64,000 bases of DNA, taken from positions 1,270,512 to 1,334,511 of the forward strand of contig CP070701.1 in assembly GCA_020349885.1 (NCBI GenBank). Reading direction: 5' to 3'. A program made the position numbers and the translations under genes. Below the pieces are notes generated by a model that saw only the letters and a program-made list of their open reading frames with translations, made no database searches and was not told the origin of the DNA. The number at the start of each line of letters is the position of its first letter. The stretch's first letter is position 1. The stretch comes from Acidobacteriota bacterium (GTDB lineage: Bacteria > Acidobacteriota > G020349885). Of the stretch, positions 1 to 64,000 are shown piece by piece.

Positions 1-943
1 GCCGCCGTGCCATTCCCGCGGCCGCGCCTGCCGCCGCGAGCGGAACGCCGAAATCGCGTATCATTCGTTTCGCCAGGGCCGAAAGAAGCGTCCCTATCGC
101 GAAATGGGATTCCTTCATGGTGCTGTAGGGGCCAGCTTCCCATTCGAACATCCTCCACACGACCACTCCGACAATGTCCCACAACGCATCGTGCCAGCCC
201 AGAAGCCATGCGTTCCTGGCAAGAATCAGCGCCGTGGCCGCGGCGGGTGCGGACAGCAGAAGGGAAAATTTTCTCCATGACCATTTTTTGCGAAATGCAA
301 TCACATAGCTCCAAAAGAACAACTGGGAATAAATTGCGTACGTGTGTTGCGTGTAGAGCATCTGAAGCACAAGGAGGAGCCAAAGCAGCGGCCAGCCCCA
401 CTTTCCCGCTTGCGGGCAATTTTCCAAATGGAGCCACAGCGCAAGCGGCGCGAAGAGGAAAATGGGAACGTAGGAATGGAAGGTCAGGCTGTCGCCGTAA
501 AGGTACATCGTGGGAGTCCATGCGCAGAGCCACGTGGCGAGGAGGGCGACCGGCGCGGAGACGGCCATGCGCAAAAACACGAAGAAGGCGACGACGCCCA
601 AGGCGTAGACCGCCGAGCCGAGCCAGCGGAACGGCGCGATATCCTGCATTCCAAGCCGCCGGAGCAGTCCGTGCGTGAGAAAGGAAAGAGGCTGGGAGTG
701 CACGTAATAGACGCGATACGCTGGGGGAGTTGCTTCGAGCGGGGAGATTTGAAGGTAGGGCGCGAGGCGGTGTTTAAGGAACCCGTCGCGGGCGAAGTGC
801 TCGCCGGCAGTAAGCGCGAGGGCCTCGTCCCAGCCCGCGCCGTAATCCCGCAAGGGCTCGTCCGCCTTGCGCGCCATGGCAAAAAACACCAAGACCGCAA
901 TGCCTATGGCCGCGAGAGAGGCGCGTTTTTCCAAGGCCCTCAT
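1..943 (-). CDS. integral membrane protein, C-terminus beyond window edge (function unknown)
   Basis: ATG at 943 on the minus strand. I hand-translated the frame down to nt 2 without meeting a stop (MRALEKRASLAAIGIAVLVFFAM...LGVVAFFVFLRMAVSAPVALLATWLCAW...). It has several hydrophobic helices and GC-rich third positions. It is absent from the ORF track because it runs off the window. Confidence 0.55.
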   Translation of the reverse strand, partial: MRALEKRASLAAIGIAVLVFFAMARKADEPLRDYGAGWDEALALTAGEHFARDGFLKHRLAPYLQISPLEATPPAYRVYYVHSQPLSFLTHGLLRRLGMQDIAPFRWLGSAVYALGVVAFFVFLRMAVSAPVALLATWLCAWTPTMYLYGDSLTFHSYVPIFLFAPLALWLHLENCPQAGKWGWPLLWLLLVLQMLYTQHTYAIYSQLFFWSYVIAFRKKWSWRKFSLLLSAPAAATALILARNAWLLGWHDALWDIVGVVVWRMFEWEAGPYSTMKESHFAIGTLLSALAKRMIRDFGVPLAAAGAAAGMARR

Positions 944-992
944 GGGTCGCAACGTGGAAGCGGCGAGTCTGCTTGCTTGCTGGCGTGGTGCA

Positions 993-1964
993 TCAGGTGC
1001 GCCTTCGTTCCCAGTTCCTCCATGTGCCGTAGGACGAGGGGAAGAGATAGCTCCACGCGAGGTAGAGATAGGCGCGCAAAAAGAAAGGATAAGCGCGGAT
1101 GGATTGGCGGAGCACCCGCCGCGCCTCGTGCAGGTTCCGTCGATTCTCCGCACATTGGGCCAATCGCTCGCGTCCGAGGCGCAGCTTCTCTTTTCCCACG
1201 GCACGTCGGTAAATCAAGGGATGCTCGCGGACAAACTCCGGGTGCTCGCGCTTGAGTTTTTCGAGAATGCGAAGCCAGTGCTCGGCGTTTACGCCGCGGT
1301 CACCGCTCAGGTGGCCTTCGTGGACGCGGCGCCGGACTAGCGGCTCGGGGTGCAGAACCATCGGCACGTGGAACGAGTAGCGTATCCACATCTCGCAGTC
1401 CACGGCCGAGCGCATGCTCTCGTCGAAGCCTCCCAGGGCGTCGAGCCATTTTCTCCGCACCACGGGCGGGCGGCCGCAGCCCACGCCCGTGTCCTTTGAG
1501 ACCATGCTCTCGGGAGTGAAGAAAAGGCCGGGCGAGCGCTTCGTGTGGACGCGTTTCAAGAGATTGCCCTGCTCGTCCATCTCGCGCTCCGCGACGAACA
1601 CCGCGCCCATGTCCGGGTGTTTCTCAAAGGTTCTGAGGACCCCCTCGATCATCCGGGGCTCCCAGCAGTCGTCCGAGTCCAGAAACGCGACGAACTCCCC
1701 GCGCGCCTCGCGTATGCCCCGGTTCCGGGCCGCGGCGAGGCCGCGGTTTTCTTGCCGCACGTAGCGAATGCGCTCCATGTAGGGCTGAAGGACGGTTTGA
1801 GTGTTGTCCGTAGAGCCGTCGTCCACGACGATTGCTTCGTAATCTTTGAAAGTTTGAGCGAAGACGCTTTCCAGCGCTTCCGCGACGTAGCGGGCACGGT
1901 TGTACGTGGGGATGACGACGCTAACACGAGGAGCGGGCAGGCGGCGCTGCGGAGAAACGCTCAT
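993..1964 (-). CDS. family 2 glycosyltransferase
   Basis: GT-A motifs VSVVIPTYNRARYV, DDGSTDNT and FLDSDD (DxD). 4-nt overlap with the upstream ABC gene. Confidence 0.85.
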   Translation of the reverse strand: MSVSPQRRLPAPRVSVVIPTYNRARYVAEALESVFAQTFKDYEAIVVDDGSTDNTQTVLQPYMERIRYVRQENRGLAAARNRGIREARGEFVAFLDSDDCWEPRMIEGVLRTFEKHPDMGAVFVAEREMDEQGNLLKRVHTKRSPGLFFTPESMVSKDTGVGCGRPPVVRRKWLDALGGFDESMRSAVDCEMWIRYSFHVPMVLHPEPLVRRRVHEGHLSGDRGVNAEHWLRILEKLKREHPEFVREHPLIYRRAVGKEKLRLGRERLAQCAENRRNLHEARRVLRQSIRAYPFFLRAYLYLAWSYLFPSSYGTWRNWERRRT

Positions 1965-3763
1965 GCATTCGCGGCCTCTTTCATGAACTGCAGTTCATAA
2001 AGCTCCCGGTAGAGAGGACAGCTTTTCAGAAGACTCTCATGGGTTCCCTGGGCTACCACCCGCCCCCGGTCCATCACCACGATGCGGCCGGCGCGGAGCA
2101 CCGTGGCGAGGCGGTGGGCGATGACGAAGGCCGTCCGCCCTTCCAGAAGCCGCTCGAGGGCCTGCCGGATGGCGGCCTCGCTTCGGGCGTCGAGGTCGCT
2201 CGTGGCTTCGTCCAGAATCAAGATGTCGGGATTCTTCAGAAGTGCCCGCGCGATGGCGAGGCGCTGCCGCTCGCCTCCCGAAAGCAGGTGCCCGTTTTCC
2301 CCGATCATGGTCTCGTAACCTTGCGGCAGCTCCGCGGCGAATTCGTGGACGTTGGCGTGGCGCGCCGCGGCCTCGACCTCGTGCGGGGCCGCGTCCCGGC
2401 GCCCATAGCGGATGTTGTTCGCGACCGTGTCGTCAAACAACTGGGTCTCCTGGGGAACGATGGCGATGCGGCCGCGAAGCGACGCAAGCGTGCAGTCACG
2501 GATGTCGTGCCCGTCGATCTCGATGGAGCCTTCCGTGACGTCGTAGAAGCGGGGCAGGAGATTGACGAGGGTGGTCTTTCCGGCGCCGCTCGGGCCGACG
2601 AGCGCGATCGCCTCGCCGGAGGCCACGGAGAAAGATACGTCGCACAGGGCCCGTGTTTCCGCTCCTTCGTATTGGAAGTCGGCGTGTTTGAACTCGATGC
2701 TCCGTTTAACGCCTTCGAGTTCGACGGCTCCGGGGCGCTCCCGCACGCTCGGCACGGAGTCCATCATCGTGAACAAGCGCCGTGCCGAGGCCAGCCCCGT
2801 CTGAATTTGGTTGTTGGCGTTGCTGAGATGCTTGAGCGGGGTGTAGATGCTGAACATGGAGGCCAGGAACGCGGCGAGATCCCCCGTCGAGAGCGCCCCG
2901 CTGGAAATCTTCATGTGTCCTATCCAGATGAGCCCCGCCGCCAGAAGCCCTCCGCCGAATTCCATCAGCGGCGACGATATGGACTGCACGCGCGTGGCGC
3001 GCACGGCCAGCCGGCGCAGGCGGGTGTTCATATTCTGGAAGCGTTCCACTTCGTAGGTCTCCATTAGAAAAACCTTGACGATGCGTACCGCCGCCAGAAC
3101 CTCCTGGAGGAGCATCGTGAGGCCCGAGAGCTGCTCGAGGGTTCGGCGGCTTGTCTTTTTGAGGCGCTTTCCCATCCGGTAGATGAGCGCAAAGGCCACC
3201 GGCCCTCCCAGGGAAACCGCCAGGGCAAGCGCCCAATCGTAGTAGAGCATCACGCCGAACAGCACCAAGATAGTAAGGAACTGCTGCAACAGGGAGATGA
3301 GATTGCCCGTGACGGCTACCTGGACTTGGTTGGCGTCGTTGATCAGGTGGCTGATCAGGTTGCCCGTGGGGTACCGGTGGTGGAAGGAGAGCGACTGGGT
3401 CTGGTAGGTTCGATACAGGTCGTTGCGGACGTCTTCGACGACGTGCTGTCCGGCGCGCCCCATGAGGTAGCTCGAAAAGTACGCGAACAGGCTTTTGAGA
3501 AAGGCCAGGGCCACGAAGGCCGACAGGATATAGACGAGGTTGGAGCGAACGTCCTCGGCCACTCCCAGGCCTAGGCGGTTGAGCATCTCGGCAAATTTGG
3601 TCGATGTTTCACCCCTCGAAACAAGGAGGTCGTCGAAGATGAATTTCACGATGGCCATGTAGGCGCCGGTGCACATCGACACGCCCACCATGCTGGCGAT
3701 GGCCAGGGCCACGCGCTTTCGGTAGGGTTTCACGTAGCGGAGCAGTCGGCGGAGATCGTTCAT
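1961..3763 (-). CDS. ABC exporter, fused permease/ATPase (MsbA-like lipid/flippase type)
   Basis: N-terminal 6-helix TMD, Walker A GPSGAGKTT, signature LSGGERQR, Walker B ILILDEATS. Start taken at MNDLRRLLRYVKPYRK (ATG 3763) rather than the ORF-track start 3883. Confidence 0.85.
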   Translation of the reverse strand: MNDLRRLLRYVKPYRKRVALAIASMVGVSMCTGAYMAIVKFIFDDLLVSRGETSTKFAEMLNRLGLGVAEDVRSNLVYILSAFVALAFLKSLFAYFSSYLMGRAGQHVVEDVRNDLYRTYQTQSLSFHHRYPTGNLISHLINDANQVQVAVTGNLISLLQQFLTILVLFGVMLYYDWALALAVSLGGPVAFALIYRMGKRLKKTSRRTLEQLSGLTMLLQEVLAAVRIVKVFLMETYEVERFQNMNTRLRRLAVRATRVQSISSPLMEFGGGLLAAGLIWIGHMKISSGALSTGDLAAFLASMFSIYTPLKHLSNANNQIQTGLASARRLFTMMDSVPSVRERPGAVELEGVKRSIEFKHADFQYEGAETRALCDVSFSVASGEAIALVGPSGAGKTTLVNLLPRFYDVTEGSIEIDGHDIRDCTLASLRGRIAIVPQETQLFDDTVANNIRYGRRDAAPHEVEAAARHANVHEFAAELPQGYETMIGENGHLLSGGERQRLAIARALLKNPDILILDEATSDLDARSEAAIRQALERLLEGRTAFVIAHRLATVLRAGRIVVMDRGRVVAQGTHESLLKSCPLYRELYELQFMKEAANA

Positions 3764-3883
3764 GAGACTTTCGTTGAATGTCCCTGTTTGGCTATATAGA
3801 AAGACCATTTTACCATACCCGCCTGCAACAAGGCCGGTGGGAAGCTGTCGGCCTGCCTGAAAATTCGCAATTTCCGGAACCAT

Positions 3884-4273
3884 GTGCTATGCTCAGACAT
3901 TGGAGGCTGTATGGGAGCCAAAACCTTAGCGCTGGGACTCATTGGGCTGACGGCAGGCATCTATTTTACGCCGCTTTGCACCAATCTGGAGATGCTGGTC
4001 GTAAACAGCAAGCTGGGCACCTGCATGTGCTCCATGGAGGCCTGTTGCGAGGCCGAGGCGCCAGAGACCAATTGCTGCGAGCTGACCACCCTGGTGCTAG
4101 AGCGGCGCGACGCCGTCTCGACCGAGGCGCCCGTGCTCCCTCCGCTTGCGCTCGCGAGCCTGGAATTCCCCGTCCTGAGCGCCGAAGTTCGCCCCGCCGC
4201 GAACGTTCCGGCTCCCCTCTTCCAGGCGGGCGACCTTTCCCCTCCTCCCCTTTCTTCTCCCCTTCGATTGTGA
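3884..4273 (+). CDS. small Cys-rich hypothetical protein upstream of the metal efflux operon
   Basis: The ORF-track frame has a hydrophobic N-terminus (LALGLIGLTAGIYF), a Cys cluster CTN..CMCSMEACCEAE..NCCE and a Pro/Leu-rich tail. GGAGG at 3902-3906 precedes an internal ATG at 3911, so the start is uncertain. Co-directional with cusC. Confidence 0.4.
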   Translation: MLCSDIGGCMGAKTLALGLIGLTAGIYFTPLCTNLEMLVVNSKLGTCMCSMEACCEAEAPETNCCELTTLVLERRDAVSTEAPVLPPLALASLEFPVLSAEVRPAANVPAPLFQAGDLSPPPLSSPLRL

Positions 4274-4279
4274 TTTCCG

Positions 4280-4376
4280 ATCCTTCGTGCGCCCCCGACG
4301 GCGGTGTGGCTGTCTTTATGTTAAAATAAACTAAGGTGCACGAAGGATTTCTCTTTCATGGGTCCGCACGTGCGGA
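4280..4376 (+). promoter_or_regulatory. candidate promoter/operator region of the cus operon
   Basis: An 11-bp inverted repeat, ATCCTTCGTGC (4280-4290) / GCACGAAGGAT (4338-4348), brackets an extended -10-like TGtTAAAAT (4319-4327). A perfect 14-bp palindrome TCCGCACGTGCGGA (4363-4376) follows, just upstream of the cusC RBS AAGGAG. Confidence 0.35.
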
Positions 4377-4418
4377 TTCCCCTGAGCTGGAATTAACAAT
4401 TGGCAAGGAGTGATTTTT

Positions 4419-5723
4419 ATGAGAAAACGGATCGTTTTGACAACGTGGCTTGCGTGCGCCGTCCCGCTCTTTGGCGGGTCGACCGGAGAGGCGTCTCCGC
4501 CTGCCCCGGCGGACCGGGGGCCGGTGCTCGACGACCTCGTCGAGGAGGCGCTACGCAACAACCCGGATTTGCGGCGCCTCGCGGCCGAGCTCGACGCGCT
4601 CGAAGCCGTGCCGCCTCGGGCGGGGGCGCTGCCCGATCCCCTGTTGATCGCACACGTTCGCAACGTCTCGTTCGACGACTTCACCCTCGGCGAGGAAGAA
4701 ATGACCATAGCCGGAGTTCACGTGTCCCAGAAGTTCCCTTCGCCGGGCACGCGCTCCCTCCGGTCAGAGGTGGCGCGAATCGAGATGGAGCAGGCGCAGC
4801 TGCGCTACGAGGCCGAGCGCCTTCGCGTCGAGATGCAGGTGCGGACGCTCGTCTTCGACCTTTTGTATCTCGACCGGGCGGAGACCGTTCTGCTTGAAAG
4901 CAAAGCGTACCTGCAAAGCATGACCGAGGCCGTGAACGCCCAGTACGCCACGGGGCGCGGCATCCAGCAGCATGCGTTCCGCGCCGAGGTGGCGCTTTCA
5001 GAGATCGGGGAAGAGATCTTCGCGATTCGGCAGGAGCAAGAGTCCGCGACGGCCCTTCTCAATCGAACGCTCGGACGCTCGCCGTTCATGCCCCTCGGGC
5101 GGCTGGAAACTCTCGGGGAAAGCGCGCTCTCGTATTCCCTGGAAGAGCTGGAACGCCTCACCGAGAGCTACTCGCCCGCCATTGCCGCGGCACGCCTCGG
5201 TGTGGAACGAGGGGACGCTGCGCTTCGGCTCGCCAAGCGGGAACGGCGGCCCGATTTTGTCATCCAGGGCGGCTACTGGAATCGCGGCGGGCTGGAGCCA
5301 CTGTGGGAAGCTTTCATCGGCGTCGAAGTGCCGCTCTACGCACGGAACAAACAGCGCCGGCAAATTGTGGAGTCCGGGGCCCGCCTGGGAGCGAGCGAAG
5401 ACGCGCTCGAAGCCAAGCGACTCGAGGTGTTTTACGAAATCCGCGACGCCTACGAGCGGCTACGGCGCGCCGAGGAGACGCGCAACCTTTACCGCGACGC
5501 CCTGATTCCCCAGGCCCGCGCGTCGCTTCGCTCTTCGGAGAGCGCCTACGCCGTCGGCCAGGTGGACTTCGACGCCTATCTCGAAGATTTCCTCGCGCTC
5601 CTTCGCGCCGAGTTGAACGAGATGCGCGAATGGACGGATTACGAAAAACAAATCGCGCGCCTCAAAGCGCTCGTCGGCGTTTCGGTGTCGCAGCCAAAGG
5701 TGGAGGATCGCCATGACGGGTAA
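4419..5723 (+). CDS. cusC: outer-membrane efflux protein, TolC/CusC/CzcC family
   Basis: Signal peptide and the typical OEP N-terminal motif (LDDLVEEALRNNPDLRRL). Size and position ahead of the adaptor and RND pump fit the family. RBS AAGGAG (4404-4409) favours ATG 4419. Confidence 0.8.
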   Translation: MRKRIVLTTWLACAVPLFGGSTGEASPPAPADRGPVLDDLVEEALRNNPDLRRLAAELDALEAVPPRAGALPDPLLIAHVRNVSFDDFTLGEEEMTIAGVHVSQKFPSPGTRSLRSEVARIEMEQAQLRYEAERLRVEMQVRTLVFDLLYLDRAETVLLESKAYLQSMTEAVNAQYATGRGIQQHAFRAEVALSEIGEEIFAIRQEQESATALLNRTLGRSPFMPLGRLETLGESALSYSLEELERLTESYSPAIAAARLGVERGDAALRLAKRERRPDFVIQGGYWNRGGLEPLWEAFIGVEVPLYARNKQRRQIVESGARLGASEDALEAKRLEVFYEIRDAYERLRRAEETRNLYRDALIPQARASLRSSESAYAVGQVDFDAYLEDFLALLRAELNEMREWTDYEKQIARLKALVGVSVSQPKVEDRHDG

Positions 5724-5919
5724 GAAAATTTTTCCGCTTTTTGTTCTGGCACTTGCGCTGGGAGCGGCGGCGCTCTCGGTGACGGCCTGCAAGGGCTCGC
5801 GGACCGCCGAACAGAGCACTCTCTACCACTGCCCGATGCACCCGACATACACCTCCGACCGTCCCGGGGAGTGCCCCATCTGCGGCATGGACATCGTGGA
5901 GGTGGAGCAAGAGCAGTAA
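5713..5919 (+). CDS. lipoprotein signal peptide plus heavy-metal-binding domain; probable N-terminal piece of CusB cut off by an in-frame TAA
   Basis: Lipobox SVTAC, then YHCPMHPTYTSDRPGECPICGMDIVE (HMBD motif). Same frame as 5950..7095, separated only by TAA at 5917-5919. Confidence 0.6.
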   Translation: MTGKKIFPLFVLALALGAAALSVTACKGSRTAEQSTLYHCPMHPTYTSDRPGECPICGMDIVEVEQEQ

Positions 5920-5949
5920 GAAGGGGAAGCCCCACTGTACCACTGCCCG

Positions 5950-7095
5950 ATGCACCCGACCTACATGTCGAACCAGCCCGGGGCGTGCCCCATCTGCGGC
6001 ATGGACATCGTGGAGGTGGAGGAAGAAGGGCACGGGGGGCACGAGGACGACGCGTCCACACCCGAAGGGTACGCCACGGTGAAGCTCAGCCCCGAACGCC
6101 AGCAGCTCATCGGCGTCCGCACGGCGGCGGTGGAGCGGCGCGCCCTTACGAAAAAGCTCCGCACCGTGGGCGTCGTTCAATTCGACGAGGATCGCATCTA
6201 CCACACGCACCTTAAAGTCAACGGCTGGATCGAGGAGGCGTTCGTCACCTACGAGGGACAGAAGCTGTACAGGGGACAACCCCTGTTCACCCTATACAGT
6301 CCCGAGCTGTTCGCCACGGAGCAGGAGTTTGTCCTGGCGCTTGAGACTGTGCGGAAAATCGGCAAAGGCGAGCAGAGCGAGGCCGCGCTGGGCGCGCAGG
6401 CCATTCTTGAAGCCGCGCGACAGCGCCTCCAGTTGTGGGACATCGAGCCGCGCGAGATCGAGCGCCTCGAGAGTACGCGCAAGCCGCAGCGGGCGGTGAC
6501 GTTCCATTCCTACATGGACGGCTTCGTCGAACGCATCACCATGCGCCACGGCATGTACGTCACGCCAGAAATGGAGCTGTTCTCCCTTGCCGACCTCTCG
6601 TGGGTGTGGGTCGAGGCGGCCGTCTACGAATACGAGCTCGGCCTGATAAAAGAAGGTCAGAATGCGTGGCTTACGCTCTCGTACTTTCCAGGGCGGCGTT
6701 TCTACGGCAAGGTCATCTACATCTACCCCACGCTGGACGCCAAAACGCGCACGGCGCGGGTGCGGTTCGAATTTGAAAATCCGGAGTTTCATCTCAAGCC
6801 CGACATGTACGCCAACGTGAACATGGAAATTCCGCTGGGCAGGGCGCTCTCCGTACCGCGGGACGTCGTCCTGGACACGGGCACGCGCAAGATCGTGTTT
6901 GTGGCCCTGGGCGACGGGAGATTCGAGCCGCGCGATATCACCGTAGGCCGCGAGGCCGAGGGATACTACGAAGTGCTCGGCGGGCTTCGTGAAGGCGACG
7001 AGGTGGTCACGAACGCCAACTTCATGATTGACTCCGAGTCGCGCATCAAGGCCGCTCTCGACCAGATGACGGCCGGCGGACACGAGGGGCACTAG
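5950..7095 (+). CDS. cusB: efflux RND periplasmic adaptor (CusB/CzcB-like) with N-terminal heavy-metal-binding domain
   Basis: Second HMBD copy (MHPTYMSNQPGACPICGMDIVE), then membrane-fusion-protein body (barrel-sandwich/beta-barrel regions) between cusC and cusA. As drawn it lacks any signal peptide. Confidence 0.8.
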   Translation: MHPTYMSNQPGACPICGMDIVEVEEEGHGGHEDDASTPEGYATVKLSPERQQLIGVRTAAVERRALTKKLRTVGVVQFDEDRIYHTHLKVNGWIEEAFVTYEGQKLYRGQPLFTLYSPELFATEQEFVLALETVRKIGKGEQSEAALGAQAILEAARQRLQLWDIEPREIERLESTRKPQRAVTFHSYMDGFVERITMRHGMYVTPEMELFSLADLSWVWVEAAVYEYELGLIKEGQNAWLTLSYFPGRRFYGKVIYIYPTLDAKTRTARVRFEFENPEFHLKPDMYANVNMEIPLGRALSVPRDVVLDTGTRKIVFVALGDGRFEPRDITVGREAEGYYEVLGGLREGDEVVTNANFMIDSESRIKAALDQMTAGGHEGH

Positions 7096-7108
7096 AGGAG
7101 GTCGTGCC

Positions 7109-10100
7109 ATGATCGAGCGCGTCATCGAGTTCTGCGCGCGCAACCGCTTCATCGTGATCCTGTGCGTGGCGGCGGCGGCCGTCTACGCCGCCTGGAGCCT
7201 CGAGCAGATCCCACTCGACGCCATCCCCGACCTCTCCGACACGCAGGTCATCGTCTACTCCAAGTGGCCGGGACGAAGCCCCGACATCATGGAGGACCAG
7301 GTGACCTATCCCCTGGTGACGGCGCTCCTCGGCGCCCCCCGCGTCAAGGACATCCGAGGGTTCTCGGACTTTGGATTCTCTTACGTCTACGTCCTGTTCG
7401 AGGACGGCACGGACATCTACTGGGCGCGGAGCCGGGTGCTGGAATATCTCTCCAAGATTATTCCAAGCCTTCCCGAGGGCGTTCAAACAGAATTGGGTCC
7501 CGACGCCACGGGCGTCGGGTGGGTGTTCGAATACGCCCTCGTGGACCGAAGCGGAACGAACGACCTTTCCGAGCTGCGCTCCTTCCAGGACTGGTACCTG
7601 CGCTACTATCTCCAGGGCGTCGAAGGCGTGGCCGAGGTGGCGACCTTCGGCGGCTTCGTGCGGCAGTATCAGGTCACGATTGATCCGAACCTGCTGCTGG
7701 CGCACAACCTTTCCGTCACCGACGTGGGGCGCAGGATTCGCGCGAGCAACAACGAGGTGGGCGGCCGCCTCCTGGAGTTTGCCGGCACGGAGTACATGGT
7801 GCGCGGGCGCGGCTACATCCAGAGCATCGAGGACCTCGAGCAAATCGTCATCCGCGCCAACCCGCAGGGCGTGCCCCTCCTTTTGAGGGACATCGCCAGG
7901 GTTCAGCTCGGCCCCGACATCCGGCGCGGCGTGGCCGACCTCGACGGCGAGGGCGACGTCGTGGGCGGCATCATCGTGATGCGCTACGGCGAGAACGCCC
8001 TGACGGTCATCGAGCGCGTCGAGGCGCGCATCGAGGAACTGCGCGAGCAGAAGGCGTTCCCCGAAGGCGTCGAGCTCGTCGTGACCTACGACCGCTCGGA
8101 GCTCATCAAGAAATCCATCGCCACGCTCACGAGGACGCTGGAGCACGAAATGATCGTGGTCGCCGTCGTGATTTTCCTCTTCCTGCTTCACGCGCCCTCG
8201 TCATTCGTCCCCGTCCTGACGCTCCCCGTGGCCGTGCTGCTTTCGTTCATTCCGATGCTGTGGATGGGCGTGGGAAGCAACATCATGTCGCTCGGAGGCA
8301 TCGCCGTGGCCATCGGCGCGATGGTGGACGCCGCCATCGTGCTCGTCGAAAACACGCACAAAAAGATCGAAGCCTGGCGCGCCGAAGGAGGCGGCAAGGG
8401 CGACTACCGGGAGGTCATCATCGAAGCCGCCAAGGAAGTGGGAAGGCCGGCGTTCTTCGCGTTGCTTGTCATCGCCGTGGCGTTTATCCCAATCTTCGCC
8501 CTTGAAGAACAGGAGGGCCGGCTCTTCAAGCCGCTCGCCTACACCAAGAACCTCGCCATGCTCATGGCGGCCATCCTGGCGGTTACGCTTTCGCCGGCCG
8601 TGCTGCTCGCGGTCACCCGCCTCAAGCGCTTCGCCTTCCGCCCGAGGTTCCTCGCCGCCGTCGCCAACGCGGTGGTGGTGGGAAAAATCTGGAGCGAAGA
8701 AAAGCATCCCGTGAGCCGCCTCCTGCACCGCCTGTACGAGCCCGTCGTCAATTTCGTCCTGCGCTGGCCCAAGGTTGTTATTCTGCTTGCCGCGCTTGCC
8801 GTGCTCTGCACGGTGCCCGCCTATCTCCAGCTCGGGAAGGAGTTCATGCCGCCGCTCAACGAGGGGAGCATACTCTACATGCCGACGACCCTTCCCGGGA
8901 TCTCCGTGACGGAGGCCATGCAGATCCTGCAGACGCAGGACAAAATTTTCCGCGGGTTTCCCGAGGTGGAGCGCGTGTTCGGAAAGATCGGCCGCGCGGA
9001 CACTTCGACCGATCCGGCACCCTTCGCCATGGTCGAGACCACGGTTCTTCTGAAGCCCCCGAACGAATGGCGCAAAAAGGAACGCTGGTACTCCTCGTGG
9101 GCGCCGGAGTGGGCTCAAGCCGCGCTTCGCCCCGTATGGCCCGACCGCATCTCGTGGGACGACCTGGTGAACGAGCTGGACAGGGCCATGCGCTTCCCGG
9201 GCTGGACGAACGCCTGGACGATGCCCATCAAGGCGCGCATCGACATGCTCACGACGGGCGTCCGCACTCCGGTGGGAATCAAAATTATGGGCTCCGACCT
9301 GGAGGAGCTAGAGCGCATCGGCGAGCAGGTTGAAGCCGCGCTCCATGACGTGCCGGGCACGCGGAGCGTCTTCGCCGAGCGCGTGGCCGGCGGCTACTTC
9401 TTCGACTTCGACCCGCGCCGCGAGGAGCTCGCGCGCTACGGCCTCACCATAGACGACGTCCACGACGTCGTCATGGGCGCCATCGGCGGCCAGAACGTCA
9501 CCACGACCATCGAGGGGCGCGAACGCTACCCAGTGAACATCCGCTACCCGCGCGAGCTGCGCGACGACCTCGCCCGCCTGGAGCGCGTCCTCGTGAACAC
9601 GCCGTCGGGGGCAAACGTTCCCCTCGCGCAGCTAGCCGACCTTCGCTACACGACGGGGCCGGGCATGATACGAAACGAAAACGGCATGCTCGCCTCCTAC
9701 GTCTACGTGGACCTCGACATGGCGAAGCGCGACGTGGGCTCCTACGTGGCCGACGCCAAGCGCGCCGTGAACGAGCGCGTGGACCTGCCCGAGGGCTACT
9801 TCCTGCGCTGGAGCGGGCAGTACGAGTCCATGGAGCGCGTGAGGGAAAAACTCCTTCTCGTCGTGCCGATTACGCTCTTTATCATCTTCATGCTCCTCTT
9901 CTTCAACACGCGCTCCGTGGCGAAGACGCTCATCGTTCTCCTCGCCATTCCCTTCTCGGCCATCGGGGCGATCTGGCTTCTCTACGCCCTCGGTTACAAC
10001 CTTTCCATCGGCGTTTGGGTGGGTCTCATCGCCCTCCTCGGGCTCGACGCGGAGACGGGCGTCTTCATGCTGGTCTACCTGGACCTGGCCTACGACGAGA

Positions 10101-10426
10101 GGAAGCGCAAGGGCAGGATGCGCACGCTCGCCGACCTCAAGGACGCCATCCACCACGGCGCCGTCCAGCGCGTGCGCCCCAAGGTCATGACCGTGGCGAC
10201 GACGTTCACGGGCCTCCTGCCGCTGATGTGGAGCACGGGCACGGGCGCGGACCTGATGAAGCGCATCGCCGCGCCGATGGTGGGCGGCCTCTTTACTTCG
10301 TTCCTCATGGAACTCGCCGTGTATCCCGCCGTTTACCTTTTATGGAAGTGGCACGGCGAGGTCAAGCATAGCCCGCGTTCTCCGGCGGAGGACGGCAAGG
10401 GAGCCCCCGCCTTGGACGGCGATTAA
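7109..10426 (+). CDS. cusA: CusA/CzcA family heavy-metal efflux RND transporter
   Basis: 1105 aa with the 12-TM RND architecture. N-terminus MIERVIEFCARNRFIVI and conserved blocks are typical of the HME-RND family. Confidence 0.92.
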   Translation: MIERVIEFCARNRFIVILCVAAAAVYAAWSLEQIPLDAIPDLSDTQVIVYSKWPGRSPDIMEDQVTYPLVTALLGAPRVKDIRGFSDFGFSYVYVLFEDGTDIYWARSRVLEYLSKIIPSLPEGVQTELGPDATGVGWVFEYALVDRSGTNDLSELRSFQDWYLRYYLQGVEGVAEVATFGGFVRQYQVTIDPNLLLAHNLSVTDVGRRIRASNNEVGGRLLEFAGTEYMVRGRGYIQSIEDLEQIVIRANPQGVPLLLRDIARVQLGPDIRRGVADLDGEGDVVGGIIVMRYGENALTVIERVEARIEELREQKAFPEGVELVVTYDRSELIKKSIATLTRTLEHEMIVVAVVIFLFLLHAPSSFVPVLTLPVAVLLSFIPMLWMGVGSNIMSLGGIAVAIGAMVDAAIVLVENTHKKIEAWRAEGGGKGDYREVIIEAAKEVGRPAFFALLVIAVAFIPIFALEEQEGRLFKPLAYTKNLAMLMAAILAVTLSPAVLLAVTRLKRFAFRPRFLAAVANAVVVGKIWSEEKHPVSRLLHRLYEPVVNFVLRWPKVVILLAALAVLCTVPAYLQLGKEFMPPLNEGSILYMPTTLPGISVTEAMQILQTQDKIFRGFPEVERVFGKIGRADTSTDPAPFAMVETTVLLKPPNEWRKKERWYSSWAPEWAQAALRPVWPDRISWDDLVNELDRAMRFPGWTNAWTMPIKARIDMLTTGVRTPVGIKIMGSDLEELERIGEQVEAALHDVPGTRSVFAERVAGGYFFDFDPRREELARYGLTIDDVHDVVMGAIGGQNVTTTIEGRERYPVNIRYPRELRDDLARLERVLVNTPSGANVPLAQLADLRYTTGPGMIRNENGMLASYVYVDLDMAKRDVGSYVADAKRAVNERVDLPEGYFLRWSGQYESMERVREKLLLVVPITLFIIFMLLFFNTRSVAKTLIVLLAIPFSAIGAIWLLYALGYNLSIGVWVGLIALLGLDAETGVFMLVYLDLAYDERKRKGRMRTLADLKDAIHHGAVQRVRPKVMTVATTFTGLLPLMWSTGTGADLMKRIAAPMVGGLFTSFLMELAVYPAVYLLWKWHGEVKHSPRSPAEDGKGAPALDGD

Positions 10427-10464
10427 TGGACAGCCATTCACTCAATAAGGAAGGAGAAACGAAC

Positions 10465-10977
10465 ATGAAGCTGCGAACCAAACTCACCGTGGCGGTGCTC
10501 GCGCTGGGGGTTGCCGCACTGGGGCTGGCGCTGACCGTCTCTTGCGCCTCCGCCCAGGAGGAGGCAAAGGCCGCGGACGAAAAGCCGCAGGCAAAGGACT
10601 ACCCGCTCGACACGTGTGTCGTAAGCGGCAAGAAGCTCGGCTCGATGGGCGAGCCCGTGGACTACGACCACGACGGCCGCCTCGTGCGCTTCTGCTGCAA
10701 GGGCTGCATCAAGAGGTTCCAGGCGGAGCCCGAGGAATATCTCAAAAAGCTCGACGCGGCCTCCTTCGCCAAGCAGAAAGAGGACTACCCGCTCGACACG
10801 TGTGTCGTAAGCGGCATGAAGCTCGGCTCGATGGGCGAGCCCGTGGACTACGTCCACGACGACCGCCTCGTGCGCTTCTGCTGCAGCGGCTGCATCGGGG
10901 GATTCCGCAAGAACCCGGAAGAATTCCTCGAAAAAATAGACGCAGCGGCCAAGGCGAAGGCGGAGGAGAAAAAGTAG
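10465..10977 (+). CDS. periplasmic protein with two tandem YHS/TRASH-like Cys domains (putative metal binding)
   Basis: RBS AAGGAAGGAG before ATG 10465 and a signal peptide. Two 62-aa repeats: YPLDTCVVSG.KLGSMGEPVDY.HD.RLVRFCC.GCI..F...PEE(Y/F)L.K(L/I)DAA. Confidence 0.6.
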   Translation: MKLRTKLTVAVLALGVAALGLALTVSCASAQEEAKAADEKPQAKDYPLDTCVVSGKKLGSMGEPVDYDHDGRLVRFCCKGCIKRFQAEPEEYLKKLDAASFAKQKEDYPLDTCVVSGMKLGSMGEPVDYVHDDRLVRFCCSGCIGGFRKNPEEFLEKIDAAAKAKAEEKK

Positions 10978-11029
10978 AGCGGAGCTTCCGGCGGTTTCGG
11001 GGAACCCTCGCGGCGTGCGGGGATTATCC

Positions 11030-11683
11030 CTACGCGCCGCGGCGCTCGCCCCAGAGAATCTTGTGGAGCTGCGGCTGGAAGCGCACCGGAAGGCGGTCCT
11101 CAAGAATCCATTCGGCCAGCACCGCGGGCGCCATCCGTCCCCAGACGGGCGCGAAGAGCACGGGGCAGCGCTCCGCGAGGCGCAGGGCCCGCGTCTTGGC
11201 GCGCGCCCACTCGTAATCGCCGCGGTCGGCGATGACGAATTTGACCTCGTCCCTTTCTCCAAGGAGCTCCAGGTTGGCGTAAACGTTTCGCTCGCACTCG
11301 CCGCTTGAGGGGCATTTGAGGTCCACGATTTTAATGACCTCGCGCGGAAGCGGCGAAACGTCGCGCGCCCCGCTCGTCTCGACCATCACGTCGTAGCCCT
11401 CGCTCAGGAGGCGGCGCATCAGCGGCACCATCGCGCGGTGCTGGAGCATGGGCTCGCCACCCGTGAACTCCACGAGGCGGCACGGGTGGCGGCGCACCTC
11501 GCCGTGCACGTCGGCCAGGGTCATCTGCCGGCCTTCGTAGAAGGCGTATTCCGTGTCGCACCAGACGCAGCGGAGGTCGCAGCCCGTCAGGCGCACGAAG
11601 ACGCACGGCCGGCCGGCGCGCGTGGTTTCGCCCTGGAGGCTGAAAAAAATTTCGTTGATCCGAAGCCGGAGTGGTTTTGCCAT
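11030..11683 (-). CDS. queE: 7-carboxy-7-deazaguanine synthase (radical SAM)
   Basis: INEIFFSLQGET..., radical-SAM cluster CDLRCVWCDT, length ~217 aa. Confidence 0.88.
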   Translation of the reverse strand: MAKPLRLRINEIFFSLQGETTRAGRPCVFVRLTGCDLRCVWCDTEYAFYEGRQMTLADVHGEVRRHPCRLVEFTGGEPMLQHRAMVPLMRRLLSEGYDVMVETSGARDVSPLPREVIKIVDLKCPSSGECERNVYANLELLGERDEVKFVIADRGDYEWARAKTRALRLAERCPVLFAPVWGRMAPAVLAEWILEDRLPVRFQPQLHKILWGERRGA

Positions 11684-11864
11684 CAGGAATTTCTTTTCGC
11701 GAACAAGCGCTTCCCTCTCCAGTGTAATGTTTCATGAACGGCTTGACAAACCCGTGCCCCCTCCGGTCTTTTGGAAACCCGGAGCTTTGATTTTTCGTCC
11801 GTGCCTGCGCTATCCTAAGACAGAAGCGATGCATCGCAGCACGCATCCCCTTTGGTGAGCACTC

Positions 11865-13025
11865 ATGAAACGCGTCTACCTCGACCATAACGCCACGTGT
11901 CCCGTCGACCCGCGCGTCCGCGACGCCGTCGCGCCGTTCCTCGAGGGTGACTTCGGGAACCCCTCGAGCGTCCACCGCTTCGGCCAGGCCGTGAGGGCCG
12001 CGGTGGAGCGGGCGCGCGAGCAGGTGGCGCGGCTTCTGAACGCCGACGTGGACGAGATCGTCTTCACGAGCGGCGGCACCGAGTCGGACAACCTGGCGCT
12101 CCACGGCGCCGTGCGCGCCCTGCGCCAAAAGGCGGAGCGCCCCCACGTCATCACGAGCGCCATCGAGCATCCCGCCGTCGCGGACACGGCCGAGGCGCTC
12201 AAGGACACAGGTTGCGACGTCACTTACCTTCCCGTGACGCGGGAAGGCCTCGTGACCCCGGATGTCCTGCGCCAGGCCCTTCGCAAGGAGACGGTGCTCG
12301 TGAGCGTGATGCTCACAAACAACGAGATAGGCGTCATCGAGCCCGTCGAGGAGCTCGTGCCCGTCGCGCACGACGCCGGCGCGCTCTTTCACTGCGACGC
12401 CGTGCAGGCCGTGGGAAAGATTCCCGTGGACGTCAGGGCGCTCGGCGCGGATCTGGTTTCCGTCTCGGGGCACAAGTTCTACGCCCTGAAGGGCGCGGGC
12501 GCGCTCTACGTCAAGCGCGACACCCCAATGGAGTGCTTCGTCACGGGCGGCCACCAGGAGGAGGGCCGCCGCGGCGGCACGGAGAACGTCGTGGGCATCG
12601 TGGGCATGGGGCGCGCTGCGGAGCTCGCCCGGACGGAATTCCTTCAGGCCGCGCCGCATGTGGCGGCCCTGCGCGACAAGCTGGAGAAAGGCATCCTCGA
12701 AAAAATCCCGAACGTGCAGGTGAACGGCTCGCGCGAGCGCCGCGTCTCGAACACCCTAAACGTCTCGTTCAAGGGCGTGGACGGCGAGGCCGTGCTCATC
12801 AGCCTGGACCTGAAAGGCGTCGCGGTCTCGACGGGCTCCGCGTGCTCCTCGGGCTCGGTCGATCCCTCGCCCGTGCTCGAATCCCTCGGCATCTCCAAGG
12901 AGGACAACAAGGCGAGCATCCGCTTCAGCCTCGGCGTCGGCACCACCGAGGAGGATATCGAGTACGTGCTGAAGGTGCTTCCCAGCGTGGTGAAGGAAAT
13001 TAGGAAAATCTCGATGGTGGCGTGA
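11865..13025 (+). CDS. nifS: cysteine desulfurase (NifS/IscS class)
   Basis: YLDHNATCP, TSGGTESDN, PLP-lysine motif SVSGHKFY, active-site loop STGSACSSGS. Confidence 0.88.
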   Translation: MKRVYLDHNATCPVDPRVRDAVAPFLEGDFGNPSSVHRFGQAVRAAVERAREQVARLLNADVDEIVFTSGGTESDNLALHGAVRALRQKAERPHVITSAIEHPAVADTAEALKDTGCDVTYLPVTREGLVTPDVLRQALRKETVLVSVMLTNNEIGVIEPVEELVPVAHDAGALFHCDAVQAVGKIPVDVRALGADLVSVSGHKFYALKGAGALYVKRDTPMECFVTGGHQEEGRRGGTENVVGIVGMGRAAELARTEFLQAAPHVAALRDKLEKGILEKIPNVQVNGSRERRVSNTLNVSFKGVDGEAVLISLDLKGVAVSTGSACSSGSVDPSPVLESLGISKEDNKASIRFSLGVGTTEEDIEYVLKVLPSVVKEIRKISMVA

Positions 13026-13088
13026 GGCGATGATTGTGCTGAAGCGCAACATTGCTCTCTTTCTACTTTCCATACAGAACGGTCTGCA

Positions 13089-13652
13089 ATGAGCGGAACA
13101 ATCCCGCATTTTAACTATAGAAACGCCATTCAGGAAGACGGACGGCTACATTTAAAAGAAAGGTTCTTCTTAAGGCTTGGAAGTCTTTTATTGATTGGAT
13201 TTTCTCTCTTCATGCTGTGGGTAACATGGATGTTTTTTCAAGGAAAGAGCTTTGAGGCAGGTGGGCCGATTATGGCACTATCACAATATGATTGGCGTTG
13301 GTGGCTATGGGTTTTTCTTTGGTTTCTTATGATAGCAGTAGGATTCTTTGCCTTTGCGAACCACAGAGTGTTCACTATAGACCGCAAAGAAGAAATTGTC
13401 TTCCTGGGCCGCCGACTTGCTTTTAATCAACAGATTCACTTCGAAAACATAGAGAAAGTGTGGGTCTCAAGCACGTTGGCTGGGAGTTACAATCGGCTGC
13501 TGTGGGCTGTCGCCATCCATACGGGAAAACAAGAGATCTCTATTGACACCTTCTATAATCTTGAAGACGCCAAGAAATTTGCAAAATTGATTGCAAGATA
13601 TCTTAGCAAACCAGTTGAATCCGAAGAAAACAGCGAATCGGCAGATACCTAA
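13089..13652 (+). CDS. hypothetical membrane protein on a short AT-richer segment
   Basis: Long ORF with two Trp-rich TM helices (LLLIGFSLFMLWVTWMFF, WWLWVFLWFLMIAVGFFAF). Composition is clearly AT-richer than the flanks. I recognise no family. Confidence 0.55.
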   Translation: MSGTIPHFNYRNAIQEDGRLHLKERFFLRLGSLLLIGFSLFMLWVTWMFFQGKSFEAGGPIMALSQYDWRWWLWVFLWFLMIAVGFFAFANHRVFTIDRKEEIVFLGRRLAFNQQIHFENIEKVWVSSTLAGSYNRLLWAVAIHTGKQEISIDTFYNLEDAKKFAKLIARYLSKPVESEENSESADT

Positions 13653-13700
13653 TTTAGAATCCCTGCCGTCTTGGTGTTACCCCTCCCCTTTCCTCTTCCC

Positions 13701-15116
13701 CTAGTGCTTCATCAGCTCTTCCGACAGCTTCTCGTGCTCGGGCGTGGGCTCGAGAAGATACGCGTAGGGTTTGAGGAGAATCTCCAGGGAGGACTCTTCC
13801 ACGACGAGTAGCGTGTCGTCCCACCCCTCGACGCGGGCGTAGACGCGGCCATCCTCCGGGCCGCGCCCGAAGGACGCGGACTCGGAGCGCTCGTCGCTTC
13901 CGGCTCGCAATTGGAGAAACGGCTCGTCGAGGCCGAGGGGCGCCTCGTCCTCGGGCACGGGGGAAAACCCCGACGCCCTCAAGTGGGTGATTGTCGAAAT
14001 AACGTCGTCGGCCTGCATGCGGTCGGGGTCTTTCTCGCCCTCGGGCTCGAGAACGCGCCACGTCCAGTCCTCTTTCGCGAGGACGTAGGAGCCTTCGGGA
14101 TTCTTCACCTCCACGCGGGAAACTTCCCACTTGGGGAGCGTGAAGAGGCGCTTGCGGCGCAGCGCGTCGAAGGAAACGTCGAGTTTTTCCCAGCTCGGGC
14201 TTTCGATTTCCAGGAGCGCCTGGTCCCAGTCGCGCAGCGCGTAGAGCTTGTCGTCCTCCTTGCCAAACAAGACGTCCGTCGTACGCTCGCCCTCACCGCG
14301 TTTTTCGACGAGCTCGACGTCGAGGTACGGCGCGCCCAGGCCGTGGGCCCTGCGTTCGGTGCCCGCGGCATGCTCGGAGACGACGGAAGACGCGCTCATG
14401 TGTTCGAGGGCGTAGAGGAAATCGTCCACGGCCTCCTTTTCGGCGGGCGATGCCTGCGGCTCCACGAGGCGCCACGCGTTGTCGCGCTTTTCGAGCGCGA
14501 GCGATTCCTCCGGGCGGCGCACGGCCATGCGCAGGAGGTGCATGGCGTCGAAGTTAACGGCGCGGCGGTCGCGGAAGTGAAAAGTATCCTTCAGGAGGGA
14601 TTCTTTTACGGACCGGTCGATGAGAAAAACGCCGCCCTGGTGGTCGGCGCGTGCGTAGGCGGCGGCCTCCACTGGCGCGTCAGCACCGACGCTGAGCCCC
14701 AGGCTCCGCCCGTCGCGCATCTCGATCTCCACGCGCACCTCGGGGTTCGCGAGCCCGAATTGCGCGAAGTCCACGGACTCCAGGTCGTGCTGCTTGCGCA
14801 GGTCCTCGAGTTCGCGCAGGAGGTCCTCGACGCGCACCTTGTCGGCGTAGGTTTCGAGAGGATTCTTCAAGCGCCACTCCCAGAGTTTATCCCTGGCTTC
14901 GGGTGCCTCCGCGTCGAGCCGCTCGAATTCCAAAGATTCTCCCTCAAGGCGCTTCAGGGCGACGCGGGCGACGTCGTCGCGCACGAGCGAGAAGACGCTC
15001 TTCTCCTCCTTCTCGCGCTCCTTCTTTGCCTTCTGCCCGGGGAACTCCACGAGGAAGAGGTAGGCCACGAGGCCCGCGAGAATCAGGATGGCTACGAGCG
15101 CGCCGCGGAATTTCAT
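13701..15116 (-). CDS. DUF4340-like membrane-anchored protein
   Basis: N-terminal TM (MKFRGALVAILILAGLVAYLF), then repeated beta-rich modules with the W.L..P pattern typical of DUF4340 (from recall). Start at ATG 15116. Confidence 0.55.
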   Translation of the reverse strand: MKFRGALVAILILAGLVAYLFLVEFPGQKAKKEREKEEKSVFSLVRDDVARVALKRLEGESLEFERLDAEAPEARDKLWEWRLKNPLETYADKVRVEDLLRELEDLRKQHDLESVDFAQFGLANPEVRVEIEMRDGRSLGLSVGADAPVEAAAYARADHQGGVFLIDRSVKESLLKDTFHFRDRRAVNFDAMHLLRMAVRRPEESLALEKRDNAWRLVEPQASPAEKEAVDDFLYALEHMSASSVVSEHAAGTERRAHGLGAPYLDVELVEKRGEGERTTDVLFGKEDDKLYALRDWDQALLEIESPSWEKLDVSFDALRRKRLFTLPKWEVSRVEVKNPEGSYVLAKEDWTWRVLEPEGEKDPDRMQADDVISTITHLRASGFSPVPEDEAPLGLDEPFLQLRAGSDERSESASFGRGPEDGRVYARVEGWDDTLLVVEESSLEILLKPYAYLLEPTPEHEKLSEELMKH

Positions 15117-15218
15117 GAGGCTTCCATTATATAACACGCCCCGGCCCCGCAGGGTTCCACGGCACGGAAGCGATGGAGCGGGCCTCGACGCCGAGCGGGG
15201 AGGGCCGGAAGTCGCGGA

Positions 15219-16256
15219 TTAATCCGAAGAAGGAAATAGGGCGGGGGTAGTCTCTCCGCCCGAATCGCCGTCACTCACCGCCATCTCGTCCATGGCCTTC
15301 ATCTGAAGCAACAGGGCGCGCAGCTGGCCCACGGATTGCTGGCACTCCTGGTGGGCGTTCTGGATCATAGTGAGGCCGCGCGCCATGTGCCCCTCGAGCC
15401 GTTCGCTCAGTCCTTCCGTGAGCACGGCGAAGCGTTCGACGGACTGGTGGAGGCGATCGAGGTCGAGGCGGGTCTGAAACCGCCGCTGCATCTGCATAAG
15501 AGTCAGAAGATAGGGAAGCAGCATGCTGTAGGAAACCACGAACACCCCTTGGCGCGACGCCTCGTAGTGGGAGCGACGTGTCTCGACATGGCGGCTGTCG
15601 GGAAGGGCCAATATCGCGTAGCTTTCCGTCACGTTCGTGTCGATGTATTGCTGCACGTCCCGGACCGCTTTATCAAAATTCTCATTCATCTTGGAATCAA
15701 GAGGCACGAACTTTCCGTTGGGAAGTTTAATGGCAAACTCGACGGGCTTGTTCTTGATCACGAGATTGGTGCGCACCATATCGGTGGGAAGCGCACCCAG
15801 AATGTCCGCCACGAGGTTCTCCCCCGCTTCTCCCTTGCTCTGACTTCCAAGAAGCTTGGCCTCGAGTTTTCCGACGGCTTCGGCGATGCGCTGTTCCTCC
15901 TGAAGGCGCGCCTCATAATCGGCCTTCATCTTGACGATGAGCGTCTGGGTTTCTCCTATCTGCTTCTGGACTTTCTCCTGCGCCTTAATATCTTGCTCCG
16001 AAAAAGAGGAGATCTTGTGAAGCTCTCCCGAATGCGCCTCTGCCTTTGTATAGATAAATTTCGTCCGCTCCTCCAACGCGGCGATCGCTTTCGTCTGGTC
16101 CCCGATTACACGCTGAATGTTCTGAAGCAGGTTGTCGACGGTTCCCCAACGATCTTCCCCGCCCGTCGCCGACGCGGTTTGTTTGCCCCGTCCCAGCCAC
16201 CAGGCAACGGGAAGCGCGAGAACAAGGAGAACAATCGCGACGATCCACCCGGTCAT
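15219..16256 (-). CDS. rmuC: DNA recombination protein RmuC-like
   Basis: N-terminal TM, long coiled coil, then a nuclease-like core: SKGEAGENLVADIL, VEFAIKLPNGKFVPLDSK, VFVVSYSMLLPYLLTL. This parallels E. coli RmuC blocks. Confidence 0.6.
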   Translation of the reverse strand: MTGWIVAIVLLVLALPVAWWLGRGKQTASATGGEDRWGTVDNLLQNIQRVIGDQTKAIAALEERTKFIYTKAEAHSGELHKISSFSEQDIKAQEKVQKQIGETQTLIVKMKADYEARLQEEQRIAEAVGKLEAKLLGSQSKGEAGENLVADILGALPTDMVRTNLVIKNKPVEFAIKLPNGKFVPLDSKMNENFDKAVRDVQQYIDTNVTESYAILALPDSRHVETRRSHYEASRQGVFVVSYSMLLPYLLTLMQMQRRFQTRLDLDRLHQSVERFAVLTEGLSERLEGHMARGLTMIQNAHQECQQSVGQLRALLLQMKAMDEMAVSDGDSGGETTPALFPSSD

Positions 16257-16260
16257 GCGC

Positions 16261-17796
16261 TCACTCCCACTCGATCGTAGCGGGCGGCTTCGTCGTCACG
16301 TCGTAGGCGACGCGGTTGACTCCCTTCACCTCGTTCACGATGCGCGTGGCGACGCGGTTCAAGAGCGCGTCGGGCAGGCGCGCCCAGTCGGCCGTCATGA
16401 AGTCCTCGGTGGTGACGGCCCGGAGCGCCACGACGTTCTCGTAGCTGCGCCCGTCGCCCATCACGCCCACGCTCCTGACGGGAAGCAGCACGGCGAAGGC
16501 CTGCGCCGTGCCGCGGTAGTGCCCCTCGGCGCGGAGCTCCGAGATGAAAATGTCGTCGGCCCGCTGAAGCACGGCGACGTGCTCCGGCGTCACCTCGCCC
16601 AGGATGCGCACGGCGAGCCCGGGGCCGGGAAAGGGATGGCGCCAGATAATTTCTTCCGAAAGGCCGAGCTCGAGCCCCGCGCGCCGCACCTCGTCCTTGA
16701 AGAGGAACCGGAGCGGCTCGACGAGCTCGAACGGAAGCACCTCGGGGAGGCCGCCCACGTTGTGGTGCGTCTTGATGACCGCCGAGGGCCCCTTCACCGA
16801 CGTGCTCTCGATGACGTCGGGATAGAGCGTTCCCTGCGCCAGGAATTTCGCGTCCTTGAATTTCCTGGCCTCCTCCGCGAATATCTCGATGAAGAGGCCG
16901 CCGATGATCCGGCGTTTTTCCTCCGGGTCCTCGACGCCGCTCAGGGCGGCGAAGAAGCGCTCGCCCGCGTCCACGCGGTGCACCTTCAAGCGCAGCTTTT
17001 CCGCGAAAGTCTCCATGACGACGTCGCCCTCGTCGAGGCGCAGAAGGCCCGTGTCCACGAAGATGCACTGCAGCTGGTCGCCCACGGCCCGGTGGATGAG
17101 CGTCGCCGCGACGGACGAGTCGACGCCGCCCGAGAGGCCGCACACCACGGCGCCGCCGCCGACTTTTTTCCGGATCGCCTCGACCGCCTCCTCGATGAAC
17201 CGCGCGCTCGTCCAGCCGCCCCGGAATCCGCAAATTTCATAAAGGAAATTCCGGAGCATCGGCTTTCCTTGCGGCGTGTGCGAGACCTCGGGGTGGAACT
17301 GGATGCAGACCATCTTTTTATCCGGATGCTCGACGGCCGCGAAGGGGGAGTTGTCCGACGCGGCGATGCTTTGAAACCCCTCGGGTAGCGCCTCGACGCG
17401 GTCACCGTGGCTCATCCAGACTTTTCCTTTCTCCGAAAGACCCCGGAAGAAAATGCTCTCGTGCTGCGGAGAAATCTCCGCGTGGCCGTACTCGCGCTTT
17501 GCGGACGCCGCGACCTTCCCCCCGAGCGCCCGGCACATCCAATGCATCCCATAGCAGATGCCGAGTACGGGAATGCCGAGCTCCAGAATTCCAGGGTCGC
17601 CCTGGGGAGCGCCCCTGTCGTAGACGCTCTGGGGACCGCCCGAGAGAATCAGCCCCTTCGGAGCAAGGCGCTTGATCTCGTCCACCGGGACGGAAAAGGG
17701 AAGAATTTCGGAATAGACGTTCAGCTCCCGGACGCGCCGCGCGATGAGCTGCGTGTACTGGGAGCCGAAGTCGAGAACGAGGAGACTTTCTTGCAT
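16261..17796 (-). CDS. guaA: GMP synthase (glutamine-hydrolysing)
   Basis: GATase domain [22 protein letters not shown]-PPase SGGVDSSV, C-terminal PPATIEWE. Confidence 0.95.
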
Positions 17797-17819
17797 TTAA
17801 GCAGCCACTGGCTACTTAC

Positions 17820-18365
17820 CTAGACTTTCCCCGGGTGCCGGTTCCTCCACGGGCTCTCCCACTCGGGGTCGCGCCATGGAAAATCCTTGCGCTCGGGATG
17901 TCCCTCGAAGCCCTCCCACGTCAGAATGCGCCGCAGGTCGGGGTGCCCCTCGAACACGACGCCCATCGTGTCGTAGACCTCGCGCTCGAACCAGTCCGCG
18001 CCCTTCCAGATGGGCGCAAGCGACAGCGCTTTGCAGTCGTCCTCCGGCACGGGCACGCGCAGGATGATTTGCGTGTTCTTCACGGTGGAGTAGAGCACGT
18101 AGACCACGGTGAAGCGCGGCGTTCCCTCCTCCGGCCGGTAACTCTTGTGCTTGAGATAGTCCACGGCCGTCACCTCGGCGCAGTAGTCGTAGCCCTCGGC
18201 ATGGAGCGCCTTCGCGACCTCGAAGACATGCTCCCTTGCCACCTCGGCGAACACGTCGCCCTGCGGCGAGGCGTACACTTGGGCCTTATCCGCGAAGCGT
18301 TCCTTCAGGAGTGAGACGTCCCAGCGGTCGGGGGGGGTGACGGCTTTTACAGAAGAATCTTTCAT
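17820..18365 (-). CDS. nuoC: NADH-quinone oxidoreductase subunit C-like protein (orphan)
   Basis: RFTVVYVLYS...IWKGADWFEREVYDTMGVVFEGHPDLRRIL...GHPERKDFP. Start MKDSS at ATG 18365 overlaps the methyltransferase stop (ATGA). Confidence 0.8.
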   Translation of the reverse strand: MKDSSVKAVTPPDRWDVSLLKERFADKAQVYASPQGDVFAEVAREHVFEVAKALHAEGYDYCAEVTAVDYLKHKSYRPEEGTPRFTVVYVLYSTVKNTQIILRVPVPEDDCKALSLAPIWKGADWFEREVYDTMGVVFEGHPDLRRILTWEGFEGHPERKDFPWRDPEWESPWRNRHPGKV

Positions 18366-19216
18366 ATTGCTACGCCTCCGTAATTGTGTTGTAGGGAAGC
18401 ACCGAGCTTCAGGGGTTCTTGAAATCTTTCTCTTATGCCTTCCACGTAGTTTCCGTTGATTTCGATCATTATAAAATTCCGTCCCAGCGCCTGAGCGACA
18501 TACCCCGTGGTACCGACGCCGGCCACGGGGTCCAGCACGACGTCTCCTTCCTTTGTCGAAGTTAGGATCACCCTTCGGAGCAATTCCGCGGGCTTCTGCG
18601 TGGAGTGGAGTTTTTCTCCGTTTTCGCCCTTCAGCCTCTCCCTGCCGTTGCAAACGGGAAGCGTCCACACGTTCGCGCCGACCTTGCCCACGCCGAATTC
18701 CTTGGCCGACTTCTTGTCGAACGTGTATTTCTTCGCCTTCTTGTCCGTCACGGCCCAGATGAGCGTTTCCGTGGCGTTCGTGAATCGGACGCCCAGCCAG
18801 TTGGGCATGGGGTTCGTCTTGAGCCAGATTACGTCGTTCAGTATCCAGTAGCCCAGGTCCTGCATGATCCGACCGATGCGGAATATGCTGTGGTAGGTGG
18901 CGATGATCCAGAGGGTCGCGTTGGGCTTCATGACGCGCTTGGTTTCATGGAGAAGACTTCGGATGAAGCGGTCGTACTCCCCGAACGAGTCGAACTTGTC
19001 CCATGCATCGTCCACCCCGTCCACGTGCGTTTTGACGCTCCATCTTTTCAGCGTCTTCTTGGGAAGCTGCAAAAAGTACGGCGGGTCCAGGAAGGCCATA
19101 TCCACCGACTCCCCGGGCAGTTTCTTGAGCACTCCGAGGGCGTCGCCCAGGATGACCTTGTTGAGCGCCGCGTCCAGGGAATAGCTCTTTTTCTTGGGGC
19201 TGTCCGCGACCACCAT
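18362..19216 (-). CDS. CcrM-like beta-class N6-adenine DNA methyltransferase
   Basis: DPPY motif (MAFLDPPYFLQL), DDAWDKFDSFGEYD, NPMPNW, TQKPAELL, LDPVAGVGTTG. Collinear with Caulobacter CcrM as I recall it. Start at ATG 19216, not the Arg-rich upstream extension. Confidence 0.85.
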   Translation of the reverse strand: MVVADSPKKKSYSLDAALNKVILGDALGVLKKLPGESVDMAFLDPPYFLQLPKKTLKRWSVKTHVDGVDDAWDKFDSFGEYDRFIRSLLHETKRVMKPNATLWIIATYHSIFRIGRIMQDLGYWILNDVIWLKTNPMPNWLGVRFTNATETLIWAVTDKKAKKYTFDKKSAKEFGVGKVGANVWTLPVCNGRERLKGENGEKLHSTQKPAELLRRVILTSTKEGDVVLDPVAGVGTTGYVAQALGRNFIMIEINGNYVEGIRERFQEPLKLGASLQHNYGGVAI

Positions 19217-19393
19217 GCCTTGATTCTTTCGGGACTTGCCCCGATGCACGCATCGGGGCTTGCCGCCGGGGAGGAGGCGTGGCCGTGGGCGCGGCCTACG
19301 CGTTCGCCGCCGGCCCTTGCTTGATGCCGTGCCTTGTGAGGTCATCCAGATATTTTACCATCAAACCGCTCGTTTTGCCCGGCCGGGCGGCGG

Positions 19394-19852
19394 CTACCCC
19401 TTCGTCTCCACCAGGATGGTCACGGGGCCGTCGTTCACGAGTTCCACGCCCATCATGGCGCCGAATCTTCCCGTCTCGACCCGGACGCCGCACGCGCGGC
19501 ATGCGGCGACGAATTTTTCGTAAAGCGGCTCGGCCTCTTCGGGCGGCGCGGCCCGCACGAACGACGGGCGCCGCCCCTTGCGGCAGTCGCCCGCGAGCGT
19601 GAACTGCGAGACCGCGAGGATCGAGCCTCCCACCTCGAGTAGCGAGCGGTCCATGTTCTTGTGCTCGCCCTCGGGTCCTTCGGCCGGAAAGATTCTCAGG
19701 TTGACGATTTTCTCGGCGAGCCACCCGGCTTCCTTATCCGTGTCGCCGCGCTCGACGCCCAGGAGCACGACGAAGCCGCGGCCGATTTCCGCAACTTTTT
19801 CCCCATCCACGGAAACGTTCGCGCGGGAAACACGCTGGACGACGGCTTTCAC
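19394..19852 (-). CDS. dtd: D-aminoacyl-tRNA deacylase
   Basis: (V)[18 protein letters not shown] motifs. GTG start at 19852 in a GTGA overlap with the ogt stop. Confidence 0.88.
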
Positions 19853-20331
19853 GATTTTTCCCGCCTTCCCCGCTCCCACTCAAGGAGCGCCGTCTTGGTC
19901 TTCGAGTGCATCTTCCCGCTGTAGCCGCCGAGGCCGTCCGCCGCTACGACGCGGTGGCAGGGCATGAAGGGCGCATGGGGGTTCGCGCGCATGGCCTGCC
20001 CCACGGCGCGCGCCGCGCGGGGGCGGCCGATTCTTTTCGCCACCTCGCCGTACGTCAACGTCCTCCCCGGCGGGATGGCGCTTACCACCTTGTAGACCCT
20101 TTTCTGAAAAAACGTGAGCGCGCCCGTGTCGAGCGGGATGCCTTTCACGTTCCGTCCCGCGAAGAAGGCGCGGAGCCAGCGGCGCTCCTTCTCGGTGCCT
20201 TCGGTTTTTTTTCCCCTTTCGGCGCTGGTGCGCTTAATGTCAACGCTTTCAATCTTTCCGCCGCTCCAGCGGAACGTAGTGAGAAAACCGTGCTCGTACA
20301 CGGTGACGGTCCGCGCGGGCTCTTTACTCAT
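19849..20331 (-). CDS. ogt: methylated-DNA--protein-cysteine methyltransferase
   Basis: Active site PCHRVV, TYGEVA helix. Start MSKEP at ATG 20331. Confidence 0.85.
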
Positions 20332-21910
20332 GGGCGCCTCTCGAAGATTCAGGAAGTTTTCTCCGGAACACGGAGCGAAGCTCTCCGATTTCCCGGGCGC
20401 CAAGAAGCGCGGCCGCGAGGAAGTACACCGCGGCGCCGACGGCGATGACAACGCCCAGGCGCAACGCCTTCTCGCCGAGCGCGGCGGTCTCGTGCAGAGA
20501 AATTTTCTCCGCGACAAACCACACGACCGCCCCCATGACGGCCGTGGCCGCCAGGGTGCGCGCAAGCGAGGCGCCCAATTCCCCCAGGGCGACGCGTCCC
20601 CTGCGTTTGAGGAAGACTGCGAACAGGAGCCCCGCGTTCAGGTAGGCGGCGCACGAGGTCGCGAGCGCGATGCCCCCGTGCGAGAGCGGCCCCACGAGCC
20701 ACGCCATGAGCAGGACGTTTGCGGCGAACGCCGCGAACGCGGCGCGCACGGGCGTCTTCGTGTCCTTTTCCGCGTAGAAGACCGCCACGACCACCTTCAC
20801 GGCCGCGTAGCCCGCGAGCCCGAGGGCGTAGAAGAGGAGCGCGAACGCCGTCATCTCCACGGAGCGCGCGTCGTAGCTTCCGCCGAGAAAGAGCGTCTCG
20901 ATGATGGGCCCGCGAAGGAGGATGAGGCCCGCCGCGGAGGGAATCATGATGAAGAAGGTGGCGCGAAGGGCGAAGACGAGCGTCTCCTTGACGCGCTCGA
21001 GCTCGCCGCGCGCGGCGAAGCGGCTCATGGCGGGCAGGATGACCGTCGCGATGCCGAGGGCGTAAACGCCGTACGTGAGCTCCATGACGCGGTCGGCGTA
21101 GTAGAGCGAGGAGACGCTCCCCGGGTCGAGGTAGGTGGCGACCAAGGTGCCCACAAGAATGTTGATTTGGGTGATGCCCGCGCCGAAGGCGGCGGGAACG
21201 AAAAGCCACGCGACCTCGAGGACGCGCCGCGACAGGATTTTTCCCCTCGCGCGTAGGCGGAAGCCGCGCCGCCAGAGGAACGGAATCTGGAAGGAAAGCT
21301 GAAGAATTCCTCCCGCGAGGACGCCCCACGCGAGGGCGCGCACGGGCTCCTCCATGCGGCGCCCGAAAACAAGCGCCGCGGCTATGATGGATAAATTCAG
21401 AAGCACCGGCGTGAACGCCGACGGCCCGAAGACGCCCACGCTGTTGAGGAGCGCCATGGCGAGCGCGGCGAGGCATATGAAGAAGAGGTAGGGGAAAATG
21501 ATTCGGTTCAGGAGGACGGCGTCATCTAGGACGACGTCCGCATGCCGCTCGGCGAAGCCCGTGACGGAAAGTAGCTGCGCCGAGAAGACCACGCCCGCGA
21601 GCGTCACGACGGCCAGCACGGCCCCGACGACGAAGAAAAGCCGCGCGGCGAGCGTCCAGCCCGCCTCCTCGCCCTCGCGCTCGCGCACCTCGGTGAAGAC
21701 GGGAACCACGGCGGCCGTGAGCGCGCCCTCACCCATCAGGCGGCGGAAGGTGTTCGGGAGGCGAAAAAGCGCGTAGAACGCGTCCGCGAAGAGCGAGGTG
21801 CCCAGGAGGTACGCGATGACGCGGTCGCGCACGTAGCCCAGGATGCGGCTGAGGAGGGTGTTTGCGCCGACTACCGAGGCGGAGCGCAGGATCTCCCGCT
21901 CACCGGCCAT
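20324..21910 (-). CDS. murJ: lipid II flippase MurJ
   Basis: SRILGYVRDRVIAYLLG, DAFYALFRLPNTFRRLMGEGALTAAVVP, ~14 TM helices. Confidence 0.9.
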   Translation of the reverse strand: MAGEREILRSASVVGANTLLSRILGYVRDRVIAYLLGTSLFADAFYALFRLPNTFRRLMGEGALTAAVVPVFTEVREREGEEAGWTLAARLFFVVGAVLAVVTLAGVVFSAQLLSVTGFAERHADVVLDDAVLLNRIIFPYLFFICLAALAMALLNSVGVFGPSAFTPVLLNLSIIAAALVFGRRMEEPVRALAWGVLAGGILQLSFQIPFLWRRGFRLRARGKILSRRVLEVAWLFVPAAFGAGITQINILVGTLVATYLDPGSVSSLYYADRVMELTYGVYALGIATVILPAMSRFAARGELERVKETLVFALRATFFIMIPSAAGLILLRGPIIETLFLGGSYDARSVEMTAFALLFYALGLAGYAAVKVVVAVFYAEKDTKTPVRAAFAAFAANVLLMAWLVGPLSHGGIALATSCAAYLNAGLLFAVFLKRRGRVALGELGASLARTLAATAVMGAVVWFVAEKISLHETAALGEKALRLGVVIAVGAAVYFLAAALLGAREIGELRSVFRRKLPESSRGAHE

Positions 21911-22352
21911 CGGGCAATTTCAGGCGCGCCAGGTACCGGAGCGCCTCGAGGTAGCTTCCCGCCCCCTTTCCCATGATCTGCTTCCGGCACGCGGGCGCGA
22001 CGACCGAGCGCCGCCGCCACGCCTCGCGCTTGCGGATGTCCGACAGGTGCACCTCGACGGCGGGGAGGTTCACGCCGGCGACGGCGTCGTGCAGCGCGTA
22101 GGAGTAGTGGGTGTAGGCGCCGGGGTTGATGACCACGGCCTGCGCCCAGCGGCGGTTTTTATGAAGGCAATCGATGAGCGCGCCCTCGCCGTTTGACTGG
22201 ACGATGCGCACGGTGAGCTTCAGGCGCTTCGCCTCGGCGCGGATCAGCCGGTTGAGCTTGGCGAGCGTCATCGTGCCGTAAATCTCCGGCTCGCGCTCGC
22301 CGAGGAGGTTCAGGTTGGGGCCGTGGAGGACGAGGACGCGCCTGACGTTCAT
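21900..22352 (-). CDS. aroQ: type II 3-dehydroquinate dehydratase
   Basis: VLVLHGPNLNLLGEREPEIYG, INPGAYTHYSYALHDA. Start ATG 22352 (ATGA overlap with aroB). Confidence 0.92.
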   Translation of the reverse strand: MNVRRVLVLHGPNLNLLGEREPEIYGTMTLAKLNRLIRAEAKRLKLTVRIVQSNGEGALIDCLHKNRRWAQAVVINPGAYTHYSYALHDAVAGVNLPAVEVHLSDIRKREAWRRRSVVAPACRKQIMGKGAGSYLEALRYLARLKLPDGR

Positions 22353-23443
22353 GACGGCAATCCCACGTCGTGGAACGCGCGGCGAAGCTCCGCGCGGGTG
22401 ACGTCGCTTACGCGCACGGGTTTCCCGAGGCCCTTGAGCAGGACGAACACGTTCTTCGCGCCGCGCACCTTCTTGTCGTAGCGCAGGTGTTTGAATATGT
22501 CCGCAAAATGCAGCCGCCGTGGGCACGGGGGCGGCGAGAATTTCCCAAGGAGCGCCGCGGCCTCCTCGTGCTCTTTCGCCGAGAGGAGCCCGCGCGCGCG
22601 GGAGAGCGCGACCGCCGCGCGCATGCCCCACACGACGGCCTCGCCGTGCAGGAGGTGCCGATAATTTGTGGCCGACTCGAGCGCGTGGGCGGTGGTGTGG
22701 CCGAAGTTGAGGAACTCGCGGACGCCGGCCGTGTCGAGCTCGTCCTTCGCCACGATGTGCGCCTTGTGGCGCGCCGAGCGCGCCACGACGTCCACGAGCG
22801 TCGCCGCGTCGCACGCGAGGATTTTCTTCCAGTGCAGTGCGAGGTGGCGCACGAAGGGCCGGTCGAAGGCGAGCGCGTATTTTACGACCTCGCCCAGGCT
22901 CGCGAGAACCTCGCGGCGCGGAAGGGTCTTCAAGACCGAGACGTCGCAGACGACGAGGCGCGGCTGGTGGAAAACGCCCACGGCGTTCTTGGCGCGCGGG
23001 TGGTTGACGCCCGTCTTCCCCCCGATGGCGCTGTCGACCTGCGCAAGGAGCGTCGTCGGCGCCTGCACGAGCGGGATGCCGCGGTAGAACGTCCCGGCGG
23101 CGAATCCCGCCGCGTCGCCCACCGTGCCGCCGCCCAGGGCGATGAGGGGCGTGCGGCGCTCGACGTTGTTTCGAAGAAGGAAGTCGTAGATGCGCGCAAG
23201 CACGTCCAGGTCCTTGGCGCGCTCTCCGCACGGAAGCGCCATGGTGGATACTTTCCACTTCGCGCGACGGAAGGCCTCCTCCGCGCGCTGCGCGTGGCGG
23301 TGTCTTAAATGGTAATCGGTGACCAATACGGCCCGCTCCTTGAACCCGTGCCGCGCCATGAGGTGCGGCAGCTTGTCCAGGAGCCCCGCGCCGATGTAGA
23401 CGGGGTAGGGTTTTCTCGCGAGGGCGACGCGGACGGTTTTCAT
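22349..23443 (-). CDS. aroB: 3-dehydroquinate synthase
   Basis: ALGGGTVGDAAGFAA, VDSAIGGKTGVNH, NFGHTTAHALE. Start ATG 23443. Confidence 0.92.
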   Translation of the reverse strand: MKTVRVALARKPYPVYIGAGLLDKLPHLMARHGFKERAVLVTDYHLRHRHAQRAEEAFRRAKWKVSTMALPCGERAKDLDVLARIYDFLLRNNVERRTPLIALGGGTVGDAAGFAAGTFYRGIPLVQAPTTLLAQVDSAIGGKTGVNHPRAKNAVGVFHQPRLVVCDVSVLKTLPRREVLASLGEVVKYALAFDRPFVRHLALHWKKILACDAATLVDVVARSARHKAHIVAKDELDTAGVREFLNFGHTTAHALESATNYRHLLHGEAVVWGMRAAVALSRARGLLSAKEHEEAAALLGKFSPPPCPRRLHFADIFKHLRYDKKVRGAKNVFVLLKGLGKPVRVSDVTRAELRRAFHDVGLPS

Positions 23444-24024
23444 TGGCGGGGCCGGGAGGACTTGGACTGCGGGGGCGCGATTCCGTCCCACAAAAGTTTT
23501 CTCAGAATGCGCTCGACGATCTGCCGGGGCGTCGACCCGCCGGTGGCGACCCGGATCGAGGCGCGCCGGTAGAGGGGGCGCCGCTTCGACAGGAGGGCGG
23601 CCAGATAATTTTTCCGCTTGGCGGGCGGCACGCCGCGGAGCATAGGGCGATTCTCGATCCCGTCGTTTTCGATCCGCCGAAGCGCCTCCGCGGGGGAGAC
23701 GCACAGGTAGATGAGGAGGCCGCTTTCCTCGACGGCGTGCCGGTTCCGCTCGCTCGCGAGGGCGCCGCCCCCGAGCGCTATCACGGTTCGGCGCTTCCTT
23801 GCGGCGCGTTGGATTTCCAGCTCCTCCATTTTGCGGAAGGCGGCTTCGCCCTTGGAGGAAAAGATTTTCGCGATGGGTTTGCGCGCGCGGTGCTCGATGG
23901 CGCTGTCCACATCGTGAAACCGCCAGCCGAGGCGCTGCGCCAGGCGCTTTCCCACGGTGGTCTTTCCCGAGGCCATAAAGCCGGTCAGGTAGATATTTTT
24001 CTTACTTGTGCGGCCGTGCGGCAT
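23440..24024 (-). CDS. aroK: shikimate kinase
   Basis: P-loop GFMASGKTTVGK, LGGGA motif. The exact start is uncertain because it overlaps the aroC end. Confidence 0.88.
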   Translation of the reverse strand: MPHGRTSKKNIYLTGFMASGKTTVGKRLAQRLGWRFHDVDSAIEHRARKPIAKIFSSKGEAAFRKMEELEIQRAARKRRTVIALGGGALASERNRHAVEESGLLIYLCVSPAEALRRIENDGIENRPMLRGVPPAKRKNYLAALLSKRRPLYRRASIRVATGGSTPRQIVERILRKLLWDGIAPPQSKSSRPRQ

Positions 24025-25159
24025 GGTGCGCCTTGATTTCCTCCATGGAATCGCCCCCGTATTTTTCCAGAAAAGCGTCCGCCAGCACGAGCGCCACGAG
24101 CGACTCGGCCACGACGCCCGCCGTGGGAACGGCGCAGACGTCGGAGCGCTCCACGTGCGCCTCGGCCTCCTCTTTCGTTTCGAGGTTGATGCTCCGCACG
24201 GGGCGCATGAGCGTCGCGATCGGCTTCATCGCCGCGCGCACGACGAGCGGCTGGCCCGTCGTGACGCCGCCGTCGACGCCGCCCGAGCGGTTCGTCTTCC
24301 GCTCGGCGCGCGTTTTGTCCCCGCTCCAGAAAATCTCGTCGTGCACCTCGGAGCCCCGGCGCCGCGCAGCCTCGAAGCCGAGGCCGACCTCGACGCCCTT
24401 GATGGCGTTGAGGCTCATCAAGGCCTGCGCGAGCGCGCCCTCGAGGCGGCGGTCCCAATGGGCGTAGCTCCCGAGGCCCACGGGAAGGCCGCCGGCCGCG
24501 ACCTCGACGACGCCGCCCAGCGTGTCGCCCGCCTCCCCGGCGTCGTCGATTGCTTTCACCATGCGCTTTTCCGCGCCCTTGTCGAGGCAGCGTACCGGCG
24601 AGGCGTCCGCGCGCGTGTTGAGCTCGGATACCGGGAAATTAATTTCGCTCTCGTCGCGCACGTCGCCTATGGAGACGACGCGGCTTCCGACGTGGATGCC
24701 GAACTCTTCGAGAAATTTCCGCGCGATGCTCGCGAGCGCAACGCGCATGGCGGTCTCGCGGGCGCTTGCGCGCTCGAGGACGTTCCGCACGTCACTGAAG
24801 CCGTACTTGACGACGCCCTGCATGTCGGCGTGGCCGGGGCGTGGGACGCGCACCGCGCGGAGCGATTCGTCGCCTCCCGCCTCCACGGCCATCACCTCTT
24901 CCCAGTTCTTCCAGTCGCGGTTGTGCACCAGGAGCCCGATGGGGCTTCCGAGCGTCTTCCCGTGGCGGACGCCGCTCAGGATTTCCGCCTTGTCCCTTTC
25001 GATTTTCATACGCCCGCCGCGCCCGTAGCCCATCTGGCGGCGCGCGAGGTGGGCGTCGATGTAGGCGGCTTCTAGCGCGAGTCCGGCGGGCATGCCCTCG
25101 AGGATGCCCACGAGGCCGCGCCCGTGCGATTCACCTGCGGTCAGATAGCGGAGTGGCAT
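24002..25159 (-). CDS. aroC: chorismate synthase
   Basis: MPLRYLTAGESHG, RPGHAD, SARETA, GGVDGG motifs. Confidence 0.95.
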   Translation of the reverse strand: MPLRYLTAGESHGRGLVGILEGMPAGLALEAAYIDAHLARRQMGYGRGGRMKIERDKAEILSGVRHGKTLGSPIGLLVHNRDWKNWEEVMAVEAGGDESLRAVRVPRPGHADMQGVVKYGFSDVRNVLERASARETAMRVALASIARKFLEEFGIHVGSRVVSIGDVRDESEINFPVSELNTRADASPVRCLDKGAEKRMVKAIDDAGEAGDTLGGVVEVAAGGLPVGLGSYAHWDRRLEGALAQALMSLNAIKGVEVGLGFEAARRRGSEVHDEIFWSGDKTRAERKTNRSGGVDGGVTTGQPLVVRAAMKPIATLMRPVRSINLETKEEAEAHVERSDVCAVPTAGVVAESLVALVLADAFLEKYGGDSMEEIKAHHAARPHK

Positions 25160-25737
25160 GCTCTTTCCTCAACGTTTTGTTTACACGAGTCGAAGTACGG
25201 ACCATAATGGATTTCCTTTTTTTCACTCTTTCGGAAGAGCACACGGAAAAAATCACTTATAGGTAAGGCAAACGTATGACTCCAATAGCTGCGAGCGACT
25301 CTATCTTTAGTTTTAACTTCCGCTAGCTCAGCAACCTCGACTCCATTCTTCAGCCAAACTGTTTCCACATAATTTCCAGCCACCACGGCTTGGCAGAGTT
25401 CTCGGACATCCTGTTCGATATCTTTGCTATGTTCAATATCCCACGGCCCCTCGTACGTGATTCCTCGGCCAAATGACAGGGAAAAATATTTTGGGAATTG
25501 CGGCTCGTCATCACCGATTATGGTGATCTCAGCAGCGCCAGAACGGAGGGGAGCGATTGTAGCAGAGATGTCACCACCATCCAGCTTTTCAACGGAAAGG
25601 GTAGCGCAGCCGCTGGGGAGCATGTCAATTATCTCCTTCGCAAACCTTACTATGGCAACATTAAGAGAGATGCAAGGACACTGCTCTTTGTCACCCTTGA
25701 TTCTTCTTGACCGAGCCCGAAAAAGTACAAAGCCCAT
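25141..25737 (-). CDS. hypothetical protein, AT-richer ORF embedded in the aro operon
   Basis: A 198-aa ORF fills the aroE-aroC gap exactly. It is visibly AT-richer than both neighbours and I recognise no family. An internal Met (MLPSG...) is an alternative start. Confidence 0.5.
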   Translation of the reverse strand: MGFVLFRARSRRIKGDKEQCPCISLNVAIVRFAKEIIDMLPSGCATLSVEKLDGGDISATIAPLRSGAAEITIIGDDEPQFPKYFSLSFGRGITYEGPWDIEHSKDIEQDVRELCQAVVAGNYVETVWLKNGVEVAELAEVKTKDRVARSYWSHTFALPISDFFRVLFRKSEKKEIHYGPYFDSCKQNVEERACHSAI

Positions 25738-25739
25738 AC

Positions 25740-26567
25740 CTAGTCTTGTAATGCCTTCTCTATCGCAAGCAACGTTTTAGGCGAAATGGATTCCCCGAAC
25801 CAGATCTTCCACGTCTCGGCGGCCTGCGCGACGAGCATGCCGAGGCCGAAGACCACGTCGCACCCCTGCTTGCGCGCCGCGCGGAGAAACGGCGTCCATT
25901 CTGGACGGTAGATCAGGTCGTACGCGACGGCTTCCTTCGGGAGACGCACGCCGCGCGGAAGCGGCGACGAGCGGCCGTCGAGGCCAGCGGAGGTGGCGTT
26001 CACGACGAGCGCCGGCTTTTCCTCCTCCAGAATTTCCTCAAGCGGCTTCCTCGAGAGCGAATGGACGTTGATCTTGCCCTTCATCTCTCTTGCGAGCCGC
26101 GCGGCGCGCGCCGGGGTCCGGTTGAAAAGATGTATCGCCCCGACGCGTTCCTTCTTTAACGCCGCGCACACAGCCCGGGAGGCCCCGCCCGCGCCGAGTA
26201 CGACGCATACCTTCCCTCGGAGCGTCGTCCGCTGCCGCTTGAGCGGGGCCATAAATCCTGCCACGTCCGTATTATAGCCGCTGCGTTTTCCTCCGCGAAA
26301 CCGCACCACGTTCACCGCCCCGAGCGCCCGCGCCTCCGGGGCCGTGCGGTCGAGCAGCGGGACGATTTTTTCCTTGTGCGGAAGCGTGACGTTGAGGCCC
26401 ACCCACGGGGACTCGCAGACGGCGTCGAGCGTCGCGGCGAGGCCCTCCGGCCGTACGTCGATGGCCGTGTATTCGAGGGGCGCGCGCATCGCTTCGGAGA
26501 ACGCGCGGAAAATCGCGGGCGAAAGCGAGTGCTTCACGGGATGGCCGATGACGGCGGCGAATTTCAT
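25740..26567 (-). CDS. aroE: shikimate dehydrogenase
   Basis: VIGHPVKHSLSP, NVTLPHK, GAGGASRAV. Confidence 0.92.
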   Translation of the reverse strand: MKFAAVIGHPVKHSLSPAIFRAFSEAMRAPLEYTAIDVRPEGLAATLDAVCESPWVGLNVTLPHKEKIVPLLDRTAPEARALGAVNVVRFRGGKRSGYNTDVAGFMAPLKRQRTTLRGKVCVVLGAGGASRAVCAALKKERVGAIHLFNRTPARAARLAREMKGKINVHSLSRKPLEEILEEEKPALVVNATSAGLDGRSSPLPRGVRLPKEAVAYDLIYRPEWTPFLRAARKQGCDVVFGLGMLVAQAAETWKIWFGESISPKTLLAIEKALQD

Positions 26568-27862
26568 GAGGAGAGTTTCTCCAAGTCCTCGAAAAATCCC
26601 GGGTACGAAACCTCAACGCACCGCGCGTCCGAGAGGACCGTCTCGCCCTCGGCCACGAGTGCAGCGACGGCGAACGCCATCGCGAGCCGGTGGTCGCCCG
26701 TCGTATCCACTTCCGCGCCGCGAAGCGGCGTCGGCCCCTCGACGCAGAGCGCGTCGCCCTGCACCTCGGCGCGCGCGCCCATCCGGCGCAGGTTGGACGC
26801 GACGCCTTCGAGGCGGTTCGATTCCTTCACGCGGAGCTCGCCCGCGCCCTCGATTCGCGTCGCGCCGTGCGCCTGGGTGGCCAGTACGGCCAGGACCGGC
26901 ACCTCGTCCACGAGCGCGGGCAGGCGCCTCGCCTCGACGCGCACGCCGTACAGGGGCGAGAAGCGCGCGCGCAACGTTCCGCGCGGCTCCACCTCCGCCT
27001 CGTTCCTCCCGCTCGCGCGCACGCGCCCGCCCATCTCCCGGATAATTTCTAAAAAGCCCGTGCGCGTGGGATTGAGGCCGACGCCGGGGAGCGTGACGTC
27101 GGAGCCCTCGACGAGCGCCGCGGCCGCGAGAAAAAACGAGGCCGACGAAACGTCTCTCGGGACGCTTATCGAGCAGCCTCCGTGGAGCGCCGTAGGCCGG
27201 AACGTGATGCGGTCGCCGCTTGCGCTCAGGCCCTCGCTCGTCGTCATGGCGCTCAGCATGCGCTCGGTGTGGTCGCGCGTCCCGAAGGGGTCGCGCACCG
27301 AGGATTTCTCGTCGGCGAAGAGCGAGGCGAGAAGAAGCGCCGACTTCACCTGCGCGCTCGGCACGGGGAGCTCGTAGCGGAGGGCGTGGAGCGGGCGCCG
27401 GCCGCGAATCCTGACCGGAGAATACTCGCCGTCCCGGAGCTCGATCTCGGCGCCCATCCGCCGCAGCGGCTCGGCCACGCGCTTCATCGGCCTGCGGCGG
27501 AGCGAATCGTCCCCCGTGATTTCCGCCTCGAACGTCTGTCCCGAGAGCACGCCCATGAGAAGGCGCGTCGTGGTGCCGGAGTTCTGCGCGTCGAGCGCGT
27601 GCGGGGAGGGCGCGAGGGACTCTTCGAGGCCGCGCCCGTGCACGACGACGGTCTCGCCCTCCGCTTCCACGCGCACGCCGAGCGCCTCGAGGCAGCGCCG
27701 CGTGGCCGCGACGTCGGCACCGGGAGCGAGGTTCTCGATTCGCGTCGCGCCCTCCGCCAGGGCGCCGAGGATGAGCGCCCGGTGCGAGACGGATTTGTCG
27801 CCGGGAACCTCGACGGCGCCGCGGAGCGGGTTCGAGGCCGGATGCACGGCCCGCGTCGTCAC
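26564..27862 (-). CDS. aroA: 3-phosphoshikimate 1-carboxyvinyltransferase (EPSP synthase)
   Basis: VPGDKSVSHRALILGALAEG and the two-domain EPSPS pattern. GTG start at 27862 in a GTGA overlap with aroF; the upstream ORF-track extension is Arg/Pro junk. Confidence 0.9.
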   Translation of the reverse strand: MTTRAVHPASNPLRGAVEVPGDKSVSHRALILGALAEGATRIENLAPGADVAATRRCLEALGVRVEAEGETVVVHGRGLEESLAPSPHALDAQNSGTTTRLLMGVLSGQTFEAEITGDDSLRRRPMKRVAEPLRRMGAEIELRDGEYSPVRIRGRRPLHALRYELPVPSAQVKSALLLASLFADEKSSVRDPFGTRDHTERMLSAMTTSEGLSASGDRITFRPTALHGGCSISVPRDVSSASFFLAAAALVEGSDVTLPGVGLNPTRTGFLEIIREMGGRVRASGRNEAEVEPRGTLRARFSPLYGVRVEARRLPALVDEVPVLAVLATQAHGATRIEGAGELRVKESNRLEGVASNLRRMGARAEVQGDALCVEGPTPLRGAEVDTTGDHRLAMAFAVAALVAEGETVLSDARCVEVSYPGFFEDLEKLSS

Positions 27863-28872
27863 AGCTCGAATCCGAGCGCCTTGCTCATGGCGCGCAGGTC
27901 GCGCATAAGAAGCGTGAACTGGTCCGGAAGAAGCGCCTGCGGGCCGTCGCAGAGAGCCTCCTCGGGGCGGTCGTGCACGTCCAGCATGATGCCGTGCGCC
28001 CCGACGGCCGCGGCGGCGCGCGACATGGGGATCACCTTGTCGCGGGCGCCCACGCCGTGGCTCGGGTCCACGATGACGGGCAGGTGGCTGAGCTGCTTGA
28101 CCACGGGCACGGCGCTCAGGTCGAGCGTGTTGCGCGTGTGGCTCGAGAACGTGCGGATGCCGCGCTCGCATAGGAAGACGTCGCTCGTTCCCCCGCTCAG
28201 CAGGTATTCCGCCGCCTGGAGCCACTCGTCGATCGTGGCCGAAAAGCCGCGCTTGAGCATGACGGGCTTCTTGGCTTCGCCCACCTCCCGCAGGAGGGCG
28301 AAATTCTGCATGTTGCGCGTGCCTATCTGAAGCACGTCGGCGTACTCTACCACCTTTTCGAGACTCCGCTGGTCGAGCACTTCGGTCACGACGGGGAGGC
28401 CGGTTTCCTCGCGCGCCGCCGCGAGGATTTTCAGCCCCTCCTCGCCGAGCCCCTGAAACGAGTAGGGCGAGGTGCGCGGCTTGTAGGCGCCGCCGCGCAG
28501 CCAGTGCGCCCCGGCGCGCGCGACGAAGCGCGCGATGCGGACCGTCTGCTCCTCGGTCTCGACGGCGCAGGGACCCGCAATCACGACGAACTGGCTGCCG
28601 CCCATGGACGCCTTCCCGACGCGGAAGACGGTGTTCTCGCGCTTGAAATCCCTCCCCGGCAGTTTGTAGGGCCTCGTGACGCGCAGCGCCTGCTTGACGC
28701 CGGGAAGAATTTCGAACTCTCCCGGGTCGAGCGCGCCCGGGTTTCCCGTGACGCCCACGGCCACGTTCTGCGCGCCGGGAATGACGTGGGCCTTGAAGCC
28801 CATGCCTTCGATTTTCTTCACGACGGTTTCCAGTTGTTCGTCCGTATGCATGGAATCCATGACTATGAGCAT
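27859..28872 (-). CDS. aroF: 3-deoxy-7-phosphoheptulonate (DAHP) synthase, type I-beta with N-terminal ferredoxin-like regulatory domain
   Basis: Collinear with Thermotoga-type DAHPS: N-terminal domain MLIVMDS...VGVTG, then AGPCAVE, GGAYKPRTSPYSFQGLG, KRG, VDPSH. Confidence 0.92.
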   Translation of the reverse strand: MLIVMDSMHTDEQLETVVKKIEGMGFKAHVIPGAQNVAVGVTGNPGALDPGEFEILPGVKQALRVTRPYKLPGRDFKRENTVFRVGKASMGGSQFVVIAGPCAVETEEQTVRIARFVARAGAHWLRGGAYKPRTSPYSFQGLGEEGLKILAAAREETGLPVVTEVLDQRSLEKVVEYADVLQIGTRNMQNFALLREVGEAKKPVMLKRGFSATIDEWLQAAEYLLSGGTSDVFLCERGIRTFSSHTRNTLDLSAVPVVKQLSHLPVIVDPSHGVGARDKVIPMSRAAAAVGAHGIMLDVHDRPEEALCDGPQALLPDQFTLLMRDLRAMSKALGFEL

Positions 28873-28891
28873 CGCAATTTCTCCTTTCGAT

Positions 28892-29977
28892 CTAGCGTTT
28901 AAGGTTTCGGCGCATCCGATGGGCGCGCCGGAACGCCCCTTCGATTCGCTTCGGCGAGAGCGTTTCCAGGTCTTTAAGGTGTTTTAGAAAAATTTTCATG
29001 GCCGCCTTGATGTCTTTGGGGTTCGTGGCGAAGATGTCCCGCCAAATGGCGTGAGGCGAGGAGGCGATGCGCGTCATTCCCTGAAGCCCCGGCCCCACGA
29101 GGCGGCGCGCCATCCGGCTTCGGGCCAGGGGCGGCCCCGTGGTGACGGCGAGCACCGTCGAAACAAGCTGGGGCAGGTGGCTCGTGGCGGCGACGATCCG
29201 GTCATGCTCACGGGGATTCATCAAAATGGTCTTCGCCCCGAGCGAGGTCGCGAGCTTGCGCAGGATGCGCGCACGCGGCGGCAGACGCTTGCCCCGCACG
29301 GGAGTGAGAATCCACTTCGTGCCCTCGAAGAGGTCGGTGCGGGCATGTTCGATGCCACGCTCCTCGGAGCCCGTCATGGGGTGGCCCCCGACGAAGGTAG
29401 CGTGCTTGGGCAGGGCGCTTGCCGCGGCGCGGCACACCTCGGCCTTCGTGCTTCCCATGTCGGTCCAGAGGCTCCCGGGCTTGGCCCACTTCGCCCATGC
29501 CCGAATCATTCGGACGGTCACGTCGATGGGCGTTGCAAAGACGACGAGGTCCGCCGAGGCCGCCTCGCGCGGGTCCGAGGTGACGCGCCGCAGGATGCCG
29601 CGCGGGATTTTTCGCCCTGGCTTCGGGCGCACGTAGCCCACGACGGTGGCGCCCGGCCACTGCGCGCGGAGCGCTTTCGCGAGCGAGCCTCCCATGAGCC
29701 CGAGGCCCACGATGGAGACGGAGAGAGGCTTCGAGAGCTTCACCGTAGGGCGGGGTGCGGCGATGCGGCGCGGGCGCTTGGAGATGTAGATGAGGCGATC
29801 GACGCCCGGCATCGTCTCGAGCACCGAGACGGGCACGTTCCTCAAATCGCCCACCACGCCCAGGATGACGTGGTGCGTTCCCGTGGAGCGGTGCACGTCG
29901 AGCCCCCAGTTCACGACGGTGCGGATGACCTGCCGCGTCTGGCGGTCCGTCGCCCTTTCCTTCATGACGACGATCAT
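28892..29977 (-). CDS. tyrA: prephenate dehydrogenase with extra N-terminal ferredoxin-like (DAHPS-type) domain
   Basis: Rossmann VGLGLMGGSLA, GGHPMTGSE, SHLPQLV. Residues 1-~70 (MIVVMKERATD...VILGVVGD...PGVDRLIYIS) resemble the aroF N-domain. ATGA overlap with the chorismate mutase gene. Confidence 0.85.
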   Translation of the reverse strand: MIVVMKERATDRQTRQVIRTVVNWGLDVHRSTGTHHVILGVVGDLRNVPVSVLETMPGVDRLIYISKRPRRIAAPRPTVKLSKPLSVSIVGLGLMGGSLAKALRAQWPGATVVGYVRPKPGRKIPRGILRRVTSDPREAASADLVVFATPIDVTVRMIRAWAKWAKPGSLWTDMGSTKAEVCRAAASALPKHATFVGGHPMTGSEERGIEHARTDLFEGTKWILTPVRGKRLPPRARILRKLATSLGAKTILMNPREHDRIVAATSHLPQLVSTVLAVTTGPPLARSRMARRLVGPGLQGMTRIASSPHAIWRDIFATNPKDIKAAMKIFLKHLKDLETLSPKRIEGAFRRAHRMRRNLKR

Positions 29978-30261
29978 TTCCGCCGCCTCCTTCCTTTGGG
30001 GCGCTCCGCGGCGGCGCGCTCGAAGCCGCGGAACTCGTCGATGATGCGCTCGAAAAGATGCACCACCGTGCGCCGGTCGAGGGGGCCGCGGTTCGCGCGG
30101 GTCAGCTTGCGGAGAATTCTCGCCTCGCGCTCCGGGTCGTAGATTTCGCCGCCGTGCTCGCGCTTCCATTCGCCGATAGCGGCGACCGCGCGGGCGCGCT
30201 CGTTGAAGAGCTTCAAAAGCTCATGATCCACCCGGTCAATGCATTTTCTGTGTTTGTCCAT
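29974..30261 (-). CDS. chorismate mutase (AroQ class, monofunctional)
   Basis: 95 aa: IDRVDHELLKLFNERARAVAAIGEWK...DPEREARIL helical CM_2 pattern. Confidence 0.85.
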   Translation of the reverse strand: MDKHRKCIDRVDHELLKLFNERARAVAAIGEWKREHGGEIYDPEREARILRKLTRANRGPLDRRTVVHLFERIIDEFRGFERAAAERPKGRRRRK

Positions 30262-30266
30262 GAGTA

Positions 30267-31064
30267 TTATTTCCTAATCGCCGCAACCATCTGCGACGCC
30301 AATTCCCGCATCTTTTCCCGCGCCTGCTCCGGCGGGTGCTTCTCGACGAACGAGACGAGAGCGCTTCCCACGACGACGCCGTCGCTCCGGGCGGCGACCT
30401 CGCGCGCCTGCTCGGGCGTGGAGATGCCGAAGCCAACGGCCACTGGCTTCTTGACCACCTTGCGGACGCGCGCGAGCTCTTCGCGGAGCGTATCCGAGAG
30501 ACTCGCCCTCGCGCCCGTGACGCCCATGCGCGAGACGTAATAGACGAACCCGGAGGAGGCCTTGTCCACGAGGCGCAGGCGCTCGGGCGGCGTCGTGGGC
30601 GAGGCCAGGAATATGGTGTCGAGCTTGTGCGCCTTCATCACCCGCACGTACTCGCGCGCCTCCTCGGGCGGCAGGTCCACGGCGAGAACGCCGTTCGCGC
30701 CGGCCTCCCGGGCGCGGCGGGCGAACGCTTCGAGGCCCATCTGCAGGATGGGGTTGAAGTACGAGAACAGGACGACGGGCGTCTTGTTCCCCTCCCGGCG
30801 GAAGCGCTCGATGAAATCGATAATGTCCGCGAGCGTCGTTCCGGCGCGGAGCGAGCGCTCGGCGGCGCGCTGGTTCGTCGGGCCGTCCGCGATGGGATCG
30901 GAGAACGGAACGCCCAGCTCGACGACGTCCGCGCCCGCCGAGGCGAGGGTCTTCAGAAATTTATCAGTCCATTCCATGGAGGGGTCGCCCGCCGTGAAAT
31001 AGGGGATGAAGGCCGTGCGGCCCTTGTTCTTCAGCTTGTCCAAGAGTTTTCTAAGACCGGCCAT
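30267..31064 (-). CDS. trpA: tryptophan synthase alpha chain
   Basis: [29 protein letters not shown]. Confidence 0.93.
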
Positions 31065-32250
31065 CGCCCTTCTCCAGACTCTTGCGTACGGTCTCGACGT
31101 CCTTGTCGCCGCGGCCGGAAAGATTGATGATGACCACGGAGTCGCGCTTCGTCTCGGAAGCCGTTTTCTTCAGGTACGCGATGGCGTGGGCGCTTTCAAG
31201 CGCGGGCAGTATGCCTTCCGTGTGCCCGAGGAGCGTGAAGGCGTCGAGCGCCTCCGAGTCGGTGACGTGGGTGTATTCGACGCGCCCCGATTCGAACAGG
31301 AAGGAGTGCTCCGGCCCTACGGCCGGGTAATCGAGTCCCGCGGAGACGCTGTGGGTCTCGCGGATCTGTCCCGCATCGTCCTGGAGCACGTAGGTGTAGG
31401 TGCCGTGCAGGACGCCGGGCGAGCCCCCGGCGAAGCGCGCCGCATGCATGAGGCTCGGGATTCCCAGGCCGCCGGCCTCGACGCCGACCATGCGGATGTT
31501 CTTGTCTTTCAGGAACGGATAGAACAGTCCGATGGCGTTGCTCCCCCCGCCGACGCAGGCGACGAGAAGGTCAGGGAGGCGGCCCTCGGCCTTGAGGATT
31601 TGTTTCCGGGTCTCGCGCCCGATGACGCTCTGGAAATCCCGAACCATCGTGGGGTAAGGGTGCGGCCCGAGGACGGAGCCGAGCACGTAATGCGTCGTCC
31701 GGACGTTCGTCACCCAGTCGCGCATCGCCTCGTTTATGGCGTCCTTGAGGGTGCGGCTTCCAGCCGAGACGGGAATGACCTCGGCGCCGAGCTGGCGCAT
31801 CCGGAAGACGTTGAGCGCCTGCCGCTCCATGTCCACCTCGCCCATGTAGACGGTGCATTCGAGGCCGAAGAGCGCGGCGGCGGTGGCCGTCGCGACGCCG
31901 TGCTGTCCCGCGCCCGTCTCGGCGATGACGCGGCGCTTCGACATCTTCGTGGCGAGAAGCACCTGCCCGACGGTGTTGTTAATCTTGTGCGCGCCGGTGT
32001 GCGCCAGGTCCTCGCGCTTGAGGTAAATTTTCGCGCGGCCGCCCAGCACCTCGCCCATGCGCGCGGCGAGCGTGAGCGGCGTCGGCCGCCCGGCGTATTC
32101 GCGCAGGAGCGCCGCGAGCTCATCCTTAAACGCCTTGTCCCGGCGAAAGCGCTCGTAGGCCTCTATGAGCTCGCTTAGGGGATGCATCAACGTCTCCGGC
32201 GCGAACTGGCCCCCGTAGGCCCCGAAGCGGCCGATCTGTTTTGCGCTCAT
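31051..32250 (-). CDS. trpB: tryptophan synthase beta chain
   Basis: [29 protein letters not shown] (PLP Lys), GGGSNAIG. Confidence 0.95.
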
Positions 32251-32873
32251 GATTTCGTCTCCTTGGCCGCTTCGCGCGCGGCGGTGAAGAAGGCTTTCAT
32301 TTTGCTCGCGTCCTTGACGCCCGGTTCACGCTCAACGCCGCTCGCCACGTCCACCCCGAAGGGACGGACGGCGCGGACGGCCTCGGCCACGTTCTCCGGC
32401 GTGAGGCCTCCGGCCAGAAGCAGGCGGTGCCTGGCGGCCGCTTCGGCCGCAAGCTTCCAGTCGGAGAGTTTACCGGTGCCGCCGTAGGCGTCGCCGGTCC
32501 CCGAATCAGCAAGATGCAGGTAGACTTTATATGCGGCGAGGCGCTCCGCGTCCTCCCCAGAGCTGAGCGGCATAGCTTTTATCACCTCGCACGGCCAGTT
32601 GCGGCACATGTCCGGTGGCTCGTCGCCGTGGAGCTGAATCATGTCGAGCCCCGCCCTCACGACGGTGCGCTCGATGGCGGAGCGCCCGGCGTTCACGAAC
32701 ACGCCGACGCGCCGCACGCCGAGCGGAAGCCGCGCCGCCATGCTCGCCGCCTGCTCGACGGTCACGCAGCGCGGGCTTTTCTCGTAGAAGTTGAACCCGA
32801 CCGCCCACGCCCCCAGGTCCACCGCAAGGAGCGCGTCCTCCTTGCGCGTGACGCCGCAAATCTTAATGACCAT
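32247..32873 (-). CDS. trpF: phosphoribosylanthranilate isomerase
   Basis: [29 protein letters not shown]. Start ATG 32873; the 623-aa ORF-track entry is a composite read-through. Confidence 0.9.
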
Positions 32874-33685
32874 CACGCAGCCTCCCTTCCAAGGAGCTCG
32901 GCAAGCGCCGCGCCGGGCCGACCGGATTTTATCAAACGCGTTCCCACGAGGAATCCGCGGTAGCCGAGCCCGCGCAAAGTCTCCATCTCCTCGCGCGTTC
33001 GGATGCCGCTCTCGCTTATGAGCACGACGCCGTCGCGCCCGGCGTAGCGCGCCAGGCGCTTTGAAACTTCCAAATCGGTCTTGAGCGTCTGCAGGTCGCG
33101 GTTGTTGACACCGATGAGCACGGCGCCTTCCTTGAGCGCGGTCTCCGTCTCCCACTCCGTGTGCACCTCGACCAGGGCCGAAAGGCCCAACTCCCTGGCG
33201 GCCTGAAGCAAATCGTGAAGGCCGTCGCGGCCGAGGACGGATACAATCAGAAGTACGCAGTCGGCCCCGTAGACCCACGCCTGCGTAACCTGGTAGTCGT
33301 CCACGAAGAAATCCTTCATCAAAAGCGGAACGGAGACGTCTCTCCGTATGCGCGCGAGATAATCTATGTTTCCCTGAAAAAATTCCGGCTCCGTCAGGAC
33401 GGAAATCGCTGCCGCGCCGTTCCGGGCATAGGCGTTCGCCACGTCGAGGGGGTTGAGGTTTTTTCCGATTTCCCCCTCGGAGGGCGTCGCGAGCTTCACC
33501 TCGGCGATGACGTGCAGGCCGTCTTCGCGAAAGGGCGCGGCGAAATCGAGCGGCTGGCGCGGCTCGAGATTCATCGTCCGGAGCGCGTCGCGAGAAATCT
33601 TCTCTTTCTCGCGCTCGACGCGCGCCCGCGTCGCGGCGACGATCTTGTCCACGACGCTCCGGCGCTGCACGAGAGGCTGGCTCAT
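32873..33685 (-). CDS. trpC: indole-3-glycerol phosphate synthase
   Basis: IAEVKLATPSEG, ISVLTEPEFFQG, LIGVNNRDL. Confidence 0.93.
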   Translation of the reverse strand: MSQPLVQRRSVVDKIVAATRARVEREKEKISRDALRTMNLEPRQPLDFAAPFREDGLHVIAEVKLATPSEGEIGKNLNPLDVANAYARNGAAAISVLTEPEFFQGNIDYLARIRRDVSVPLLMKDFFVDDYQVTQAWVYGADCVLLIVSVLGRDGLHDLLQAARELGLSALVEVHTEWETETALKEGAVLIGVNNRDLQTLKTDLEVSKRLARYAGRDGVVLISESGIRTREEMETLRGLGYRGFLVGTRLIKSGRPGAALAELLGREAA

Positions 33686-34710
33686 GAGGCGCCCTCCTTG
33701 CGGGTGCCGCGCAGCGCCTCGAGCACGCGGGCGGCGCCGCCCGAGTCGACGCTCTTTCGCGCCTCCTCGACGCCTTCCTTAATAGTGTTGGCGACGCCGG
33801 CCACACAGAGCGCCGCGGCGGCGTTGAATAAGGCGCCGTCGCGCAGCGGCCCTTTTTCTTCACCCCGGAGAACGGCTTCGAGTTTTTTTGCGTTTTCCTG
33901 CGCCGAGCCCCCGCGCAGCGCCTCGGCGGGGGCGCGCGCCAGGCCGACGTCCTCGGGAGAGACTTCCTCCCGCGAAACTTTTCCGCCCTCGAGACGGTGG
34001 ACGGTGGTTTTTCCAGCAAGGGTGAGCTCGTCCATGCCGTCCTCGCCGTGCACCACGAGGGCCGCCTCGGCGCCCAGCAGGCCGAGCACCCGCGCGTAGG
34101 TTTCTGCGAACGCGGCATCGTAGATGCCCACGACCTGGCGGCGCACGCCGGCCGGATTGGCGAGTGGGCCGAGAAGGTTGAACACGGTGCGGACGCCGAG
34201 CTCCTTGCGGGGTTTTCCGACGTGTTTCATCGCGGGGTGGTAGAGAGGGGCGAAGAGGAACGCGAAGCCGTGGCGCTCGAGCGCCTCCCTGGCCTGTTCC
34301 GCCGGAAGGTCCAGGGGAACGCCGAGGGCCTCGAGCACGTCAGCGCTTCCCGAGCGGCTCGAGACGGCGCGGTTTCCGTGCTTGGCGACGGCTACGCCGG
34401 CGCCCGCGGCGACGAAAGCGGCCGCCGTCGAAAAATTGAAGCTCCCCATCCCGTCACCCCCGGTGCCGCACGTGTCGATGAGGGGCTCGCGGGAAACCTC
34501 GAGCTTCACGGCGGCGCGGCGCATGCCCTCGACGAAACCCGCAAGCTCTTCCGCCGTCGCGCCCTTCGTGCGCATGGCGCCGAGGAACGCCCCGATTTGG
34601 GCGTCCGTCGCCTCGCCCGAGATCAGGAAGGCCATCGCCTCGCGCGCGCCCTCGCGCCCGAGCGACTTTTTCTCAAACACCGTTTCCAGGGCCTTTCGGA
34701 ATTCGCTCAT
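33682..34710 (-). CDS. trpD: anthranilate phosphoribosyltransferase
   Basis: DTCGTGGDG, KHGNRAVSSRSGSADVLEALG. Confidence 0.93.
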   Translation of the reverse strand: MSEFRKALETVFEKKSLGREGAREAMAFLISGEATDAQIGAFLGAMRTKGATAEELAGFVEGMRRAAVKLEVSREPLIDTCGTGGDGMGSFNFSTAAAFVAAGAGVAVAKHGNRAVSSRSGSADVLEALGVPLDLPAEQAREALERHGFAFLFAPLYHPAMKHVGKPRKELGVRTVFNLLGPLANPAGVRRQVVGIYDAAFAETYARVLGLLGAEAALVVHGEDGMDELTLAGKTTVHRLEGGKVSREEVSPEDVGLARAPAEALRGGSAQENAKKLEAVLRGEEKGPLRDGALFNAAAALCVAGVANTIKEGVEEARKSVDSGGAARVLEALRGTRKEGAS

Positions 34711-35276
34711 GAGGTTACCTCCAGGAAATTTCTTAGAATCTTCTTCCCTTCCGTGGTCATGATGGACTCGGGGTGGAACTGCACGCCGAACACGGGATGT
34801 TTCCTATGGCGTAGGGCCTGGACGGTGCCGTCCTCGGCCTGGGCGACGAGCACAAGCTCTTTGGGAAATCTCTTGCGCGCAACGACCAGCGAGTGATAGC
34901 GCGTCGCCGTGAAGGGATTCGCGACGCCCCGGAAAATGCCTTTGCCGTCGTGGCGGATTTCCGAGGTCTTTCCGTGCATGAGGCGCCGCGCGCGCGTGAT
35001 GCGGCCGCCGTAGGCCCGGCCGACCGCCTGGTGTCCGAGGCAGACGCCCAGGGTGGGCACCTTCGCCCCCAGCGCGCGAACCACGTCCACGCTCACGCCG
35101 GCGTCGTCGGGCGTTCCGGGGCCCGGGGAGATGATGATTTTTTCGGGACGCATCTTCTCAATCTCTTTGACCGTAACCTTGTCGTTTCGCACGACGCGCA
35201 GCCGCCCCCCCAGCTCGTACAGATACTGGTACAGGTTGTAGGTGAACGAATCGTAATTGTCAATCAAAAGGATCAT
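34707..35276 (-). CDS. trpG: anthranilate synthase component II (glutamine amidotransferase)
   Basis: MILLIDNYDSFTYNLYQYL, GVCLGHQ, FGVQFHPES. Start ATG 35276. Confidence 0.92.
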   Translation of the reverse strand: MILLIDNYDSFTYNLYQYLYELGGRLRVVRNDKVTVKEIEKMRPEKIIISPGPGTPDDAGVSVDVVRALGAKVPTLGVCLGHQAVGRAYGGRITRARRLMHGKTSEIRHDGKGIFRGVANPFTATRYHSLVVARKRFPKELVLVAQAEDGTVQALRHRKHPVFGVQFHPESIMTTEGKKILRNFLEVTS

Positions 35277-36844
35277 ATTGCGTTCTCCGCGAGTCGAATC
35301 GCCTCGAACATGGCACCGGACTTGCTCAAGACCTCCTGCCATTCGCGCTCGGGGCGCGAATCGGCCACGACGCCCGCGCCGGCCTGCACGACGGCCTCCC
35401 GTCCGCCGGAGCGGGAGGAGGGCCTCACGAGGAGGCTCCGGATGGTGATGGCCGAGTCGAGGTTGCCCTGGAAATCATGATACACCACGGCGCCCGCGTA
35501 GGGCCCGCGGCGCACGGGCTCGATGTCCGCGAGAATTTCCATCGCGCGAATCTTGGGCGCTCCCGTCACCGTGCCCGCGGGAAAACATGATGAAAAGGCG
35601 TCCCAGGGCGAGCGCGTCTTTCGGAGCCTTCCCTGGACCGACGTGACGATGTGCATGACATGGGAGAAGTATTCGATGTGCATGAAGTTTTTCACGGAGA
35701 CGCTTCCCGGGGCCGCGACGCGCCCGATGTCGTTTCGCCCCAAATCCACGAGCATCAGGTGCTCGGCGCGCTCCTTGACGCTCGCCTGCAGGTTGCGCTC
35801 GAGGCGCCGGTCCTCCTCGTACGTGCGGCCCCGTGGGCGCGTGCCGGCGATGGGGCACGTCTCCAGCGTGCGTCCCTCCACGCGCACGAGCATCTCGGGC
35901 GACGCCCCCAGCACCACGTCGCGGCCCGTATTGAGATAGAACATGTACGGCGATGGGTTCACGGTGCGGAGCGCGCGGTAGATGGAAAAAGGCTCGGCGC
36001 GGACGGGAAGCGAAAATTGTTCCGACAGGACGCCCTGGAGAATGTCACCGGCGCGGATGTGGCGCTTGAGGCGGCGGACGCCCTCGCAAAAAGCGTCACG
36101 CCCCATCGCACCCTCGGTGGGGATCCGCGGGGTTCTGCCCCGACGCACCGGGGACTTGCCGGAGGCCGCGCGGGTGACAGCGCCGTCCTCGAGCCGGAGC
36201 AGGCGTTCGCGCATGGATTCGATCGAGTCGCCGGCCTCGCGGTGGGCGCGGCGCAAATCCTTGGAACGGTCGGTGATGACGTTTGATATAAGGAGAAGGC
36301 GGTGGCGGACGTGGTCGAAGGCGACGAGGGAGCGGAAAAGCATCAGGCACGCCTCGTCCTCGCCGCTCCGCGGCGGGCGCACGGGAATTTTTTCCAGATG
36401 ACGAATCGCCTCGTAGGCCACGAAGCCCACGGCGCCGCCCGCGAAGCGGGGAAGCTCGGGGTCCTCGACGGCGTGAAAGCGCGAGAGGTACGCCCCGAGC
36501 GCGCGCAGGGGATTTCCTTCGGGCCCCGCTCCCTCCGGGGTGAGCGCGCGGCACTCGCCCGCTCGCTCGAGCCACGCCTGCCCGTCCCGGATGCGAAGCG
36601 TCTCGTAGGGCTCGATGCCGAGGAACGAATAGCGCGCCAGGCGGTCACCGCCCTCGACGCTCTCAAGAAGAAAGCTTCCGCCGTGCGGGGTCTTAGCGCG
36701 ACCCGACCCCCGGCTTTCCAGCCGGGGGAGGGCAAGGCGCAGACACGCCGCCACGGGCGTCAGCGTGTCCGACGTCATCTCGAAAACCATCGGGATGACG
36801 TTCCCGCGCTGCGCTTTTTCCCGAAGAGCCTTCAGGCTCAACAT
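35273..36844 (-). CDS. trpE: anthranilate synthase component I
   Basis: Chorismate-binding domain motifs (GAPK.RAMEI, GPYAGAV). I prefer the ATG at 36844 (MLSLKAL..., preceded by AGGTAGAAAAGAA) because the upstream ATG at 36862 abuts the terminator U-run. Confidence 0.9.
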   Translation of the reverse strand: MLSLKALREKAQRGNVIPMVFEMTSDTLTPVAACLRLALPRLESRGSGRAKTPHGGSFLLESVEGGDRLARYSFLGIEPYETLRIRDGQAWLERAGECRALTPEGAGPEGNPLRALGAYLSRFHAVEDPELPRFAGGAVGFVAYEAIRHLEKIPVRPPRSGEDEACLMLFRSLVAFDHVRHRLLLISNVITDRSKDLRRAHREAGDSIESMRERLLRLEDGAVTRAASGKSPVRRGRTPRIPTEGAMGRDAFCEGVRRLKRHIRAGDILQGVLSEQFSLPVRAEPFSIYRALRTVNPSPYMFYLNTGRDVVLGASPEMLVRVEGRTLETCPIAGTRPRGRTYEEDRRLERNLQASVKERAEHLMLVDLGRNDIGRVAAPGSVSVKNFMHIEYFSHVMHIVTSVQGRLRKTRSPWDAFSSCFPAGTVTGAPKIRAMEILADIEPVRRGPYAGAVVYHDFQGNLDSAITIRSLLVRPSSRSGGREAVVQAGAGVVADSRPEREWQEVLSKSGAMFEAIRLAENAI

Positions 36845-36863
36845 TTCTTTTCTACCTGACATC

Positions 36864-36895
36864 AAATAAAAAACCCACCTTCTTCAAGGCGGGTC
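36864..36895 (-). terminator. intrinsic terminator of the trp leader (attenuator)
   Basis: Minus-strand GACCCGCC-TTGAAGAA-GGTGGGTT followed by TTTTATTT, immediately 5' of trpE. Stem arm ACCCGCC (36888-36894) can alternatively pair with GGCGGGT (36940-36946) inside the leader ORF. Confidence 0.6.
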
Positions 36896-36925
36896 GGGTT
36901 TCGTTCAAGGGTCGCTAAACCGGCG

Positions 36926-37000
36926 TCAGAACGCACTCCACCCGCCCTGGCGATACCAGCACCAAAAATAATTGTTGGCCCCAGCGGGCTGCACGTCCAT
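36926..37000 (-). CDS. trpL: candidate trp leader peptide (24 aa, 3 Trp)
   Basis: ATG GAC GTG CAG CCC GCT GGG GCC AAC AAT TAT TTT TGG TGC TGG TAT CGC CAG GGC GGG TGG AGT GCG TTC TGA = MDVQPAGANNYFWCWYRQGGWSAF. Below the ORF-track size cutoff. Lies between the promoter and the terminator. Confidence 0.5.
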   Translation of the reverse strand: MDVQPAGANNYFWCWYRQGGWSAF

Positions 37001-37008
37001 AACAAAAC

Positions 37009-37037
37009 AGAATAGCGCATATTTCCGGGTTTGTCAA
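37009..37037 (-). promoter_or_regulatory. sigma70-like promoter of the trp/aro supraoperon
   Basis: Minus strand: TTGACA (37037-37032), 17-nt spacer, TATTCT (37014-37009). The leader ATG lies 8 nt after the -10. Confidence 0.55.
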
Positions 37038-37069
37038 GAAAATCGCGTGTTTCTTCAAAAAAGGGCATT

Positions 37070-38137
37070 CTAGAACCGCCAGTCGGCCCGGGCGTTCAGG
37101 GCCAGGGCTTTTGCGGGGGAAAGGGCGCTGCGTCGTCCGAGTATGCCGCAGTAGGCGATCATGGCGCCGTTGTCGGTCGTAAGCTCGCGCGGCGGAAAGT
37201 AGGCCGGAACATCGAGCTCCTCGCCCAGCGTCGCGAAGCGCTCCCGCAGGTATCGGTTGACCGAGACGCCTCCCGAGACGGAGAGGCTTCGCGGCTTCAT
37301 GCGCTTCGCGGCGCGCCTCGCCGTCCACCGGAGCATCTCGACGGCCGCTTCTTGAAACGACGCCGCCAAGTCGCAAATGTCCCCCCGCTCGAGGGCCTCC
37401 TCGTGCGAGGAGGCGGGGGCGATGTTCTTCGAGGCCACGTAGCGCGCGACGGCGCTCTTCAGCCCGCTGTAGGAGAAATCGTAGTTCACGGTCTTTCCGA
37501 TCTTGGGATGCCTCGGTAGCTCGACGGCGTTTCCGTTTCCCTTGCACGCCAGCTTTTCGATGATGGGCCCCCCCGGATAGCCGAGCCCCAGGAGCTTGGA
37601 AACCTTGTCGTAGGCTTCGCCGACGGCGTCGTCGCGCGTCGTGCCGATGCGCGCGTAGCGGCGCGCGGAGCGTCTGCCGTTCTCGACGGTGTAGAGCGCC
37701 GTGTGGCCCCCAGAAACCACGAGGGCGAGCGAGGGAAGCTCCCTCTCCAGCCCGGGGTGCGCGAGGAAAACCGACTCGAGGTGGCCGTGGATGTGGTGGA
37801 CCGAAACGAGCGGCAGCCCGTGTTGGTAGGCTAGGCCCTTGGCGAAGTTAACGCCCACGAGGAGGGCGCCCACGAGTCCCGGCCCCGCGGTCACGGCGAC
37901 TCCATGGAGGCCGTCGACGCCCGCCCCGGCCTGCGAGAGCGCCGCCTCGACGACGGGGCCGATGCGCTCGATGTGCGCCCGCGAGGCCATCTCGGGCACC
38001 ACGCCCCCGAACCGGGCGTGCAGGTCGATCTGCGAGGAGACGACGTTCGAGCGGATGAGGCACGTCCCGTCGGACGTCCGCTCCACGACGGCCGCGGAGG
38101 TCTCGTCGCACGAGGTGTCGATGCCGAGAAAGGTCAT
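37070..38137 (-). CDS. tsaD: tRNA N6-adenosine threonylcarbamoyltransferase
   Basis: LGIDTSCDETSAAVV, VHHIHGHL, SGGHT, GYPGGP. Confidence 0.93.
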   Translation of the reverse strand: MTFLGIDTSCDETSAAVVERTSDGTCLIRSNVVSSQIDLHARFGGVVPEMASRAHIERIGPVVEAALSQAGAGVDGLHGVAVTAGPGLVGALLVGVNFAKGLAYQHGLPLVSVHHIHGHLESVFLAHPGLERELPSLALVVSGGHTALYTVENGRRSARRYARIGTTRDDAVGEAYDKVSKLLGLGYPGGPIIEKLACKGNGNAVELPRHPKIGKTVNYDFSYSGLKSAVARYVASKNIAPASSHEEALERGDICDLAASFQEAAVEMLRWTARRAAKRMKPRSLSVSGGVSVNRYLRERFATLGEELDVPAYFPPRELTTDNGAMIAYCGILGRRSALSPAKALALNARADWRF

Positions 38138-38246
38138 GGAAGGCCCGCGCCGGAATTTTGGTTGATTTTTCTTTTTCTGTCTTCTACCATGGCATGATAG
38201 AATAAGCGGCTGGCGATGCGAAAAACTGTGAACAGGAGAATGAGCT

Positions 38247-38555
38247 ATGGCCTACATTATTGCTGAACCGTGCCTCGGGACCAAGGACACGGCGTGCGTC
38301 GAGGTCTGCCCCGTGGACTGCATCTACGACGCGGGCAAGATTCTTTACATCCATCCCGAGGAGTGCATCAACTGCGCCCTCTGTGAGCCGGCGTGCCCCG
38401 TGGACGCCGTCTTCGAGGAAAGCGCCACCCCGCCGCAGTGGGAGCACTACATCGAAGAGAACAGAAAATTCTTCGAAGACCATCCCGACTACGCCGACCG
38501 CGAAAAATATCCCATCAAGAAGGGCGAGGAGTACGAGCCTCCCTATTCGGGCTAG
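38247..38555 (+). CDS. ferredoxin (3Fe-4S/4Fe-4S type)
   Basis: MAYIIAEPC..KDTACVEVCPVDCI and CINCALCEPACPVDAV cluster motifs. RBS AGGAGA upstream. Confidence 0.88.
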   Translation: MAYIIAEPCLGTKDTACVEVCPVDCIYDAGKILYIHPEECINCALCEPACPVDAVFEESATPPQWEHYIEENRKFFEDHPDYADREKYPIKKGEEYEPPYSG

Positions 38556-38629
38556 AGGTTCTTTCCGACGGCGGGGCCGGGGGACGGGTGTAATTTCCGC
38601 AGCGAAGCTGCGCGGCGAATAGCATTTCA

Positions 38630-39934
38630 TCAGTTAGCTGCTTCATGCGGCTCCGAGTCCGGCGACGAGGGCGGCGCCCAGCGTTCGACCACGGCGGCCC
38701 CGACGGCGTCACCCCAGACGTTCACGGTGGTGCGGCAGCGGTCGAGGAGCCAGTCGATCGAGAGAATGCTCGCCATGCCCGCGGTGATGACCTCCTGCGG
38801 GTAGCCCACCGACGTGAGCACGATGAGCATCGTCACGAGGCCGGCTTCGGGGATTCCGGCCGCGCCGATGGCGGCAAGCGTCGCGGTAACGGCGATAATG
38901 AGCATTCCTCCCAAACCGATGTGAATGCCCGCCGCCACGGCGAAGGCTTGGCCGATGAACACGGCCGCGACTGCCTCGTAGAGGCCGGTGCCGTCCATGT
39001 TGACCGTGGCCCCGATGGGAAGGACGAACGTGGCCACGTCGGAGCGCACCCGGTTCCGCTCCGTGATGGAGCGGATGGTCACGGGAAGCGTCGCCGAGCT
39101 CGACGCGGTCGAAAAGGCCGTAAGCAGCGCCGGCGCCACCCCCGCCGCGTAGCGGTGCGGGGCGCGGCGGCCGAGAAAGTACAGAAGGAGCGGAAGCACC
39201 ACGAGCGCGTGCACGGCGAGCCCGAGGAGAACCGTCGAGGCGTACCACCCGACGGCTGCGAGCTCGCGCCCGACGGCCGCACCGCCTCCCTGCTCTCCCA
39301 GGCGCCCCGCCACGAGGCCGAAGATGCCCACCGGCGCAGCGTACATCACGAGGCGCACCATAACCATGACGGCCTCGTTCGCGCCGAGGCAGAAATCGAG
39401 CACCGGTTTTCCCGCCTTCCCGAGCGTCGTGAGCACGCCCCCGAACACGAGGGCGAACACAATTAGGGGAAGGATTTGCTGCCGTGCCGCCGCGTCGAGA
39501 ATGTTTTTTGGAAAGATCGAGAACAGGATGTCCTTGAGAGCGTCCGCGGGCGTTTTGCCCATGCTCTCTTCGATGCGGGAAGCCAAGGCGGGGTCGGTCA
39601 GGGCTGCGGCATGCTCTTGAAAGCCACGGCCGGGTTGAATGACGTTCACCAGGAGAAGGCCCACGAAAACCGCCGCAAGCGTCGTGAGTGCGTAGTAGGT
39701 GAGCGCCGCGCCGCCCGTGCGGCCGATTTTTCTCACGTCCCCGAGCGATGCGATGCCCGCGATCATCGAGAAAAAGACGAGGGGCACGATGAGGAGAAAC
39801 AGCGCGTGCAGGAAAAGCTCGCCCAGGAACTTGACGCGCGCCATGGGCTCGCCGAAGATCCAGCCGCAGAGACCTCCCGCGAGCACCCCCGCGACGATGC
39901 CGTAGAAGATGAAGCGCTGTCCTCGTCCTTCCAT
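38630..39934 (-). CDS. dicarboxylate/amino acid:cation symporter (DAACS family)
   Basis: ~434 aa polytopic protein with blocks like SSATLP, GATVNMDGT and DWLLDRCRTTVNVWGD, characteristic of the GltP/SLC1 family. Confidence 0.85.
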   Translation of the reverse strand: MEGRGQRFIFYGIVAGVLAGGLCGWIFGEPMARVKFLGELFLHALFLLIVPLVFFSMIAGIASLGDVRKIGRTGGAALTYYALTTLAAVFVGLLLVNVIQPGRGFQEHAAALTDPALASRIEESMGKTPADALKDILFSIFPKNILDAAARQQILPLIVFALVFGGVLTTLGKAGKPVLDFCLGANEAVMVMVRLVMYAAPVGIFGLVAGRLGEQGGGAAVGRELAAVGWYASTVLLGLAVHALVVLPLLLYFLGRRAPHRYAAGVAPALLTAFSTASSSATLPVTIRSITERNRVRSDVATFVLPIGATVNMDGTGLYEAVAAVFIGQAFAVAAGIHIGLGGMLIIAVTATLAAIGAAGIPEAGLVTMLIVLTSVGYPQEVITAGMASILSIDWLLDRCRTTVNVWGDAVGAAVVERWAPPSSPDSEPHEAAN

Positions 39935-39992
39935 CAGGGATGATTATACACGACGGAGGCGCCGCAGACGATTTTTCCTCAGCTTTCTCGGG

Positions 39993-41150
39993 TCAAAACG
40001 GGAAGCGCTTCAGGCCATGACCCCCGGCGGCCACTTCACCGAAGACCTGCGCCGTGAACGTCTCGATTTTCGTCTCGGGCTCCTTCCACGAGCCGGGCGA
40101 GAGGCCGGCCTTGAGGCAGGTATGCTCCAGAAATTCCTCGCGCTCCATCGCGTGCTCCACCGCCACCTGGGGAAGGAGAAGCCCCCGCCTCGCCCCCTGT
40201 TCCACGATAAGACCGTGCCGGCCGATGTCGACGTCTTCGGGGCGGGAAAGGGGGCGGGGGGACGAGAGGACCGAAATCTCGACGTGCAGGCGAGGCAACT
40301 CTTCGGCCCGAAGCGGCTCGAAGCGGAGGTCCTCGCTCGCGGCCATGCGGGCGCATTGGGAAACAACCTCGGCGAGGGGCCGCGTGGGTTGGATGTAACC
40401 GATGCAGCCGCGCAGTTCGCCGTCCACGCGAAGCGTCACGAAGGCGCCGCGCTTCGCCGAAAGAGGCGGCGTTTCCTTCACGGTCCGGCCGCCCCCGCTC
40501 CGTTCAAGCCATTGTTCGACGGCACCGCGCGCGGCGCCGAGCAGGCGCTTCTGTTCCGCGGGAAGAAGAAATTCCTCCGCCCCGTTGCACCGCGCGATGA
40601 CGCGGCGCTCCGTGATGACGAAATCCATCGGCACGTCGTCTGGGGAAGCGGGAAGCGGCGCGTCGAGAATCTGGCATTCGTAGGCCAGCCCCGCGCGGGC
40701 GGCGGCGAGATTCTTCAAGAAGCGGTCGTAGTAGCCGCGGCCGAAACCGAGTCGGAAGCCGCGGGAGTCGAACGCGACTCCGGGCACGAGGACTAGCTCG
40801 AGAGATTCCGAATCGACGGGGCGGCGCTCGCGGGGCGCCTCGATGCCGAACGGGTCGCGCTCCATGGGATCGTCCGGGGACGTGAGCTCGCACGCAAGCA
40901 GCGCATCGCTCGAGGCGTCCACCGCCGGCACGGACACGCGCTTGCCCCGCGAAAGGGCGCCGCGCAGAATCGAGCGCGTTTCGACCTCCTCGGCCATGGA
41001 AAGATAGAGATGCAGACTCGCGGCGCGTTGAACCAGTGGAAAGCGCTCGACGCGGTCGAAAATCTCGGCGTTAAGCCGCCGACGCTCGGTATCCTCGAGG
41101 CGTTGGCGGGCGGTGCGGAAGCGCTTGCGCAGTGTCTCTTTCGAATCCAC
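39993..41150 (-). CDS. fusion protein: 5-formyltetrahydrofolate cyclo-ligase domain + AMMECR1 domain
   Basis: N-half LVLVPGVAFDSRGFRLGFGRGYYDRFL (5-FCL). C-half GAFVTLRVDGELRGCIGYIQP...DLRFEPL...LLLPQVAVE (AMMECR1). GTG start at 41150 preceded by AAGAGG with a 7-nt spacer. Confidence 0.8.
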   Translation of the reverse strand: MDSKETLRKRFRTARQRLEDTERRRLNAEIFDRVERFPLVQRAASLHLYLSMAEEVETRSILRGALSRGKRVSVPAVDASSDALLACELTSPDDPMERDPFGIEAPRERRPVDSESLELVLVPGVAFDSRGFRLGFGRGYYDRFLKNLAAARAGLAYECQILDAPLPASPDDVPMDFVITERRVIARCNGAEEFLLPAEQKRLLGAARGAVEQWLERSGGGRTVKETPPLSAKRGAFVTLRVDGELRGCIGYIQPTRPLAEVVSQCARMAASEDLRFEPLRAEELPRLHVEISVLSSPRPLSRPEDVDIGRHGLIVEQGARRGLLLPQVAVEHAMEREEFLEHTCLKAGLSPGSWKEPETKIETFTAQVFGEVAAGGHGLKRFPF

Positions 41151-41282
41151 TGAATTGCCTCTTGACTTTTGCCAGCCGTTCCGTAGACTACTTTCGGTGG
41201 GGGCGCAACCATGGTAGCACATAATCGCCCGTGAAGGGAGGCGGCTGGTGTATCTCGTTCGGGAAATAGGAGTGCCATCGGT

Positions 41283-41537
41283 ATGCCGTCGCTGAAAGAG
41301 CGGCTTGAGAGAATTGTCTCGGAGATGATTGAAAACGGCGTTAAACTCGACGAGGCGGTGCGAGACTTCGAGCGCAAGTACATTGCGATGGCCCTGAAGC
41401 ATGCCAACGGCAGCCGCTCCGCCGCGGCGAAATCCTTGGGCATTCACCGCAACACGCTCAGGCGAAAAAGCCTTTCGCCCGCGAAAAAATCCGCGCCGCG
41501 CAAGCGCTCACGACGGCGTTCACGTCCGTCCAAGTAG
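41283..41537 (+). CDS. small Fis-type helix-turn-helix DNA-binding protein
   Basis: VRDFERKYIAMALKHANGSRSAAAKSLGIHRNTLRRK matches the Fis/NtrC C-terminal HTH. Basic tail. RBS AGGAG upstream. Candidate promoter TTGACT-16-TAGACT at 41162-41189. Confidence 0.6.
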   Translation: MPSLKERLERIVSEMIENGVKLDEAVRDFERKYIAMALKHANGSRSAAAKSLGIHRNTLRRKSLSPAKKSAPRKRSRRRSRPSK

Positions 41538-41575
41538 TATTCCGCCCTCCCGCCCGCATCGCGGCGCGCTTCGAG

Positions 41576-41604
41576 TTGACAAGACGCCCAGGCTCTTCTA
41601 TTCT
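41576..41604 (+). promoter_or_regulatory. near-consensus sigma70-like promoter
   Basis: TTGACA (41576-41581), 17-nt spacer, TATTCT (41599-41604), ~40 nt upstream of ATG 41643. Confidence 0.5.
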
Positions 41605-41642
41605 ATGGGGAAACACGACCTTAAAAACGAAAGGAATTTCTG

Positions 41643-42092
41643 ATGGCGGATCCCAAGAAAGAACGTGTGTACCAAATTATCAACCTCGTGGCCGTTCTGG
41701 TGGTGGGCATCGTGATCGGCATCATCGTCGTTCAGAAGTACCACGGGCAGCCGGAGGAAGAGGTGCTGGATGAAGTGATAACCTCTCCGGCCGACCCCAC
41801 GGCAACGCAGCCGCTTACGACCGATAGTACCATACAGGTCACGCCCAAAGTGACGCCTCCTGCGGAGCCTTTGCCGCCGGTGAAGCTGAGCCAGCGCTCG
41901 AAGGTGCTCGCCACCGAGTTCCGTTGCCCTTGCAGATGCGGTCACATGCTCATCGAATGCAACTGCGCGAAAGTGCCCGGCCAGCGTGACGCCAAGGCGC
42001 TCCTGCAGGCGCTCGTGGATCAGGAGAAACCAAGCGACGAGATCCGCCGGGCCATGAGTGAACGCTTCGGCGACGACATCATTATCCAATAA
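41643..42092 (+). CDS. membrane-anchored Cys-motif protein, CcmH/NrfF-like C-terminal domain (atypical CPCRCG...ECNC)
   Basis: One TM helix (IINLVAVLVVGIVIGIIVV), a Pro/Thr linker, then LATEFRCPCRCGHMLIECNC...DEIRRAMSERFGDDI. This parallels the CcmH layout (LRCP.C...EI...M..RYGD). AT-richer than the flanks. Confidence 0.5.
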   Translation: MADPKKERVYQIINLVAVLVVGIVIGIIVVQKYHGQPEEEVLDEVITSPADPTATQPLTTDSTIQVTPKVTPPAEPLPPVKLSQRSKVLATEFRCPCRCGHMLIECNCAKVPGQRDAKALLQALVDQEKPSDEIRRAMSERFGDDIIIQ

Positions 42093-42134
42093 GGGACATT
42101 CCGTGAGCGGCGCGGCGACAGCAGCCTGCGCTCT

Positions 42135-42266
42135 TTCGTCACTTCCGAGTACCAAGTCATGCGGCACATGTGCAACCTCGAGTCGGTCATCACTTACGAG
42201 GGCACCCACGACATTCACACCCTCATCCTCGGCAGGGCGTTTACGGGCATAGGCGCCTTCTCGTAG
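42135..42266 (+). pseudogene. 3'-terminal remnant of a glutaryl-CoA/acyl-CoA dehydrogenase gene
   Basis: The frame open from 42093 reads ...[43 protein letters not shown]-stop. This is the conserved C-terminus of glutaryl-CoA dehydrogenases ([15 protein letters not shown]), with no upstream body. Confidence 0.65.
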
Positions 42267-42368
42267 GGTTTTTCCCCGAATCCGCCGAGGAGCGCGGCGG
42301 ACACTTCCATGACGCCAGGCCCTTTTCCCGTTGCGTTTGCGCGCCGTTGCGCTTATCCTAGAGGGGTC

Positions 42369-42662
42369 ATGGCCGTTACGAAAGACGACGTTCGGCACAT
42401 CGCGAAGCTCGCGAAGCTGGCGCTCTCCGGGGATGAGCTTGAGCGCCTCACGCGCGAGCTTGCCTCCATTCTCGAACACATCCGCGTGCTGGAGAAAGCC
42501 CCTCTCGAAGGGCTCGAGCCGGTCGCGCACGCCCTCGACGTCGTCTGCCCCGCGCGCGACGATACGACGGAAAGCTCGCTCCCGCGCGAGGAGGCGCTTC
42601 AAAACGCGCCCGAGCAGGAGGGCGGCGCGTTCAAGGTTCCGGAGGTCATCGAATCCTCGTGA
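42369..42662 (+). CDS. gatC: Asp/Glu-tRNA amidotransferase subunit C
   Basis: VRHIAKLAKLALSGDELERLTRELASILEHI. Start MAVTKDD at 42369. Confidence 0.9.
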   Translation: MAVTKDDVRHIAKLAKLALSGDELERLTRELASILEHIRVLEKAPLEGLEPVAHALDVVCPARDDTTESSLPREEALQNAPEQEGGAFKVPEVIESS

Positions 42663-44110
42663 GCAACACCCCGCTTGCCACGCTCTCCGAGCGCCTGCAG
42701 AAAAAGGAGACGACGTGCGTCGCCCTGGCGGAGGAGGCGCTCGCGCGAATCGAGGAGGTCAACCCGAAGCTCAACGCCTTTATCACGGTGATGCGCGACG
42801 AGGCTCTCGCCCGGGCCCGGGCGCTCGACGAGGAGCTCCGCGCGGGCAAGTCGCGCGGACCGCTTCACGGCGTCCCGACGGCGCTCAAGGACAACCTCTG
42901 CACGCGCGGCGTGCGGATGACGTGCGCCTCGAAGATTCTGGAGAATTTCGTCCCGCCCTACAACGCGACCTCGGTGGCGCGCGCCGAGGAGGCGGGCGCC
43001 GTCTTCGTCGGAAAAACCAATATGGACGAGTTCGCCATGGGCTCCTCGACCGAGCACAGCGCCTTCGGCGCGGCGCACAACCCCTGGGATCTGGAAAGAG
43101 TCACGGGAGGCTCGAGCGGCGGGAGCGCCGCGGCCGTGGCCTCGGGATGCGCGCCGGTCGCGCTCGGCTCCGACACGGGCGGCTCCATCCGGCAGCCCGC
43201 CGCGTTCTGTGGCGTCGTCGGCATGAAGCCCACGTACGGCCGCATCTCGCGCTACGGGCTGGTCGCGTTCGCCTCCTCCCTCGACCAGATCGGCCCCTTC
43301 GCACGGAGCGTGCACGACGCGGCTACGCTTCTCGCCGCCGTCGCGGGGCGCGACCCGCGCGATTCCACGTCCGTCGAGGTCGAGGCGGATTTTCTTGAGG
43401 GAATCGACCGGGGCGTGAAGGACCTCAAGGTTGGCCTCGTCGAGGAGGGCTTCGGCGAGGGCGTGGCCCCGGAGGTGCGGCAGGGCATCGAGCGGGCCGC
43501 GGAGATCCTCGGCGGCCTGGGCGCGCGCGTGGAGCGCCTTTCGCTTCCTTCCATCTCCTACGCGATTCCGACCTACTATCTTCTTTGCACGTCGGAGGCG
43601 AGCTCGAACCTCGCCCGCTACGACGGGGTGCGCTACGGCCGCCGCGCCCCGGAGGCGGGAAACGTCGAGGAGCTCTACGTCCGCTCCCGGAGCGAGGGGT
43701 TCGGCCCCGAGGTGAAGCGCCGCATCATGCTCGGCACCTACGCGCTGAGCGCCGGGTACTACGACGCTTACTACGCCCGCGCGCAGCGGGGGCGGCGCCT
43801 CATCGCGAACGATTTCAACGAGAAGTTCGAGCGCGTGCGTGTGCTGCTTCTTCCCTCGACGCCCACGCCGGCGTTCCGCCTCGGGGAAAACATCGACGAC
43901 CCCCTCCAGATGTACCTCTGCGACATCTTCACCGTCTCGATCAACCTTGGCGGCCTGCCGGGGCTTTCGATGCCTTGCGGCAAGACCTCGGAAGGTCTGC
44001 CACTGGGAGTTCAACTCGTGGCGCCCGCGTTTCAGGAGGCCACGCTCTTCCGCACGGCGCAGGCCCTCGAGAAAGGAATTTCCTTCGCCTACGAGGGGAT
44101 GGCGGTCTAG
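42659..44110 (+). CDS. gatA: Asp/Glu-tRNA amidotransferase subunit A
   Basis: Amidase signature GKTNMDEFAMGSSTE, GGSSGGSAAAVA. GTG start in a GTGA overlap with gatC. Confidence 0.95.
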   Translation: MSNTPLATLSERLQKKETTCVALAEEALARIEEVNPKLNAFITVMRDEALARARALDEELRAGKSRGPLHGVPTALKDNLCTRGVRMTCASKILENFVPPYNATSVARAEEAGAVFVGKTNMDEFAMGSSTEHSAFGAAHNPWDLERVTGGSSGGSAAAVASGCAPVALGSDTGGSIRQPAAFCGVVGMKPTYGRISRYGLVAFASSLDQIGPFARSVHDAATLLAAVAGRDPRDSTSVEVEADFLEGIDRGVKDLKVGLVEEGFGEGVAPEVRQGIERAAEILGGLGARVERLSLPSISYAIPTYYLLCTSEASSNLARYDGVRYGRRAPEAGNVEELYVRSRSEGFGPEVKRRIMLGTYALSAGYYDAYYARAQRGRRLIANDFNEKFERVRVLLLPSTPTPAFRLGENIDDPLQMYLCDIFTVSINLGGLPGLSMPCGKTSEGLPLGVQLVAPAFQEATLFRTAQALEKGISFAYEGMAV

Positions 44111-44174
44111 GGGAGCAGCGTGCCGTAGCTCAGCCGCCGGCCGGGATCGGCCTTCGCCCGAAAGGGGTTTATTC

Positions 44175-45308
44175 GTGATTTACCTTGACCGCATCACGAC
44201 CACGCCGCTCGACGAGCGCGTCTTTCGCACCATGGAGCCCTACCTGCGCGAGCACTGGGGGAGTCCCTCGAACCTCGGCCGCGCGGGCGACGCTCCGGCC
44301 GCTGCGCTTGAGAAGGCGCGCGCCGACGTCTCGGCGCTCGTTGGAAGCAAGGCAGAGGAGATCTTCTTCACCTCGGGCGGCGCGGAGGCCTCGAACTGGG
44401 CGATCAAGGGCCTGCTGCGCCACCCGCGCGTCGCCGGGCGGCGCGTCCTTGCTTCCCCCGTCGAGAACCTGCACGTCCGGCACCCCCTCGAGCGCATGCG
44501 CCGCGAGGGCTTCGACGTCTCGTGGCTTTCGGTCGACTCCGAGGGGCGGGTGAATCCGGACGAGGTTCAGAAAACGCTGCGGCGGGAGAAAGCGGCGCTC
44601 GTGGCGCTGGTGGCTGCAAGCGGCGAGGCGGGCACGCTCGAGCCCCTCGTCGGTGTGGGACGAATCGCGCGCGAGGCCGGCGCCGCCTTTTTCGTGGACG
44701 CAACCCATGCGGCCGGGCACGTTCCGCTCGATGTCCGTGAGATGAACATCGACCTTCTGAGCCTTTCGGCGCACTACTTCTACGGGCCGAAGGGCGCGGG
44801 CGCGCTCTTCAGGCGGGAGGGCCTCTCCCTTCTGCCTCTCGTCGAGGGCGGAGCCCAGGAAGAGGGCCTTCGCGCCGGGACGCCGAACGTGGCTGGCTGC
44901 GCTGGCCTGGGGGAGGCGGCGCGCCTCGCGCGCGAGGAGGCGGACTCGCGCGGCACGCACCTCGGATCACTCGCGCGGGAAATCCGCGCGGTGCTCCAAT
45001 CCCTCGACGGCCTCTCGTTAACGGGTCACCCCGTGGAGCGCCTGCCCGGCCACGAGAGCTTCTGTGTGGAAGGGGTGGACGGTGAGGCGCTTCTCGTTCT
45101 GCTGAACGAAGAGGGCGTCACGGCCTCGAGCGGCTCGGTGTGCTCCTCTGAGATTGGAAAGCCCTCGCATGTGCTTCAGGCCATGGGGCTTCCGCCCGAG
45201 CGCATCAAGAGCTCGCTTGTCCTTGCACCCCTCAAGAGCACGACGAGGGAGGAGGTGCTTGAGGCGATGCGGATTCTCAAGCACTGCGTGGAGCGCCTCC
45301 GCGCCTAG
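44175..45308 (+). CDS. NifS/IscS-like aminotransferase class V paralogue lacking the PLP-binding lysine
   Basis: Collinear with cysteine desulfurases (TSGGAEASN, SSGSVCSS), but the SxxGHK motif reads SLSAHYFYGPKG (Tyr codon TAC at 44775-44777). GTG start at 44175 after AAAGGGG. Confidence 0.75.
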   Translation: MIYLDRITTTPLDERVFRTMEPYLREHWGSPSNLGRAGDAPAAALEKARADVSALVGSKAEEIFFTSGGAEASNWAIKGLLRHPRVAGRRVLASPVENLHVRHPLERMRREGFDVSWLSVDSEGRVNPDEVQKTLRREKAALVALVAASGEAGTLEPLVGVGRIAREAGAAFFVDATHAAGHVPLDVREMNIDLLSLSAHYFYGPKGAGALFRREGLSLLPLVEGGAQEEGLRAGTPNVAGCAGLGEAARLAREEADSRGTHLGSLAREIRAVLQSLDGLSLTGHPVERLPGHESFCVEGVDGEALLVLLNEEGVTASSGSVCSSEIGKPSHVLQAMGLPPERIKSSLVLAPLKSTTREEVLEAMRILKHCVERLRA

Positions 45309-45340
45309 GCGCGGCAGCGGGCGGGATTTCTACTGGATTT

Positions 45341-46063
45341 CTACTGGAGCGTGAACCGAACGATCACATTGAACTGCAAGCTGATGGGCCTGCCGTGAAG
45401 GGTGCTGGGCTCGTACTTCCACTTCCAGACGGCCTCGACGGCCTCTTCGGTCATCCCGAGCGGTCCTCCTTGGACGACTACCACATCGGCGACGTTTCCC
45501 CTTTCGTCAACGGTAACATTCAGGAAGACATTGCCCTCCAGGCCCACCCGCTTGGCCTCGTCGGGGTAATCCGGCTCGACGCGGTAAACGCACTTCGGTG
45601 GCGTGGTGCCTGCCATGCCCGCGACGAGGGCGCCGACGGGCGCGGGCGGCCCGTCGGGAATGCCGATCATGACCTCCACGCCCGGCGGGATGATAATTTC
45701 CGGAGGCTCCGGCTCGCGGATGGGCTCCGGCTCGTCCGGCGTGGGGTCGGGAACGATCACGCGAACTTTCTTCTCCTTCTTTGCGGGAGGAGGGGGAATC
45801 TTGGGCGGGGGAACGATCCTGAGGACCTTCATCACGGCCTTTTTGACCAGCTTCTTTTCCATAACCACTTCTTTACTCTCAATGAGGAAGAACAAGGGGA
45901 GCAGAAGATGGAACAGGACGGCGACGATGGTAACGCGCTTGATGCGGTTGGGCGCCTTGGGGTCGATCGCGAGGAGGAGATTAAGGTCTACCTTCGAGGA
46001 AGGCGACTCTTTGCCTTCGGCCGCCGGCCGGGAAGTGTTACCGGATTTCTCTTCGTCCGCCAT
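45341..46063 (-). CDS. tonB: energy transducer TonB
   Basis: N-terminal TM, Pro-rich spacer (PPPKIPPPPAKKEKK, EPEPIREPEPPE), C-terminal TonB_C (YPDEAKRVGLEGNV...V...). Confidence 0.88.
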   Translation of the reverse strand: MADEEKSGNTSRPAAEGKESPSSKVDLNLLLAIDPKAPNRIKRVTIVAVLFHLLLPLFFLIESKEVVMEKKLVKKAVMKVLRIVPPPKIPPPPAKKEKKVRVIVPDPTPDEPEPIREPEPPEIIIPPGVEVMIGIPDGPPAPVGALVAGMAGTTPPKCVYRVEPDYPDEAKRVGLEGNVFLNVTVDERGNVADVVVVQGGPLGMTEEAVEAVWKWKYEPSTLHGRPISLQFNVIVRFTLQ

Positions 46064-46066
46064 GGC

Positions 46067-46534
46067 TTAAAACTCCCCCAGCACTTGCTGGATCTCGTAA
46101 AGCTCCGCCAGGGAGGGAATCGAAATTTTCCGCACCCAGAAGCCGTGGCTCTCCTCCTTCGCCGTGCGCAGGGTGTCGTAGGCCGCGAGCATAGCCCCGT
46201 AGTCCGCCATGGGGTCGGTGTGGATCATCACGGGCTTATCGGGCCAGCCGATGCCTTCCGTGAGCTTGGGCGCCAGGTACCCCAGCAGGTCCTTGAGCTC
46301 CATGGGGCGGCGGTCCACTTCGTAGCTTCCGTCCGGGAACACCTTGATGTAGACCGCCTCCTCGCGCTCGATGGCCTTCGGCACCTCCTCCTTTTTGGGG
46401 AGCTCGTAGTCGAGGCCGCGGGTGATGCTGAACACGGCGGTCACCATGAAGAAGACAATCAGAAGGAACGCGATGTCGGCCATCGAGGCCGTGGGAATTT
46501 CAGGGGAAACGAATCCTTTCTTCCTGAAGCGCAT
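46067..46534 (-). CDS. exbD: ExbD/TolR family biopolymer transport protein
   Basis: SMADIAFLLIVFFMVT signature helix. Confidence 0.88.
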   Translation of the reverse strand: MRFRKKGFVSPEIPTASMADIAFLLIVFFMVTAVFSITRGLDYELPKKEEVPKAIEREEAVYIKVFPDGSYEVDRRPMELKDLLGYLAPKLTEGIGWPDKPVMIHTDPMADYGAMLAAYDTLRTAKEESHGFWVRKISIPSLAELYEIQQVLGEF

Positions 46535-46538
46535 GGGG

Positions 46539-46976
46539 TCAGCTCCTGACGTCTTCCACGGTTTTCTGGGCGGAGAGGAAATAGATGTTCCGCGCCTCGG
46601 CTTCCTTGAGCATCTCGATGACGCGGTCGATGCGATCGTACTTCACGTTATAGTCGGCCTTGATGACGAAAGGATGGGCCGCGTTGACGGACGTGACGTT
46701 CATGATGAAGTATGGGAGGTCTTCGATGCCGCTGATCGGCTCGCTGGTCTCCTCACCAGCCGTGAAATACACATCGCCGTCGTATGAAAGCACGATGTAA
46801 GCCGAGCCGCGCACAACCTCGTAGCGTTCCACCGTTTTTGGAGGATCAACCTGAGTGCGGTCCACCTGGAACGTCGTCGTGACCATGAAGAAGACGATCA
46901 GAAGAAACGCGATGTCGGCCATCGAGCACGTCGGGATGACGGGCGGAACCGCGCGTTTATGGATACGGAAAGCCAT
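46539..46976 (-). CDS. exbD: ExbD/TolR family biopolymer transport protein (second copy)
   Basis: SMADIAFLLIVFFMVTT signature helix. Confidence 0.88.
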   Translation of the reverse strand: MAFRIHKRAVPPVIPTCSMADIAFLLIVFFMVTTTFQVDRTQVDPPKTVERYEVVRGSAYIVLSYDGDVYFTAGEETSEPISGIEDLPYFIMNVTSVNAAHPFVIKADYNVKYDRIDRVIEMLKEAEARNIYFLSAQKTVEDVRS

Positions 46977-46985
46977 CGCGTCTTC

Positions 46986-47894
46986 CTATGCCTTGCGTAT
47001 TTCGGCGTGCGTTTCGAGGAGCACGTTCGACGACGCCTCCATCTCGCGTATGAAGCGCGTCACGATGACGGCGTAGAAGTTGTAGAACGGCTGCGCGAAC
47101 ATCGCGATAGTAAGACCCGATGCGGTCGTGATGAGGGCCTCGGAAATACCTGCGGCCACGAGGTTGGGATTCGAAAGGCCGTACTGGGCGATTTTGTCGA
47201 AGGAGTTGATCATGCCCGACACGGTGCCCAGGAAGCCTACGATGGGGGCGACGTTCGCGACGGTCGCCAGAATCCACAGAAACTTTTCCAGTCTGCCCAC
47301 CTCAAGGACCGCGCTGTTCTCGAGCGTTTTTTCGATCTCCTCCACGGGGTCGTCGAACTTCAAAAGTGCGCCCTTGACCACGTTTGCGACGGGCCGCCCG
47401 GCGTAAGCTTCCTCCTCGCAGATGGCCATGGCCGCCTTGACTCCGCCCTTGAGGAGCGCGTCGCGGGTGCGGTTGATGAACTCGACCGCATTGAGCGCGG
47501 CCTGCTTGTAGGCCCACGCACGCTCAAGGATGAACGCAAGCCCTACGAGGGACGCAATAAGAAGCGGATACATGAACGGCCCGCCCTTCTTGAAGAAAGT
47601 GCCTGCCCTGCCGATGAAACTCGGCTTTTCCTCGGCGGGGGGCGCTTCCTCAGGAGCGGCTTCCTCGGCGGGAGCGGCTTCCTCTCCCGGGGCGCCTTCC
47701 TCCCCGGGAACGCCTTCCTCACCCGGGACGCCTTCCTCACCCGGGACGCCTTCCTCTCCAGGAACACCTTCCTCTGCCGGAGCCGTTTCCTCGAGGGCCG
47801 GCTCTTCGATCTGCGCGACGACTATCCCGCATGCCGCGGCCAGAAATGCTGCAATAATTCCCAGTGCTGCGTATTGAAACAGGGTTCGGTTCAT
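46986..47894 (-). CDS. exbB: MotA/TolQ/ExbB proton channel protein with acidic repeat N-terminal extension
   Basis: Signal peptide, (G/A)(V/A)P(G/A)EE repeats, then the MotA_ExbB core (LWILATVANVAPIVGFLGTVSGMI). Confidence 0.88.
   Translation of the reverse strand: MNRTLFQYAALGIIAAFLAAACGIVVAQIEEPALEETAPAEEGVPGEEGVPGEEGVPGEEGVPGEEGAPGEEAAPAEEAAPEEAPPAEEKPSFIGRAGTFFKKGGPFMYPLLIASLVGLAFILERAWAYKQAALNAVEFINRTRDALLKGGVKAAMAICEEEAYAGRPVANVVKGALLKFDDPVEEIEKTLENSAVLEVGRLEKFLWILATVANVAPIVGFLGTVSGMINSFDKIAQYGLSNPNLVAAGISEALITTASGLTIAMFAQPFYNFYAVIVTRFIREMEASSNVLLETHAEIRKA
47646..47786 (-). repeat. in-frame 18-bp tandem repeat tract (about 8 units) inside exbB
   Basis: Plus-strand units TTCCTC(A/T)CCCGGGACGCC and variants. 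They encode GVPGEE x4, GAPGEE, AAPAEE, AAPEE and TAPAEE. Confidence 0.85.
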
Positions 47895-47960
47895 CGGTTT
47901 CTTATCCCTTCGTTTGTGTGTTTATCGTCATGCCAAGTTGGAACGTTGTCAAGTTGAAGG

Positions 47961-47989
47961 CCAAGATAGCACAGCGCCGGAAGGTTGTC
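47961..47989 (-). promoter_or_regulatory. sigma70-like promoter for exbB-exbD-exbD-tonB
   Basis: Minus strand: TTGACA (47989-47984), 17-nt spacer, TATCTT (47966-47961). A second CTTGACAA occurs at 47951-47944. Confidence 0.45.
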
Positions 47990-48049
47990 AAGGCCTGCCC
48001 CGGCGCTTGCCCCGACAAGCCCAAACTTTAGTATGGGTTTGCTTCCAAG

Positions 48050-48134
48050 AGATCCTTTGTTCATGAGCACTCCGTAGGTTCGTTCCTATGCTGAAATTGA
48101 AAAATCCTTTGTTTTCGAGCACTTCGTAGGTTCG
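48050..48134. repeat. 33-nt imperfect direct repeat pair in a long intergenic region
   Basis: ATCCTTTGTTCATGAGCACTCCGTAGGTTCGTT (48050-48082) versus ATCCTTTGTTTTCGAGCACTTCGTAGGTTCGTT (48102-48134): 4 mismatches, 52-nt period. Confidence 0.8.
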
Positions 48135-48281
48135 TTTTGTAATTCCTTGGAAGGGGCTTCTTTTCGCCTTGATTTCCAACTTCGGTGAATTCTTCATGCG
48201 GCATACCATATCATGTAATACGACATACGTCTTCCAACGTTTATGCCTCCCCGGCGATTTGTCAAGCATTTTTATCCGCCT

Positions 48282-48402
48282 ATGGCAGATTGCCGGCCCG
48301 CCGGAGGCGGGTAAAATTTGCCTAATCTGCCGCTTTTGCCGCTTTTTTGTAGGGGCACATCGCGCTGTGCCCCTGCAGGTGGGCGGGGTAACCCCGCCCC
48401 TA
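48282..48402. other. cluster of strong GC stem-loops (REP-like or structured RNA)
   Basis: GGCAGATT...AATCTGCC (48282-48329) encloses CCCGCC-GGA-GGCGGG. AGGGGCACA-TCGCGC-TGTGCCCCT lies at 48349-48372 and GGGCGGGG-TAA-CCCCGCCC at 48379-48397. The outer arms TGTAGGGG/CCCCTACA span 48346-48402. Confidence 0.6.
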
Positions 48403-48459
48403 CATTTTCCCCGCCTCAAACCGCTACGCACGCGCCGCGCTCGCAGGATGAAGCGGCCG

Positions 48460-49305
48460 TCAGCCCAACCGGTTTGTGATTTCCCGCAGCCTGATCATTT
48501 CCTGGTAGTACTCCGGGAACGCCTCGATGCTTTCCATAAAGCCGAAGACGTACATGATGATGGACAGCGTCTGCCCGTAGCTCGCCCCTTCCGTGCTCAC
48601 GGCGGCCACAATCGAAAAAAGCAACACCGCGGAGAGAACCAGCCATGTCAGCGAGAAATTCCTCGTTTCCAGGTCGGAGAGCTTGACGTACCACTTCGCG
48701 ATGCCCCGGAAGTGGGAGTCTATCTCCTTGGGATCGTTTTCGACGATAACGTCGACCTGGCGCTCGAACTCGTCGTTCTGCTTCCTGTTTATGAAAAAAA
48801 TCTTCTTCTCGCTGAGCGCGTATATCGCAGCGACCGCGGCCGTGCCCGCAAGGCAGGCCAGGAAAACTTCCGTATTAATAAAGAAAATGATGACCACGGT
48901 TCCCGCAAACCCGATGACGTTGTTAATAATGCCCGGCAGGGCGTGTTCCAGGAATTCGATGAACTCGGTGAACAGATTGGTCCGGGCGGAAATTGTGGAG
49001 GTCGTGGACTGCCGTTCCTTCTCGCGGTGCACCAGCTCATTGCTGACGACCCTGTAGATGCCGGAATAAATCCTTGTGTCGTAGAACCGCCGCCCGGCGC
49101 CGATGAGCAGCGTGATCACGCAGAGGAACCCCAGCTGGACGATTCCGGCCCAGCGTTGTTCGAGCAGGTCGTCCACGGCCCAGCCGATCACGAGGGGAAA
49201 GAGCAGAATCAGAATGCCTTCAAAAGTAACAAGCAGCCATGTGAAGGCGACTTTTTTCCAAAAGCGCCTCACTAGGTGGCGCAGCGATATGACGCTGTTC
49301 GTCAT
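48460..49305 (-). CDS. ABC-exporter-type six-transmembrane domain protein without an ATPase domain
   Basis: 281 aa with the layout of a type I ABC exporter TMD (six long helices, intracellular loop motifs) but no Walker motifs. Moderately AT-richer than the flanks. Confidence 0.55.
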   Translation of the reverse strand: MTNSVISLRHLVRRFWKKVAFTWLLVTFEGILILLFPLVIGWAVDDLLEQRWAGIVQLGFLCVITLLIGAGRRFYDTRIYSGIYRVVSNELVHREKERQSTTSTISARTNLFTEFIEFLEHALPGIINNVIGFAGTVVIIFFINTEVFLACLAGTAAVAAIYALSEKKIFFINRKQNDEFERQVDVIVENDPKEIDSHFRGIAKWYVKLSDLETRNFSLTWLVLSAVLLFSIVAAVSTEGASYGQTLSIIMYVFGFMESIEAFPEYYQEMIRLREITNRLG

Positions 49306-49398
49306 GCATGCGTTCCTTTTTTATTCCCGGGCCGCGTCCTTTATGGTAAACGGATGGAAGGCGGTCTTCCGTCTCGAATGGCGGGACGGGCCTGGCGG

Positions 49399-50112
49399 TT
49401 AATACTCCTCGATATCGCCGAGCATTGGACGAACGATTATTTCTTCGACCACGGCTTGGGGGCTGAGGCTTACCACGGTGCGAACGAGTTTTCCGATGTC
49501 CGCCGGATCCAACAGGCGGCCTTCGGGGAAGGTTACCCCCGCCCACTGGTCCGTCAGGGCGTCGCCGGGCGATATGTAGGTTACGGATATCCCGTCGTTC
49601 ATCAACTCCTCGCGCAAATTGACGGCGTAGCCGCGCAGCGCCCACTTGGCGATGCCGCACAACGGGTTCTCTTTAAACGGCCCGTGCGCGGCCGTGGAGC
49701 CTATGAATACCACCCTGGAATTGGGCGTTTCCCGCAAGTGAGGGATGAAGCCCTGGACGCAGTGGTAGGCGGACATGAAATCGACTTCGAACGCCTTCTG
49801 GAAATCGGAAGGCGTCGCGGCGGCGAGATCTTTCTCGATCAAAACGCCCGCGCTCAGCACGAGGACGTTCGGCATGATGTCGTTTTTTTTCGCAAACTCC
49901 GCCAATTCGGAAAACACCCCGGCGTCCGCGAGGTCGCACGCGAAGCATTCGACGCGGGACTTCGAGCGCGATTTGATCTCGCGCGAGGCCGCGTCGAGAT
50001 TCTTGGGGGTTTTGGCCACGAGCAGAAGGTCGTACCCCGCGTCGGCGAGCTCGAGGGCTACGGCCTTTCCTAGTCCGCGGCTTCCGCCCGTGATAAGTGC
50101 ATTCATCGGCAT
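49399..50112 (-). CDS. short-chain dehydrogenase/reductase family protein, atypical (Cys at the catalytic Tyr position)
   Basis: TGGSRGLG cofactor motif; Ser in IGSTAA; 13 residues later CGIAK occupies the place of YxxxK. Confidence 0.75.
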   Translation of the reverse strand: MPMNALITGGSRGLGKAVALELADAGYDLLLVAKTPKNLDAASREIKSRSKSRVECFACDLADAGVFSELAEFAKKNDIMPNVLVLSAGVLIEKDLAAATPSDFQKAFEVDFMSAYHCVQGFIPHLRETPNSRVVFIGSTAAHGPFKENPLCGIAKWALRGYAVNLREELMNDGISVTYISPGDALTDQWAGVTFPEGRLLDPADIGKLVRTVVSLSPQAVVEEIIVRPMLGDIEEY

Positions 50113-50143
50113 GAGTGTCTCCTTATGTGGTGAACATTATCCC

Positions 50144-50935
50144 TCAGAATCCCACCTCGAAAAAGTGAAACGCGCTCCGGTTGGGGAGGAGCGCGATGCC
50201 CCAGGCCGCAAACAGGAAAAACGCGTAGGCCAGTGCAAGAAGCCACGCCAGGCGGCGGCCGCCCCAGCGGTGGAATATTCGCATGTGAACGGCGAGCCCC
50301 ATCGCGAGCCAGGAGCACACCGTCGTGGTCTCTATTATGTCCCAGCTCCACCACCGGCCGATGAGCTGGAACTCGTAGATCGAGCCGAGCGCAGTTGCAA
50401 TGGAAAGCGCGGCGAAGGCGAAAAGAAGCCACGCCAGCGTCTTCTCGTCCGTCCGCGCCTGCTTTTCCGGAGGCGCGGCGCCGCGGCGGACGAGGGCGCG
50501 GCCGGCGTTGAGGAACGCCACGGACAGGCCCCAGAACGCCACCCAGGCGAAGAGCGCGTGGAACTCGGCCCACAGGCTCTGCTCCGAGATCGTTAGCGGA
50601 ATTCTCCGGGTGTTGAAGGAGACGCCCCAGAGCAGGAGGGCGGCGTTGAGCCACGCGCCGGCGCGGCACACGTCCCGGAGCGCGGCGTCCAGCCGGAACA
50701 GGACGACCCACCCGATGGAGAGCACCCAGACGGCGGCGAGGGAGTTCTCGTAGGTCCCGAACACGGGCGCGTGTCCGACTCCGGCCCACCGCACCGAGAC
50801 CGTGGCGGTGGCGAGAAGGGCCGCGGCGACAAATAGCATTCCCCGCGCGAGGGCCCTCCCGCGCGCGGGCCACAGCCCCGCCGCGACGTGCGCCGCAAGC
50901 GTCAGTCCCCACAGCAACGCTTCCGGGCCGGTCAT
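50144..50935 (-). CDS. ccsA: cytochrome c biogenesis protein CcsA (System II heme-handling subunit), copy 1
   Basis: W-rich motif GRWWSWDIIET and conserved His residues. Start ATG 50935 in an ATGA overlap with resB. Confidence 0.82.
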   Translation of the reverse strand: MTGPEALLWGLTLAAHVAAGLWPARGRALARGMLFVAAALLATATVSVRWAGVGHAPVFGTYENSLAAVWVLSIGWVVLFRLDAALRDVCRAGAWLNAALLLWGVSFNTRRIPLTISEQSLWAEFHALFAWVAFWGLSVAFLNAGRALVRRGAAPPEKQARTDEKTLAWLLFAFAALSIATALGSIYEFQLIGRWWSWDIIETTTVCSWLAMGLAVHMRIFHRWGGRRLAWLLALAYAFFLFAAWGIALLPNRSAFHFFEVGF

Positions 50936-52254
50936 GCGCTGAGCGCTCCGCGCGCCAGCTTCAGCGCCCGGCGGACGACACGGGAGCCGAAGGTTTTTGG
51001 AAAGAGCGGGCTGTGCGCGCCCACGATGAGAACCGCTCCGCCGCCGGGCAGGGAGGACGCCAGCTCCGTCCGCGCCGCGACGCTGCGCTGGTGCCGCACG
51101 AGGCGTACGGCGAGGCCCGCGAGCGCCACCGCGTAGCCGGAAAAAACCAGGATGTAGCCGCGGGTGCGCTGAATGCGGAAGTGGCCGTAGTAGCGGATGT
51201 CGGGAAAGCGAAGGGAGTATTGATCGAACCGGACGGTCTCTCCGGGCCGCACGAGGCCCCGGAACGCCTCCCGCGGCGGCGGCGGGGAGTTTCTCTGGAT
51301 TTGAACCTTGTAGAGAGGATTTTTCAGATTGTGGGTCAGCGTGAACACGTCTTCCCCCTTCACGGCGTGGTCCGGAAACACCTGGACGGCGCACTCGTAG
51401 GGAAGCTCGCCGAGGGGGAACGCGTCCCACAGGCCGGCGGGAACGATGGAGAGGTTCATGTAGGAGCGATAAATTTCCCGCCCCGCCTCGTCCGTCACGA
51501 CGCATTCCGGCGCGTAGCCGAAGCCGCGAAGCGCCACGATGGCCCCCTCGTGGAAGAGCGGCGTGTTTATCCACATGCGCTTTTCACTGGCGAGCGTCTC
51601 AGCGGGATAAGCCACGCGCGCGTACAGGTCGGTGAAGAGAAAATTATCCTTCCAGAACCGGGGAATAACCTTTTCGAGCTTGAACGAGACGCGCGGGTAC
51701 GACTCGGCGGGAGAATCTTTCGGAAACAGGTACTCTTCCGGAGCGCCGCGGAAGGCCTGCCCCTCCGTGAGAACCACCTCCCCGTGGAAGGGGCTGGCGA
51801 GCTCGACGAGATAGGCCAGCACGATGAGCAGGAAGACGGTGTGGAAAACGAGCGTGCCCCACAGGCTGCGCTCCCCGACGGCCGCGTGGAAGCCGTCTTC
51901 CGTGCTTCGGACGCGGTAGCCCCGCCGCCGCAGGCTGGCCCGGAGCGCGGTCTTCACGCGCTCGGCGCGCTCCGGGGGCATCCGCAGCGCAAGCACCGTC
52001 GGTAGCGCGGGGACTCCGGCCACCCGGACGTGCCGGCCGTGCCATAGATGGAAGGCGGTGCGCCCGACGTAGAAGACGCTGTTGAGCGCCAGCGCGAAAA
52101 AGAGCGCAAGGAAAGGCCACTCCGAAGCGATGCCGCGCAGCGTGGCGAAGGGCACGCCGTAGATTTGATAGGGAATCATGAAAACGGCGATGGCCGCAAG
52201 GAGCACCGTCATCAGATAAACCGAGAGGCGGGGGGAGGCGAGAAACTTTATCAC
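50932..52254 (-). CDS. resB: cytochrome c biogenesis protein ResB/CcsB, copy 1
   Basis: N-terminal LASPRLSVYLMTVLLAAIAV, a large soluble loop and a C-terminal TM pair, directly upstream of ccsA. GTG start at 52254 (GTGA overlap). Confidence 0.72.
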   Translation of the reverse strand: MIKFLASPRLSVYLMTVLLAAIAVFMIPYQIYGVPFATLRGIASEWPFLALFFALALNSVFYVGRTAFHLWHGRHVRVAGVPALPTVLALRMPPERAERVKTALRASLRRRGYRVRSTEDGFHAAVGERSLWGTLVFHTVFLLIVLAYLVELASPFHGEVVLTEGQAFRGAPEEYLFPKDSPAESYPRVSFKLEKVIPRFWKDNFLFTDLYARVAYPAETLASEKRMWINTPLFHEGAIVALRGFGYAPECVVTDEAGREIYRSYMNLSIVPAGLWDAFPLGELPYECAVQVFPDHAVKGEDVFTLTHNLKNPLYKVQIQRNSPPPPREAFRGLVRPGETVRFDQYSLRFPDIRYYGHFRIQRTRGYILVFSGYAVALAGLAVRLVRHQRSVAARTELASSLPGGGAVLIVGAHSPLFPKTFGSRVVRRALKLARGALSA

Positions 52255-52724
52255 GTGGTGTCCACCGAAGAATGAGGCGATACAACCTCGAGTTCGGAAA
52301 TCACCCACCGCCCTTCTTGGAGCACGAGGCGGTAGAGCACTTCCTGGGAAAAAATTTCTTCCTCCTCGGCGGGAAGACGGGTTTCGGAAGAAATCTTCGT
52401 GCACGTCCAGCGCTCTTTCGTCCGGACCGAGACCTCGGAGTCCTCGACGCGCGTTTCCACGACGGTGAGCTCGTGGAGGTCGCAGCTGAGAAGCCTTTCC
52501 TGCTTGAGCAGGTAGAGGATGTATTCGGTGACGCGCGAGTGCTCCTCGGGGGTCGTGTAGCGGGCCACCAGGTCTGGGTCGGGGCGGAGGTAGGCGTCGC
52601 GGAGGGCGTCGTTGTAGCGGCGCACTACCTCCACCGCCGCCTTTTTCGGGCCCTGGGCGCAGGCCCAGCATGCCGCTGCGGCGAGAACCAGGCTACAGAA
52701 GCTGCGTGTGCGTCGCGGGAACAA
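52251..52724 (-). CDS. hypothetical lipoprotein between the two ResB/CcsA pairs
   Basis: Signal peptide with a Cys (SLVLAAAACWAC) and a ~130-aa soluble domain. No family recognised. Confidence 0.5.
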   Translation of the reverse strand: MFPRRTRSFCSLVLAAAACWACAQGPKKAAVEVVRRYNDALRDAYLRPDPDLVARYTTPEEHSRVTEYILYLLKQERLLSCDLHELTVVETRVEDSEVSVRTKERWTCTKISSETRLPAEEEEIFSQEVLYRLVLQEGRWVISELEVVSPHSSVDTT

Positions 52725-53514
52725 ACCCTATGCCCCAGAAGTAGATGATGTTTGTAATGAGGGCCAGGAGCGCGTACCAGGCCGCCGTCCGGCCCCGCAT
52801 GCCGAACATCAGGCGGAAGTGAAGAAAGAGGCCGTAGACGAGCCAGGAAATGAGCGACCACGTCTCGATCGGATCCCACGACCAGTAACTGCCCCACAGC
52901 CCGTGCGCCCAGATGGCCCCAGTCGCGATCATCAGGCCCTGGCCGATGAATCCGAAGAGGATGAAGCGGAACGTGAGGTCTTCCATGCGCGCCGGGGCGG
53001 GCAGGCGCTGAAGGAAGCCTCCTGCGCGGGGGGCGCGGTGGGATTTGATTAGATAGAAAAGGCCCAGGCCCGCCGCCGCCACGAAGCTGCCCCACGAAAG
53101 CCACGCGAACCCCACGTGCACCCAGAGCCAGTTGCTCTGGAAGGGAGGCGCGAGCGGGCGTATCTCGTTCTCCGCCATCACGCCGCAGCCCAGCATGATG
53201 AGCGCCACGGCCGCCGCCACCAGTCCGAGCGGGCGCAGGCTCTCGCGCCTCCAGGCGGCGACGAGGTAGACGACGCCCGCGAACCAGGCGCCGGCCGCCG
53301 CGTGCTCGATCGGCTCCGCCACTGGAGGGTGGCCCGACGCGGCCCAGCGCACCGCGACGGCGAGCGTGTGGAGGGCGAAGGCCCACGGAAACACCAGCCA
53401 CGCCCACCTGAGGCGGCGCTCCGAGTGGAACACCCAGCCGCTCAGGAACAGGGCGGCGGCCACGGCGTAGCCCGCAATTGCGCCCCAGAGAATCGACCCT
53501 TCCGCGATGATCAT
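52693..53514 (-). CDS. ccsA: cytochrome c biogenesis protein CcsA, copy 2
   Basis: WGSYWSWDPIETWS tryptophan-rich motif. ATGA overlap with the resB copy 2 stop. Confidence 0.88.
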   Translation of the reverse strand: MIIAEGSILWGAIAGYAVAAALFLSGWVFHSERRLRWAWLVFPWAFALHTLAVAVRWAASGHPPVAEPIEHAAAGAWFAGVVYLVAAWRRESLRPLGLVAAAVALIMLGCGVMAENEIRPLAPPFQSNWLWVHVGFAWLSWGSFVAAAGLGLFYLIKSHRAPRAGGFLQRLPAPARMEDLTFRFILFGFIGQGLMIATGAIWAHGLWGSYWSWDPIETWSLISWLVYGLFLHFRLMFGMRGRTAAWYALLALITNIIYFWGIGFVPATHTQLL

Positions 53515-54895
53515 GGGGAAGGCGAATCCTCGCTCGGTCGCGGCGCTTCGAGAAGGCGCTCCGCCTCCTCCTCGAATTCCTCCTTGAAGAGGGCGGGGCA
53601 GTGGGGCGAGTGGCCGCGGACGAGAAGCTCGCCGCCGCGCCGCTCGATCCAGAGGCGGCGCTCGTAGTCCCAGAAGCGCACGCCGAGAGCCGCGGTTCCG
53701 CCGAAGAAGGAGACGAACAGAAGGAAAAGGCCGAACTCCCGCACCACGCGCAGGCTGACCCAGCGGCGCACGTCGGTGAAGAGCACGCGGTATTCCCCCG
53801 CCGCGTCATGCCCCGGCTGGAGAGAGGGAAAGGCGACGCTCCGGCCCTGGTGCAGGAACCCCTCGTACAGGAGCTCCCCGCGGCGGAGGATGCGGGCGTG
53901 GAAGGCGGGATTGGAAAGGGCGGAGGTCAGGCTTACGGCGCGCCCCTCTTCGTCCACCGAAAAATCCGGATAGAAGGTCAGCTCGAGGCGCAGCCCCAGC
54001 TCGGGCGCCTCGAAGGAGTCCTCGCGGTAGCCCATCACGCTCAGGTTCACGTACTGGTCGAAGCGGAGATTCTCGTTTTCGTCCCAGAGCTGAAAGCGCG
54101 GCGAGAACCCCTGGCGGTGGAGGATGAAATGGGTTCCCTCAAGCGCCCAGGGCTCGTTGACCCTCATGGTGACCCACTTGGCGTCTCGAGTCGGGGCGTC
54201 GTAACGAAAATCCGCCCGGTATTCGACGGGATGAATCTCCTCCTCGTACACGGCCTCGAAGCGCTCAAGGGTGAGCAAGCCTGGAGGCAAAAAAAAACTC
54301 TGGGTCTCCTCACGACCTTTTGAAGCGACTCTGGGACGAGCGGCACCGTCTGCCCCTCGGCCACGACCAGCGAGGCCGAAAGCCCGAACAAGGCCTGAAG
54401 TATGGCGCCCACGATAATCATGAGGAGGTTGGCGTGGAAGACGGTGGACCCCCAGAAGCCCCAACGCCCGCGCTTCGCGATCCACCGCCCCGGAGCCGGG
54501 GAGGCGACGCGCCACCCCCGCCCCGCAAGCCGCTGCAGGAGGAAGTCTTCCATATCTATTGGAACCGCTTTCGAGAACGCCTCTTCCGGCGGCCGGTCGG
54601 GGGCCCGGTTCCGGCGGGGGATGCGCTGGATGCTGCAGAGCGCGGTGTTGACGAGCAGGTAGAGGCAGAGGCCGATGAACGGCCAGCTTTCCACCACGCG
54701 TTGCGTGTTGAGCGCTTCCCCTGTCCGAAGCCAGACGGGGTGCAGCTGTGCTTCCTCCTGCTCGCTCAGGTAGAGAGGGTTCGGGAGCGCCGTGCTAAGA
54801 ATCAGGAGGCCCGTAATGAGGGAGAAGCTTACGATGGCGAGCGTCCGCGACGTAAGCAGCTTCCACACGGCGCGAGGTCCGGCATGCAGGCGCAT
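53511..54895 (-). pseudogene. resB: ResB/CcsB copy 2, reading frame broken at an A9/T9 homopolymer
   Basis: The N-terminal part (ORF 54164..54913, MRLHAGPRAVWKLLTSRTLAIV...LVVAEGQTVPLVPESLQKV) and the C-terminal part (ORF 53511..54515, ...FFLPPGLLTLERFEAVYEEEIHPVEYRADFRY...) are in different frames. They meet at the A run 54288-54296. Confidence 0.75.
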
Positions 54896-55115
54896 TTTTT
54901 TGCTCAAGTCCACAGTTTACCGTACTTTCTAGTGTAGTGCGCCCGACGCTTCTTTACAATGGCGGGGGCCATGAAAGGCCTTCAAATTCGCGTCCATGAG
55001 CGACGCACCGCTGCGCCCCGACTTTGTCGGGGCGAGCTTCGTGACGGCTTGATTTAGGAAAAAAGAGGGGATGTCGGGTCTTCTAAAGGCGGGGTGAAGG
55101 TCGTGGCTTTCGGGA

Positions 55116-55742
55116 TTATGGCTCCGGGCAGACGGAGACATTCACCCCGAACTCGAAGAGGGTCGACGGGCCTGGATTCGGTATGGATACTATATGAACT
55201 CTTGCATTCGTGTCCGTGCAATCGAGAGTTATGATGGGTGAAATCTGTTGAACCGCGACGTCGACAAGGAATACACCCCCGGGGAGTGCGCTGGCGATTA
55301 CAGCCACAATTTCAGCATCATAGCCATCCGGGCAATCTTGGTTCGGACAAGTCTCATCGAAGGGGATAGAGCAACAGCTGCGACAATATCCCGGCGTAAT
55401 GGTAGCAAGGAGGGTATGCGAGCAGAAGTCGATCGTCGGCGCCGACCCTTCCAGAAAGTATTCGACCCACGCGGAATCCAGGTCCGCTTGGTTGTCAATG
55501 GCCCAGCCGAGTCCGGGCTCTGATTGGGAAGCGCGGAGGCCGCATCCTTCGTAAACCGTCTCTAAGGGGATGTCGGGGCCGCCGGGACAAACCCCGCAAG
55601 GGGGGGGAGTGACGGGTGTGTCACCGCAAGGGAGAGGAGTATCGGGCGATGAAGGTGAGGAAGGCGAGGACGGTGAGGAACCCGCGCAGCCGACGGCAAC
55701 CACCGCGAGGCAGCAAAGCAAGGCGAGAAGTAATCTCTTCAT
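55116..55742 (-). CDS. Cys-rich lipoprotein, hypothetical
   Basis: Lipobox AVVAVGCAG, a (SSP)n linker, then a ~170-aa domain with many Cys residues. Somewhat AT-richer than the flanks. Confidence 0.55.
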   Translation of the reverse strand: MKRLLLALLCCLAVVAVGCAGSSPSSPSSPSSPDTPLPCGDTPVTPPPCGVCPGGPDIPLETVYEGCGLRASQSEPGLGWAIDNQADLDSAWVEYFLEGSAPTIDFCSHTLLATITPGYCRSCCSIPFDETCPNQDCPDGYDAEIVAVIASALPGGVFLVDVAVQQISPIITLDCTDTNARVHIVSIPNPGPSTLFEFGVNVSVCPEP

Positions 55743-55900
55743 TGACTTGGCCTCCGAGCAATTTAAGTATACGCCGTTTGGAGCGAAAAATCAAGTTAAT
55801 CTTTCGTCTCCCCGGCCATTTTCAGCGGATACGCCCGGTCTCGCAGCGCGCCCGCCGCGCGGGGCTACGCCCGCCTCGGCTCAATGACGGCCTGAGGCTT

Positions 55901-56020
55901 TTAGCCGGCTTCGAGGTCGGCGATCCGGCGGGCGAGCGAGCGCTGCCGGCACTCCAGCCGGATGAGGTAGAGCGCGAGGAGGCCCCACGCCACGCCGTAG
56001 GCAAAAAAGAGATAGTTCAT
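55901..56020 (-). CDS. ccmD: CcmD-family small membrane protein (39 aa)
   Basis: Hand translation gives MNYLFFAYGVAWGLLALYLIRLECRQRSLARRIADLEAG-stop. Directly downstream of ccmC. Below the ORF-track size cutoff. Confidence 0.6.
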   Translation of the reverse strand: MNYLFFAYGVAWGLLALYLIRLECRQRSLARRIADLEAG

Positions 56021-56062
56021 ATTTCTTTTTCTTTTTTTCTTTCTTTAGGCTGTTCCGCCGTC

Positions 56063-56773
56063 CTATTTTTGCTCCGCCAGGGCGGAGAGCGCCCCGGCGC
56101 GGCGCTCGAGGCACTCGGCCCGCGCGCGCAATAACCACAGGAACACGAAAAACACCAGAAACACCACCGAGCCTAGCAGCAGCGTCTGCACCATCTCCGG
56201 CGCCAGTCCCCCTCCGCCGCTCGATCGCAACACTTTCGGGTGCTGGGTCTCGATGAAGTTCACGCACATGTACACCACCGGCACATCAAGGAAGCCCACG
56301 ATGGCGTAGACCGCCGCCAGGGCCGCCTGCCGCTCCTGCCCCGCGAACGCGCTCCGGAGCATCAGGTAGCCCACGTAGATGAACCACAGGATGAGCGTCG
56401 TCGTAAGCCGCACGTCCCACGTCCACCACACGCCCCACGCCGCGCGTCCCCACGCCGAGCCCGTCAGGAGCACCACCGTCGTGAACGCCACGCCCACCTC
56501 GGCGGCCGAGACGGCGAGGGCGTCGAAGACCGGTCTGCGCTTCACGAGGTAGAGCACGCTCGCGCAGGCCGCGAGAAAGAAGCCCAGGAAGGCGCACCAG
56601 GCGGAGGGAAGGTGTATGTAGAAAATCTTCTGGATGACGCCCATCTTGAGCTCGAGGGGCGTGAGCGCGATGACCCAGCCGAGGAACACGAAGCCGACCG
56701 CCGACACGATTCCCGCGGCGCGCAGCGCGCGGCTCGTCCACGGGGCGAAAAGGAAGCAGGCGTCTTTGTTCAT
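56063..56773 (-). CDS. ccmC: heme exporter protein CcmC (System I)
   Basis: IFYIHLPSAW, WGRAAWGVWWTWDVRLTTTL (WG.WW.WD.RLT signature), VNFIETQHP. Start MNKDACF at ATG 56773. Confidence 0.8.
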   Translation of the reverse strand: MNKDACFLFAPWTSRALRAAGIVSAVGFVFLGWVIALTPLELKMGVIQKIFYIHLPSAWCAFLGFFLAACASVLYLVKRRPVFDALAVSAAEVGVAFTTVVLLTGSAWGRAAWGVWWTWDVRLTTTLILWFIYVGYLMLRSAFAGQERQAALAAVYAIVGFLDVPVVYMCVNFIETQHPKVLRSSGGGGLAPEMVQTLLLGSVVFLVFFVFLWLLRARAECLERRAGALSALAEQK

Positions 56774-56930
56774 ACCAAGGAGCTGCCGGTTTTTTTCGAT
56801 TGCAAGGGGTGGAATCGAAATTCGTTGAAAAAATTTGCGTGCGTTAAGACGACAATATAGCATGGATAGCCCTGATCTTAAAGTCAATCTTTCGAGCAAT
56901 GAACCGTTTCCGCAACGCAGGAGGTGCGAC

Positions 56931-58535
56931 ATGAACAGCATGGAACTTAAGGTCAACCCTTCGAGCATGGGCCATTTCCGGAGCCTCGGAGACGTGGCGG
57001 GAGTCTCTGTCCTTCTCATCGCAGGCGTCATTGCGGCGGGGGCGCCGCATGCCGAAGAGGCGGCGGCACCTCCCCTGAGCGAGGAGACCGAGGCCTGCAT
57101 TGTGTGCCATGAGGCGGTGTCGCCGGGCATCGTGGAGGACTGGCGCCGGAGCCACCACGCTGGCACCACGCCCTCGGAGGCGCTCGCCGTGCCCGCGCTC
57201 GAGCGGCACGTCTCCGCCGAGTCCGTCCCGCCGCATCTCGCCGGGGTGGCAGTGGGCTGCTACGAGTGCCACAGCCTGAACCCGGAGGCGCACGCCGACA
57301 ACTTCGACCACTTCGATTACCGAATCAACGTCGTCGTCTCCCCGCCCGACTGCGCCACGTGCCACCCGGAGGAGACGAAGGAGTACGCCAGGAGCAAGAA
57401 GGCGCACGCCGTGGGGAACCTTGAGAAGAACCCCATATACTCCCTGCTCGTTGCGACGAACATCGGGGTCAAGGAGGTGCGGGACGGGGAATTTCTTGCG
57501 CACGCGCCCTCGCAGGCGGCGAAGATGGACGCGTGCTTCGGCTGCCACGGCACCCACGTCGAGGTGGAGGGGACGCGCGAGGTCGAGACCGACCTCGGCA
57601 CCATAGAGGTTCCCGCCCTCACGAACTGGCCCAGCCAGGGCGTCGGGCGCCTCAACCCCGACGGCTCGATGGGCGCCTGCACGGCGTGCCACCCGCGCCA
57701 CGGGTTCTCCATCGCGACGGCGCGGAAGCCCGCCACCTGCGGGCAGTGCCACCTCGAGCCCGACGTTCCCGCCCTCAACGTCTACAAGGAGAGCAAGCAC
57801 GGCAACATGTATTCTTCCGAGGGCGGCAAGTGGAACTGGGACGCCGTGCCGTGGAAGGTGGGGACGGACTTCAAGGCCCCGTCGTGCGCCGCGTGCCACG
57901 TGAGCCTTCTCACCGGCCCCGACGGCAAGGACGTCGTAGCGCCGCAGACCCACGACTTCGGGGCGAGGCTTTGGGTGCGCGTCTTCGGCCTTCCCTACTC
58001 GCATCCCCAGCCCAGGCACGGCGACACGTCCGTCATCCGAAACGCGGACGATCTGCCGCTTCCCACGACGTTCGCGGGAGTGCCCGCCTCGGAGGAATTC
58101 CTTCTGACCGAAGAGGAGCAGGCGGCCCGAAAGGCGGTCATGCAGGGCGTCTGCAAGTCCTGCCACAGCACCCAGTGGACGGAGGGGCATTTCGCCAAGA
58201 TGGACCGGACCGTCGAGGATACCGACCGGATGACGCTTGCGGCCACGAAGCTCCTTCAGGAGGCCTGGGCGCGCGGCCTCGCGGACCCGGAGAATCCCTT
58301 CGACGAAAACATCGAGGTGCTCTGGGTGAAGCAGTGGGTTTTCTACGCGAGCTCCACGCGCTACGCCTCGGCCATGTCGGGGCCCGACTACGCGGCGTTC
58401 AAGAACGGCTGGTTCGAGCTTACGCACAACCTCCAGCGCATGAAGGATTTCCTCAAGTTCGCCCCTGCGGAGGAACCAGAACCCGAGCCCGAGAAAAAGG
58501 GCAAGGGGAAGAAAGGCGGGCGAAAGAAGAGGTAG
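56931..58535 (+). CDS. octaheme c-type cytochrome, hydroxylamine oxidoreductase (HAO)-like family
   Basis: Eight CxxCH motifs (CIVCH, CYECH, CATCH, CFGCH, CTACH, CGQCH, CAACH, CKSCH). CTACHPRHGFS and YKESKHG resemble HAO-family blocks (from recall). Signal peptide present. AGGAGG sits 6 nt before ATG 56931. Confidence 0.7.
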   Translation: MNSMELKVNPSSMGHFRSLGDVAGVSVLLIAGVIAAGAPHAEEAAAPPLSEETEACIVCHEAVSPGIVEDWRRSHHAGTTPSEALAVPALERHVSAESVPPHLAGVAVGCYECHSLNPEAHADNFDHFDYRINVVVSPPDCATCHPEETKEYARSKKAHAVGNLEKNPIYSLLVATNIGVKEVRDGEFLAHAPSQAAKMDACFGCHGTHVEVEGTREVETDLGTIEVPALTNWPSQGVGRLNPDGSMGACTACHPRHGFSIATARKPATCGQCHLEPDVPALNVYKESKHGNMYSSEGGKWNWDAVPWKVGTDFKAPSCAACHVSLLTGPDGKDVVAPQTHDFGARLWVRVFGLPYSHPQPRHGDTSVIRNADDLPLPTTFAGVPASEEFLLTEEEQAARKAVMQGVCKSCHSTQWTEGHFAKMDRTVEDTDRMTLAATKLLQEAWARGLADPENPFDENIEVLWVKQWVFYASSTRYASAMSGPDYAAFKNGWFELTHNLQRMKDFLKFAPAEEPEPEPEKKGKGKKGGRKKR

Positions 58536-58655
58536 GCGGGGCTTGTCTGCTCGGCCATGGTAGAATGGGAAACGCCATGGTTTTCAACACCTGCCTATCG
58601 ACCTGCGCCCGCATACTCCTCAAGATGGGGGCTGAAAAGGACAAAGGTAAGTAGG

Positions 58656-59135
58656 ATGAAGAAGGAAAAGCGCAGATTAGCTTTGAAGTGTACGCTTTTG
58701 GTGGTTATTCAAGCGGGTGTCAATCTCTGCTACTTATGGTGGAAATTCGGCATGCCCTTTCGCTACTCCACATGTCCTTTCCCTATTTCACTTCCCTACT
58801 CCACTCGGATGCTTGTCGACGACGCGATCTTCCTGTTACTGGGTTCAACTTTTTGCATCGCCGGTTTCGCACTCCTGAGCCTCGTCAAGCGCGAAACCTT
58901 GGGTGCCGTCTTGGGCATGACTGTCTTTCTCGCCATTCAGTACCGCGCCATCCTTGGCGATCACTTTGGTTTAGACGATGGTTTTAACGTTGTTCTCTAT
59001 CCATCCCTTGTAGCAATTCTCGGCTCCGGCTACGCTATCGGCAGATGGTGGAAAAAGAGGGGGATTCTCGGAGCCCTGCTGGCGGTAGTTTTTTTCGTGA
59101 CAATATTTTATGTCTACGACATCTTCGTAGACTAG
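58656..59135 (+). CDS. small polytopic membrane protein (island paralogue 1)
   Basis: MKKEKRRLALKCTLLVV..., 4-5 TM helices, GYAIGRWWKKRG loop shared with 61293..61727. Confidence 0.55.
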   Translation: MKKEKRRLALKCTLLVVIQAGVNLCYLWWKFGMPFRYSTCPFPISLPYSTRMLVDDAIFLLLGSTFCIAGFALLSLVKRETLGAVLGMTVFLAIQYRAILGDHFGLDDGFNVVLYPSLVAILGSGYAIGRWWKKRGILGALLAVVFFVTIFYVYDIFVD

Positions 59136-59159
59136 CGTAAGGAGTCCGTCGCCCCCGCC

Positions 59160-59213
59160 CTACCGCCCAAAGCGGCGCTGGAGGGAGTGGAGGAAGAGGA
59201 CGATGAGGGCAAG
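59160..59213 (-). repeat. degenerate copy of the pentapeptide-repeat gene 3' end
   Basis: Plus strand CTACCGCCCAAAGCGGCGCTGGAGGGAGTGGAGGAAGAGGACGATGAGGG. The minus sense reads ...LALIVLFLHSLQRRFGR-stop. Confidence 0.7.
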
Positions 59214-59315
59214 ACTCAAGGGAAGAACAGAAGACAAAGGAGTAGAACAGGATAGCTGGGCACGTTAAAATAAAGGGGATGTTCACTAATTCGTGGTGGA
59301 GTAGTACATTGCATT

Positions 59316-60413
59316 ATGGGCGGTGAGTTGAAGGGCAAAGCCGGCAGGGAGCTCAAGATTCTCCTTCCGCTGCTTGTAGTGCTAGTGGTTGCGGTGATCT
59401 TCATCGCCCAGAGGGCGGTTCGATTCTTCCAAGGAGAGAAAGGTATTGGTTACCCGCTGGAATTGCACGCGGTGCTCGAACACGAAAGCAACGTTTTTGG
59501 AATCTCCTTTTCTCCAGATGGCAGATACATTGCAAGCGCCACCGGCGATGACAAGATTTCGATCTGGGACTGGAAGAACGGGCGTTTGGTCCAGCAGATG
59601 GATGACCCCGAATACGGCTCAACGTACGTTTACTTCTCGCCTGATGGAAAAATGCTCGCTTCGAGAGGCAACTACCGATACGTGAGATTCTGGGACGTGG
59701 AGAGCGGTGATCTTATTAGGACGCTGGAGCCTTACATGGCGGGAGATACTAATGTGAAAGAATGTGACTGCCCCGCCGCTGACATCGCCTTTTCATCCGA
59801 TTGGACGCAGATGGCGTACGCGACTGGCAATAATCCAATCTCGCTCTGGGATCTCGCAACAGACGAAGTGATAAAGACGTTTCCAACCCACCCTAAGGGA
59901 AGCAACTCTATCGCCCTTTCTCCGGATGGTAAACTGCTCGCCACAGTAGAATGGAGAAGCATCAGTATATGGGACATTGAAACTGAAGAGATCGTCGATA
60001 CCGTAAGAGTGAGCCCCACGCAATCTGCATTCCTTGTTCGATTTTCACCCGATGGAAACACCATAATCACGGAACATCAAGGTGAGTACCAACTATGGGA
60101 CGTGAAAGGATTGAAACGTTTGATGCGTACAAATGATAATTGGTGTAGTGGTTCGAACCAATCATTGTCCATGAGCGGTGAGATGTTGGCAGTCACAGAT
60201 CTGCGCGACATTCATTTTTGGGATACAAGGAGCGGGGAGCTTTTGTATTCCATAGAAAACGCTCATTGGAAGATGCCGCGGATGTTTAGGTTTGGTGAAA
60301 ACACGGAAATATGGTCCGTAGCTTTTTCACCTGATGGCAAATACCTCGCCTCGGGCGGCTGGGATGAGACGGTCAAGATCTGGAGGATGCCGGAAGAGAA
60401 TCGAGGAGGCTGA
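59316..60413 (+). CDS. membrane-anchored WD40-repeat (beta-propeller) protein
   Basis: N-terminal TM (ILLPLLVVLVVAVIFIA), then repeated SPDG..(L/I)AS....D..I.(I/L)WD units (e.g. FSPDGRYIASATGDDKISIWDW, FSPDGKYLASGGWDETVKIWRM). Confidence 0.8.
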   Translation: MGGELKGKAGRELKILLPLLVVLVVAVIFIAQRAVRFFQGEKGIGYPLELHAVLEHESNVFGISFSPDGRYIASATGDDKISIWDWKNGRLVQQMDDPEYGSTYVYFSPDGKMLASRGNYRYVRFWDVESGDLIRTLEPYMAGDTNVKECDCPAADIAFSSDWTQMAYATGNNPISLWDLATDEVIKTFPTHPKGSNSIALSPDGKLLATVEWRSISIWDIETEEIVDTVRVSPTQSAFLVRFSPDGNTIITEHQGEYQLWDVKGLKRLMRTNDNWCSGSNQSLSMSGEMLAVTDLRDIHFWDTRSGELLYSIENAHWKMPRMFRFGENTEIWSVAFSPDGKYLASGGWDETVKIWRMPEENRGG

Positions 60414-60417
60414 AGCC

Positions 60418-61131
60418 ATGTCGCAAGATCGCCCCGACCGCTTTGAAGATTCCGAATCCCGTACCGGGGCCGGCGGCGAGCCCGTTCGTGCCCTGGAGAG
60501 AGGAATGACGATGCAATCGAGAGTATCGTTTCGGGGCGGGGCGAGAATCGGATGGGTCAGTGCGACGTTTCCGTTCGCTCAGCTCTTCGCCGATCGTAAG
60601 AAACTAACGATTCGAGTCATGTTCTTGGGGAAATACGAGTTCACGCCAGAGCAGGTGGTCTCGATAGAGACCTACACGGTCATTCCGTTCTTAGGCTGGG
60701 GCGTACGCGTGCGTCACAACGTCGAGACCTATCCCAAGGAAATAATATTTTGGTGTTTTGGCATTCCTTCCTCCGTGGTCCGGAGGATCCGGGAGACGGG
60801 TTTTACGGGTCAGGGCGAGCCGTCCGAGGCAATGGAGAAGCGAAAGTGGTATTCCTTTCCGGTTCGTTGGCAGGCAATCGTCGTTGCCGTTGTGCTTTGG
60901 AATGCGTTGCTGTTAACCGATATTAGCTCGACGGGGGAGCCAGGAATGGGGTTCATGCTCGCGCTCATGATTTTGTTCCTCACTTCGGTGCTTCTGCCGC
61001 GGTCGGAGTTCTTGCAGGAGTTCGTCATTCGTCCGGACCGGAGCATCGATGAGATCAAGCCCGCCCTCGGCCTGCTGCAGCTCATTTCCGGCCTGATGCT
61101 TGTGTTCCTCATCGCTTCCAAAGTCGTTTGA
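60418..61131 (+). CDS. hypothetical protein: soluble N-domain plus three C-terminal TM helices
   Basis: ATG 60418 lies 4 nt after the WD40 stop, with GAGGAGG inside the WD40 3' end. No family recognised. Confidence 0.55.
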   Translation: MSQDRPDRFEDSESRTGAGGEPVRALERGMTMQSRVSFRGGARIGWVSATFPFAQLFADRKKLTIRVMFLGKYEFTPEQVVSIETYTVIPFLGWGVRVRHNVETYPKEIIFWCFGIPSSVVRRIRETGFTGQGEPSEAMEKRKWYSFPVRWQAIVVAVVLWNALLLTDISSTGEPGMGFMLALMILFLTSVLLPRSEFLQEFVIRPDRSIDEIKPALGLLQLISGLMLVFLIASKVV

Positions 61132-61161
61132 CAGATAGACAGAGGCGCTGCTGAGTCCGTT

Positions 61162-61288
61162 GGAAGGGAATAACGCCTCAGGCGGGGTCAACCGCCCCCG
61201 TCCTACCGCCGGAAGCGGCGCTCGAGGGCGTGGAGGAAGAGGGCGATGAGGGAGGGAAGGGCAGCGGCGTGGAGGTAGGCGAGAAGCG
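61162..61288 (-). repeat. long copy of the pentapeptide-repeat gene 3' end plus downstream flank
   Basis: 61212-61288 matches 63196-63272 with 2 mismatches in 77 nt (my count). It still encodes LLAYLHAAALPSLIALFLHALERRFRR-stop (stop at 61203-61205). GGAAGGGAATAA at 61162 matches the same sequence at 63160. Confidence 0.85.
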
Positions 61289-61292
61289 AACT

Positions 61293-61727
61293 CTACAGAA
61301 TGCTTTGTGCAAATGAAGCAATCTTGAAAATCAAGATAATGAGCGCTGTATAAATAGCCGCGGTCACTATTCGCCTGCGGAAGAACCACTTACCGATTGC
61401 ATAGCCAGCGAATGGAATGGGAATTGCCGCCACGACTATTGCTGGGATCATTGTCTCAAAGTGGAGTGTTGCTATGCCTGTGGATACTAGGATTCCTGCA
61501 ATCCCGCCAGGGGAAAGTTTCTGGAACAGCGAGTGGGAGATGTACGAGCCGTAGATACAATACGAAATACCTACTATGTAATAGCGCAGCAAACTCGCAA
61601 GCCACAACATCGAAAGATCAAAAAAGAAGAACCACGAAAAGAAAAACAACCCGACGAGCATTTGGATCCCCAACAATACAAGTAGCGTCCTCGCTATTTT
61701 CTTCTTATCGCTGTCCATCTTCATCAT
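61293..61727 (-). CDS. small polytopic membrane protein (island paralogue 2)
   Basis: MMKMDSDKKKIARTLLVLL..., AGYAIGKWFFRRR. The start context ATAATGATGAAGATGGACA is identical to paralogue 3. The stop TAG abuts repeat copy 61162-61288. Confidence 0.6.
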   Translation of the reverse strand: MMKMDSDKKKIARTLLVLLGIQMLVGLFFFSWFFFFDLSMLWLASLLRYYIVGISYCIYGSYISHSLFQKLSPGGIAGILVSTGIATLHFETMIPAIVVAAIPIPFAGYAIGKWFFRRRIVTAAIYTALIILIFKIASFAQSIL

Positions 61728-61737
61728 TATATTCGGC

Positions 61738-61761
61738 CTACCGCTCAAAGCGGCGCTCGAT
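61738..61761 (-). repeat. short copy of the gene-end core
   Basis: Plus strand CTACCGCTCAAAGCGGCGCTCGAT; minus sense IERRFER-stop. Lies 11 nt upstream of the paralogue 2 start. Confidence 0.7.
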
Positions 61762-61841
61762 CCACCAGTCTTTGCCGTTGTTGAATACGGCCATTTCGAG
61801 TTATCTCTCTTGATGCATAATTGCTAACCAAGGCGGGACAT

Positions 61842-62369
61842 TTAATTCCAAATAACACTCCAATACCAGCGGTGGAATAACCAGAGCCCCAGTACATAAA
61901 GACCAGAGAAGGACAGGGTAATCGCCGCTATCGAAGCAGGCTTGTTCGCAATCTTCCTCGCAAAGGCATGGCCTGTGATTACAATGGCTGCAATGCACGT
62001 GAGCAACCAGGTGACTACAGAGGGAGCAAGATCGCTCTTCCCGAGAGTTATGGTTACTACATAGAAGGCGAGAAGACCGAGCAATCCTCCTATGCGGAAA
62101 TGACCGGACAGTCGGTTGCCGACGGCAAGACCTGCGAGGCAGAATGGGATTCCGAGGAAAAACAGAATAGTAAACTCATCTCCCACCAAGAAGAACAGAA
62201 TAGAAAGCTCATTCCCTACCAACGACAGCCAAAGAAACTCGCAGAGGTCTTCCTGACAAAGAATAGCAAGCTTATACCCCGCCAACGACAGCTGAAGTAG
62301 AAGATGTGCTAGCACCAATGTTGCCGCCGTCCAAAGGAACCTGCGCTTCTCCTTGTCCATCTTCATCAT
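61842..62369 (-). CDS. small polytopic membrane protein (island paralogue 3) with internal 11-aa repeats
   Basis: MMKMDKEKRRFLWTAATLVL.... Internal repeat LVGNELSILFF / LVGDEFTILFF (33-nt DNA period near 62158-62223). Confidence 0.6.
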   Translation of the reverse strand: MMKMDKEKRRFLWTAATLVLAHLLLQLSLAGYKLAILCQEDLCEFLWLSLVGNELSILFFLVGDEFTILFFLGIPFCLAGLAVGNRLSGHFRIGGLLGLLAFYVVTITLGKSDLAPSVVTWLLTCIAAIVITGHAFARKIANKPASIAAITLSFSGLYVLGLWLFHRWYWSVIWN

Positions 62370-62460
62370 TATACTCGACTCCCCGTGTTCGTTTTCTTTT
62401 TCATGAGCCACGCAAGTATATCACTCTGAGAGAAGCACCTCATGGGGCGCAACGCCCCCC

Positions 62461-62481
62461 CTACCGGCGGAAGCGGCGCTC
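62461..62481 (-). repeat. short copy of the gene-end core
   Basis: Plus strand CTACCGGCGGAAGCGGCGCTC; minus sense ERRFRR-stop. Adjacent hairpin GGGGCG-CAA-CGCCCC at 62444-62458. Confidence 0.7.
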
Positions 62482-62561
62482 CTTTGATACGAGCGGTGCG
62501 CCGACGTAGAATGCTTCATGAAAGACGCCAAGAGAAACTAGGATGGAAGGAGAAAGATAAG

Positions 62562-63125
62562 ATGAGTGATGCAAATAAGCGTGTATACCCGGCTGAAAGG
62601 GCCGGCAGTCTCGATAATAGAATTCGAAGATGGCTGCAGAACCCTCGGAAGATATTGAGGCCGTATATAGAAGAAGGGATGACGGTTCTCGACGTCGGGT
62701 GTGGTCCGGGTTTCTTCTCTATCGACATGGCTCGAATGGTTGGCGAATCCGGTCGGGTTATCGCTTCCGATTTACAGGAAGGGATGCTTCAACAACTGAG
62801 AGACAAAATAAGAGGAACGGAGCTTGAGGAAAGAATCACGCTGCATAAGTGCGAGGCGGACAGAATAGGCGTGTCGGAGCATGTTGATTTTGTTCTGCTG
62901 TTCTACATGGTGCACGAAGTCCCAGATGCAAAGGCCCTCTTTGGTGAGATGAGCGCAGTGCTTAAGCCCGGCGGGCGAATTCTCGTCGTCGAGCCGCCGT
63001 TTCATGTTTCGAAATCGGCGTTCAAGGAAACTATCGAGAAAGCCAGAGACATCGGATTTGTGGATGCGGAAGGGCCGAAGGTGCTCTTCAGCAAGACGGC
63101 GATACTGAAAAAGGCGAAGAAGTAG
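62562..63125 (+). CDS. class I SAM-dependent methyltransferase
   Basis: Motif I VLDVGCGPGFF, an acidic residue after beta-2 (IASDL), LKPGGRILVVEP. RBS GGAAGGAG before ATG 62562. Confidence 0.8.
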   Translation: MSDANKRVYPAERAGSLDNRIRRWLQNPRKILRPYIEEGMTVLDVGCGPGFFSIDMARMVGESGRVIASDLQEGMLQQLRDKIRGTELEERITLHKCEADRIGVSEHVDFVLLFYMVHEVPDAKALFGEMSAVLKPGGRILVVEPPFHVSKSAFKETIEKARDIGFVDAEGPKVLFSKTAILKKAKK

Positions 63126-63186
63126 GGGGTATCTGCTTGGGCGGGCTTGTCCGCCCGCCGGAAGGGAATAATCCCTTAGGAAGAGC

Positions 63187-64000
63187 CTACCTCCTGAAGC
63201 GGCGCTCGAGGGCGTGGAGGAGGAGGGCGATGAGGGAGGGAAGGGCCGCGGCGTGGAGGTAGGCGAGAAGCGGGAATGTGAAGGAGCGGGAGGAGAGTTG
63301 ATTCACCAGCCCGCGGTAGTCCGGCACGCCGCCCACGAGAACTAGAAGAACGAGCCACGCGAGCGGGCGCAGCCAGCTCTCGCCGTAGTCGGAAAGAATC
63401 CCGTAGCACTTGTAGGCGATGAACTTCACGCACGCCGAGACGAGCTCGGGAAGGATCCACGGGCGCCCCCGCTGGGGCTCGTGCCAGTGATACCGCAAAG
63501 AATCCTCCTCCATTCGCATCGCGCCCGTGTGGAAGTCGCCCGCGACGCGGTATTCGCGCGCCGCTTCGTAGTTCTCCGTAAGCTGCCGGTAGGCGCGGGC
63601 GACGGGGGCGGGCTCGCTTTCCTCCCGGTGCTCTTCGTCGAATATGGCGTGCCTGCGGCCGGGAAGGCTCGCCCAGCGCACGTCCCGGAACGAGATCTTT
63701 TCAAGACCGGAAGCGTCGCCCACGAGGGCACGGGAAAAATTCACCTTGTGGAAGAGCACCGTCTCCGGCTTGTCGAAGCGCGCGCCGCGGAAATTCGCGC
63801 TTCCCTCGAAGACGCGTCCGCCGCTCTCGTCCCTGTCCGCTCCCTCGAAGAGGGCGCTTCCCAGGAACGCGGCGCTGGAAAAGCTCGCCTCGTCTCCGAA
63901 CGCGGCGTGAAGGAAGCTCGCCCCGTCTCCGAACGCGGCGCCCGAAAAGCGCGCCATTTTTCCGAACCCGGCGCGGGTAAAGTCCGCCCCGCCCCCGAAC
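63187..64000 (-). CDS. pentapeptide-repeat protein with C-terminal transmembrane segment (N-terminus beyond window)
   Basis: Repeats of the A(D/N)Fxx type (GAAFGDGASFLHAAFGDEASFSSAAF...). The frame stays open upstream of ATG 63957 to nt 64000 (FGGGADFTRAGFGK...). The AREYRVAGDFHTGAMRMEED block and a C-terminal TM follow. Its last 86 nt are the master copy of the island repeats. Confidence 0.75.
   Translation of the reverse strand, partial: FGGGADFTRAGFGKMARFSGAAFGDGASFLHAAFGDEASFSSAAFLGSALFEGADRDESGGRVFEGSANFRGARFDKPETVLFHKVNFSRALVGDASGLEKISFRDVRWASLPGRRHAIFDEEHREESEPAPVARAYRQLTENYEAAREYRVAGDFHTGAMRMEEDSLRYHWHEPQRGRPWILPELVSACVKFIAYKCYGILSDYGESWLRPLAWLVLLVLVGGVPDYRGLVNQLSSRSFTFPLLAYLHAAALPSLIALLLHALERRFRR

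Follow-up and report, generated by a model that had tools for sequence, protein, structure and literature searches.

Displaced gene ends mark a small hotspot of gene gain and loss between a cytochrome gene and a pentapeptide-repeat gene in an Acidobacteriota lineage

Four known analogues exist for the locus reported here, and the claim of the initial annotation that no described system uses such a site was too strong. Orphan tips have been described in Rhs/CDI loci (Jackson 2009, cited in PMC5361080) and orphan immunity arrays in the T6SS of Vibrio cholerae (PMC5361080). For T6SS immunity arrays and Rhs loci, displacement of 3' ends through homology-facilitated illegitimate recombination was suggested (PMC5361080). 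The ssrA islands of Dehalococcoides are tandem and are bounded by repeats of the target-gene 3' end (PMC3146451), and cis-mobilizable elements formed by accretion have been reviewed (PMC5704250). CALINs are clusters of attC sites without an integrase (PMC4889954). Finally, minimal mobile elements have been described in Neisseria (Saunders and Snyder 2002, as cited in PMC1797815).

The low-GC island and its gene-end copies

In the present study, a 64,000-nt stretch of DNA (the window) was analyzed, in which a low-GC block (58536-63186) lies between two convergent, conserved host genes. The first (56931..58535, plus strand) encodes an HAO-like multihaem cytochrome c according to the gene call and Pfam multihaem families; it has more than 2000 homologues, several named hydroxylamine oxidase in their source, and a GC3 of 0.886. 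The second, on the minus strand, encodes a pentapeptide-repeat membrane protein and occupies 63187..64000 in the window, the full 482 aa extending to the window-equivalent position 64635; its C-terminal basic tail is conserved throughout the protein family. The six island genes have a GC of 0.45-0.56 and a GC3 of 0.57-0.69, against 0.56-0.69 and 0.72-0.91 in the neighbouring genes, which bears out the description of the island as AT-rich. The island is compositionally distinct and consists of foreign low-GC genes. The gene-end copies divide it into five units of 0.5-2 kb, each with one or two genes in either orientation, and the gene content was as first described: a SAM methyltransferase, a WD40 protein and four membrane ORFs. 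No Pfam family was found for the four membrane ORFs, and three of them are distant paralogues.

The pattern CTACCNNNNNAAGCGGCGCT has five occurrences within the 64 kb window, always on the plus strand (59160, 61203, 61738, 62461 and 63187), and no further copy was found elsewhere in it; 100 dinucleotide-preserving shuffles gave a mean of 0.02 copies, and 0/100 reached five. These are the five same-orientation copies of the pentapeptide gene end (21-24 nt) that had been reported, and their minus-strand readings, each closed by a stop, were likewise confirmed as LERRFRR, ERRFRR (R2), IERRFER (R3), LERRFRR and LQRRFGR. All five lie on the minus strand as gene ends. The locus was compared with five short metagenomic contigs from related but different strains. 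R1 (63187-63272) is the live 3' end of the pentapeptide gene. R2 (62461..62481) is a 21-nt copy with the codons CGC CGG, resembling the L206 allele. R3 (61738..61761) has 24 nt and, together with its 33-nt left flank M (61762..61794, minus strand), reads MAVFNNGKDWWIERRFER up to the stop; M is common to the window, L204 and L205, and its substitution pattern, judged by eye, carries no sign of purifying selection. R4 (61203..61292) is a displaced gene end of 90-100 nt that matches the live gene end at 95% across 87 nt and the L002 gene at 91.8% over 98 nt (61195-61292), its 5' part being similar to L002 and L206 and unlike the live allele. As had been noticed, R4 follows the stop of mem2b in frame (...QSIL, stop, SSLLAYLHAAALPSLIALFLHALERRFRR, stop), and GGAAGGGAATAA is shared past both stops (61163-61174 and 63160-63171). 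R5 (59160..59209) is a displaced end of about 50 nt reading ...LIVLFLHSLQRRFGR before the stop, with L002 as its closest allele (94.8% over 58 nt, 59152-59209). An extension of R5 to 87 nt (61% identity) was rejected, as the comparison with L204 supports only about 50 nt (59160-59209).

The relics measure 21, 24, 50, 75 and about 100 nt, differ in their left edges and stem from different pentapeptide alleles. Between the window and L204, the live end is conserved at 24/24 positions, whereas the displaced copies are conserved at 17-20/24, no better than their flanks, and drift like neutral relics. The view that the copies are displaced ends of the flanking pentapeptide gene was supported.

The material between the copies combines foreign genes with host-derived modules. 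The segment at 58536..58655 holds the cytochrome-proximal part of the original spacer, recognized by eye from its likeness to the left part of the 43-nt spacer of L206, and the upstream region of memA. The memA gene (58656..59135, plus strand; GC3 0.60) encodes a small 4-TM membrane protein; in the window as in L204 and L205, it adjoins one and the same right flank, e. Flank e (59138..59159, minus strand), the 22 nt after the R5 stop, is 100% identical over 22 nt (stop codon included) to L003 5574-5595, which together with the following bases resembles the L206 spacer by eye; it also follows copies in L204 and L205. From these likenesses, flank e is probably the native 3' flank of the pentapeptide gene. 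Unit 4 carries a WD40 beta-propeller protein with an N-terminal membrane anchor (59316..60413, plus strand; Pfam WD40 families; GC3 0.57), which is not present in L204, and the membrane protein memB (60418..61131, plus strand), whose start overlaps the WD40 stop region. No relatives of memB were found in viral contigs, and its 90% cluster has one member only. Downstream of the R4 stop lie flanks d and X (61142..61202, minus strand), a hairpin plus TTATTCCCTTCC; X is found again in L204 and past the live stop (63160-63171). Unit 3 holds mem2b (61293..61727, minus strand), a small membrane protein of the mem family, in the slot of which L204 has a lipoprotein gene instead. The small membrane protein mem2a (61842..62369, minus strand) constitutes unit 2; the alleles in this slot in L204 and L205 have a protein identity of only 22-31%, yet their upstream flank DNA is 87-94% identical. 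Flank b (62370..62460, minus strand) comprises the hairpin GGGGCGTTGCGCCCC and the mem2a upstream region, resembles the promoter region of the pentapeptide gene itself and in L204 stands directly after the live gene end.

Unit 1 contains the SAM-dependent methyltransferase (62562..63125, plus strand; Pfam). It is faced by K (62482..62524, plus strand), a copy of the ccmF upstream region, which a promoter scan found to be sigma-70-like (TTGATA, 17 nt, TAGAAT; 62484-62512). BLAST aligned K with L003 5503-5550 at 87.5% over 24 nt, the likeness being longer by eye, and an identical joint of K with a copy was found in L002. Host-derived modules were duplicated as well, namely a promoter copy and a promoter-like stretch. 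The methyltransferase receives its last codons and stop from a relic of the cytochrome tail, AAGGCGAAGAAGTAGGGG (63111..63128, plus strand), which equals the end of the L206 cytochrome gene at 17/18 positions and is followed by a spacer-like hairpin. This terminator hairpin (GGCGGGCTTGTCCGCCCGCC) and flank a with the X motif fill 63129..63186, between the methyltransferase and the live gene end. In L205, the same methyltransferase gene adjoins the cytochrome gene and is flanked by a 40-nt, 98% direct repeat of the cytochrome end and terminator. The cytochrome gene end has therefore been duplicated in mirror image of the pentapeptide gene end. Moreover, the methyltransferase, the only unit found in two contexts, shows 97.6% nucleotide identity between the window and L205, against about 85% in neighbouring segments, and was therefore recently exchanged; the shared segment is bounded by the ribosome-binding site and the stop, away from the copies.

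Differences among related strains

A comparison of the locus in relatives had been proposed, and four related contigs proved to hold no units, fewer units, other units or reordered ones. L206 carries an empty site, with the cytochrome and pentapeptide stops 43 nt apart, in line with the claim of an insertion array. L204 has the arrangement of the window without 726 nt (R1 to R2), L205 that of the window without 2578 nt (R3 to R5), and adding 717 nt to an L208-like arrangement gives L204; units are thus gained or lost exactly from copy to copy, as had been anticipated. In addition, the order of units varies among strains. The locus is a genuine hotspot, on a small scale, at which genes are gained and lost. 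Among 12 junctions, each of the right-flank types b, e and f is preceded by either of two left-flank types; flanks therefore reassort at the copies. Furthermore, five of the seven right-flank types occur directly after a live gene somewhere (a in the window, b in L204, f in L208, g in L002 and an e-like spacer in L206), as would be expected of fossil gene-end junctions. Neither a generic dispersed repeat, nor an invariant locus, nor ordinary decay of paralogues, the outcomes named beforehand as contradicting the array, was found.

Mis-joining of metagenomic contigs at the repeated copies might produce such differences, as L204, L205, L206 and L208 are short and apparently of low coverage (2.3 in the record name of L208) and repeats of 21-100 nt can mislead assemblers. 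However, most copies have only 21-24 nt and differ from one another. Metagenome assemblers commonly use larger k-mers than that, which was counted against an artefact. Moreover, the lipoprotein gene, the divergent mem2 alleles and the 43-nt spacer are absent from the window and cannot be created by mis-joining, and the window arrangement was found in two assemblies, a 2.4 Mb contig and a 19 kb Logan contig. An assembly artefact is very unlikely.

Ordinary decay of tandem pentapeptide paralogues, with the copies as remnants after deletion or overwriting of the gene bodies, was also considered. All copies share one orientation, and in L002 a second pentapeptide paralogue begins 228 nt after the first. 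Flank b, found after R2 and after the live end of L204, resembles the pentapeptide promoter region; therefore, the b...mem2...copy units resemble the scaffold of a paralogue whose body was exchanged. However, under random deletion ends in a 1449-nt gene, the probability that all five relics are at most 100 nt long is about 1.6e-6. The foreign composition of the material between copies, the empty site, the strain-variable order and the one unit nearly identical in two contexts also argue against this explanation, which we regard as improbable.

How the array may have formed

The initial annotation offered repeated site-specific insertion or an integron-like cassette array as the explanation. 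Site-specific insertion was not supported as stated: the copies drift, have lengths between 21 and about 100 nt and go back to different alleles, the methyltransferase segment ends off the copies, and the cytochrome end and other host-derived modules were duplicated too. A related possibility is a dedicated, integron-like cassette system that is site-specific and whose recombinase would be encoded at another place in the genome. Its attachment site would be the last 21-35 nt of the pentapeptide gene, with crossover just after the stop codon, and each unit would bear one copy at its far end and be inserted or excised by the recombinase. This would fit the copy-to-copy unit differences in three comparisons, the reassortment of flanks, the strain-dependent unit order and the small foreign units of one or two genes in either orientation. 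On a change of flank, the variable codons of a copy keep to the left flank (AGGAGG precedes flank a in the window and flank b in L204), and the array can be read as copy-ended units from the K-plus-copy joint beside ccmF, the pentapeptide gene included. Moreover, integrons with clusters of attachment sites and no nearby integrase are known (PMC4889954). Against this possibility, no recombinase or transposase families were found in 65 ORFs covering 1-58.5 kb of the window, and no integrase or transposase in the gene calls up to 11 kb past its end; the statement that the window lacks a recombinase holds, also within 11 kb beyond 64000, where a search had been advised. The repeats are not attC-like, as had been stated: no RYYYAAC...GTTRRRY pairs occur anywhere in the window, and no conserved hairpin common to the copies was found. 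Furthermore, conservation of the displaced copies does not exceed that of their flanks, and in one of them the invariant decamer has been lost. The relics hold 50-100 nt of extra gene tail, variable in length and needless for a site. The segment borders of the methyltransferase, memB plus WD40, memA and the lipoprotein lie away from copies, a second, different sequence (the cytochrome tail) was duplicated in the same way, and degenerate copies stand beside ccmF. An integron-like system is rather unlikely.

The reading that we favour, to which we give about an even chance, does without a dedicated recombinase, which the array does not require: with each import, held in place by homology to the conserved flanking genes, the old gene end would have been displaced, and relics would later have recombined to delete what lay between them. 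The empty site, the unit differences, the flank reassortment, the different-allele relics and the mirror-image cytochrome duplication were observed directly; the steps of import and displacement, the route of DNA entry and the acting enzymes are inferred. DNA of a related strain, either a linear fragment or a circle bearing a copy of the gene-end junction, would enter and be anchored by homology in a conserved flanking gene, carrying its own gene end and the donor sequence downstream of that gene. The second joint would fall within or just past the resident gene end, so that the old end (21-100 nt) would be pushed downstream and left as a relic. Repeated rounds would build the array, and the same process could act from the cytochrome side. 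The relics, as direct repeats, could afterwards provide the short homologies by which whole units are deleted or re-joined, which would account for the exact copy-to-copy differences between strains.

The absence of an integrase or transposase in the window and 11 kb beyond was counted for end displacement. Several observations count against it. Independent comparisons place the breakpoint repeatedly at the same edge, right after TAGG, and two relics were trimmed to nearly the same 21-24 nt, both of which would be accounted for more simply by a site-specific enzyme. The perfect blocks common to the copies measure just 10 nt and 6 nt, a poor RecA-type substrate. Many right flanks start with a G-run (GCGGGGG), which could be part of a longer recognition site. 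In addition, displacement leaves unexplained the first entry of low-GC ORFs beside GC-rich junction modules.

Comparison with known systems

Minimal mobile elements are known as alternative fillings for a single site and are not known to form additive arrays separated by displaced gene ends. They resemble this locus in that differing small gene sets occupy one site between two conserved genes across strains, mobility genes are lacking and recombination within the flanking genes is the supposed means of exchange. In the present case the host belongs to an uncultured Acidobacteriota lineage rather than to Neisseria. The locus shares with integrons and CALINs small, mostly one-gene units of foreign cargo that are separated by repeated host-like sequence and vary among strains in order and content, possibly with no nearby integrase. 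Unlike them, it has no attC inverse cores, conserved hairpin or intI gene, its repeat is the coding end of the flanking gene, and its units carry promoter-like modules.

Accretion-type elements are exemplified by that at Streptococcus thermophilus fda. As in tandem islands, several units lie downstream of one gene, each bounded by a direct repeat of about 20 nt of its 3' end; some units have no integrase, and relatives have empty or differently filled sites. However, tandem islands measure about 10-30 kb, many with their own recombinase and a fixed crossover point, whereas the units here have 0.5-2 kb and no recombinase, the relic length varies and some borders lie off the repeat.

From Rhs and T6SS arrays the locus differs in that its relics comprise just the last 7-33 codons, from a conserved membrane tail, where those arrays have variable toxin domains, and its cargo is made up of unrelated genes in either orientation instead of cognate immunity genes. 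Moreover, the pentapeptide gene is not a known toxin, and the end of the convergent neighbour was displaced too. Nevertheless, in both cases older 3' ends that were displaced lie downstream of a live gene, in the same orientation and with accompanying genes, and the arrays vary among strains and lack an integrase. Growth is proposed to occur when imported DNA is anchored on the gene's conserved part and the second joint is illegitimate.

The repeated gene end and the genes between its copies

In the 64-kb window, the pattern CTACCNNNNNAAGCGGCGCT, which represents the repeated gene end with the core AGCGCCGCTTYNNNMGGTAGG, matched five times and at no further position, always on the plus strand (59160, 61203, 61738, 62461 and 63187), and shuffled sequences gave a mean of 0.02 matches per window. 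The five same-orientation copies described in the initial annotation were thus confirmed. R1, at 63187, is the live end of the pentapeptide-repeat gene and R5, at 59160, is the copy most distal from it; the distances between successive copies, counted from R5, are 2043, 535, 723 and 726 nt. On the minus strand each copy reads as the final 6-8 codons of this gene plus the TAG stop, or as a variant thereof, and every unit is bounded by such a direct repeat. The 61203 copy was indeed long and in frame, as had been noted: it matched the live gene end at 95% across 87 nt and followed immediately on the stop of ORF 61293-61727. The true length of the 59160 copy was about 50 nt; its alignment as an 87-nt repeat (61% identity) failed against the sequence of a relative.

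The full pentapeptide protein (482 aa) has a Pentapeptide_3 region and, at the C-terminus, a hydrophobic one. Distant family members retain its basic C-terminal tail (...LALRRxFRR or similar), and the relics encode 7-33 residues of this family-wide conserved tail. Because the tail is conserved across the family, the repeated sequence derives from the gene, and the gene has not borrowed a site.

The genes between the copies are AT-richer than their neighbours, as first noted (GC3 of 0.57-0.69 versus 0.72-0.91). They encode a SAM methyltransferase, a WD40 protein, a membrane protein (memB) whose gene start is overlapped by the WD40 stop region, and three small membrane proteins (58656-59135, 61293-61727 and 61842-62369), which are distant paralogues with 26-30% identity. 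A profile search with this family, termed mem, gave 7 matches in 1.84 billion representative proteins, only two of them outside the contigs studied, and the family is nearly confined to this locus. A 149-aa protein (P0280) was a further member, and the gene mem2a carries three imperfect in-frame 33-nt direct repeats at 62164-62297 (starts at 62164, 62197 and 62260). A defence or toxin link was also considered and rejected: with PADLOC, the cargo showed no toxin, immunity or defence match save a generic methyltransferase domain. Decay of tandem pentapeptide paralogues is an improbable source of the array, given that five relics all of 100 nt or less would arise under random deletion with a chance of about 1.6e-6 and that the cargo is compositionally foreign.

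Related strains, the empty site and the search for a recombinase

Five related metagenomic contigs (L204, L205, L206, L208 and L002) were reached through 90%-identity clusters of flanking and island proteins. In addition, the 19-kb Logan contig L003 showed full identity with the window in all genes checked and reached 11 kb beyond the window end; it is oriented with the pentapeptide gene on the plus strand, so that an L003 position equals 74636 minus the window position. In L206 the site is empty: 43 nt separate the cytochrome stop from the pentapeptide stop on the opposite strand. In L204, whose flanks were 88-93% identical to those of the window, the order is pentapeptide gene, divergent mem2 allele, lipoprotein gene, memA and cytochrome gene, without the methyltransferase unit and the WD40+memB unit. 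The order in L205 ends with mem2 allele, memA, methyltransferase and cytochrome gene, and in L208 a live pentapeptide gene (another allele or paralogue) is followed directly by the lipoprotein unit. L002 carries a pentapeptide gene with 71% identity, followed by the start of a second paralogue.

These arrangements differ copy to copy. The window minus exactly 726 nt (R1 to R2) gives L204, the window minus 2578 nt (R3 to R5) gives L205, and an L208-like arrangement plus 717 nt gives L204. The predicted gain or loss of cassettes exactly at the cores was therefore seen, which supports a cassette-like array. Moreover, the window, L204, L205 and L206 hold different gene content between the same two conserved genes, and mobility genes are absent. 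The empty site and the differing units together identify the island as an insertion array whose content and order vary between strains. The existence of an empty site and the differing unit order also speak against tandem-paralogue decay. An assembly artefact is still less probable, since the variant contigs hold sequence that is absent from the window. The evidence comes from one lineage and five short contigs, and it shows a genuine, clearly bounded and unusually readable phenomenon.

Searches for further arrays extended beyond these contigs. The pentapeptide gene had no relatives in species-representative genomes, and the called genes around its distant homologues P0003, P0021 and P0047 showed ordinary contexts with no cassette array. 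The core pattern had been proposed as a probe for similar loci in metagenomes, where at least 120 loci matched; the 80 listed carried one match each, none with a pentapeptide homologue, and these are chance hits, with the relative L002 not among the matches listed. Six of the chance matches (L036, L054, L077, L079, L095 and L115) had a related methyltransferase-like gene in common, and the pattern there was probably matched in or close to a single conserved gene of some unrelated organism. In viral contigs the core was matched twice, by chance, and no memB relative was found. The cytochrome gene outside its own 90% cluster had next relatives of about 64% identity and gave no further strains, nor did the ccmC clusters, whose contigs break inside the cytochrome gene.

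That whole units differ copy to copy between strains favours the main rival explanation, a site-specific system served by a trans-acting recombinase. Under this explanation, which we hold possible but rather doubtful, the copies would be the attachment site of a previously undescribed, functionally integron-like cassette system of Acidobacteriota whose recombinase gene lies at another place on the chromosome or genome. The system's substitute for attC would be the coding 3' end of the membrane pentapeptide-repeat gene, and perhaps that of the convergent cytochrome gene; ccmF and the cytochrome gene would mark the two ends of the array, and the pentapeptide gene would itself be one unit.

The absence of a recombinase from the window was borne out, as no Phage_integrase, resolvase or transposase family (Pfam) was found in the 65 ORFs of window positions 1-58.5 kb. 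The suggestion that one might lie beyond 64000 did not hold for the called genes through the next 11 kb beyond the pentapeptide gene, where no integrase, resolvase or transposase family was present. Among the ORFs scanned, an N6/N4 DNA methylase gene (18362-19345, minus strand) had no restriction partner, and ORF 15219-16256 gave a weak RmuC match. The repeats had been described as not attC-like, and this was correct. A regular-expression scan for attC inverse cores (RYYYAAC...GTTRRRY, 40-130 nt apart) returned 0 pairs in the whole window on both strands, and folds of the five junctions showed no common hairpin; these two results rule out an attC-like structure and also weigh against one dedicated site. 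By eye, the core bears no likeness to dif, so a dif/Xer-type site was rejected.

A relation to REP/RAYT elements, prompted by the GTAG at the stop and the hairpins that follow, was likewise rejected because no enrichment occurred in the window. With both strands of the 64 kb counted, GTAGGG occurred 29 times, which is about the chance expectation, and the L205 terminator palindrome was not above chance in the window. GTAGGG-headed palindromes were seen only in the intergenic region of L002 between the 71% gene and the second paralogue (3599-3830), which contains several of these REP-like structures.

Junction structure and the proposed displacement of gene ends

The relics measure 21, 24, 50, about 75 and about 100 nt and differ in their left edges, unlike the copies of one dedicated site. 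Between strains, the displaced copies had 17-20 of 24 positions conserved and their left flanks 79-88%, so they are conserved no better than their own flanks, whereas the live end was conserved at 24/24; this too is at odds with a dedicated site. R5 and the 5' part of R4 resemble the gene of L002 and the codons of R2 resemble L206, in each case rather than the live allele. Judged by these resemblances, R2, R4 and R5 derive from other alleles of the pentapeptide gene, a further point against a single dedicated site.

All 12 copy-bearing junctions were compared, with 60 nt scored on each side. The left flanks are of three types, the tail of the pentapeptide gene (G), a 33-nt stretch (M, 61762-61794) that reads MAVFNNGKDWWI, and a copy of the region upstream of ccmF (K, 62482-62524). 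M was rejected as a real 18-codon gene because its between-strain differences, by eye, were mostly non-synonymous. Three right flanks recur, namely a hairpin with the region upstream of the mem2 genes (b), the native flank followed by memA (e) and the region upstream of the lipoprotein gene (f), and each was found behind two different left-flank types: b behind K in the window and behind G in L204; e behind G in the window and L204 and behind M in L205; and f behind M in L204 and behind G in L208. Host-like modules other than the gene end are duplicated too, contrary to one dedicated site: flank b is similar to the promoter region of the pentapeptide gene itself, and K is a sigma-70-like copy of the ccmF upstream region that faces the methyltransferase. 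The right edge after TAGG recurred in three comparisons, whereas the left edges of the relics range over 21-100 nt.

Unit borders also lie elsewhere than a dedicated site would place them. The methyltransferase (62562-63125) is the only unit seen in two contexts, with 97.6% identity against about 85% in neighbouring segments, and its shared segment starts about 10 nt ahead of the ATG and ends just past the stop, so that its ends are not at the copies. WD40+memB (59316-61131) sits between R5 and X, a motif beyond the R4 stop that recurs beyond the live stop; in L204, X abuts a relic directly. MemA sits inside the old spacer, and the lipoprotein unit has its far border within a hairpin; none of these segments has its borders at the repeats.

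Furthermore, a 40-nt direct repeat (98%) lies on both sides of the methyltransferase unit in L205 (175-214 and 820-859) and consists of the last codons of the cytochrome gene, its stop and a perfect terminator palindrome. The methyltransferase of the window likewise has the cytochrome tail at its end, copied at 17/18 positions, with a spacer-like hairpin behind it. On these repeats, the end of the other flanking gene is displaced as well, in mirror image, a duplication that one dedicated site does not account for. The window reads: live cytochrome gene, part of the spacer, memA, flank e, pentapeptide-tail relic, cargo, cytochrome-tail relic, spacer-like hairpin and live pentapeptide gene. One crossover with a circle that bears the complete gene-end junction in a further copy would produce this layout. 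Of the cassette array first proposed, the gain or loss of whole units stands, and a dedicated site is opposed by the variation of the relics and by the off-copy borders.

The best reading, to which we give about an even chance, is that imports anchored on the flanking genes displaced the resident gene end, with deletion and re-joining between relics afterwards. Incoming DNA would anchor on the conserved flanking genes, either as a linear molecule whose second joint is illegitimate and falls close to where homology stops, or as a circle carrying a junction copy. Each import would deliver a new gene end together with the donor's downstream genes and push the resident end downstream, and later deletions and re-joining between relics would reshape the array. 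This displacement would account for the length variation, allelic origin and neutral drift of the relics, the mirror-image cytochrome relic, the borders off the copies and the lack of a recombinase. In keeping with it, five of the seven right-flank types follow a live gene directly in some strain. Displacement leaves poorly explained both the coincidence of several breakpoints at one edge, immediately after TAGG, and the first arrival of the low-GC ORFs. The mechanism has a precedent in what was proposed for T6SS immunity arrays and Rhs loci (PMC5361080).

Variation was also found on the other side of the pentapeptide gene. Beside ccmF, past the window end (L003 5503-5595, window-equivalent ~69041-69133), a promoter-like module, K0, is followed by a degenerate core copy with 6/22 mismatches; 22 nt there, stop codon included, are identical to the R5 stop plus flank e. 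This pair looks like the remnant of a pentapeptide gene that was deleted or like the beginning of the array, and in L002 the same joint of K and copy immediately precedes the pentapeptide promoter. The interval from ccmF to the pentapeptide gene holds an ArsR-family regulator with a CMD (carboxymuconolactone decarboxylase family) domain, an arsenite methyltransferase, a small ORF and a molybdopterin oxidoreductase. These genes are present at the window locus, partly present in L204, where the molybdopterin oxidoreductase gene is missing, and absent from L002; relatives of the oxidoreductase at 76-78% occur in Chloroflexota MAGs, without synteny. The variable upstream side covers L003 7900-9957 (window-equivalent 64679-66736, past the window end), L204 2828-2899 and L002 2083-2102, and all its joints lie about 39 nt ahead of the pentapeptide start codon. 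The ccmF-side copy and the variable upstream genes indicate that the variable region may extend as far as ccmF on one side and the cytochrome gene on the other, enclosing the pentapeptide gene. Two kinds of cytochrome c maturation genes (ResB-like; CcmC, CcmF and CcmH) lie near the HAO-like octahaem-type cytochrome gene (window 41643-42092, 50932-54913 and 56063-56773; L003 2930-5475).

Significance and comparison with known systems

If displacement is correct, the locus would be a legible record of single-gene gain and loss at a harmless spot between convergent genes, without mobile-element machinery, in which a leftover gene end stamps each past event. Moreover, 3'-end displacement, described so far for toxin loci, would then also apply to an ordinary membrane protein gene with unrelated cargo, in an uncultured and poorly known phylum. 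If the site-specific rival is correct, the locus would be a new kind of cassette platform, with a bearing on how genes become cassettes; the foreign ORFs, trimmed almost precisely to their ribosome-binding site and stop codon, sit between promoter, tail and terminator modules of host origin. Under either reading, the locus is a ready-made marker of strain-level variation in this lineage.

Integron and CALIN arrays (PMC4889954) are similar in scale, with small units, same-orientation repeats and strain-variable content and order as here. An adjoining intI-type gene is not required for a CALIN; with no attC in the window and no intI there or in the called genes of the next 11 kb, the locus falls outside the integron family. 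In its working it is similar to tandem islands delimited by repeats of a target gene's 3' end (PMC3146451), and its units are likewise bounded by direct repeats of such an end, but the cognate integrase that those elements have in at least one unit or nearby was not found here. Minimal mobile elements (PMC1797815) have alternative content between two conserved genes and no mobility genes, as does this locus. The variable toxin tips paired with immunity genes of Rhs, CDI and T6SS arrays were not found here, but in its working the locus is like the 3'-end displacement arrays, in which a live gene is followed by same-orientation displaced 3' fragments from other alleles.
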